A stretch of DNA of 64,000 nucleotides, taken from positions 138,471-202,470 of the forward strand of contig JAJYCX010000001.1 in the NCBI GenBank assembly GCA_021778015.1. The letters are read 5' to 3'. Source of the DNA: Pseudomonadota bacterium (GTDB lineage: Bacteria > Pseudomonadota > Gammaproteobacteria > UBA1113). Position numbers and translations under genes: made by a program. Under the pieces are notes generated by a model, which was not told the origin of the DNA, ran no database searches, and saw only the letters and a list, made by a program, of their open reading frames with translations. Below are positions 1 through 64,000 of this stretch, one piece after another. The stretch's first letter is position 1; every line of letters begins with the position of its first letter.

Positions 1-1150
1 GGGCTACCGCTATAATAATAGCATCTACATCGGTGATATCATCAAAAGCTTGTAGTTCAATGTGATATTCTTTTTTAACCAATTCAGCATTGGCTACAGG
101 ATCGTACGCTAGCACTTCAACACCATAAGACTGCAATTCTCCAACCATATCGATAACGCGTGAATTACGCATGTCGGCAGAGTTTTCCTTAAAAGTGAGT
201 CCTAATACAGCAATCCGGCAGTGTTTAATAGGTACGCCAATGTGAATTAAGTTTTTGATGGTACGCTCAGCAATATATTTTCCCATACGATCATTTACCT
301 GGCGGCCCGCTAAAATGACAGTGGGATAATATCCTACTTGTTGCGCCTTATACGTTAAATAATAAGGATCCACGCCTATACAATGCCCTCCGACTAATCC
401 CGAACGAAAATGCAAAAAGTTCCATTTTGTTTCTGCTGCTTTAAGCACCTCAATGGTATCAATATCGAGTCTATGAAAAATAAAAGATAGCTCATTCATC
501 AAAGAAATATTAAGATCACGCTGAGTGTTTTCAACCACTTTGGCCGCTTCTGCTACTTTAATGCTAGGCGCTCGATAAACGCCAGCTTCTGTAATCAAGC
601 TATAGATTTGCTCAAGCACATTCAAGGTATCTTCATCCTGGGCTGAAATAACTTTGACGGTGTTATTCAACACATGTTTTTTATCGCCTGGATTAGTACG
701 TTCTGGTGAATAGCCTACCGTAAAGTCAATACCTGCTTTTAAAGGTCTCACTTCTTCTATTGCTGGAATACAGACTTCTTCAGTAGCCCCAGGATAAACA
801 GTAGATTCATATACCACGATATCTTTGGGTTTTAAATGCCTAGCTACCACATGCGATGCAGATATTAAACAGCTAAAATCTGGCTGTTTCATAGCATCAA
901 TAGGCGTAGGCACCGTAATGATAAAGAAATTTGCCTTATCTAAACTTTCCTCATCGCTTGTAAATTGAATGTCTAGTTTTTCTAAATCACTTTTTGAAAA
1001 TTCATAGTTGTGATCGCAGCCTTTTTGTAATTCTTCAATACGCTTGACGGAAGTATCATACCCAATGATTTTCATTTTTCTCGCTAGACCATTTGCTAGA
1101 GTCAACCCCACATAACCTAAACCAATAATAGCAATTTTTCTTTTATTCAT
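1..1150 (-). CDS. Nucleotide-sugar dehydrogenase (UDP-glucose/GDP-mannose dehydrogenase family, WbpO/TviB/VipA-like); 3' end runs off the window
   Basis: Absent from the ORF track because it is open at the window edge. Reverse complement from ATG at 1150-1148 reads MNKRKIAIIGLGYVGLTLANGLARKMKIIGYD (N-terminal GxGxxG Rossmann). The catalytic-Cys motif GLVGGHCIGVDPYY lies at ~371-400. AGAGG RBS sits just upstream of the ATG. Confidence 0.85.
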   Translation of the reverse strand, partial: MNKRKIAIIGLGYVGLTLANGLARKMKIIGYDTSVKRIEELQKGCDHNYEFSKSDLEKLDIQFTSDEESLDKANFFIITVPTPIDAMKQPDFSCLISASHVVARHLKPKDIVVYESTVYPGATEEVCIPAIEEVRPLKAGIDFTVGYSPERTNPGDKKHVLNNTVKVISAQDEDTLNVLEQIYSLITEAGVYRAPSIKVAEAAKVVENTQRDLNISLMNELSFIFHRLDIDTIEVLKAAETKWNFLHFRSGLVGGHCIGVDPYYLTYKAQQVGYYPTVILAGRQVNDRMGKYIAERTIKNLIHIGVPIKHCRIAVLGLTFKENSADMRNSRVIDMVGELQSYGVEVLAYDPVANAELVKKEYHIELQAFDDITDVDAIIIAVA

Positions 1151-1167
1151 AATATACCTCTTCCTTT

Positions 1168-2541
1168 CTATAACTTCCGTCCTCTCAGACGATTCCAAAA
1201 GTACTGAACTGTGCCACGTACATAACTTAAAACCATAAACTGCCTAAATCCAAATAGATTTATGACTGCAAATAGAAACATGCGTAAAATATCCATCTTG
1301 CGACGATATATGTTAAAAGTAATTAAATTGAGTAAGATACTAGCCATCATGATAAATACAAAATAGGCCCATGCAATCCCTATAAATAATAACACGGGAT
1401 AACCGATTAAACCATAAAAACATCCTATCAATAAAGTCATATAGGCTATGAATTCTACTACAGGGCCAAACACCTCAAATAGAACGTAAAACGGAAAGGA
1501 AACACATCCTACTATGCCATAACGATAAAATAAACCGAGTTGTTTATGTTCCCAAAAGCTACATAATAAGCCTCGTTGCCAGGTTCCTCGTTGTCGCCAA
1601 AAAGCCTTTAAACTACCTGGCACTTCTGTCCAAGCAATGGCACTAGGATTATAACTAATTTTGTAAGGGCGGTGCTGATCGCGCATATATTGGTGCAATT
1701 TAATTGTAATCTCTGCATCGTGTGAGAAATTTCCTTTATCATGCCCTCCAGCGGCAATTACTGTGCGTGTATCAAATAATGTAAACGCACCCGAGTAACA
1801 TAAAGCGCCACCAAAATAACTCCAACCAGCGCGACCAAATAGAAATGAAGATAAATATTCATTGCACTGGAATCCTGTAACATAACCATGAGGAACACGG
1901 GGTTCTGTAAGCAATTTTCCATGAGATACTTTATTTCCATTTAAGACATAGACTGCGCCGCCTACCAATATGCAGTCTGGATTAGACAAATAAGTAAATA
2001 CCAAGCGGGAAACCGCATTAGGTTTCATAACGGTATCTGCATCTAGCGTCATGTATAAAGAGGTTCTACAAATATTAAGACCTGCATTGACTGCATCAGC
2101 TACTTGGCCATTGACTTTGTCAATTACTTTAATGTTCGGATAATCTGTTGAGGCAAAATAACGTTTCACTTCAGCCGTTTTTATGTTATTTTTTAACATA
2201 ATAGGGGTTTCATATAAGTTGAATGTTTTAATCAACTTTGGCAGGGTGTTATCCCTAGAACCATCGCAGGATATTATAATCTGTATATTTGCATAATCGC
2301 TGTTTAACGCGCTATAGACCGCGTTTAAAATTCGATCTTCCTCGTTATAAGCAGGAATAATAATAGAAACTGGCAAAACAGTTTCTTCGTGCATCAAGTC
2401 TGCAACATTGCCATAAGCAACTTCTTCAAATTTTCTAATCACCTCTGGAAAGGAAGCACATAGCAACACTGTATATCCAAATGCCATTATCAAGAAATAA
2501 CCTATAATCATATAATCAGCGTAAATCAATGCCTGTATCAT
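1168..2541 (-). CDS. Integral-membrane family-2 (GT-A) processive glycosyltransferase, polysaccharide synthase class (PgaC/IcaA/NfrB-like)
   Basis: 457-aa ORF. Motifs: IIIPAYNEEDRI, ISCDGSRDNT, TLDADT (DxD), and FWRQRGTWQRG in the QxxRW position. Hydrophobic N-terminus and about four C-terminal TM helices. The start overlaps the upstream gene's stop by 4 nt. Confidence 0.8.
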   Translation of the reverse strand: MIQALIYADYMIIGYFLIMAFGYTVLLCASFPEVIRKFEEVAYGNVADLMHEETVLPVSIIIPAYNEEDRILNAVYSALNSDYANIQIIISCDGSRDNTLPKLIKTFNLYETPIMLKNNIKTAEVKRYFASTDYPNIKVIDKVNGQVADAVNAGLNICRTSLYMTLDADTVMKPNAVSRLVFTYLSNPDCILVGGAVYVLNGNKVSHGKLLTEPRVPHGYVTGFQCNEYLSSFLFGRAGWSYFGGALCYSGAFTLFDTRTVIAAGGHDKGNFSHDAEITIKLHQYMRDQHRPYKISYNPSAIAWTEVPGSLKAFWRQRGTWQRGLLCSFWEHKQLGLFYRYGIVGCVSFPFYVLFEVFGPVVEFIAYMTLLIGCFYGLIGYPVLLFIGIAWAYFVFIMMASILLNLITFNIYRRKMDILRMFLFAVINLFGFRQFMVLSYVRGTVQYFWNRLRGRKL

Positions 2542-3611
2542 GGTTTATGTCTCCTTCTCTTGCGTATCTGAGTATGTCTATGCCTAGACAAAGCCTCTCT
2601 CGCCGCATCATAGGCACCGCTGTATGGCTTCGGAGATTGCTGCTGTAATATGGCCAAACCTATTTGCCCAAAACACAATAATGCTTCGGCACTGTATGTG
2701 CGAACCCACCACTCTGGATCAAATAACGCTTCCTCTAGAAGATGAATCGATTCTTTGTCTAATAATAATCCCAATGCATGTGCTGTTCTGGCTCGAATAA
2801 CCCAATCATCATCATACATAAAATTTCGAAGTCGACTAATATCTTTAACCTTAATTAAATAGTCTAATGCAACTACTCGTAAATCAATAAAATTACTATA
2901 TAGATCTGCTTCTAACTCTCTTATAACCTCATCTTTGGAGGGTAACAATAATAATAATCTATAACAAAGCGTACGAACAGAATGCGATTTTTCTTTTTCT
3001 AAACAATTTAACAATGCCTCTGTAAGCATAGGTCTTTCTTCTAGAATCATGCTTGCAATTGCGTCCTGCTGAAACCACTTCCAATGTGCTAAATGGGAAA
3101 TTACTTTTTCCAATAATTTGGTCGAGCCATGTTTAAAAGAAACTCGGGCAGCATTCAAGGATACTAACAGCACAGGATGTGATATAGCTTTTAGCAAATA
3201 ATGCTCATCTTCTGGATCAAATTGATAATAAAAACATTCTATTGCATAATATTTTTTTAGATAATTGTGCTTGCGAATTAATTTTTTTCCGGTTGGCAAC
3301 AGAACCTCTTTCCTTATTTTATTATAGAATAACGATTCAGATTGAATCTTTTCTTTACTTTGTTTCATCAGCATTAACACCCAAACGATTCTTTTTTGCA
3401 TATTTTTTATTTTGTCGTCTGTTAATAGACTTGTGTCACGCTCAGCTTCATGCCAAAAGGCCGTCCAATTTTCTTTTGTTCTTTTTCGAACAAGTCTCTT
3501 TATAACGAAGTAGCCTTTGAATAGATATGCGGATACAAGCATCAATACAACTAAGCTGACTTCAATCATAAATATAGTTTCAGCAATAGGAATAAATTCT
3601 GTGCGTGTCAT
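2538..3611 (-). CDS. Membrane-anchored HEAT-repeat protein, accessory subunit of the polysaccharide synthase operon
   Basis: 357-aa ORF with one N-terminal TM segment (IFMIEVSLVVLMLVSAYLF). C-terminal HEAT/PBS-lyase-type repeats (DDDWVIRARTAHALGLL, DPEWWVRTYSAEALLCFG). Its stop overlaps the GT2 start (ATGA), implying translational coupling. Confidence 0.6.
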   Translation of the reverse strand: MTRTEFIPIAETIFMIEVSLVVLMLVSAYLFKGYFVIKRLVRKRTKENWTAFWHEAERDTSLLTDDKIKNMQKRIVWVLMLMKQSKEKIQSESLFYNKIRKEVLLPTGKKLIRKHNYLKKYYAIECFYYQFDPEDEHYLLKAISHPVLLVSLNAARVSFKHGSTKLLEKVISHLAHWKWFQQDAIASMILEERPMLTEALLNCLEKEKSHSVRTLCYRLLLLLPSKDEVIRELEADLYSNFIDLRVVALDYLIKVKDISRLRNFMYDDDWVIRARTAHALGLLLDKESIHLLEEALFDPEWWVRTYSAEALLCFGQIGLAILQQQSPKPYSGAYDAAREALSRHRHTQIRKRRRHKP

Positions 3612-3624
3612 TCTTATCTTACCT

Positions 3625-5337
3625 TTAACTAAAACGCATGCTTAAATTCAACCCACCGCTGTATAGAGTGAGAACTGTTCCAGATGGATAAACCAATCTT
3701 TCATACATAGGGCCTATGCTCACTACATAACGATGATTGTCGATAGGAAAATTTAATTTAGCGTGTACATAGTTATTCTGCACTTTAATTAAAGCGGCTA
3801 CTGTTAGATCTGGCAGGTCTGGGCTGTGTCCTGTCCCTCCGCTAAGTTCTAGATAAAAATCTGGCGAACCAAAATGGCGGCGTGCTTTTAACGTATATAG
3901 AGTCGATCGTGGACCACCATTACTAGGCACAAAGTAATAGGGCCTAAAACTAAACCAATACTCTTTTATTGGTTTAGACAGAGAAGCCGTGTAGGTATTA
4001 ATATAGGTTGCGCCCAAGTTTCGATATTTTTCTCCCAATGAAAAATCCACTACATGAGGAATATTAGCATAAGCTTCAGCGCCTACTAAATAGTGCGGAA
4101 ATAACGCTTCTTGATCAGAATATGCCGTTACAAGTTCAAAATAAAGATAGCGATTTATCTTTGGATCAAATTGGAGCTCAGCTTGCGTACCCGAAAGTCC
4201 CAAACGATTGGCATAATTACCGCGCGCTTGTAGATAACCATAGGTTGTATCAGCACCCAAATAGAGACTATCATAGTACCACTTTTGATTTGTACTAGCC
4301 TCTTGATTCACATTAGAGACATTCGCCCCCCAACTATATGCACCCACTTTATAGGGTCCTACACCATATTGAGGTGGAGTATTGCGTACTTCTGTTAGCA
4401 AATTTTGTGCTTTTTCATCTTGGGGGTTTATCGTTAATACTTGTTGTAGGGTCTTTACACTTGCTACCGTATCGCCATTCTCAAATTCAATATAAGCCTT
4501 TTTCTTGAGTAAGACTTCATTCTGTGGTTCTAAAGCTAAACCTTCATTAACCAAAACTAATGCTTTTTGCCACTGCTTTAATGCTATTTCAGCATGGATC
4601 AGCAACACCCGTATATCTAAATCCCGTGGATATTGTGCCAGTACGGGCTCTAATATTTGTTCTACTGCAACATGATCTTTCTCATGGTTTTTAATCCTGG
4701 CTAATGCTAAAAATCCGTCCACATCATGCGGATAGTGTTGTACGTAAATTTTTGCGCTGCTTTCTGCTTGCTGCCATTGGTCTTGTGCAGTAAGTGCCTT
4801 GATATCCGCTAAAGTAGGTCCCGTGCTCACAGCTTTACTTGGTGCTTTGCTAGATGCTTTCGTTACCACGCTCGGCACTTTTTTTGCACTTGCCACCTTA
4901 TTAGTATTTATAGACTGAATATCGGCCTTTTTCTTCAGTAAAACGGTATTCTGTGGTTCTAGGACCAAACCGTCCTCCACCAAAGCCAATGCTTTTTGAT
5001 TGTTGTTTAATGTTATTTCAGCATTGATCAGTAACAGCCGTATATCCAAATACCGTGGATATTGTGCCAGTGCAGGCTGTAATATTTGCTCTACTGCCGC
5101 ATAATCTTTTTCATGGTTTTTGATAATAGCCAATTCTAATGAGCCATCCACATCTTTTGGATAGTGTTGTATGTAAACTTGTGCGCTGTTTTCTGCTTGT
5201 TGCCATTGGCCTTGTGCAATCAGGGCTTTGATATCGTCTAAAGTAGGTACGGTGTCTGCTGTGGCAAAGCCTAACAGCATAGCTAGGCATATTAATAAAA
5301 GCAAATAGATCGCTTTTTTTCTAAACTCTATCAACAT
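3625..5337 (-). CDS. Outer-membrane polysaccharide export protein: signal peptide, TPR region, C-terminal beta-barrel (PgaA/NfrA/YaiO-like architecture)
   Basis: 570-aa ORF. Signal peptide MLIEFRKKAIYLLLLICLAMLLGFATA. Duplicated TPR-like helical units, then a Tyr/Gly-rich alternating C-terminal half ending in ...LNLSMRFS (aromatic penultimate residue, typical of OM barrels). Confidence 0.6.
   Translation of the reverse strand: MLIEFRKKAIYLLLLICLAMLLGFATADTVPTLDDIKALIAQGQWQQAENSAQVYIQHYPKDVDGSLELAIIKNHEKDYAAVEQILQPALAQYPRYLDIRLLLINAEITLNNNQKALALVEDGLVLEPQNTVLLKKKADIQSINTNKVASAKKVPSVVTKASSKAPSKAVSTGPTLADIKALTAQDQWQQAESSAKIYVQHYPHDVDGFLALARIKNHEKDHVAVEQILEPVLAQYPRDLDIRVLLIHAEIALKQWQKALVLVNEGLALEPQNEVLLKKKAYIEFENGDTVASVKTLQQVLTINPQDEKAQNLLTEVRNTPPQYGVGPYKVGAYSWGANVSNVNQEASTNQKWYYDSLYLGADTTYGYLQARGNYANRLGLSGTQAELQFDPKINRYLYFELVTAYSDQEALFPHYLVGAEAYANIPHVVDFSLGEKYRNLGATYINTYTASLSKPIKEYWFSFRPYYFVPSNGGPRSTLYTLKARRHFGSPDFYLELSGGTGHSPDLPDLTVAALIKVQNNYVHAKLNFPIDNHRYVVSIGPMYERLVYPSGTVLTLYSGGLNLSMRFS
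4483..5251 (-). repeat. In-frame tandem duplication (offset exactly 429 nt = 143 codons) inside the TPR protein gene
   Basis: gatatcgtctaaagtaggta at 5230 and gatatccgctaaagtaggtc at 4801 (offset 429). Protein segments TLDDIKALIAQGQWQQAENSAQVYIQHYPKDVDG... and TLADIKALTAQDQWQQAESSAKIYVQHYPHDVDG... stay collinear for ~110 aa. Confidence 0.9.
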
Positions 5338-5357
5338 CCAAACATCCTTGATATTAA

Positions 5358-6335
5358 TTATTTTGTTTTATTGGCTCGCTTTCTATCGACCAAATCTTGA
5401 ATGGTTTCCTTTAATGCCCAGCGGTGTTGATAACCCGTTAATCTATAAAATTTTTCTAAATTTGGCTTGCGTCTTTGAATATCAACAAAGACTTCGCCAT
5501 AGGCTTCTTCATAAGGAATATGGGTGATAGACGAATCGCTATGGGCGATCTCTTTTACGAGTTCGGCCAGAGAATTGATTGAAATTTCAGTATCGTTGCC
5601 CACATTAACAATCTCGCCTACACTGGCTGCTTGGTTGGCCAGGCGATCTAAGGCTTCTACCGTATCGCGCACATCACAGAAAGAACGGCTTTGCTGACCA
5701 TCTCCATATACGGTAATAGGCTTAGCTGACACGGCCTGCTCTATAAAACGCGGCAATACCATACCATAACGGCCTGATTGCCTAGAACCTACGGTATTAA
5801 AGAATCGCACGGAAGTGATGGGTAAACCCTTATTTTGTGCATAAGACAAACCAAAAGCCTCATTGCTCACCTTGCTGATAGCATAATTCCAACGCGAATG
5901 CGCAGCCGGTTCAATCAGTACATCATCGGTTTCAGAAAAGGCCGCGGTTAGTCCTTGGCCATAGACCTCCGAACTAGAAGCAATCAAGATGCGTGGCTTA
6001 TGTCCGGATTGATCGGCTATACGTAATAGCCGCTCACAGCTGAGAATATTGGTATTTAACACTTGAATGGGGTCGGCGATAACTCTATAAACACCTACTA
6101 CAGCCGCCATATGATAAATGCGGTCAGCCCAAGAAACTGCGGATTCTAGGTCGGGCCAAGTTACAATATCGGCTTCATCAAAGCGAAATTTTGGGTTATC
6201 TTTAAAGTGCGCCACATTCTCAATACGGCCCGTGCTTAAGTCATCCACAACGCGCACCGAATGGCCCTTATTCATATGATAATCTACTAGATGAGAGCCT
6301 ATAAAACCACACCCTCCCGTGATGAGCACTTTCAC
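5358..6335 (-). CDS. NAD-dependent epimerase/dehydratase (extended SDR; UDP-sugar decarboxylase/dehydratase-like)
   Basis: 325 aa. N-terminal GGCGFIGSHLVD Rossmann motif, SSSEVYG, YAISK (YxxxK). Confidence 0.8.
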   Translation of the reverse strand: MKVLITGGCGFIGSHLVDYHMNKGHSVRVVDDLSTGRIENVAHFKDNPKFRFDEADIVTWPDLESAVSWADRIYHMAAVVGVYRVIADPIQVLNTNILSCERLLRIADQSGHKPRILIASSSEVYGQGLTAAFSETDDVLIEPAAHSRWNYAISKVSNEAFGLSYAQNKGLPITSVRFFNTVGSRQSGRYGMVLPRFIEQAVSAKPITVYGDGQQSRSFCDVRDTVEALDRLANQAASVGEIVNVGNDTEISINSLAELVKEIAHSDSSITHIPYEEAYGEVFVDIQRRKPNLEKFYRLTGYQHRWALKETIQDLVDRKRANKTK

Positions 6336-6402
6336 TTAACATCTCCCTGTCAGTTTAATACCGAAGTATATACTTTATGTGTAGAATTAAGCAAATGTAT
6401 GC

Positions 6403-7356
6403 CTATTGCAAATCCCATAAAGCCTGCAATCCGGACTGAAATGGTACTAAACTCACTATACCCGCCGCTTTTGCTTTTGTCGGATCCCCTAAAGCAGCCA
6501 TAATGTCACCGGCACGGGGCGCTGCATTCTCAACCAACACAGGCATATGATTCATTTTCTCTAATAGTTTGATCAAATGATTAATACTCACTGTTGTGCC
6601 GGTGCAGACATTAAAAACAGCCGCTTCGTTGCTTATTGTTTTCATGAAGAATAAACAATGTTGCACCACATCACTCACATGCACAAAATCGCGTGTTTGC
6701 TCACCAGAACCAAAAACCGTTAAAGGCAAGCCCTTTTGAATGCGTTCGATAAAAATAGGGATTACACCGGAATCGATGGTACCTGGGCGTTGCCTAGGTC
6801 CATACACATTGAAAAAACGCAATCCCACCGTAGGGATCTGATAAATAGCATTGGCAACCTTAGCATGCAATTCACACCCCAACTTATCGGCACCATAGGC
6901 AGATAAGGGGCTTGCTTTTAAGTCTTCATATAGCGCTTCTGTACCAAAATCACCATAAACCGCACACGAAGAAGCATATACAACTGGGATCATTTGTCCG
7001 CTTTTTTGTATTGCGTCAAACAAGGATATCGTTGCCGTTAAATTGATTAAATGGGTACCCACCCAATCATCCTTGCAAACTACCATTCCCAAGCGCGCAG
7101 CTAAATGAAAACAACCGGAAACACCTTCTAAACATTTTAATACTAAGGCTTGATCGGCAATACTGCCTTTCACAAAAGACAAATTATCGCGTTTGGGCGT
7201 AGCGACAGACCCTTCTATATAATCTGGATAAATATTTTCTAAACGCCCTGTACTCAGATCATCTAGCACCACCACGCTATGGCCTTGCGCCAATAAGGCA
7301 TCGACTAAATGAGAACCTATAAAACCAGCGCCCCCAGTCACTAAAAATTTTTTCAT
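6403..7356 (-). CDS. NAD-dependent nucleotide-sugar epimerase (extended SDR; WbpP/TviC-like by context)
   Basis: 317 aa. GGAGFIGSHLVD, YASSCAVYG, YGADK (YxxxK). First gene of the minus-strand operon that ends with a WbpO/TviB-like dehydrogenase. Confidence 0.75.
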   Translation of the reverse strand: MKKFLVTGGAGFIGSHLVDALLAQGHSVVVLDDLSTGRLENIYPDYIEGSVATPKRDNLSFVKGSIADQALVLKCLEGVSGCFHLAARLGMVVCKDDWVGTHLINLTATISLFDAIQKSGQMIPVVYASSCAVYGDFGTEALYEDLKASPLSAYGADKLGCELHAKVANAIYQIPTVGLRFFNVYGPRQRPGTIDSGVIPIFIERIQKGLPLTVFGSGEQTRDFVHVSDVVQHCLFFMKTISNEAAVFNVCTGTTVSINHLIKLLEKMNHMPVLVENAAPRAGDIMAALGDPTKAKAAGIVSLVPFQSGLQALWDLQ

Positions 7357-7569
7357 GGATATCGCCCTTCTAAGCTAAATAGAGAACCTACCGCAGTTTA
7401 AATTAAAATCCGTCAAAGCGCAAAAAGGCCTAAGCTATGCATAATTTCCTTATAAAGTTAAGGTTTGAGTGGATTTGTCTTTTGGTTATGTTTTAAACAA
7501 ACCTGCCCTTTTAAGCTGGGCAAAAAATGAGCTTTTTTGTTTTATACGCACAAATTAACCCAATCCCCC

Positions 7570-7598
7570 TTGCTATTTAGCCGCAAATCCACTACGAT
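7570..7598 (+). promoter_or_regulatory. Sigma70-type promoter for tRNA-Asn
   Basis: TTGCTA (7570-7575), 17-nt spacer, TACGAT (7593-7598), ending 13 nt before the tRNA 5' end. Confidence 0.5.
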
Positions 7599-7611
7599 AG
7601 CGCCTTGTTGT

Positions 7612-8335
<724 letters not shown>

Positions 8336-8343
8336 ATTGGATA

Positions 8344-9375
8344 CTAGATCCCCGCCTTCGGCGAGGATGACAAGCCGGTTACTATTTCTTTGACTAATCC
8401 GGGTCCTTCATAAATTAATCCACTATACAATTGTAACAATTTAGCGCCCGCTGCGCACTTACGTTTAGCATCGTCCAAGGACATAATACCGCCCACGCCT
8501 ACTAAGGGAATAGCCTCTCCTAAAGCACTATAAAATGCGGTCAATACTGCATCGGCACGAGCGCTTAAAGCACGGCCACTGATCCCCCCGGGTTGATCAC
8601 GCCACTCAACTGGCACATTATCGCGATTGATCGTCGTGTTGGTGGTCACAATAGCATCCATTTTCTGTGTGCAGAAAATATCGGCTAACACTTTAATCTC
8701 TTCATTGCTTAAATCCGGCGCTACCTTAATCCACAAAGGTACATAGCGTTGACTACGATCGGCATAATCTCTTTGTGCTTTTTTTAATCCAGCTAACAGC
8801 TGGCGGCAATAATCTCCGTGTTGTAGCTCGCGTAAACCTACCGTATTGGGGGAAGAAATATTAATGGTGACATAGTCACAAAAAGGCGCCGCCTTATTGA
8901 AACAATAGAGATAATCTTGAAGCGCATCTTCTAAGGCCGTATTCGTGTTTTTACCAATGTTCACGCCCACAATTTGACCCGCGGGTCTTTTCTTGAGGTT
9001 TTCGACCAAGTAATCCACCCCTTGATTACAAAAGCCCATACGGTTTAATAAGGATTGCTGGTCCGGCAAACGAAACAAGCGTGGCTTAGGATTTCCAGGT
9101 TGCGCCTTAGGTGTAATGGCGCCCACTTCAATAAAACCAAAGCCTAAATGAAACAAAGCGGGTAAATGGGCGGCATGATTGTCAAAACCCGCAGCCAAGC
9201 CCACCGGATTTGGAAAAGATAAGCCAGAGACTTGCACGGGTGTTTGTCGCGCCCATTTTGGATATGTATTGACCACTTTTGCTTGCAAATCCAATAGCCC
9301 TAAGACTAGATGATGCACCCTTTCAGGAGGCCACCTAAATAGTAAAGGTCTTATTATTTCGTATAATTTTTTCAT
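8344..9375 (-). CDS. pyrD: Dihydroorotate dehydrogenase (quinone), class 2
   Basis: 343 aa. N-terminal membrane-association helix, FPNPVGLAAGFD, GFIEVGAITP, NISSPNT, GVGGI motifs. Confidence 0.9.
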   Translation of the reverse strand: MKKLYEIIRPLLFRWPPERVHHLVLGLLDLQAKVVNTYPKWARQTPVQVSGLSFPNPVGLAAGFDNHAAHLPALFHLGFGFIEVGAITPKAQPGNPKPRLFRLPDQQSLLNRMGFCNQGVDYLVENLKKRPAGQIVGVNIGKNTNTALEDALQDYLYCFNKAAPFCDYVTINISSPNTVGLRELQHGDYCRQLLAGLKKAQRDYADRSQRYVPLWIKVAPDLSNEEIKVLADIFCTQKMDAIVTTNTTINRDNVPVEWRDQPGGISGRALSARADAVLTAFYSALGEAIPLVGVGGIMSLDDAKRKCAAGAKLLQLYSGLIYEGPGLVKEIVTGLSSSPKAGI

Positions 9376-9457
9376 TTTCTGCTTTCTTCATCTACATTTT
9401 AGCGCTAAGAGTATATAAAGAAGTGGGCCCTATGTACAGTTATTGTTGCTTCAAAGC

Positions 9458-10315
9458 CTATCCTACAGAATAGGTCAAACCTGCTGAAATCATTTGTGCA
9501 TGAATGGCTGGGGTACTTAATAAATAGCTATAATAAATATCGGCCGTCATGCTATGTGAAACGGTATACCCCGCGCCTAAACCGACTATAGGGCGTATCA
9601 TATCATGATGATCACTGGCACCATCGCTAACTAATCCTTGATCGCTGGCACGTATATCCGTGCTAATCAAGGCTTCGCCCTCTTTCAGCAATAAATTTAG
9701 ATTCCGCGTTAAAGGCACACTTTGTCTTGCAATCATTTCATAGGCATTACTTTTAGGCATATGCATGTAATTATTGTATTGCATGTCGGTCATTTGATGA
9801 ATATTGCCCAGTGTAAAACGTGAGTAACGCTCTTCTAAAGCAAAATAATCGTTAAAATGATAGCCTACATAGATTCGCCCGCCGGGGTCGTTGTTATTGA
9901 CTAAATTGACGGGTACATTCATAACTTCCATATTGTCTCCCATTCCATGCAATTTTGGATTTTGCATAAATAGGTAATCGGTGGCATTTAAACGTGCGCT
10001 ATAATTTGCTTGCGCCCCTAAATAAAGCCCATTGTTTAACACCATTATTTTAGACATGGAACTGGTAAATGCATTGGCATTAGCGTTCAAGAGCACAGGC
10101 ACATCTTTATTCAGTGTAGGATGTGGTGATAACGCAGCAAGACCAGGCACAGAATAGCCATATCGCGTATAAAGTTCATACGCCGTAGGCTTGATAGTAC
10201 AACTATCCTCAAAAGTAGAACAGTTTGTATAAGGCACGCCTATGCCAGCACGAACTGTCATTGCCACCAAACTAAAGAATACAAATACTAATTTTTTAAT
10301 AGTTTTTATAACCAT
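9458..10315 (-). CDS. Putative outer-membrane beta-barrel protein (signal peptide; family not recognised)
   Basis: 285 aa. Signal peptide MVIKTIKKLVFVFFSLVAMTVRA. Alternating aromatic/Gly-rich strands (GLGAGYTVSHSMTADIYYSYLL, ISAGLTYSVG at the C-terminus). Confidence 0.45.
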   Translation of the reverse strand: MVIKTIKKLVFVFFSLVAMTVRAGIGVPYTNCSTFEDSCTIKPTAYELYTRYGYSVPGLAALSPHPTLNKDVPVLLNANANAFTSSMSKIMVLNNGLYLGAQANYSARLNATDYLFMQNPKLHGMGDNMEVMNVPVNLVNNNDPGGRIYVGYHFNDYFALEERYSRFTLGNIHQMTDMQYNNYMHMPKSNAYEMIARQSVPLTRNLNLLLKEGEALISTDIRASDQGLVSDGASDHHDMIRPIVGLGAGYTVSHSMTADIYYSYLLSTPAIHAQMISAGLTYSVG

Positions 10316-10376
10316 ATTGAGAGTACATACCTAAGCTTTTTTATAGGGGCGGTTCAAAAACCACCCTACAAATTTA

Positions 10377-10844
10377 TTATTTTGCTTTTACTGTTGCTAA
10401 TACTTCTGCTACATGTCCTTCTACCGTTACTTTACGCCATTCCTTGACCAATTTGCCTTTTTCATCATACAGAAAAGTACTGCGCTCTATACCACGTACG
10501 GGCTTACCGTACATGGTCTTATCTTTAATAACACCAAATGCATCGCATAAAGCTTCATCGCTGTCAGACAATAAAGCAAAAGGGAATTCAAATTGAGTCT
10601 GAAACTTTTCGTGCGATTTAATTGAATCGCGCGACACCCCTAAGATAACCGTGTTTTCTTTTTCAAATTTTTTATAGGCATCGCGAAAATCTTCGCCCTC
10701 ACACGTACAACCCGGCGTATTGTCCTTAGGGTAAAAATAGATAACCACGTTTTTACCTTTTAACTCGGCAAAATCAAATTCGCCTACGAACTCAATAGCC
10801 GTTAATATGGGTTTTAATGCAGTTAATGTTTTATAATCACTCAT
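10377..10844 (-). CDS. bcp: Thiol peroxidase / peroxiredoxin Bcp
   Basis: Start moved to the internal ATG at 10844-10842 (MSDYKTLTALK...), preceded by AAGGAG. The track ORF's 51 extra codons run through an intergenic repeat and into the cysS stop. Peroxidatic Cys context DNTPGCTCEG. Confidence 0.85.
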   Translation of the reverse strand: MSDYKTLTALKPILTAIEFVGEFDFAELKGKNVVIYFYPKDNTPGCTCEGEDFRDAYKKFEKENTVILGVSRDSIKSHEKFQTQFEFPFALLSDSDEALCDAFGVIKDKTMYGKPVRGIERSTFLYDEKGKLVKEWRKVTVEGHVAEVLATVKAK

Positions 10845-10934
10845 TGTGTACTCCTTGTTTAATATTATTGTAACTACTCGTATCATGTAATAAGAAAAAC
10901 CTATGCCGGATAGATTAGCGCATATTTTCGCTTT

Positions 10935-10959
10935 CCGCTCCCTGACGGTCGCGGCTCGG
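10935..10959. repeat. 25-nt dispersed intergenic repeat unit (REP-like), copy A
   Basis: CCGCTCCCTGACGGTCGCGGCTCGG between the cysS stop and the bcp start. Same unit at 16359, 56201, 56240 (inverted), 60299 and 62659, plus a partial copy at 56871. Confidence 0.85.
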
Positions 10960-10965
10960 TATACG

Positions 10966-12357
10966 TTATTGATATCGCCACGTCGTAGTATCGCCACTGT
11001 CTTCTATCATAACTCCTTTTTGTGCCAATTGCTGACGGATTTCATCGGCCTTGCCCCAATTTTTCTCTGCACGCGCGACGCCACGCAATGCAATTAAATT
11101 TTCTATTTCGCCTGCATCGATGGCAGAATGAGCATCTTGTTGAAAATAATGTTCAACCGGTTCGGTTAATAAACCCAGTACTGCGGCTAACTTTTTCAGC
11201 ATGTGTGCTAAGGCCGTCGCGTTGTCTAATCCTTCGGCCTTGCTGCGATTTAATTCACGCGCCAAATCAAATAACACCGACAAAGCTACTGGCGTATTAA
11301 AATCGTCGTCCATGGCTTCAATAAAACGCGTTTCATAAGTCTTAGCCAATTCATTTTTTGTTATTTCTGTAGGCAGTTCAATGCCACGTAAAGCACCATA
11401 CAAGCGATCTAATGCGCTTTGCGCGCCCTCTAGCGCTTCCAATGAATAATCCACTGGGCTGCGATAATGGCTGGATAAAAGGAAATAACGAACCACTTCA
11501 TGCTTCCATTCACGCAATACATCGCGTATGGTAAAGAAGTTATTTAAAGATTTAGACATCTTTTCTTTATTGATTTCAACAAAGCCTACATGCATCCAAT
11601 AATTTACAAAGGGCTTGTCGCATGCACCTTCGGCCTGTGCTATTTCGTTTTCATGATGTGGAAACTTTAAATCGTTGCCACCACCGTGAATGTCGAAGGG
11701 TTGCCCTAGTTCTAAACTGGACATCACCACACATTCCGTATGCCAACCTGGACGGCCATTGCCCCAGGGCGAAGGCCAATATGGCTCATTTTCTTTGGAT
11801 AATTTCCACAATACAAAATCTAGAGGCGTTTTCTTAGCCTCTTCGATGGCTATACGCGCCCCAGATTCTAATGCTTCTAAATCTTTATGTGCTAATTTGC
11901 CATAATCTTTAAATTGCATCACATCAAAATAAACATCGCCCGTACTGCCAACATAGGCTAAACCCTTGTCAATGAGCGTTTCTATTAAACTTATCATCTG
12001 AGGAACATAATCCGTCGCTTTAGGCTCAACATCGGGCGCTAAAGTTCCTAGCGCTTCCATATCTTCCGTTAAAGCACTGATAAAACGTGCCGTTAAAGAT
12101 TGCATGGATTCTTTGTTTTCAAAAGCTCTTTTAATAATTTTGTCGTCTATGTCGGTGATGTTACGCACATACTTGACTTTATAGCCGCAATAACGCAAAT
12201 AACGGTTGACCACATCAAAAGCCACCATGGCTCTGGCATGACCTATATGACAATAATCATAGACAGTGATGCCGCACACATACATACTGACTTCATTAGC
12301 CCGTATGGGTTTAAAAATTTCTTTTTGTTTGCTTTTACTATTATAGATGCTTAGCAT
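10966..12357 (-). CDS. cysS: Cysteine--tRNA ligase
   Basis: 463 aa. CGITVYDYCHIGHA (HIGH) and KMSKS motifs. Starts 2 nt after the gltX stop. Confidence 0.95.
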   Translation of the reverse strand: MLSIYNSKSKQKEIFKPIRANEVSMYVCGITVYDYCHIGHARAMVAFDVVNRYLRYCGYKVKYVRNITDIDDKIIKRAFENKESMQSLTARFISALTEDMEALGTLAPDVEPKATDYVPQMISLIETLIDKGLAYVGSTGDVYFDVMQFKDYGKLAHKDLEALESGARIAIEEAKKTPLDFVLWKLSKENEPYWPSPWGNGRPGWHTECVVMSSLELGQPFDIHGGGNDLKFPHHENEIAQAEGACDKPFVNYWMHVGFVEINKEKMSKSLNNFFTIRDVLREWKHEVVRYFLLSSHYRSPVDYSLEALEGAQSALDRLYGALRGIELPTEITKNELAKTYETRFIEAMDDDFNTPVALSVLFDLARELNRSKAEGLDNATALAHMLKKLAAVLGLLTEPVEHYFQQDAHSAIDAGEIENLIALRGVARAEKNWGKADEIRQQLAQKGVMIEDSGDTTTWRYQ

Positions 12358-12359
12358 AA

Positions 12360-13787
12360 TTAATTCTCTGCGTTAAATAAGGTAGTAGCAGCCGCAAAAC
12401 GGTGTTGCACTTGGTCACTGCCCATCAGCTGCAATATATCCTCTAATTGTGGTCCATGTAAGGAGGCCGTTAATGCCACACGTAAGGGTTGAAATAAAGC
12501 GCGGCCCTTAGCATTGCAGGTTTGTTTCAACTGCTGTTGCAAATAAGCGTAATCTACGCCTTTTTCCTTGACTGCTTCGCTGGCCGTGGTGAAAAAGCTT
12601 TTGCCCGCTTGTATGAGCACATCATGCAATGCAGGCTCCAATGAAAGTGTATCTGCATATAAACGCGTGGCCCACTCGTCAAACTCATTAGGAAAAACAA
12701 TATTGGGTTGTATGGTCTTTAAAAACAATTCTTGTTTGGCCTCGGGTATTAAATTAAATTGTGAGCTATGCTCGCCAATCCATAATCTGAATGCAGAGGG
12801 TGATAATTGCATCACCGCTTCTTTTTGCCAATGCAATAATTGTTGTTCATCAAAATGCGCTGCTGATCGACTCAAATGGCTAAAATCAAAATTGCCTGCC
12901 AATTGCGCTAAACTCATAAACTGTTCATCGCCGTAGTAATGCCCCAAACGCGCTAAATAATTGTTGATGGCTAAGGGTAAATAGCCTTCTTTACGTAATG
13001 TTTGTATATTACGGCTGCCATTGCGTTTAGACAAAGGGGTATGGTCTGCGCCCATGATCAAGGAAATATGGCAATATTGCGGTACTCTTAAACCCAGTGC
13101 TTGCAAAATCAATATTTGTCGCGGCGTGTTGGTTAAGTGATCTTCACCACGGACTACATGGGTTACACCCATCATAGCATCGTCTATCGCGTTGCAATAC
13201 ATGAAAGGTGCGGTACCATCGGCGCGACGTATGATAAAGTCGCCTATATCATCCGTTAAAAAGCGTTGTGGTCCCTTGGCTAAATCCGTAAATTCTACTG
13301 CTTCGCCATCTGGCATTCTAAAACGCAATGCAGGTTTTTTACCCGCAGCAATTCTAGCTTTGATATCTTCAGCAGATAAATGTCTGCAAGTACCTGCATA
13401 ACGCGGTGGTAGACCTTGAGAACGTTGCACCTTACGCATTGCTTCTAAATCTTCGTCGCTGCAAAAGCAGGGATAAGCATTTAACCCTAAGCGTTGATAA
13501 TCGGTATCGTAAATGGCTTGGCGTTCTGATTGCCAGTAGGGACCGTTGTTGCCACCGACTTCAGGGCCTTCTTGCCACTCTAATCCTAACCAATGCAGAT
13601 CGGCCATCAATGCTTCGGTATATTCGCTTTTAGAACGCTCTTTATCGGTATCTTCAATACGCAATAAAAATGTCCCTTGCAGTTTTTGTGCCAATAAGGC
13701 GTTGAACAACGCCGTACGTACATTACCGAAGTGAATCAATCCAGTGGGACTGGGGCAAAAACGGAACTTTAGGGGCAATGTTTGCAT
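12360..13787 (-). CDS. gltX: Glutamate--tRNA ligase
   Basis: 475 aa. RFCPSPTGLIHFGNVRTALFN (HIGH-type) and PLSKRNG (KMSKS-type). Full-length with anticodon-binding domain, so not the short GluQ-RS. Confidence 0.9.
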   Translation of the reverse strand: MQTLPLKFRFCPSPTGLIHFGNVRTALFNALLAQKLQGTFLLRIEDTDKERSKSEYTEALMADLHWLGLEWQEGPEVGGNNGPYWQSERQAIYDTDYQRLGLNAYPCFCSDEDLEAMRKVQRSQGLPPRYAGTCRHLSAEDIKARIAAGKKPALRFRMPDGEAVEFTDLAKGPQRFLTDDIGDFIIRRADGTAPFMYCNAIDDAMMGVTHVVRGEDHLTNTPRQILILQALGLRVPQYCHISLIMGADHTPLSKRNGSRNIQTLRKEGYLPLAINNYLARLGHYYGDEQFMSLAQLAGNFDFSHLSRSAAHFDEQQLLHWQKEAVMQLSPSAFRLWIGEHSSQFNLIPEAKQELFLKTIQPNIVFPNEFDEWATRLYADTLSLEPALHDVLIQAGKSFFTTASEAVKEKGVDYAYLQQQLKQTCNAKGRALFQPLRVALTASLHGPQLEDILQLMGSDQVQHRFAAATTLFNAEN

Positions 13788-13822
13788 AACATACTCTTAT
13801 ACTTTAGAATGCTTTAATTATT

Positions 13823-13961
13823 GACGTATACTCACAGCAGTTGGTTTTTAGGGTAGGCGCCTAGCCCTCGAGCACAAGGAGTGTATGTATTCATACATGA
13901 CTTGTGTGAGATGGGCGAAGGCAACACCCCCTAAAAATCAAATGCGAAGAGTATATTATAC
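13823..13961. repeat. ~139-bp imperfect palindrome in the divergent gltX/lpxH intergenic region
   Basis: Centre is ATGTAT-TC-ATACAT at 13885-13898. Arms share TATACTC, GTTTTTAGGG/CCCTAAAAA and CACAAG/CTTGTG blocks in mirror order. Confidence 0.7.
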
Positions 13962-13983
13962 TTGAGATTGCAGCGAATACAAC

Positions 13984-14697
13984 ATGTCTATACTCGTCAT
14001 TTCTGACCTACACTTAAACCCAGCGGAGCCAGAAGGCTTGGCCGCTTTAACTGCATTGAGGCAAAAATGGGCCGAGAATTGTTCCGACTTATACATTTTA
14101 GGGGACTTTTTTGAAGCTTGGGTGGGTGATGACGACAATAATGCTTTTGTAGAAGCCACCGTTGCCGAGCTACAGGCCTGGCATCAACTGGGTATAAAGC
14201 TTTATTTTATGCCGGGAAACCGTGATTTTCTATTGGGTAAAGACTTCGCCAAGCGCGTGGACTGGACTCTGCTTTCTGACCCCCATATCGTTGATTTTTA
14301 TGGTATTCCGGTGTTGTTAAGTCACGGGGATTTATTGTGTACAGGCGACTTGGCCTATCAACGTTGGCGTCATTATGCCAATAGTCACTGGCTACAACGC
14401 TTATTTTTAGCTCTGCCTTTATGGCTGCGTCGTAAAATGGCACGAAAAGCCCGCCAGAAAAGTAAAAATTATGTACAAACCATAGATTCTGTGAAAATGG
14501 ATATCGTCACCGATGCTGCTCTCGCGGCTATGAAACAAGCCCATAGCACTGTACTAATCCATGGGCATACACATAGGCCGGGTTATCATATTTGCTATCG
14601 AGATCACCGCGCCTTTACCCGCGTCACCCTCAGTGACTGGCATGATGGGGCTCATGTATTGGTATGGGAGAAGGATGTAGGCTGTCGTTTGGTTTAA
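13984..14697 (+). CDS. lpxH: UDP-2,3-diacylglucosamine diphosphatase
   Basis: 237 aa. Calcineurin-like metallophosphoesterase motifs ISDLHL, GDFFEAWVGDD, PGNRDF, SHGD, GHTHRP. Confidence 0.9.
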   Translation: MSILVISDLHLNPAEPEGLAALTALRQKWAENCSDLYILGDFFEAWVGDDDNNAFVEATVAELQAWHQLGIKLYFMPGNRDFLLGKDFAKRVDWTLLSDPHIVDFYGIPVLLSHGDLLCTGDLAYQRWRHYANSHWLQRLFLALPLWLRRKMARKARQKSKNYVQTIDSVKMDIVTDAALAAMKQAHSTVLIHGHTHRPGYHICYRDHRAFTRVTLSDWHDGAHVLVWEKDVGCRLV

Positions 14698-14744
14698 GGT
14701 TGCACTTTTGTCAATATCATAAAAAAGGTCGGGAATCCAGCACA

Positions 14745-14840
14745 TTGTCATCCTCGGCCGAAGGCCGGGGATCCAGTTTCAAATCAAGTTTTCCCTGGAT
14801 CCCCGACTGCGGCCTCGCGGCCTGGTCGAGGATGACAACG
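14745..14840. repeat. ~95-bp MITE-like palindromic element, copy 1
   Basis: Terminal inverted repeats TTGTCATCCTCG / CGAGGATGACAA and internal GGGGATCCAG / CTGGATCCCC arms. Lies between convergent lpxH and purF. Homologous copies at 21955-22047 (inverted) and 60369-60474. Confidence 0.85.
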
Positions 14841-14875
14841 TTTTAGAAAGAATAAACATTAATGAAACCGACTCG

Positions 14876-16327
14876 CTACCCTCTCGCATGCGCTAGTGCC
14901 TCTAAATACTCGGCATCGATATCGCCGGTAATATAATCGCCGCTAAATACGGAATCTTCAAAACGGGTAATAGCAGGATTACCTTCACGCGCTGCGGCAA
15001 TTAAATCTTTGAGATCTTGGAAAATCAAACCGTCCGCTCCGAGCAAAGTTTTGATTTCCTCTACACTGCGACCATGAGCAATTAGATCGCTCGCTCGCGG
15101 CATATCGATACCATACACATTAGGTGCAACGACTTCCGGCGCTGCAGAAGCAAAATAAACTTTTTTGGCCCCGGCCGCACGTGCCAGCTCGATAATTTCC
15201 TTCGAGGTCGTGCCACGCACAATAGAATCATCGACCAATAATACATTCTTACCCTGAAATTCCAAATCGATAGCATTTAATTTACGTTGCACCGACTTAC
15301 GGCGTATTGCCTGACCGGGCATAATAAAGGTACGGCCTATGTAATGGTTTTTAACCAAACCTTCGCGGTATTTTAACCCCAAACGCAAGGACATAGCATA
15401 CGCTGCTGTACGGCTGGTTTCAGGTACGGGCATAACCACATCGATATCGTGATTAGGCCATACGCGCAATAACTTTTCAGCTAGATATTCACCTAACTTC
15501 AAACGAACCTTATACACCAATATCTTAGACATGATGGAATCGGGTCGTGATAAATAAACAAATTCAAATAAACACGGTGATAGTTGCGGGTGCTTGGCGC
15601 ATTGTTGCCGCTGCATCTGCCCATCTACACTGATAAAAACAGCTTCACCTGGAGCTACATCGTCTAATAGTTGAAAACCTAGGCTATCTAAAGCCACGGT
15701 TTCAGAGGCAAAAAGATAATCGGGCGTAGCATTATCATTTTGTCTTACACCCAAGGACAAAGGCCTGATGCCATAAGGATCGCGAAAGGCTAATAACCCA
15801 TACCCAGCAATCAGCACGATGACCGCATAGGCGCCTTTGCATCTAGGATGCAGTTGACGCACGGCCTGAAATAGTTTTTCGGGTGTTAACTCGCCTACGG
15901 CCACACGTTGCAATTCTTCCGCAAAGACATTCAGTAATACTTCTGAATCTGAGCGGGTATTTAAATGTCTAAAGCCTTTTTGCCATAATTCTTTTTGCAA
16001 GCTAGCGGCATTGGTTAAGTTGCCATTGTGTACTAAGCACAAGCCATAGGGAGAATTGACATACAGCGGTTGTGCTTCGGCCGCAGAATCAGTGCCCGCA
16101 GTAGGATAACGCACATGCCCTAAACCATAATGACCGCGCAAACGCAGTATATCTTGAGCATGCACCACATCGCGCACAAAACCCTTACCTTTTTGTAGGT
16201 GTAATTGCCGGTCTTCACAAGTAACCATGCCCGCTGCATCCTGACCTCTGTGCTGTAATAGCGTTAAGGCATCATACAACTCAGCGCTAACATTTTGTTT
16301 AGAAACTAAACCGACTATACCACACAC
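14876..16327 (-). CDS. purF: Amidophosphoribosyltransferase
   Basis: 483 aa. MCGIVG Ntn-Cys start and PRPP loop VLLVDDSIVRGTT. Confidence 0.95.
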   Translation of the reverse strand: MCGIVGLVSKQNVSAELYDALTLLQHRGQDAAGMVTCEDRQLHLQKGKGFVRDVVHAQDILRLRGHYGLGHVRYPTAGTDSAAEAQPLYVNSPYGLCLVHNGNLTNAASLQKELWQKGFRHLNTRSDSEVLLNVFAEELQRVAVGELTPEKLFQAVRQLHPRCKGAYAVIVLIAGYGLLAFRDPYGIRPLSLGVRQNDNATPDYLFASETVALDSLGFQLLDDVAPGEAVFISVDGQMQRQQCAKHPQLSPCLFEFVYLSRPDSIMSKILVYKVRLKLGEYLAEKLLRVWPNHDIDVVMPVPETSRTAAYAMSLRLGLKYREGLVKNHYIGRTFIMPGQAIRRKSVQRKLNAIDLEFQGKNVLLVDDSIVRGTTSKEIIELARAAGAKKVYFASAAPEVVAPNVYGIDMPRASDLIAHGRSVEEIKTLLGADGLIFQDLKDLIAAAREGNPAITRFEDSVFSGDYITGDIDAEYLEALAHARG

Positions 16328-16358
16328 ATTTCACTCTCTTTTGTTAGTTAATTTTTCT

Positions 16359-16383
16359 CCGCTTCCTGACGGTCGCGGCTCGG
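16359..16383. repeat. 25-nt REP-like unit, copy B
   Basis: CCGCTTCCTGACGGTCGCGGCTCGG between the cvpA stop and the purF start. Confidence 0.8.
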
Positions 16384-16394
16384 ATCCATTCATT

Positions 16395-16943
16395 TTAAGT
16401 TGTTTTTTTCAATTCCGATGCCGTATCGGCCGCATCAGTATTGCTACTGGCATCGGTAACAGAAGTATAATTACTGCGATATTGATCCAACCAAGCAAAA
16501 CTCTCTTGCAGATATTTAACCATGCCCGAATCCTGCCACCATGGTTTTTCTTTTAAGGAAGTATTCGAAATACCCCATACCACCAAGGCTACGACTACAA
16601 AACCACGCAGAATACCGAATAAAAATCCTACGAATTTATCTAGGTAAGTGGATTCAGATTTCTTCATAAAATGTAAAATAATTTTTTTGAGCACCGTACC
16701 TATCAATAAGGTTGCCAGAATAATGCTGATCACCGCCGCCCACAACCTAGCGCTGGTATTGGGAATAATGTCTACAAAATAAAATTCAACCTTGGATGAA
16801 TATTCAAAAGCTAACCACAGCGCTGCTAACACTATGAGTAAAGACAAGGATTCATGTACAAAGCCACGCATAAAACCAATCAAACTAGACGCAACCACTA
16901 TGGCAATTAAGATATAATCTAATGTCGTTAATGTAATAGTCAT
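16395..16943 (-). CDS. cvpA: Colicin V production membrane protein CvpA
   Basis: 182 aa, four predicted TM helices. Conserved position between folC and purF; 4-nt overlap with folC. Confidence 0.8.
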   Translation of the reverse strand: MTITLTTLDYILIAIVVASSLIGFMRGFVHESLSLLIVLAALWLAFEYSSKVEFYFVDIIPNTSARLWAAVISIILATLLIGTVLKKIILHFMKKSESTYLDKFVGFLFGILRGFVVVALVVWGISNTSLKEKPWWQDSGMVKYLQESFAWLDQYRSNYTSVTDASSNTDAADTASELKKTT

Positions 16944-18202
16944 GCTATTTCTCTCCCATTTTCCATTTTCATCACTGCCGCCACCGTATGAAAAGAGCCA
17001 AAAACCAAGATAGTCTCGTTGGCAGCTGCATTCTCTCGCGCAGCGCTATAAGCAGCATCCATTGTGGCATATTTTTGATACGCTGTAATCCCCAGCTCGT
17101 TAAAATCAGCCACTATGGCCTCTAAAGGGGCGGCTTTTTTATCTTTTAAGGGCGCCAAATACCATTGGGCATCACAATCTTGCCAGGGTAAAAGGCTAGC
17201 CAATCTGTCCTTCGTCGCCAGCATAGAAAAGACTATATGCAAGCGCCCTTGCCAACCCAAGCGGCTAAGTTGCCTATACAACTCTCTACTCGCTTGAGGA
17301 TTATGTGCTACATCGACTATGCACCTAGGTTCAATGCTTACCGTTTGAAAACGCCCGGCTACACGAACCGTGGCTAAACCCTGACGAATGGCTACTGGCG
17401 TAATGGGCAATCTGGGTTCCAGCAAGGCTACGGTTTGCAAGGCCAATGACGCGTTGTGCAACAGTACTGTGGGCTTAGGCAGATCGCCATAATGATGATC
17501 TTGATTACGCCAATGCCAAGTCTTTTCTTCTTCCTGAAAATAAAAATCGCTACCCTGCAAATATAATTGAGCGCCTATGTCATTGGCACTTTCAACTACG
17601 GAACTTACCGCATCCCTATCACCATAAATAGCAGGCTTATCAGCTCGAAAAATCCCCGCTTTCTCGACACCAATTTGCTCGCGGCTATTGCCCAAATAAT
17701 CGGTGTGGTCTATATCGACCGTGGTAACAATAGCCACATCGCTATCGATGATATTGACTGCATCTAAGCGGCCCCCCAGACCCACTTCTAAAATAACCAC
17801 ATCCAATTTATTTTTTTTGAATAGATATAAAGCTGCCAAGGTAGCAAATTCAAAATAGGTTAAGGTAATAGTGTCTCTAGCGGCTTCTACTGCCGCAAAG
17901 GCCTCGCACAAAGCGACATCGCTAACGCTATGGCCATCGATAACAACACGCTCATTGAATTGCAATAAATGCGGTGAGGTATACACCCCGCAACGATAAC
18001 CAGCAGCGCCGTAAATAGCCGCCAGCGTTGCTACCGTGCTGCCTTTGCCATTGGTGCCACCCACCGTAATAACGGGACAATTGAATTTAAGTACGGAAAG
18101 CCGCGCTGCAACTTGTAAAACACGCTCTAAGGACATATCGATTTCAAGTGCATGCTGTTGTTCTATTTCGGTAAGCCATTGCGCCAGCGTTTTATTAGCC
18201 AT
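16940..18202 (-). CDS. folC: Bifunctional folylpolyglutamate synthase / dihydrofolate synthase
   Basis: 420 aa. Mur-ligase P-loop VGGTNGKGST. Lies in the accD-folC context. Confidence 0.9.
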   Translation of the reverse strand: MANKTLAQWLTEIEQQHALEIDMSLERVLQVAARLSVLKFNCPVITVGGTNGKGSTVATLAAIYGAAGYRCGVYTSPHLLQFNERVVIDGHSVSDVALCEAFAAVEAARDTITLTYFEFATLAALYLFKKNKLDVVILEVGLGGRLDAVNIIDSDVAIVTTVDIDHTDYLGNSREQIGVEKAGIFRADKPAIYGDRDAVSSVVESANDIGAQLYLQGSDFYFQEEEKTWHWRNQDHHYGDLPKPTVLLHNASLALQTVALLEPRLPITPVAIRQGLATVRVAGRFQTVSIEPRCIVDVAHNPQASRELYRQLSRLGWQGRLHIVFSMLATKDRLASLLPWQDCDAQWYLAPLKDKKAAPLEAIVADFNELGITAYQKYATMDAAYSAARENAAANETILVFGSFHTVAAVMKMENGREIA

Positions 18203-18206
18203 TTCT

Positions 18207-19064
18207 TTATTGCGCTACTAATAACTTAGCCAGCAACCCGGCAATGCGATCACGCAGTTCACGTCTATCGATGATCAAATCGATATGGCCGTGCTCTAAT
18301 AGAAATTCACTAGTTTGAAAACCTTCAGGCAATACTTCACGCACCGTTTGCTCTATTACCCTAGGGCCTGCAAAGCCGATCAAAGCCTTAGGCTCAGCGA
18401 TGATGATATCGCCCAACATACTTAAACTGGCCGACACCCCACCCATAGTGGGATTCGTCAATACAGAAATGTAGGGTAATTTTTCTTGATGAAAACGTTG
18501 CAATGCAGCACTAGTCTTTGCCATTTGCAGCAAAGAGGTTAAACCTTCTTGCATGCGCGCACCACCGCTGGCGGAAAAGCACACAAAGGGGCATTTTTGT
18601 TGTAAAGCGCGCTCAACACCCCGCACAAATTTCTCGCCCACCACAGCGCCCATAGAGCCGCCTATGAAGGAATATTCAAATACGGCCACTACTATAGGTT
18701 TTTCTTTAAGCTGCCCTTCCATCACCACCAAAGCGTCTTTTTCGCCGGTATTTTTCTGCATATGCACTAAGCGGTCTTTATAGCGTTTGGTGTCTTTAAA
18801 CTTGAGTAGATCGCTGGCATGCAATTCATTGGCCAATTCTTTACCACTATCTGCATCCAGAAATTGACTTAAACGCATACGGGCACTGATGTAAAAGTGA
18901 TGGCCACATTTTGGACATACTTCTATGCTGCGCTCCAATTCCGGTTTATACAGCATACCCTTACATTGTGGGCAATTAACCCACAAACCTTCGGGTACAT
19001 TAGCCCCTTTGCCTTCAGTAGAAGTACGAATCTTAGATGGTAATATTTTGGACAGCCAGCTCAT
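18207..19064 (-). CDS. accD: Acetyl-CoA carboxylase carboxyltransferase beta subunit
   Basis: 285 aa. Zn-ribbon [26 protein letters not shown] followed by the carboxyltransferase domain. Confidence 0.95.
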
Positions 19065-19307
19065 GTTGTTTACCCTTGTGTCATGTTATGCGAAATTCTA
19101 ACACACTATAGGGCCTGTAACCATTGGGTTTTAGGCAATATTTTGAAAATAATTTTTTGTAGTAAACACTATTCTATGCTATAATGCATTCTTAGAATTG
19201 GGTAATAATTATGCATGCGGTTAATATTCGTGCTTTGTGTTAATATGTATCCATTGTATTAAATTCTAGAGTAGCATTTTAAGTACATTAAAAGGAAAGC
19301 ATTATCA

Positions 19308-19544
19308 ATGCCTACTGTATTAAAGATTAAGGGATATCGTTTTTTCTTTTTTAGTTTAGAAGGTAATTAACCGCCCCATATTCATGTTGAAGAAAACGAT
19401 AAAGTTGCTAAATTTTGGTTAGATCCCATCAATTTAGCTAGTTCCTCTGGTTTTAGAAGTCATGACCTTACTAAAATTAGAGAAATGGTTGTGACACATA
19501 GCAAAAATTTTTTGGAGAAATGGCATGAGCACTTTGGCAGTTAA
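19308..19544 (+). pseudogene. DUF4160-family gene interrupted by an in-frame TAA
   Basis: ATG at 19308 reads MPTVLKIKGYRFFFFSLEGN-TAA(19368-19370)[57 protein letters not shown]. The stop sits inside the family-typical G-N-E-P-P-H-I-H motif. The 3' end overlaps the partner gene by 20 nt. Confidence 0.75.
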
Positions 19545-19770
19545 ATTTGATTATCACGTAATAGATGTCAGTTTTACCAAAACTTCATTGCACTTTATAT
19601 TGGCCGATGGCAGAGAAATTTCAGCACCATTGGAATGGTTTCCACGATTACGAGATGCAAGCGAAGCCGATCGTAATAATTGGCGCTTTATAGGCAATGG
19701 CATCGGCGTACATTGGCCTAACGTTGATGAAGACATAGCAGTCAATACATTAATGGGTGGCTACGACTAA
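19525..19770 (+). CDS. DUF2442-family small protein (usual partner of DUF4160)
   Basis: 81 aa. ...[56 protein letters not shown], typical of DUF2442. Confidence 0.7.
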
Positions 19771-20245
19771 TATCGTGAGTGAAAATAAAAAACAAAATTC
19801 GACCATAGCTTTAAACAAGAAAGCGCTGCACGAATACCATATTGAAGAGCGTTTCGAAGCGGGTTTGGTGTTAGAAGGTTGGGAGGTCAAGAGTCTACGC
19901 GCGGGTAAAACACAACTCGTCGATAGCTATGTATTGCTCAAAAATGGCGAAGCCTGGCTGATAGGCACGCATATTACGCCTTTAAATACCACCTCAACCC
20001 ACGTCAAAGCCGTGCCCGATCGCACGCGCAAACTACTGATGAAACGCCAAGAATTGAATAAATTGATAGGCTATGTAGAGCGCCAAGGCTATACCCTCAT
20101 TCCCCTGGATCTACACTGGTACAAAAACCGCGTCAAGGTCAACATTGCACTGGCTAAAGGTAAAAAACAACACGACAAACGTGCCAGCGAACGCGACAAA
20201 GATTGGGCGCGCGATAAGGCACGGTTGATGAAGGTGAAGTTGTAG
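19757..20245 (+). CDS. smpB: SsrA-binding protein SmpB
   Basis: 162 aa (GTG start at 19757; GTG at 19775 is also possible). Collinear with E. coli Smp[36 protein letters not shown]...[14 protein letters not shown]...KGKKQHDKR. Confidence 0.93.
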
Positions 20246-20273
20246 GGTTTTATTTAGGCTAGAAGGAACTATT

Positions 20274-31400: not shown

Positions 31401-34400
31401 TTGCTGCCAAATGGCTTTCGGTCAAAGCAGCACAATGGGCTATAGCCAAACGCGTAAACGAAATTTTGGCGTCTGCAATACAACGCAATACTTTCTCTTG
31501 TTTTTCTATATCCCATTGATTTGAACTTATACCGCCTGCTTTCCGCACATAGCGCCTAAAATCTAGCTCATTCACAATTTGTATTTGCAATGTTTTAGAT
31601 TTAAGATTCAAAAATGCTCGGCTATATCCTTCAGAATACAATTGTTTTAGTATACTATCTTTTTGTTCAGCCTCGGTGGAGAATTTAGTAAAAATTCTTA
31701 ATGCATCGGTAGGTGTAAATAGCTTATTTTCATCTTGCTCATCAAGCGCTTTTTTCTGCTTCTCCGACAAGCTCATCGCTTTTTGTACTGCTTTTGTGGT
31801 ACTGCCTATCTCTCCTTCTTTCCCATATGACTTGGCACTCAAAGAGTTAAACCGTTTTCCTGTTTGATTAAGTAAGGGAAATTCATCAAAAGCTTTACCA
31901 TATAACTTCCCAAGAACAGGGTTTAATTTCTTTAATAGTGCTAAATGCGTGATCGTCGGTGTGTGACGTAATATAGCTTGTAACTGTGTAAAACGCTCCC
32001 ACAATGCGACTACAGCTTCCTCATCTAAGGGAAAAGTTATCATCACGGGTAATTCTGCATCTTTGGAACCAAAAAATCCTTTGGCAATATTTATAGCGCC
32101 TATATCTTGCAAACGTCCTCGCGTTCTTTTATCAAAAATGCGATGCGCTTGTGCTTGATATTCTTCTACCTCTTTAGCCCATTCTTGTAAAAACTGCTCC
32201 ACAGATAAGCCAATAATGCGATCACGCCAAGCTGGATGCACCGGCTCACGCATAGATTCTAAGCAAAACAATATTGTTTTAACTTGCAAAGTGCCATCTT
32301 CTGCCAATGGAGTTACAAAAGCATGGTCGTTGTCTATAACAATAATGCGATTGGCTTCTGTGCCATCCGCTAAAATATGCTCCATCAGAATGTGATTATC
32401 TCCTTTACCATCTTCCGGATGAATAATCATAGCCCCTAAAATTTGTGCTGAAATCTGACGTTTATCTAGGTGTTTATAAAAAGAAGTATTTTTATCTGGA
32501 TTTTCTAGCATATCGCTTAGCATCGTACCCATCGCTGTTTGCGAAAAAAGAGCCGCATGCACTTGTTTCTTATTATCGGTAATGGCCAAACAATCGCTAG
32601 GCGCTACCAAATCGCCAAATAGTCTATTTAATAATATGGCCACTGCAAATTCTATCGCGGGTATCTCCGGGCGTGCTTTAATATGCAGTTGCACTTCACC
32701 ATATTGCACTGCTTTTACAGGACGTCTACCATGTTTTTCCTTTACTACGCTTAACATCACAGGAGATTCTGCTACAATCTCCTCTATTTTGGCTGGTGGC
32801 AAATCGAAAGCCGTTTGTTCCCATACTTTCCACAGTGCTGTAGGCAATGAAAATAATCCCGAACTCACCCCTTGCACTGGTCTACCTCCTTCTGAGTGCT
32901 GCCATTGAGGTAGTCCTAACCACCATCTCCAAGTAATTGAATTTTGTTTTAGCCGTTTAAAAACACCTTGCTTTTGCGATGCATCAAGATGTGTATCACA
33001 CCATTCCAGCACTTCTGGTATATTACGGCATTCTTTGGCTCCATATGCAACGACCATGATGAACCATTCAGAATTATCCCGTTGCACCATTTCAGAATCG
33101 TCACTACGCACCATTCTATCTAATAGTGATCGGCTCGTTTTCCCATCGCAAAGATTGATATCTGCGCCATGCATGCACAATGCAGCTAATACACTTTCTG
33201 CCATTGCTGTGCGTTCAGGCCCTAACTGTGGAGGACTTTCTATCTTTGCCCACTGCAATAATGGTGTGTTACCCATGGCATCATAAACATTGGGTTGACA
33301 ACTATGATGGGTTAATAATACTTCCGCCATGGCAGTTACAGTGGCCAGATCAGAGTAATATAAATACATTTCACAAAAATAATGTAGGGGTGTTTTAAGC
33401 GTTTCATCCATAGGTACTCCTACGCTGGCACCCAGACTCAATAAATGCGTTACCACAAAGACGGAACCTTGTTTGATCGCCGCAACCAGCCAACGTTGCC
33501 ATAATTCCTGCCGCCCCTCCAACGGCATGCCTTCTTCCCAATCTAGCCGTGTGCTATTCTGTAATAAACTAAAAGCTTGCAACAAAAACCAATGTTCCGG
33601 CTCCGCTTGCTTAGCCCAATTCTCAGTTCGCAGCAGCTTAAAAACAAATTGGCTAATTTCTACAGTTCCTTTGGGCGATGCATTTTGAGGCTGTCCCAAA
33701 AAATCTTGTTCATACAGCTTATAGACTTCGCCTTCATGCTCTGCGACACCTTTTTGAGGTTCAAAGGGTAGCAGATAATAACCATGAGCCACTGTTTCCA
33801 GGTGCAACGTCTTTTCATAATCGCGAATGGTAGGGTTCTTCTTTTTAGCCTGAGTTTCTTGCGCAATCACATCATAAGCGGCCACCACTGTGGGATACAA
33901 CTCCTTTAACAAATCTTCGTGAGTTATTTTCGAATTCGCCCTCAGAAGGAGCTGTAGTTTTTCCCATTGCGCTAAAATAAAATTAAGCGTTTTCTCGGGT
34001 AGTTTCACCAACAGACGTTCAAGCTGCTTTGAGCTTAACACTCCTTGCTGTTGCCATGCGACATATTCTTGGTTACGCCTTGCCACCAGGCATAACCAAG
34101 TTAGCCACTGACTGCGTGCAGAGCTTGCCAGTAAACGTGCGCATACATTGGGATCAATAGATTGCGTTAATAATTCCGGCAGCCAGTATAAACTGTTTTT
34201 AATCGTTAACCCTAGCTTAGGCGCATCAGATTCTTTTTTAATCACCTGCATAAATGGCATGCCTAGGCTCATGTCACTGTCAATACTGACTATACGACAT
34301 TGCTGCAGATTTCTTTCTTTATCATAGATAAGTTGTACACGAAAATTATCCAATTTAGCATCTTGCGGTAAGCTCAATAATAAACCAACCAATAATCCGC

Positions 34401-35781
34401 TAATTGCTTCTTTATCTAAATAGTCCGTCAGAACTCGCTCAATTTCTACTATTGCTTCAACAGCACTTAGTTTAGGGAATAGTTCAAATAAAGAAGGAAG
34501 AAGTTTTAAAATCTCGGCAATGGCTGTAATGCTTTGTCCAAGCATAAGCTCTGGATAAGTGTGTATTAAGGCTAACAATACTTGTAGGGCACTTAAATCA
34601 TGCATGCCTTCTTGATATATCTCTCTAAGAATAATTGCCCGTCTATTATCCGACAACAATGGATCATTAGCCTTCTGAATTTCTTCAAAGCACTCTTCTA
34701 ACGCTTTTTTTTCACAAATGCGATCAAAGCATTGTCCAAAAGACGCGGCCATTGCTACGTGTTCATCTTCCGTTACAGGTGTTTTAACAAAAACTTCAGG
34801 AAAATACTCTTTAGCTTGCGCTAACAACTCGCTATAACCTAGTTTTGCATCTTCTAAAATAGGGATGAGTGTAGCTACACTTATTCTTCTTTTTAAAAAA
34901 CGCAGTCCTTCTAGTAAAGATATAAACTTTTTAAGGCACATCCCTTCAATGCTTAATCCCACTTGAACCATACCACCCGTAGTGCGATGACCATCTGCTC
35001 TGTCTAAAGGAACGGCTTCAATACTCAACAAGCCCGTAGGCGCCGCGGCCAGTCGATTACCCGCTGGCAATTGAATTAGGCTCGATGCAGCATATTCTTT
35101 TCCGGGATCAATGAGTGCAATAGCTCTACCTTCACCATTAATGACCACAATAGGATCTGGCTTGTAATGCCCACCATTGGCTGAACACACAGCGTGAGCG
35201 CCCGTGCCATTTTCGCGGCGCTCTGTTCCATCTGCATATATACACAGCAATCGCCGTGCCGTGGCAACATCTAAGCTAAAATAACCTACTTCTAAAATAG
35301 CTACCGCAACACGCGTTTGAATTTGTTCGACTCCAGCCGATAATATGGATTCATAACCTTGTTGAATAGCAATGAGTTCTTTTAATGCTAAATCGCGCCG
35401 GCTCCAATGACTATTACTAACCGCAGCGATTGCTGTGACTACTTTTTCAGCAGCCAAACGTATAGAAGTTTCGCGTGTATTTTCGTACTGAAAATGATAA
35501 CTAGGTAAACATTTCCTCACTACAGCCATCACTGGCTCTGAGATAAAGGGGGGATCATCGGGATGAATCAAACCAGACAGTGTGGCTAAATGCGCACGAT
35601 GTTCATCCTTTTCTAAAGCAAGAAGTTCTTCTTCTAAAACAAGATGAATATCTTCTTCTAAAATAGAATGTTCGTTTTTAGTTTGCAATGCATAAAACAC
35701 TGATGGCAGCGCTTGATATTCACTACCTAATAAAATATTTAGATGCTGTGGTAACAGCTCCAAGTCTTGGGGGATGGGCAT
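22429..35781 (-). CDS. Giant 4,450-aa multidomain protein: unknown N-terminal ~1,000 aa, kinase-like core, Cys-containing LRRs, roughly 80 ankyrin-type repeats, Glu-rich C-terminal tail
   Basis: One uninterrupted 13,353-nt ORF. Repeat consensus is DGNTALLWAVKNGQIEMVDHLLSHYPxQVSLxEKDx. LRR segment reads AHCAALTESHLAAILRYSEGLAYLKLVDCPNLSNGFF..LTLIQCDGLTESEW (~31110-31470). Kinase-like motifs at 32317-32700. C-terminus reads EELPSLGEVDEEETVLASEEESVEERRSGPSI. Confidence 0.85.
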   Translation of the reverse strand: MPIPQDLELLPQHLNILLGSEYQALPSVFYALQTKNEHSILEEDIHLVLEEELLALEKDEHRAHLATLSGLIHPDDPPFISEPVMAVVRKCLPSYHFQYENTRETSIRLAAEKVVTAIAAVSNSHWSRRDLALKELIAIQQGYESILSAGVEQIQTRVAVAILEVGYFSLDVATARRLLCIYADGTERRENGTGAHAVCSANGGHYKPDPIVVINGEGRAIALIDPGKEYAASSLIQLPAGNRLAAAPTGLLSIEAVPLDRADGHRTTGGMVQVGLSIEGMCLKKFISLLEGLRFLKRRISVATLIPILEDAKLGYSELLAQAKEYFPEVFVKTPVTEDEHVAMAASFGQCFDRICEKKALEECFEEIQKANDPLLSDNRRAIILREIYQEGMHDLSALQVLLALIHTYPELMLGQSITAIAEILKLLPSLFELFPKLSAVEAIVEIERVLTDYLDKEAISGLLVGLLLSLPQDAKLDNFRVQLIYDKERNLQQCRIVSIDSDMSLGMPFMQVIKKESDAPKLGLTIKNSLYWLPELLTQSIDPNVCARLLASSARSQWLTWLCLVARRNQEYVAWQQQGVLSSKQLERLLVKLPEKTLNFILAQWEKLQLLLRANSKITHEDLLKELYPTVVAAYDVIAQETQAKKKNPTIRDYEKTLHLETVAHGYYLLPFEPQKGVAEHEGEVYKLYEQDFLGQPQNASPKGTVEISQFVFKLLRTENWAKQAEPEHWFLLQAFSLLQNSTRLDWEEGMPLEGRQELWQRWLVAAIKQGSVFVVTHLLSLGASVGVPMDETLKTPLHYFCEMYLYYSDLATVTAMAEVLLTHHSCQPNVYDAMGNTPLLQWAKIESPPQLGPERTAMAESVLAALCMHGADINLCDGKTSRSLLDRMVRSDDSEMVQRDNSEWFIMVVAYGAKECRNIPEVLEWCDTHLDASQKQGVFKRLKQNSITWRWWLGLPQWQHSEGGRPVQGVSSGLFSLPTALWKVWEQTAFDLPPAKIEEIVAESPVMLSVVKEKHGRRPVKAVQYGEVQLHIKARPEIPAIEFAVAILLNRLFGDLVAPSDCLAITDNKKQVHAALFSQTAMGTMLSDMLENPDKNTSFYKHLDKRQISAQILGAMIIHPEDGKGDNHILMEHILADGTEANRIIVIDNDHAFVTPLAEDGTLQVKTILFCLESMREPVHPAWRDRIIGLSVEQFLQEWAKEVEEYQAQAHRIFDKRTRGRLQDIGAINIAKGFFGSKDAELPVMITFPLDEEAVVALWERFTQLQAILRHTPTITHLALLKKLNPVLGKLYGKAFDEFPLLNQTGKRFNSLSAKSYGKEGEIGSTTKAVQKAMSLSEKQKKALDEQDENKLFTPTDALRIFTKFSTEAEQKDSILKQLYSEGYSRAFLNLKSKTLQIQIVNELDFRRYVRKAGGISSNQWDIEKQEKVLRCIADAKISFTRLAIAHCAALTESHLAAILRYSEGLAYLKLVDCPNLSNGFFEVLDKYSKKLIALTLIQCDGLTESEWGFFGPIFEDLELVRIEENLQLQRISLKTEVNKLSRLKRLKIDKNPQLVSYIIDGDELVQRDVLGRTSLLQAAANGDIVKLDRLLLRYPGHVSLKERDSEGKTALLCAAWAGQIKMVEYLLSHYSPQVSLLETDTFGKTALLCAAWNGQMELFVHLLSNHPEQVALEEKDKDGKTALLLAAENGQIDMVKRLLSRYPEQFSLSERDIEGRTALLLAVANGKIAMLKYLLSSYPEQVSLLEKSKDGRTALLWAAANGQIEMFKYLLSNHSKQVSIDERDNNDRTALLWAAANGQINMLEHLLLNYPKQVSLSEKDANGGVALLLASANGQIEMVDHLLSRYSGKEWPHVQQVWLWQRDRAGKTVLLCAVWNDQVEMVKHFLKQYSQDISLKETDNRGYTALWIAIDREQIKMLDCLLPYYTKEMLLQEKSNIGETALFWAAAKGKVVAPDHLLSHHSEKFSVGQKDKDGNTLLLYALKNGQIEVVYFLLSRHPKYASLQERDNDGNTPLLWAIKNDEMEIFDYLLQHYPEQVSLNEKDKDGNTVLLWAVKNKKYLMIGCLLKYYPQQVWLTEKDNDGPVILFLSGETGWTVMADRILHHYYPEQLLPDARDKDGNTALFWAVKAGQIEIVDHLLRQYPDQISLAEKDRDGKSALFWAIKAGQISMVDYLLQYSQKEILLADKDNYGNTPLFRAVAYGKATMIKHLLSHYPQQVWLTAKNSKGHIILFFHEKTGWIVIVHNILHNYLEKTLSETRDRNGDTVLLWAVKTGQIKIVDHLLWHYPDEISLLEKDENGNMALLLAAANGQIPMLDHLLARYPGQVSLAEKTNTGVTALLLAAANGQVQMLDHLLKHYPGRVSLTEKSYTGRTALLVAAAAGQIEMLEHLLKCYPDQVSLAEKAYSGYTALLLAAANDQVQMLDHLLARYSNQVSLAEKANDGRTALLLAAANGQVQMLDHLLKHYPGQVSLAEKDNSGCTALLRAAWAGQIEMLEHLLARYPGQVSLAEEMNDGRTALLLAAENGQVPMLEHLLARYPDQVSLAEKTHNGGTALLGAAWTGQIEMLDHLLVCYPDQVSLAEETNDGCRALLQAAANGQIEMLDHLLERYPEQVSLAEKANFGCTALLGAVVTGQVRMLDHLLERYPGQVSLTEKAHNGGTALLVAAWNGEIDMLDHLLACYPDQVSLAEKMNDGRTALLMAAANGQVLMLDHLLVRYPDQISLAEETNDGRTALLLAAANGQVQMLEHLLECYPDQVSLAEKANIGSTVLLVAAENGKIDMLDHLLKRYPDQVSLAEKTNDGRTALLLAVCHGETKMLDHLLDHYSDQVFLTDRDNDGNTVLLWALKNEQTEMVDHLLSHYPKEVVGEKDKDGNTILLWALKNGHIAIVDHLLSSRFSEEIVMGKDNEGNAALLWAVKNGEMRIVDHLLSYYPKEVSGGKDNDGNTTLLWAVKNKKIDMINHLLSHYPKEVAGGKDNDGNTALLWAVKSGQMQMVDHLLSHYPKEVSGGKDNDGNTALLWAVKSSQMQMVDHLLSHYPKEVAGGKDNDGNTALLWAVKNGQTEMIDHLLSPYQEEIIDEKDNDGNTALLWAIKNGHVKVIDRLLLCHPDRIYYEEDNEGNTVLLFAVKNGQIDVVDHLLSHYSEYVSLLEENMINDDSALFIAIKSGQVKMVDHLLSYYSEKIALLEEDYRGNTALLWAIENADIAMVECLLSHDPNKVLLTKKNQEGNTALLRAVKNGQIEMVDYLLTHYSQQILLAEKDNNGNTALLWAVKNGQIEMIDHLLRFYPQQKLVLDVDKDGDTVLLCAVKTGQIAVFEHLLFKYPEQVLFDGVSLLCAVKNEQPEMIDHLLSRYSERVFPTEKDDYGRTVLLCAIPNGQIDVVERLLSLYPQEVSLSDKDDFGNTALLLAVKFGQIKMMDHLLLNHPGQMSLSEKDSYGHSPLMCAVKTGQIAMVDHLLLNYCQQVSLAEKDSNGNAALLCAVKSGQIAMLDHLLKFYPKQFSLTEKDRRGRNILLLEIVKSGKIKVLDHLLRHYPEQIALPAKSNDKNAPLFWAIKSGQIAMVDHLLSHYPDNVSLEQDRYGRKPLFFAIEKEQIAMVDHLLSHYPDNVSLDQQGFFEGSPMRFAISNGKIAMVDHLLLRYPEQVCFGQKDCHGKLIPILAAVNHKEVEMLDHLLLRYGDRISLADRNKYGTNALLQAARLGHIKMLEHLLSHYGSQVSLADRDNSGNTALLLAVCGGRVEMVSHLLSNYGDQFSLAYKNNHGRTVLLCAAESGDGIKVIEYLLSSYPGLVSLDDRDNEGKTALFCAAEGYYGIKVVDHLLSHYSSQFSLTDKDAHGRTALLCAAAKGRIAMVDHLLSRYRDQVSLTDKDNRGRTILLCAVESYHGFLNEVEMVDHLLLSYPGQVSLADRDHDGNTAFLWAVKNKKIEMARHLLLSYPGQVSLADRDNDGNTALLWAVKNGQTEMVEHLLLHCPEEIVNEKDNDGNTALLWAVKNGHIEMAKWLLSGYPEQVSFFEKDNNGDTVLLCATKSGQIEMLDYLISCHPQTILLSAIRKGDIEKVYSLLHCYPELHSQKTWPSHQHSFVQAVKYGSTKKSEDLILRYQRLALGEKDNDGNTPLLWAVKNGKFEIVDHLLTHYPERVSQWRDNDDDMALLCAVKVGNIDMLDHLLKHYSEHVSLTQKSGMNKTALLCAAENGQVTMMNHLLLHYSDQVSLTEKDLFGTTILCYAARNGQIEIMAYLLSNHSKQISIFEEDKDGNTALFFAVKYGQIEAFDYLLLHYPAQALLIEKALFCAVAIGQINMVNHLLSNYSEQVSLSNKDKDGRTVLLTAVANRQIPMLDHLLTRYPEQVSLAETDNDGRTALMLATEKGLKEMRVYILAKSSAQSSSSEVPQSYRLSSSPHAFNARPVEPRIEELPSLGEVDEEETVLASEEESVEERRSGPSI
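22640..31080 (-). repeat. ~8.4-kb coding tandem array of ankyrin-type repeats (105-108-nt period)
   Basis: Runs from VLGRTSLLQAAANGDIVKLDRLLL (~31075) to GRTALMLATEKGLKEMRVYIL (~22640). Measured DNA periods are 108 nt (CTGCCAGCGA at 27381/27489/27597) and 105 nt (26705/26810). Confidence 0.9.
27270..28870 (-). repeat. Most homogeneous sub-array of the ANK region: about 15 units of 108 nt
   Basis: Recurrent ...TTCTGCCAGCGACACCTGGTCTGGATAGC... every 108 nt. Protein units read GRTALLLAAANGQVQMLDHLLxxYPGQVSLAEKxNx. Confidence 0.85.
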
Positions 35782-35889
35782 AATTCACTCCTTCGGTTTT
35801 CTGCGTTCGAGCTTATCATAAGTATTGAACTAGATCTATCTTTGTTGTACACTACATGTTATGAACTTTATTCATACATAGGATCCCCC

Positions 35890-38800
35890 ATGAAGGAAGA
35901 ATTTATTCTTACAGAAATCACTTTAGATAACATTATTGGCTCCCCACTTTTCCCTGATGTGCTCGCTCAATTAACTATTCTTAATCATTATGTAGCCGGA
36001 GGCACCCTTCTTAACCTAAATGAAAAACGTACATTGTATCTGATGGCAGTTGCTTGGATAAATAGCAATCTAGAGAAATCAGATAAAGAAAAGATTTCTA
36101 AAATTTTATCGCTTAATAACGATGAAGTTGAACAACTAGATGAAGCGGCAATAAAAGAAGTTTTTCCACATCTGCGTAATGTCTTGGCTAAACACACTAT
36201 TATTTGGCATCTATTAAGCGATACAGAGTTTCATCTAGAGGAAGAAGCCGAAAAATTAATTTATTCTGGAGAAAACTATCAGAAAACAATAATTGCGTTG
36301 CAGCAAGCACGTCAAACTTTTATAAAAACCCGCAAAAAAATGGTCAAAGACTTCGTTGAAGATGCGGCACAGCCTAATAAACGCGCTTGGGTCGAAACTT
36401 ACGTTGCTACCATGGAGAAACATTTTGCTCTTTGGCGTAAAAGTATTATCCCTCTAGAAATATCTATCCATTCTCAATTTTTCATCGATCTAACATATCT
36501 TGATTTACGTAAATTGGATCTCAGAAACATTCCGTTACAGCATGTCAATCTAAGTCGCAGTCGCTTAGCAGGCACTTGGCTTACAAAAACAGGGATTTCT
36601 GCCGTACAGTTATCACAAGCAAAAGAATTTAGTCTAGCGGCCGATCTTTCTAGTGAGCTTATTTTGGCTGCACAAGATGAACAATATAAAGACTGGACAC
36701 AACGCCTAGAGGAACGTACTAAAATCTTCCACACATTCAGAGCAAGAATGGATGCCTGTGCTTTCAATAAAAACCCCGATATAGCCCAAGATTCAAACAT
36801 ATTTGAATTCGCTGTAAAACACTGCGAACGTCTAAACAAGCTCGAAGCGGATCTAAACAAACATATCGACGCACAGTCTTTGGAGAAAAAACTGTTAAAC
36901 GACTTAACAGCAGAACAACAAAGCGCGATTTATCTAGCACTTGCACAATCAGAAAAAGAAGAATCTCTGTTGAAGAGCGAATTGACTAGCCTTATCTATA
37001 ACGCTCGGTGTGATTTATGCGCAGCCTATTTTGAAGAAATAGAGAAAAATCTTCTTGCAGATAATTTATACACAGCGCTGAAACTGTTTAATGACCTCTT
37101 AGTTCTAATGCCAACTAATAAGGAAAATGATCCTCTTCCACAAGATTTGGCTATTAAAATTCAAGCGCTGAGAGAGCGTTTACTGGGTTTAGGGCTTGCA
37201 TCCATTCAAAATCTTCTAGCGCGCTCAGAAAAGAAGAAAGAGATTCAAGAAGAAAGTACCAAAACTTTAAAACAGATCCATTCTATGTTAAACCACACTC
37301 TAGAATGGGCACTTCCTTTAGACTTAGAAGTGGCTGTTAATAAAGTACGGCGAGATTTGATCCGCTATAGAATCGAACTCGAAATTGAACAAAATAACTT
37401 TCTAGAAGCAGAAAAATTAATAGAAAAACTTCTGTCAGAAGAGGAAATAAACACACAAGCAGAACGATGCTTTAATGAACTAAAATACTATACAATAGAA
37501 TTAACGGATGAATTTTTAGAAAAAAAAGTAACCCTCACAGCAGAGCAAAGCAAATTAGGTAAGATTTATATTTCCATACAAAAGAATAAAGATTATCTTA
37601 TTTTTGGCATGGATGGACTCATATATAGAGGCGCTCTCTCGGGCGAGCAGATCTCTGCGGCCAAAGAATTATCTCGTTTATTAAGAAACCCTAAACATAG
37701 AAAATCTATTTTATTAAAAATAGCAAAGGAAAGCTATATACATTTGAAATTCGATTTAAGGTTGCAGATAGTAGAAAAACTCATTCAAAAAAGCGAGATA
37801 GAGCAAGCCAGTGGCCAATTAGAGCGTGCTAGCGGTGAACTATATGGTGATGATAAAAAATTGAAACTGGCTAACAGCAGATTGGAACATGCGCACAGCA
37901 AATTGGAGCTGGCTCGTAATAGAATGCACGATATTATAGTCAGCGCTAAAATGCAAAAATATACCTTAGATTTAAGAGAAAAAAGTGCTTTTAAGAACGA
38001 AGCTTTCTGGGAAGGAATATCCGTAAAAGGTATACGCATTTATCTTGCTCCTAAACAAGTTCAGGCTTTAGGGGAACGAGGTCAACATTATAATGAGACT
38101 CTTTTCTTCGCAATAGAGAATGGAAATTTGGAAGAAATTAAATATGGAATTGAATATTTTTCTTGGAGGGCCTATTCACGAAATGAAAGTGGTTGTACTT
38201 CTGTCGTTTTTGCCTGTTTACACGGCCATTTTGATATTGCTCGTTATGTATATGAAAATGGTGGTGTGGTTAGCACAATCCTCACTCTTGGAAAAACAGA
38301 TGTCAATCCATTAGATGAGCTGATTCAGGATAAATATCGGAAAGATAAAGAGCGCTATGAGCCTATTATTCGTTGGCTCATTGATCTTGGTCTTGAACTA
38401 GAACCTAAGAATGCTCTATTGTTAAATGATACTGAGCTTTTTAAAATGAGCTTAGCACAACTACCCGATGACGATTCAAAAAAAGAAAAAATGCGTGAAC
38501 TTTTACAGATTGCAGTAGAAGAAGGCTCAGATATCATAGTAGGATGGATGCTTGAAAATCAAAAAGACTGTGTGACCTCATTTCCAAAAGTTGAATCCAA
38601 AACTAAGTTTTTCTCATTTCTTAATGAAGAAGTCATTACAGTTCCGGAAGACCTCCCTTTACTACATATCGCGTGTAAAAAAGGCCGTGCCGTCATTGTA
38701 ACCGCACTTTTGAAAGATCCGAATACTGCAGGCTCTACTGCCAATAAGCAATCTGCTCTGCTCAATTTAGCTCAATCATTCATAGAACAATATCCGCATC

Positions 38801-64000: not shown

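Follow-up and report, generated by a model that had tools for sequence, protein, structure and literature searches.

An intact six-gene operon of the synthase-dependent polysaccharide type links a HEAT-repeat protein, a membrane GT2 and a YaiO-family barrel in a gammaproteobacterium

Six adjacent genes at the start of the 64,000-nucleotide stretch of gammaproteobacterial DNA analysed here (the window) combine a membrane GT2, a HEAT-repeat protein, an outer-membrane exporter and three sugar-nucleotide enzymes, and raise the question of what polymer, if any, such a set of proteins would make. A preliminary description of this DNA had suggested an acidic amino-sugar homopolymer. In this study we examined the gene calls, the predicted folds, the related loci and the sugar-nucleotide enzymes.

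Gene organization of the operon

The window contains an intact six-gene operon of the synthase-dependent polysaccharide type (Table 1). The six ORFs are intact and co-oriented on the minus strand, and ORF calls together with Pfam and NCBIfam profile searches confirmed all the identities that had been assigned to them. The tight spacing reported earlier was partly correct: the intergenic gaps are 67, 20 and 13 nt from SDR-A down to the HEAT gene, but a single 4-nt overlap, between the HEAT stop and the GT2 start, was found instead of two. The dehydrogenase ORF crosses the left edge of the window, leaving its last 133 nt outside. It most likely starts at ATG 1150, which lies 17 nt past the GT2 stop and is preceded by the Shine-Dalgarno sequence AAGGAAGAGG; TTG 1198, taken from the ORF list, was rejected as the start, as it would give a 31-nt overlap with GT2. 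The next gene after the dehydrogenase is convergent, and thus the operon consists of exactly six genes. Both strands are free of genes from the SDR-A start to tRNA-Asn, and in this intergenic region, the presumed location of the promoter, a consensus scan of the minus strand detected nothing resembling a sigma-70 site.

Table 1. Features of the operon and its upstream region in the window
Feature	Position	Strand	Description
SDR-A	6403..7356	-	317 aa, PelX-like UDP-HexNAc/hexose 4-epimerase
SDR-B	5358..6335	-	325 aa, UXS-like SDR, probable UDP-GlcNAcA decarboxylase
TPR + YaiO barrel exporter	3625..5337	-	570 aa, PF19413 + TPR
TM + HEAT partner	2538..3611	-	357 aa, HEAT_2
GT2 synthase	1168..2541	-	457 aa, Pfam Glycos_transf_2 / Glyco_tranf_2_3 / Glyco_trans_2_3
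TviB/WbpO-like UDP-N-acetylhexosamine 6-dehydrogenase	1..1150	-	427 aa in full, UDPG_MGDP_dh domains
Upstream intergenic region	7357..7611	-	255 nt, presumed site of operon promoter

Synthase, HEAT-repeat partner and exporter

The top NCBIfam match of the GT2 was PgaC_IcaA, yet its 96 bits fell far short of the cut-off (422). The AlphaFold2 model of the protein (pLDDT 87.6, pTM 0.87) has a helical bundle C-terminal to the QRxxW helix, and a Foldseek search with this model returned the Chlorella virus hyaluronan synthase as the top match (E 6e-16, TM 0.58-0.65), followed by XlHAS1, BcsA and chitin synthases; the first 27 fold matches were all polymer-translocating synthases. The model strongly indicates an inner-membrane enzyme with the fold of proteins that couple polymerisation to translocation in a single step, namely hyaluronan, cellulose and chitin synthases, and does not place the GT2 in a lipid/LPS-core or non-processive family. 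Class I hyaluronan synthases (Chlorella virus and Xenopus structures), which align over about 480-520 columns, are of similar size and are single-chain polymerase-translocases using UDP-GlcNAc and UDP-uronic acid, both of which kinds of donor the window operon can probably supply. However, they are only ~15% identical in sequence to the window GT2, retain the canonical QxxRW and act alone, with neither a HEAT partner nor an outer-membrane exporter.

The HEAT protein (HEAT_2, 36.9 bits; Pfam cut-off 27.7) has a single hydrophobic segment, a TM helix at residues 13-31 with six K/R after it and one before it, and ends in two conserved W-x-V-R HEAT repeats; W270, R273, D298, W301, V303 and R304 are invariant or nearly so in the HEAT family alignment A2. 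This sequence pattern strongly indicates one TM helix followed by a cytoplasmic alpha-solenoid. The gene immediately upstream of GT2 encodes a HEAT homologue at 18 loci from Gemmatimonadota, Bdellovibrionota, Nitrospinota, Nitrospirota, Bacillota and Pseudomonadota, and the same arrangement is seen in four genomes of the order to which the window belongs. Among 401 genomes sampled evenly from the class, 18 of 20 loci share it. The HEAT protein is therefore a fixed synthase partner across loci from many phyla, in line with the partner position first proposed for it, and translational coupling of its gene to the synthase gene is strongly indicated wherever the family occurs.

The exporter was assigned to the YaiO family (PF19413, 107 bits, cut-off 23.9; TIGR04390, 76 bits, cut-off 32). 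An N-terminal hydrophobic segment at residues 9-27 is followed by A-T-A|D, as in a signal peptide, and the AlphaFold2 model (mean pLDDT 88.5) comprises helices at 33-325, with a disordered linker at 152-171, and 14 strands at 329-569, the TPRs forming two duplicated blocks ahead of the C-terminal 14-strand barrel. In Foldseek, the best whole-length match was E. coli BcsC (9b8a, E 9e-11), and PelBC (9h80) was matched as well; the TM-score with BcsC was low (0.28) because the domain orientations differ. The model strongly indicates that a cleavable signal peptide is followed by periplasmic TPRs and then a YaiO barrel, in an arrangement like that of BcsC and PelB, and does not contradict the outer-membrane location assumed at the outset. 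With the fold matches of the GT2, these matches uphold the assignment of the locus to the synthase-dependent type. Our literature search found no experimentally established function for the YaiO family. In the E. coli K-12 yaiS-yaiP-yaiX-yaiO locus, which holds the founding YaiO, the genes next to the barrel gene code for YaiP, which is a membrane GT2, and for a deacetylase and an acyltransferase; by analogy, this suggests a general association of the YaiO family with polysaccharide loci. This uncharacterised locus, disrupted by IS2 in K-12, differs from the window in lacking a HEAT protein and TPRs, and its proteins show insignificant pairwise similarity to those of the window.

The operon resembles PgaABCD/IcaADBC in having a membrane GT2 with a small, translationally coupled inner-membrane partner (PgaD/IcaD in those systems), an outer-membrane TPR and barrel exporter (PgaA in Pga) and a likely HexNAc-type donor; PgaC_IcaA is also the top-scoring curated model for the GT2. 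Unlike Pga, it lacks a PgaB deacetylase and has dedicated dehydrogenase and decarboxylase-like genes; the exporter scores 45 bits against a cut-off of 367 for PgaA, the barrel has 14 strands and not the 16 of PgaA, and the partner is a cytoplasmic HEAT solenoid instead of a two-TM, c-di-GMP-dependent peptide. PelE, which sits in the inner membrane and has a TPR-like solenoid on the cytoplasmic side, offers a rough precedent for such a partner. The window differs from Bcs and Pel in lacking a PilZ domain, BcsB, PelD and PelF (a GT4), and the curated BcsC model gives the exporter 23 bits where 858 are required. A published description of GT2, HEAT protein and YaiO barrel together was not found in the literature, and the combination thus appears, as initially thought, to be absent from the described systems.

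A remodelled gammaproteobacterial subclade

The HEAT-GT2 pair with its 4-nt overlap recurs in many phyla, mostly with a REC protein and, in diderms, with an adjoining YaiO barrel gene; no barrel gene was found at the monoderm HEAT-GT2 loci examined. In the canonical module, the neighbours are REC or REC-GGDEF proteins, and in most relatives the HEAT protein probably passes on a signal from the receiver beside it. The window shares the core triad, with the HEAT gene overlapping the GT2 start, but lacks the upstream receiver and carries three sugar-nucleotide genes. On sequence grounds, it falls within a subclade of the Gammaproteobacteria in which Legionella are the nearest named members. This subclade lacks the upstream receiver gene, and dehydrogenase and/or SDR genes adjoin the synthase gene in 14 of its 16 loci versus 0 of ~33 canonical loci; the linkage falls inside a 12-member GT2 clade with 100/100 support.

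The synthases of the subclade are altered in three motifs: GK is lost, ED is changed to H/Q/Y-D and QRxRW to QRxxW. The window GT2 has QVAD for GKAD, SHD for GED and QRGTW (residues 317-321) for QRxRW. The unusual QRGTW had been pointed out correctly, and proved to be one part of a clade-wide change common to all 16 members, free-living Legionella included, which coincides with dehydrogenase/SDR adjacency across the loci compared. The Arg of QxxRW presumably contacts the donor diphosphate in the solved synthases, and activity could be altered or lost in the window GT2, which lacks it. D97, D167xD169, D275, Q317, R318 and W321 are invariant in 25 clade members that are 39-70% identical to the window GT2.

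The operon has no deacetylase or PilZ partner, and the assembled genome (2.0 Mb, 84% complete) shows neither a GGDEF or EAL domain nor an orthologue of the module-type receiver; no c-di-GMP cyclase or phosphodiesterase is seen, in contrast to the Bcs and Pel systems. The absence of deacetylase, PilZ and GGDEF-type partners noted previously was thus confirmed. Given that the assembly has no receiver and no c-di-GMP enzymes, this copy is probably constitutive or controlled at transcription.

Sugar-nucleotide enzymes and the candidate product

The dehydrogenase has three UDPG_MGDP_dh domains (N, central and C) and scored 379 bits with TIGR03026 (cut-off 190) and 457 bits with the TviB model (cut-off 592, not reached), whereas UDP-glucose dehydrogenase models gave only 132-160 bits; by these scores, it groups with N-acetylhexosamine enzymes. 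SDR-B is likewise a Pfam Epimerase match, and its best solved relatives are four human UXS1 (UDP-glucuronate decarboxylase) entries (150-152 bits, residues 2-313), with A-S-S-S-E-V-Y-G and D-I-Q-R-R-K-P aligned with A-S-T-S-E-V-Y-G and D-P-Q-K-R-K-P of UXS1. SDR-B reaches no curated NCBIfam cut-off, and the 4,6-dehydratase models LegB (140) and RmlB (134) scored as well as the ArnA (121) and UXS-type (116 bits) models. Orthologues of SDR-B (298-404 bits) adjoin the dehydrogenase at 10 related loci. The UXS-type S-S-E and R-x-P are kept here and at seven other loci, but Ser replaces the UXS Glu in three orthologues (L005, L098 and L106), so the decarboxylase assignment may be valid in only part of the clade, or in none of it. 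SDR-A (Pfam Epimerase, 172 bits) carries the GalE-type motifs S-S-C-A-V-Y-G and GDI, falls below the curated NCBIfam cut-offs for GalE and TviC, and is linked in five of the 16 remodelled loci (the window, G008, L101, L102 and L105). Its best solved relative, at 203 bits, is PelX, a UDP-GlcNAc 4-epimerase attached to pel operons (6wjb/6wj9; bioRxiv 10.1101/2020.05.26.111013).

The preliminary description had paired a WbpP/TviC-type 4-epimerase with a WbpO/TviB-type dehydrogenase for UDP-GalNAcA synthesis. This pairing was not supported: the dehydrogenase-linked SDR-B is UXS1-like and was rejected as a TviC-type epimerase (91 bits with the TviC model, whose cut-off is 760), and SDR-A is only sporadically linked. 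An acidic GalNAcA homopolymer is thus a possible product, but not the favoured one. UGlcNAcDH and UXNAcS of Bacillus cereus reportedly form a route to UDP-N-acetylxylosamine (attributed to Gu et al., 2010); there, a UDP-GlcNAc 6-dehydrogenase and a UXS-like SDR stand side by side, as in the window and the 10 related loci. The B. cereus genes are not known to accompany a HEAT-GT2 synthase. Both enzymes are named in PMC5078965.

We infer polymer production and export from homology and architecture alone, and consider it fairly probable that the operon encodes a HEAT-GT2-YaiO polysaccharide machine supplied with a modified UDP-GlcNAc donor. The dehydrogenase would make UDP-GlcNAcA, which SDR-B would most likely decarboxylate to UDP-N-acetylxylosamine, like the B. 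cereus pair, and SDR-A could add UDP-GalNAc. The HEAT protein would be a stoichiometric co-subunit or activator that docks on the synthase from the cytoplasmic side, taking the position of PgaD, a PilZ domain or PelD/E in other systems, and the three remodelled donor/acceptor motifs would fit a change of substrate from that of the canonical family. We would expect a surface polymer of the N-acetyl-pentosamine/hexosamine type, neutral or partly acidic. Since SDR-B resembles UDP-glucuronate decarboxylase and not TviC/WbpP, the product may contain N-acetylxylosamine and/or GlcNAcA; N-acetylxylosamine has no C6, so that linkage of the PNAG type (beta-1,6) would be impossible in such a polymer.

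Alternatively, with a distinctly smaller chance, the dehydrogenase makes a uronic acid, the SDRs are only 4-epimerases, and the polymer is acidic (poly-GlcNAcA, poly-GalNAcA or an alternating one like hyaluronan). The proximity of the dehydrogenase to TviB and the GalE/PelX type of SDR-A fit this possibility, as does S-S-S-S-[AV]-Y-G in three SDR-B orthologues, which we take to be the motif of UDP-glucuronate 4-epimerases. Hyaluronan synthase, whose solved fold is closest to the GT2, also uses a uronic-acid donor, and His, Gln or Tyr in place of the ED Glu could make room for a carboxylate. However, SDR-B retains the UXS-type motifs and has UXS1 as its best solved relative, and the clade has lost positive residues (GK Lys and QxxRW Arg), which is unexpected for an anionic donor.

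It is improbable that the copy is decayed or repurposed and makes no polymer, the Arg, Lys and receiver losses reflecting relaxed selection in a reduced genome. The small genome would suit such decay, QRGTW and QRNAW of the sister genome are the only aligned clade sequences in which the residue before the Trp is small and uncharged, the HEAT gene of L102 is broken into three ORFs, and the module is patchy (five of 21 genomes of the order; one of nine others of the genus). Nevertheless, none of the six ORFs is disrupted, a Shine-Dalgarno sequence and a coupled start are present, the sister genome retains HEAT-GT2-DH (71% GT2 identity), the motif changes span the entire subclade, and the invariant GT2 residues argue for purifying selection. 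Least probable of all is a GT2 that makes a short oligosaccharide, glycolipid or periplasmic glycan (NodC/OpgH-like) beside an unrelated YaiO barrel, because, although NodC and PcManGT, a membrane mannosyltransferase, also appear as sequence or fold matches and no established YaiO function was found, the best fold matches are translocating synthases, the C-terminal helical bundle is present, and the barrel has long periplasmic TPRs, matches BcsC and PelB and was found beside HEAT-GT2 at diderm but not at monoderm loci.

The family thus appears to be a widespread, uncharacterised machine for making and exporting a sugar polymer. What is new here is a subclade that lacks the receiver, usually carries attached sugar genes and has three remodelled active-site motifs in the synthase. 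The attached building-block-modifying enzymes and the reshaped active site suggest that this lineage probably makes an amino-sugar polymer different from that of its relatives.

The six-gene operon and its flanks

Six co-oriented genes occupy the minus strand of the leftmost 7.4 kb of the window, and the identity that the preliminary description gave to each of them was confirmed by Pfam and NCBIfam models. Gaps of 67, 20 and 13 nt separate the first four genes; HEAT and GT2 then overlap by 4 nt, and 17 nt lie between GT2 and the dehydrogenase gene. Because the dehydrogenase gene starts at the ATG at position 1150, which is preceded by AAGGAAGAGG, there is one 4-nt overlap and not two, as had been described. 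Flank sequence places the stop codon of this gene 133 nt outside the left edge of the window. A convergent gene encoding a 1064-aa ATP-grasp protein lies directly 3' of it, and the operon therefore consists of six genes. On the upstream side are a 255-nt spacer, a tRNA-Asn gene on the other strand, trmB and pyrD.

Coordinates of the operon genes and of other features discussed in the text (window positions unless a locus is named)
Feature	Position	Strand	Length
SDR-A	7356..6403	minus	317 aa
SDR-B	6335..5358	minus	325 aa
TPR + barrel exporter	5337..3625	minus	570 aa
TM + HEAT protein	3611..2538	minus	357 aa
GT2	2541..1168	minus	457 aa
Nucleotide-sugar dehydrogenase	1150 onwards, past left edge	minus	427 aa
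Repeated TPR region of exporter gene	4483-5251
tRNA-Asn	7612-7687	plus
trmB	7658-8335	minus
ATP-grasp gene (left flank, L002)	L002:10416-13610		1064 aa
Large protein	L012:11362-14595
Large protein	L013:11383-13797
Large protein	L019:11398-14082
Large protein	L024:6997-8823
Large protein	L042:4669-6849
Split HEAT gene (L102, G296:C1:1074000-1093900)	L102:8457-9389		88, 126, 91 aa
Two GT2 genes (L096, Legionella lytica, GCA_044626755.1)	L096:3278-9386
yaiS-yaiP-yaiX-yaiO (L099, E. coli K-12)	NC_000913.3:380069-384616

A foreign origin was considered on the basis of composition and rejected: the GC content is 35-38% in the HEAT, GT2 and dehydrogenase genes and averages 41.3% in the genome (SD 3.5%, 1-kb windows). 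Two features of the flanks are recorded here for their own sake. The tRNA-Asn gene and the trmB ORF, which are convergent, overlap by the final 30 nt of trmB. The ATP-grasp gene comes after a truncated-looking 265-aa MFS ORF, and its product has ATP-grasp/L-amino-acid-ligase domains confined to the last 400 residues, with no Pfam match in the first ~650.

Synthase, HEAT partner and exporter

The best curated match of the GT2 was PgaC_IcaA (TIGR03937), at 96 bits against a cut-off of 422. Sequence matches to the PDB were weak (BcsA, 33-37 bits), and we therefore used a fold search instead. The AlphaFold2 model, built from a shallow alignment of 25 homologues, was nevertheless confident (pLDDT 87.6, pTM 0.87); in it, an N-terminal TM helix precedes a GT-A core, Q317-R-G-T-W321 lies on an interface helix, and the C-terminal part is a helical bundle. 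Chlorella virus hyaluronan synthase (HAS) was the top Foldseek match in the PDB (E 6e-16, TM 0.58-0.65), followed by Xenopus HAS1, BcsA of E. coli and Rhodobacter, and fungal and oomycete chitin synthases, and the best 27 matches all belonged to HAS, BcsA or chitin synthases. With this ranking, the possibility that the protein belongs to a lipid/LPS-core or non-processive family found no support. The protein also carries the D,D,D and Q-R-x-x-W motifs, and the model strongly indicates a synthase-type fold, in line with the membrane GT2 synthase proposed previously; the GT2 would be an inner-membrane processive synthase that also translocates the polymer.

In the HEAT protein, a single hydrophobic segment (residues 13-31) is preceded by one K/R and followed by six, and by the positive-inside rule the HEAT solenoid should therefore be cytoplasmic. 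This orientation of the HEAT domain is strongly indicated, as is its universal coupling to GT2. The part conserved among 22 homologues is a C-terminal pair of 'D..W.VR..AA.ALG' repeats. Searching the PDB with the HEAT profile returned only generic PBS-type repeats (designed alphaRep, MTH187, CpcE and YibA) and no functional lead. Against 1.84 billion representatives, generic multi-repeat HEAT giants dominated the matches, so the size of the family cannot be read from them; about 60 of the best 150 matches were single-stretch family members of 335-365 aa.

The HEAT protein sits beside GT2 in a position where, as the preliminary description noted, the operon has no deacetylase, PilZ or GGDEF-type partner. 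Domain searches of the six operon proteins found no c-di-GMP-binding co-subunit (PilZ, PgaD, PelD or MshEN). The system differs from PgaABCD, which makes PNAG: the GT2 falls far below the PgaC/IcaA equivalog cut-off, the exporter scores 45 bits on the PgaA model TIGR03939 (cut-off 367), and the operon has no gene for a PgaB-type deacetylase. Searches of the genome assembly (50 contigs, 83.6% complete) revealed neither a GGDEF nor an EAL domain, and PilZ is represented there by one 120-aa ORF unlinked to the operon; the organism may lack c-di-GMP signalling altogether. The assembly contains 13 REC domains, the nearest 86 kb away, and no REC gene lies in or beside the operon. An unlinked dedicated receiver was also sought and not found: no REC protein of the assembly is orthologous to module-type receivers, the best genome match to these having 31% identity versus 50% between two receivers linked to the module elsewhere.

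The exporter begins with a hydrophobic signal (residues 9-27, followed by A-T-A|D) and exceeds the cut-offs of both curated YaiO models (PF19413, 107 bits against 23.9; TIGR04390, 76 bits against 32). Its structural model, confident (pLDDT 88.5) despite a shallow alignment of 18 sequences, contains two TPR blocks (helices at 33-325) and 14 beta-strands at 329-569. The best whole-length structural match was E. coli BcsC (9b8a, E 9e-11), and PelBC (9h80) also matched; TM-scores were low (0.28) because the domain orientations differ. The model strongly indicates a TPR-barrel exporter resembling BcsC and PelB, in which the TPRs would form a periplasmic scaffold. The signal, the YaiO models and the fold all fit the outer-membrane location claimed earlier, which we infer from them.

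The exporter gene also contains an in-frame tandem duplication of its TPR region (residues about 29-159 and 172-302). The copies align without gaps over 131 aa (69% amino-acid and 77% nucleotide identity) at an offset of exactly 429 nt, and in the model a disordered linker rich in Ser, Lys, Ala and Pro (152-171, pLDDT <50) connects the TPR blocks. Exporter length among relatives varies between 279 and 1133 aa, which makes the scaffold evolutionarily labile in length. E. coli YaiO and YaiP were rejected as close relatives, their pairwise similarity being insignificant. In E. coli K-12, the founding yaiO is the last gene of a co-oriented cluster, after yaiS (deacetylase), yaiP (membrane GT2) and yaiX (acyltransferase, split by IS2). 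This cluster looks like a cryptic polysaccharide locus, and we found no functional study of it in the literature.

The module across genomes and its remodelled subclade

Word-index searches returned only five proteins for the HEAT protein and five for the barrel, and genomic context was therefore drawn from GT2-anchored loci. An HMM scan located a HEAT gene directly upstream of GT2, usually overlapping it, in 18 such loci from Gemmatimonadota, Bdellovibrionota, Nitrospinota, Thermodesulfovibrio, Bacillaceae, Clostridia, Halanaerobiales and Pseudomonadota. A gene for a TM-anchored HEAT protein upstream of and overlapping GT2, by 4 nt in the window, was seen in more than 35 loci. Homologues occur in 22 of 401 evenly sampled genomes (~5%) of the window's class, Gammaproteobacteria, and the HEAT gene adjoins GT2 in 18 of the 20 loci fetched. 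Neighbour-gene clustering with Pfam identified three recurrent companions: a receiver (REC, or Hpt-REC-GGDEF-REC) in 11 loci, a YaiO barrel in diderm loci, and a large unannotated protein downstream of GT2 in six loci, five of them monoderm. The table lists coordinates of large proteins (600-1077 aa, almost no Pfam match) beside HEAT-GT2 in five loci, four monoderm and one from Thermodesulfovibrio. Three of these five genes follow GT2 immediately, whereas those of L024 and L042 lie just before the HEAT gene; the protein may take the place of the exporter in monoderms. The HEAT-GT2 pair is thus widespread. The preliminary description did not recognise the combination from described systems, and our literature search found no description of HEAT, GT2 and a YaiO barrel together.

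The nearest named relatives of the window GT2 are from Legionella quinlivanii, L. lytica, L. saoudiensis and Tatlockia (43-47% identity); our label 'Legionella-type' rests on these named protein matches. The order of the host genome comprises 21 species-level genomes in a single family, among which the module is patchy (5 of 21; one of nine other genomes of the same genus). In a maximum-likelihood tree, 12 gammaproteobacterial GT2s of this type form one clade with support of 100/100. We compared the remodelled set (16 sequences including the window) with a canonical set of about 33 sequences from many phyla, as plain counts, since related loci are not independent.

Motifs and gene context of canonical and remodelled GT2 loci
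Feature	Canonical	Remodelled
Motif around D149	G-K-x-D	Lys lost (QVAD in window)
ED motif	[G/T]-E-D	[H/Q/Y]-D (SHD in window)
QxxRW motif	Q-R-x-R-W	Pre-Trp residue T, A, K, N, H, F or R (QRGTW in window)
Dehydrogenase and/or SDR adjacent	0 loci	14/16 loci
Receiver gene	Single-domain, upstream of HEAT, in 8/13 class-sample loci; in a ninth, a 230-aa REC protein farther away	None upstream; kinase + receiver downstream of GT2 in two loci

These counts strongly indicate that linkage to sugar genes and linkage to a receiver are split between the sets, and the motif remodelling appears on the sugar-gene side. The QRGTW sequence singled out earlier is real (GT2 residues 317-321); it is not an isolated oddity, being one element of a clade-wide rebuilding of GK, ED and QxxRW residues, which we take to line the donor/acceptor site in solved homologues (BcsA, HAS and Chs). 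D97, D167xD169, D275, Q317, R318 and W321 are invariant in 25 clade members with 39-70% identity to the window GT2, which argues against decay of this protein.

Two relatives show other arrangements. In L102, the HEAT gene is broken into three short ORFs, downstream of which lie GT2, which is intact, and an SDR-A-like gene; this copy of the module may be decaying. The Legionella lytica locus carries two paralogous GT2 genes that are mutual sisters in the tree. One of them is a solitary gene on the upstream side of the YaiO-HEAT-GT2 set, and neither a dehydrogenase nor an SDR gene is nearby.

Candidate donor sugars and proposed function

With 379 bits, the dehydrogenase clears the cut-off (190) of TIGR03026, a subfamily model for nucleotide-sugar dehydrogenases; its full length scores 457 bits on the TviB model NF011729 (cut-off 592, not reached), compared with 179-210 bits on UDP-ManNAc dehydrogenase models and 132-160 bits on UDP-glucose dehydrogenase models. 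From these scores we interpret the enzyme as a TviB/WbpO-type N-acetylhexosamine 6-dehydrogenase, outside the curated equivalog. The SDR that adjoins the dehydrogenase in related loci is SDR-B (298-404 bits), not SDR-A. Among solved structures it is most similar to four entries of the human UDP-glucuronate decarboxylase UXS1 (150-152 bits, full length), in which A-S-T-S-E-V-Y-G and D-P-Q-K-R-K-P align with A-S-S-S-E-V-Y-G and D-I-Q-R-R-K-P of SDR-B. The catalytic set of UXS/ArnA-type decarboxylases is (S/T)-S-E, Y-x-x-x-K and a C-terminal Arg (T118/E120/R277 in human UXS1). The Glu of the SDR-B motif is kept in eight orthologues and replaced by Ser in three (L005, L098 and L106). SDR-B lacks the C-terminal GD[IV] motif of GalE-type epimerases, which is present in SDR-A, and it passed no curated model, scoring 116 bits on the UXS-type PRK11908 (cut-off 294). 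We give about even chances to SDR-B being a decarboxylase of a UDP-uronic acid. A role as a 4,6-dehydratase was rejected: although LegB and RmlB models give 134-140 bits, S-S-E replaces the T-D-E typical of RmlB-type enzymes.

Gu et al. 2010 reportedly found that, in Bacillus cereus, a UDP-HexNAc dehydrogenase encoded beside a UXS-like enzyme makes UDP-N-acetylxylosamine (UDP-XylNAc). The window has the same arrangement, with the dehydrogenase next to a UXS-like SDR, and by this analogy the route UDP-GlcNAc -> UDP-GlcNAcA -> UDP-XylNAc is the most likely one. The B. cereus pathway enzymes are named in PMC5078965.

The preliminary description proposed instead the export of an acidic amino-sugar homopolymer of the GalNAcA type. 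The TviB/WbpO-like dehydrogenase agrees with an acidic sugar, and SDR-A is PelX-like, with 203 bits to the PelX UDP-GlcNAc 4-epimerase entries 6wjb/6wj9 (bioRxiv 10.1101/2020.05.26.111013) versus 118 bits to WbpP (1sb8). Judged by this similarity, SDR-A can supply UDP-GalNAc, from which UDP-GalNAcA would follow if the dehydrogenase accepts UDP-GalNAc. However, the conserved SDR-B resembles the decarboxylase UXS1 rather than an epimerase. The WbpP/TviC-type 4-epimerase did not hold up either, SDR-A and SDR-B scoring 127 and 91 bits on the TviC equivalog NF011728 (cut-off 760), and SDR-A accompanies the module in only 5 of 16 remodelled loci, the window counted. We thus consider a GalNAcA homopolymer unlikely and rank it below the UDP-XylNAc route. 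As a separate observation, one related locus (L095) has two weak polysaccharide-deacetylase homologues after GT2, which fits an N-acetylated polymer.

We propose that the HEAT protein would act as a stoichiometric activator or scaffold at the cytoplasmic face of the synthase. Analogous partners are PgaD, IcaD, the cytoplasmic TPR domain of PelE and Chs4, the Sel1-repeat activator of yeast chitin synthase III. In the canonical set the HEAT protein would relay the phosphorylation state of the receiver, a control that may have been replaced or lost in the remodelled subclade, where the synthase would be retuned to the donor from the attached enzymes. The polymer would pass through the periplasm along the TPRs and leave via the 14-strand barrel. 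Taken as a whole, the reading that the Legionella-type subclade makes and exports a XylNAc-rich polymer, with a GT2 site rebuilt (GK Lys, ED Glu and QxxRW Arg lost) for the sugar of the dehydrogenase and decarboxylase and with the HEAT protein as an obligatory c-di-GMP-independent activator, is tentative, and we regard it as possible rather than probable. To our knowledge, no exopolysaccharide with such a XylNAc-rich, chitin-like chain lacking C6 is known.

Much knowledge of biofilm matrices rests on the synthase-dependent systems for cellulose, PNAG, alginate and Pel, and all systems of this kind that we know of are described as c-di-GMP-gated. The present system belongs to synthase-dependent secretion, and its fixed partner (HEAT) and barrel type (YaiO) are undescribed among the systems found in our literature search. 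Three features are surprising: that the partner is a HEAT protein, that c-di-GMP control is absent and that the 'invariant' QxxRW Arg has been lost in a coordinated way. The window copy adds a subclade-level clue to the substrate, in the form of attached sugar genes and an altered active site. This provides a chemical handle, with UDP-GlcNAcA or UDP-XylNAc as the hypothetical donor, and makes the canonical and remodelled synthases a natural experiment on sugar choice by GT2 enzymes. An unrecognised surface polymer could matter to Legionella-like, protist-associated bacteria for attachment or for their survival inside hosts.

Follow-up and report, generated by a model that had tools for sequence, protein, structure and literature searches.

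The giant ankyrin-repeat protein encoded in the 64,000-nt window (the whole stretch of DNA that was analysed) carries two paralogous kinase-like modules, KL1 and KL2, which are the N-terminal core conserved in a family of giant repeat proteins (Table 1). KL2 is predicted to adopt the bilobal protein-kinase-like (PKL) fold, and in comparisons of the predicted models the closest solved structure for both modules is a eukaryotic type II PI 4-kinase (PI4K II). The protein is probably a host-directed effector with two catalytically competent atypical kinase modules; KL2 has a full catalytic set, and its residues recur in KL1. KL1 and KL2 represent a new, large and previously unannotated family within a known fold.

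Table 1. Features of the KL protein and their positions in the window
Feature	Residues	Window positions	Strand	Remarks
Whole ORF	4,450 aa	22429..35781	(-)	Ankyrin-repeat protein with two kinase-like modules
KL1 (kinase-like module 1)	aa 154-661	33799..35322	(-)	Paralogue of KL2
KL2 (kinase-like module 2)	aa 1000-1335	31777..32784	(-)	Module flagged by the first-pass annotation
Catalytic core of KL2	aa 1028-1164	32290..32700	(-)	From the β3 Lys to just beyond the IDND metal-binding motif
Short ankyrin stretch between KL1 and KL2	~aa 766-848	33238..33486	(-)	Pfam Ank/Ank_2, E ~1e-4
Cys-containing LRR-like stretch	~aa 1440-1560	31102..31464	(-)	Recognised by eye only, in the translation
Ankyrin-repeat array		22747..31074	(-)	Period 35-37 aa; Pfam, regex period count and DNA tandem arrays
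Acidic Ser/Glu-rich C-terminal tail	aa 4371-4450	22432..22671	(-)	Of its 80 residues, 15 are E and 15 S

The ORF begins with an ATG at 35781, upstream of which lies an AAGGAG Shine-Dalgarno sequence. Its large ankyrin array holds ~75 repeats by length and 60 recognisable cores in the regex period count, is matched by Pfam Ank_2 at E=1e-73 (first 400 aa scanned), and is visible at the DNA level as tandem arrays of 108 and 105 bp. The shorter ankyrin stretch has counterparts between the modules of the homologs P0015, P0019 and P0030. No Pfam model matched within aa 1331-1600, the region of the LRR-like stretch; downstream of KL2 in P0019 and P0030 there are LRR_6/AtMIF1-LRR matches. The acidic C-terminal tail is a possible secretion signal. 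Among the neighbouring genes are those for a Ras-family GTPase protein and a further ANK protein, and the family HMM found no KL module in other ORFs of the window.

The first-pass annotation had pointed to a set of kinase-like motifs in what is now KL2, and translation of the ORF returns each of them at the residue numbers it gave, within the catalytic core: VQLHIKARPEIPAIEFAV (aa 1030-1047; window 32694-32641), HPEDGKGDNHIL (aa 1121-1132; window 32421-32386) and VIDNDHAF (aa 1148-1155; window 32340-32317). K1035 (window 32679) had been likened to the VAIK Lys with its following Glu, D1124 (32412), K1126 and N1129 to the D-x-K-x-x-N catalytic loop, and D1150 (32334) to the Asp at the DFG position; the K-to-D and D-to-D spacings of 89 and 26 residues are, as it noted, close to the 94 and 18 of PKA. 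Conservation across 139 aligned homologous segments bears these assignments out: in the β3/αC region K1035 is conserved in 97%, P1038 in 100%, E1039 in 81% and E1044 in 90%; in the catalytic loop D1124 is conserved in 99% and N1129 in 94%, with K1126 as Lys in 72% and Arg in 16%; and in the metal-binding motif D1150 reaches 98%, N1151 92%, D1152 93% and F1155 86%. The named catalytic Lys, Asp, Asn and Glu residues are conserved at 90-99% across the family, the consensus of which reads NPEDGKPDNY...(I/V)DNDHAF around these motifs, with DGKPDN where the window protein has DGKGDN. Further key residues lie in the C-lobe (K1168, C1173, M1177 and W1201), and the match of the family HMM spans aa 1000-1335 (E=8.3e-96). 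The annotation had seen no clear Gly-rich loop; a canonical GxGxxG loop is indeed absent from KL2, but a conserved glycine had been overlooked, G1018 in YGRR (93%), 17 residues N-terminal of K1035, which would occupy the site of a degenerate Gly-rich loop.

In so long a protein such motifs might arise by chance, with no kinase domain behind them. When a 4,450-aa sequence is shuffled, 12% of the results contain the loose pattern K..(80-100)..DxKxxN..(15-30)..[IVL]D, so motif spotting by itself is not significant; the strict pattern DxKxxN..[IVL]Dx[DG] is found twice in the real protein, and two copies appeared in none of 1,000 shuffles. Chance resemblance is refuted by 752 homologs in which the residues are conserved, by a confident kinase-fold model and by the second, paralogous copy, and the best 50 of 358 PDB structures matched by the KL2 model are all kinases; we give this explanation practically no weight.

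The AlphaFold2 model of residues 1000-1330 (pLDDT 87, pTM 0.88) has the secondary-structure order expected of a PKL fold, namely two strands, αC, two strands, αD/E, the catalytic loop, two strands and D1150. K1035 lies within a predicted strand (aa 1030-1036) and E1044 within a predicted helix (aa 1041-1055), so placed in the model that β3 Lys and αC Glu presumably pair, and D1150 immediately follows the predicted strand aa 1142-1148. All 358 of the Foldseek PDB matches mentioned above have E≤1e-3. The first is PI4K II-alpha (4pla; E=2.9e-5, TM 0.47, rmsd 5.1, 275 columns), a moderate TM score, the C-terminal helical part being unlike; PI4K II-beta follows, and then ePKs such as RIPK2, CTR1 and ERK2. 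In the BFVD viral library KL2 obtained 76 matches at E≤1e-3, those listed being mostly annotated kinases and the best two PI3K/PI4K catalytic domains (TM 0.47). The atypical kinase fold proposed from the motifs is thus supported by the predicted structure, its kinase matches and conservation.

Structurally, both modules match PI4K2A and PI4K2B best (PF00454; 4pla, 4hnd, 4wtv, 9hhm), and a resemblance of IDN-x-x-AF to this enzyme class had already been remarked on in the annotation. Using a human PI4K2A sequence checked against 4hnd, hhalign sets IIHPEDGKGDNHIL against IIRNTDRGNDNWLI and VIDNDHAFV against AIDNGLAFP, giving the equivalences D1124 = D308, N1129 = N313 and D1150 = D346. Both motifs fall in register in this alignment, but it is weak as a profile-profile comparison (E=0.018 and 0.0062, probability 3-6%), with confidence limited to the catalytic and IDN loops. 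The PI4K II profile (Neff 1.3) is underpowered because its homologs are near-identical vertebrate sequences only. Pfam PF00454 did not match the window protein at the gathering score; it reached sub-threshold scores in 3 of 26 family members (E≥0.061) and is the sole Pfam family matched by more than one of them. Since the sequence-profile evidence is weak, the case rests on the predicted structure and conservation.

From this alignment KL2 and the type II enzymes appear to share the catalytic-loop register D-x-x-x-D-N-aromatic (EDGKGDNH in KL2 and EDGKPDNY in the family against TDRGNDNW of PI4K2A) and the metal-binding I-D-N-x-x-A-F. Both lack a GxGxxG loop and have, by eye, a K-P...E-x-P-G-like entry into β3/αC (hIKxxPExPG versus FKPKNEEPYG). 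They differ in the D+2 residue, Lys in KL2 and Gly in PI4K II, in the K-to-D spacing (89 aa versus 156 aa in PI4K2A) and in the C-terminal helical bundle. Type II PI4K carries a palmitoylated CCPCC insertion in the N-lobe; aa 1000-1330 of the KL protein, with 2 Cys and no CC dipeptide, lacks it. The KL proteins are moreover bacterial, and in them tandem modules are joined to giant repeat arrays.

Both modules may instead be atypical protein kinases of the Ser/Thr type, acting on host proteins recruited by the ankyrin array and not on lipids; we hold this serious alternative to be slightly less probable than a lipid substrate. The consensus D-G-K-P-D-N fits the D-x-K-P-x-N loop of the Ser/Thr ePKs (PF00069, including LegK-type effector kinases), with which KL2 also has the bilobal fold and the β3 Lys/αC Glu in common; Lys occupies D+2 in 72% of KL2 (a further 16% have Arg) and in 100% of KL1 members, where PI4K II has Gly and the PI3K-type effectors a catalytic-loop His. 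This loop argues against a simple lipid-kinase assignment, the type II enzymes having DRGNDN. Hundreds of ePK structures are matched by KL2 with a Foldseek probability of ~1.0, although at a global TM of ~0.3, below the 0.47 of PI4K II, and an ePK-type C-lobe is not seen (sequence inspection and this TM). IDND replaces the ePK DFG, and the APE motif and a recognisable activation-loop phospho-site are absent, whereas the segment after IDN, AF-V/P...L-x-x-M-x-x-P, resembles PI4K II by eye. Pfam Pkinase matched neither the window protein at E≤1 nor any of the 26 family members at E≤10. A phosphoinositide substrate is what we slightly and tentatively favour over a Ser/Thr protein substrate.

KL1 contains a second copy of the motif set, at aa 207 and 474-503, which the first-pass annotation overlooked: K207 (YKP), E229, D474-A-K476-L-D-N479, D501 within IDSD, and W562, with a G-loop-like N191-x-x-G194-x-H196. 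A mostly helical insert of ~175 aa (~aa 283-455) separates its N-lobe from the catalytic loop. KL1 and KL2 are related at E=8e-9 by BLASTP and at E=1.6e-44 by profile-profile hhalign (probability 100%, 284 columns), and K207, D474, K476, N479 and D501 are 100% conserved in 24 homologs. Modelled independently with AlphaFold2 (pLDDT 87, pTM 0.87), KL1 has PI4K II-beta/alpha as its best Foldseek matches (4wtv, 9hhm, 4hnd; probability 0.94-1.0). A local-mode hhalign of KL1 with PI4K II (E=0.086) was misaligned and was discarded.

Tandem kinase-like modules, one of them a pseudokinase, are known from JAK JH2-JH1. The KL protein resembles JAK-type tandems in having two kinase-fold modules in one polypeptide, an analogy that suggests possible intramolecular regulation; the sequences are unrelated and, unlike JAK, both KL modules retain every catalytic residue. 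That the modules are pseudokinases, structural scaffolds devoid of catalysis, might be argued from this layout and from the lack of a canonical Gly-rich loop in KL2, but the catalytic residues of both modules are 90-100% conserved at an overall identity of only ~25-40%, a signature of selection on catalysis, and we consider scaffolding very improbable.

Several bacterial effector kinase folds perform non-kinase chemistry, SidJ being an example. A kinase fold put to other chemistry (AMPylation as in SelO, glutamylation as in SidJ), or a small-molecule kinase, therefore has precedent, and the KL1 Foldseek list includes the small-molecule kinases glucosamine kinase, PsiK and AmiN, at a probability of ~0.15 or less. 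Against this, SelO, SidJ and APH structures are missing from the best 50 of the 358 KL2 PDB matches, and the catalytic Asp, the Lys at D+2, the Asn at D+5, the metal-binding Asp, the β3 Lys and the αC Glu are all kept; such chemistry seems improbable for the KL modules, if less so than a loss of catalysis.

Kinase-fold effectors of intracellular bacteria, as the KL proteins appear to be, include Legionella LegA5/AnkK, MavQ and LepB, Francisella OpiA and Rickettsia Risk1, a group marked by divergent PI3K/PI4K-like active sites. LegA5/AnkK, named as an ankyrin effector, is a kinase-fold PI3K (PMC11696984; PMC7298712). Bacterial atypical kinases commonly have D-x-D in place of DFG, as DHD in LegA5, DFD in MavQ and DLD in Lpg2603 (PMC11696984; PMC7298712), and in this respect LegA5 and MavQ resemble KL2 (DND). 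PI3K-type effectors have a catalytic-loop His, H297 in Risk1 and H178 in LegA5 (PMC7298712; PMC11696984), which by the published descriptions sets them apart from KL2 with its Lys at D+2; on the same basis the D-H-D metal-binding motif of the OpiA/LegA5/Risk1 type differs from D-N-D in KL2. LegA5, MavQ, LepB, OpiA and Risk1 are also single modules, much smaller than the KL proteins.

An exhaustive HMMER search yielded 752 representative homologs at E≤1e-3 (378 at E≤1e-10), each representing a cluster at 50% identity. Tandem architecture is the rule in the family, at least two modules being present in 112 of 150 representatives. The homologs are giant repeat proteins, their C-terminal parts made of eukaryote-type repeats (ANK, WD40, Sel1, LRR), from MAGs of Chlamydiae, Paracaedibacteraceae/Holosporales, Dependentiae and Gammaproteobacteria, with several per genome. 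The taxon scan detects only members with NPEDGKPD or IDNDH[AS][FW], so that taxa are undercounted and the window's own genome was missed. The phyla concerned are known for living inside protists.

Of three relatives looked up, the one that has a name is called only "WD40 repeat protein", and literature searches turned up no account of the family. Pfam, NCBIfam and PADLOC models run on the N-terminal 1,700 aa recognised neither KL1 nor KL2, and NCBIfam effector models gave zero matches to aa 1-1400 at E≤1. A defence-system reading was rejected, PADLOC having returned generic ankyrin matches only. Sequence searches of the PDB (phmmer with the single sequence, hmmsearch with the family profile) found 0 matches at E≤10; a word-indexed homolog search, with either the single sequence or the family alignment, likewise returned zero homologs, and exhaustive HMMER alone succeeded.

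Regarding the mode of action, we infer catalytic activity, a substrate and secretion for the KL protein. Most probably it would be delivered into a eukaryotic host, where docking on a host target or membrane would fall to the ~75 ankyrin repeats together with the LRR-like stretch, and each kinase module would move the γ-phosphate of ATP to a host substrate. This host-directed reading draws on the lineages of the homologs, the eukaryote-type repeats, the Ras-GTPase/ANK neighbours and the acidic C-terminal tail. A more far-reaching proposal, which we think unlikely as a whole, is that the family comprises horizontally shared dual-kinase giant effectors in at least three protist-inhabiting phyla, with two active PI4KII-like modules that cooperate: the modules might act sequentially on a phosphoinositide (e.g. 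PI → PIP → PIP2), or alternatively one might prime or regulate the other, while interchangeable ANK, WD40 and Sel1 arrays would provide targeting.

With the kinase modules recognised, an enzymatic function can be tested in giant "ankyrin/WD40 repeat proteins", K1035, D1124, D1150, K207, D474 and D501 being obvious residues for mutants, and the type II PI4K-like branch of the kinase superfamily, a sparse one, now reaches into bacteria. Atypical kinase-fold effectors such as SidJ, MavQ, OpiA and Lpg2603 have repeatedly exposed new chemistry of host manipulation, and the spread of the KL family over unrelated intracellular lineages is the pattern expected of a successful host-targeting module.

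The first-pass annotation had described a protein-kinase-like motif set (K1035, D1124-G-K1126-G-D-N1129 and D1150) in the giant ankyrin-repeat (ANK) protein, whose ATG is preceded by the ribosome-binding site AAGGAG, and all three quoted strings were found at the claimed residue numbers. The motif set alone is statistically not compelling: the loose pattern K...DxKxxN...[IVL]D is matched in 12% of shuffled sequences of the same length. A stricter pattern occurs twice in the giant protein, a result seen in 0 of 1,000 shuffles. The second occurrence reads LPQD474-A-K476-L-D-N479...SID501SD, with YK207P before it, and the upstream region that contains it aligns with the flagged region by BLASTP (E = 8e-9). 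The giant protein therefore has two paralogous modules, KL1 (aa 154–661) and the flagged KL2 (aa 1000–1335), with limits set by family HMMs. The two module types match each other in a profile-profile alignment (probability 100%, E = 1.6e-44, 284 columns); KL1 thus corresponds to KL2 with an insert, mostly helical and roughly 175 residues long, that separates the N-lobe from the catalytic loop.

A word-indexed protein search for homologs gave no match; exhaustive phmmer of aa 940–1340 against 1.84 billion cluster representatives matched 752 proteins at E ≤ 1e-3 (378 at E ≤ 1e-10, 51 at E ≤ 1e-30), most with two matched stretches and nearly all very long (median about 1,960 aa, maximum 5,026 aa). 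Among 139 aligned KL2-type segments, conservation is high at K1035 (97%), P1038 (100%), E1039 (81%), E1044 (90%), D1124 (99%), N1129 (94%), D1150 (98%), N1151 (92%), D1152 (93%), F1155 (86%) and W1201 (99%), and position 1126 is Lys in 72% and Arg in 16%; the catalytic residues of the first-pass annotation are thus conserved in homologs. To these can be added a degenerate G-loop residue, G1018 (93%). The KL2 family consensus is hxKxxPExPGxE ... NPEDGKPDNY ... (I/V)DNDHAF. In 24 aligned KL1-type segments, K207, D474, K476, N479, D501 and W562 are invariant (100%), E229 is 96% conserved, and a G-loop-like motif, N191-x-x-G194-x-H196, is also conserved. Judged from residue conservation, both modules are probably active phosphotransferases.

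Scans with Pfam, NCBIfam and PADLOC gave no match on KL1 or KL2, only ankyrin repeats elsewhere in the giant protein, and PDB sequence searches with the single sequence and a 26-sequence profile gave zero matches at E ≤ 10. An AlphaFold2 model of KL2 (aa 1000–1330, 26-sequence alignment as input; pLDDT 87, pTM 0.88) has the kinase order of elements: two strands, the second carrying K1035, a helix with E1044 (αC), two strands, helices, the D1124 loop, and two strands directly followed by D1150. Foldseek comparison with the PDB gave 358 matches at E ≤ 1e-3, and the best 50 listed are all kinases, led by type II PI 4-kinase (PI4K II)-α (4pla; E = 2.9e-5, TM 0.47, rmsd 5.1 Å, 275 columns), with PI4K II-β (9hhm) and 4yc4 at TM 0.40–0.41. 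Among viral predicted structures, the best two matches are PI3K/PI4K catalytic-domain proteins (TM 0.47), followed by Ser/Thr kinases. A separate model of KL1 (pLDDT 87, pTM 0.87) best matches PI4K II-β/α (probability 0.94–1.0), with E values of only about 0.01–0.05, weakened by the insert. The earlier tentative call of an atypical kinase fold (protein or lipid) resembling type II PI4K is upheld, and the predicted kinase fold with an intact catalytic set is well supported in both modules.

The profile-profile check was made against human PI4K2A (the PDB 4hnd sequence, save the Cys-to-Ser changes of the crystallised construct). hhalign paired IIHPEDGKGDNHIL of the family alignment with IIRNTDRGNDNWLI, and VIDNDHAFV with AIDNGLAFP, equating D1124, N1129 and D1150 with D308, N313 and D346 in a statistically weak match (E = 0.018, or 0.0062 with a 139-sequence profile; probability 3–6%); the PI4K II profile was poor (Neff 1.3) because its homolog search gave vertebrate sequences only. 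KL2 differs from type II PI4K in its shorter K-to-D spacing, its lack of the CCPCC palmitoylation insert and its C-terminal helical region. PF00454 (PI3_PI4_kinase) was the sole Pfam family to touch more than one of 26 family members (3, best E = 0.061), and KL2 fell outside both it and Pfam Pkinase. KL2 is therefore placed in the kinase-fold superfamily as a new family rather than in type II PI4K, and we consider it very likely that the KL domain is a kinase-fold domain of such a family.

Two kinds of substrate are candidates. A phosphoinositide is suggested by the PI4K II and PI3K/PI4K structural neighbours, by the IDNxxAF motif, and by the precedent of the phosphoinositide-kinase effectors LegA5, MavQ, LepB, OpiA and Risk1 (PMC7298712, PMC11696984). 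A Ser/Thr protein is suggested by the D+2 residue, which is Gly in PI4K II but Lys in KL2, giving the D-x-K-P-x-N loop of Ser/Thr kinases, and by abundant structural matches to eukaryotic protein kinases, among them RIPK2, CTR1, IRE1 and ERK2 (TM about 0.3), which rank below PI4K II.

At least two modules are present in 112 of 150 family representatives, and 60 have a clear KL1 followed about 300 residues downstream by KL2. One homolog (P0034, 1,370 aa) carries a DUF294/DUF294_C putative nucleotidyltransferase (aa 134–428) in the place of KL1, upstream of a single KL2-type module, implying that the N-terminal partner of KL2 is exchangeable. In the layout shared by homologs, a few ANK separate KL1 from KL2, and a variable array of WD40, ANK or Sel1 comes after KL2, often with LRR in between; the sole database annotation of one relative is 'WD40 repeat protein'. 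Downstream of KL2 the giant protein has an LRR-like stretch recognised by eye, which Pfam does not confirm, then about 75 ankyrin repeats of 35–37 residues, and finally an acidic Ser/Glu-rich tail. DNA-level tandem arrays indicate that ankyrin repeats were recently duplicated internally; MAG assembly readily collapses or expands such arrays, which leaves the precise number of repeats uncertain.

Features of the window and their coordinates
Feature	Position	Strand	Details
Giant ORF	22429..35781	-	13,353 nt, 4,450 aa
K1035	32679	-	KL2
D1124-G-K1126-G-D-N1129	starts at 32412	-	KL2
D1150	32334	-	KL2
108-bp unit	within 26344..28881	-	ANK array; 14.3 copies, 78% matches
324-bp super-unit of 108-bp array	within 26344..28881	-	4.7 copies, 82%
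105-bp unit	within 26344..28881	-	8.8 copies, DNA tandem array
Ras-domain ORF	20274..21857	+	527 aa
Divergent ANK protein	35767..40125	+	about 1,410–1,450 aa
Large ORF	40920..45746	-	1,608 aa
Large ORF	46755..53516	-	2,253 aa
Large ORF	53786..55366	-	526 aa
tRNA gene	7612..7684	+	sole Rfam match at gathering threshold
Housekeeping flanks	1..19064 and 57877..63967

The C-terminal third of the neighbouring 527-residue product contains a Ras-family small-GTPase domain (Pfam Ras, E = 2.3e-19, aa 361–505), and the N-terminal part of the product, roughly 320 residues, has no match; the adjacency of a eukaryote-like GTPase to the giant ANK protein suggests a cluster of effector genes. The divergent ANK protein has repeats around aa 1045–1130, a tail that is Ser-rich then acidic, like that of the giant protein, and no kinase-like module; its listed TTG start overlaps the giant ORF start codon, and ATG 35891 is likely its true start. 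The three consecutive large ORFs, in a stretch of lower GC (0.35–0.38), match no family in Pfam at E ≤ 1e-3, contain no kinase-like module, and may be further orphan effector-like genes. Ordinary bacterial housekeeping genes on both flanks (gltX and cysS-like tRNA synthetases, a purF-like amidotransferase, FolC/Mur-ligase and a FadB-like enzyme) place the giant gene in a chromosomal context.

In GTDB species genomes, a scan seeded with sequence patterns located 24 loci in MAGs of Chlamydiae, Paracaedibacteraceae, Holosporales and other Alphaproteobacteria, Dependentiae and one Gammaproteobacterium, frequently with several paralogs per genome. Intracellular association with protists is established for several of these lineages. 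The giant protein is a candidate for secretion into a host, judging by taxonomy, its repeats of eukaryote type, its gene neighbours and its acidic tail. Atypical effector kinases are an already known theme; what is new beyond the first-pass annotation is the second module, the family's size and distribution, its conserved tandem architecture and G1018. As a tandem-kinase family that is large, unannotated and spread across phyla, and that offers clear targets for mutation, it is a useful lead.
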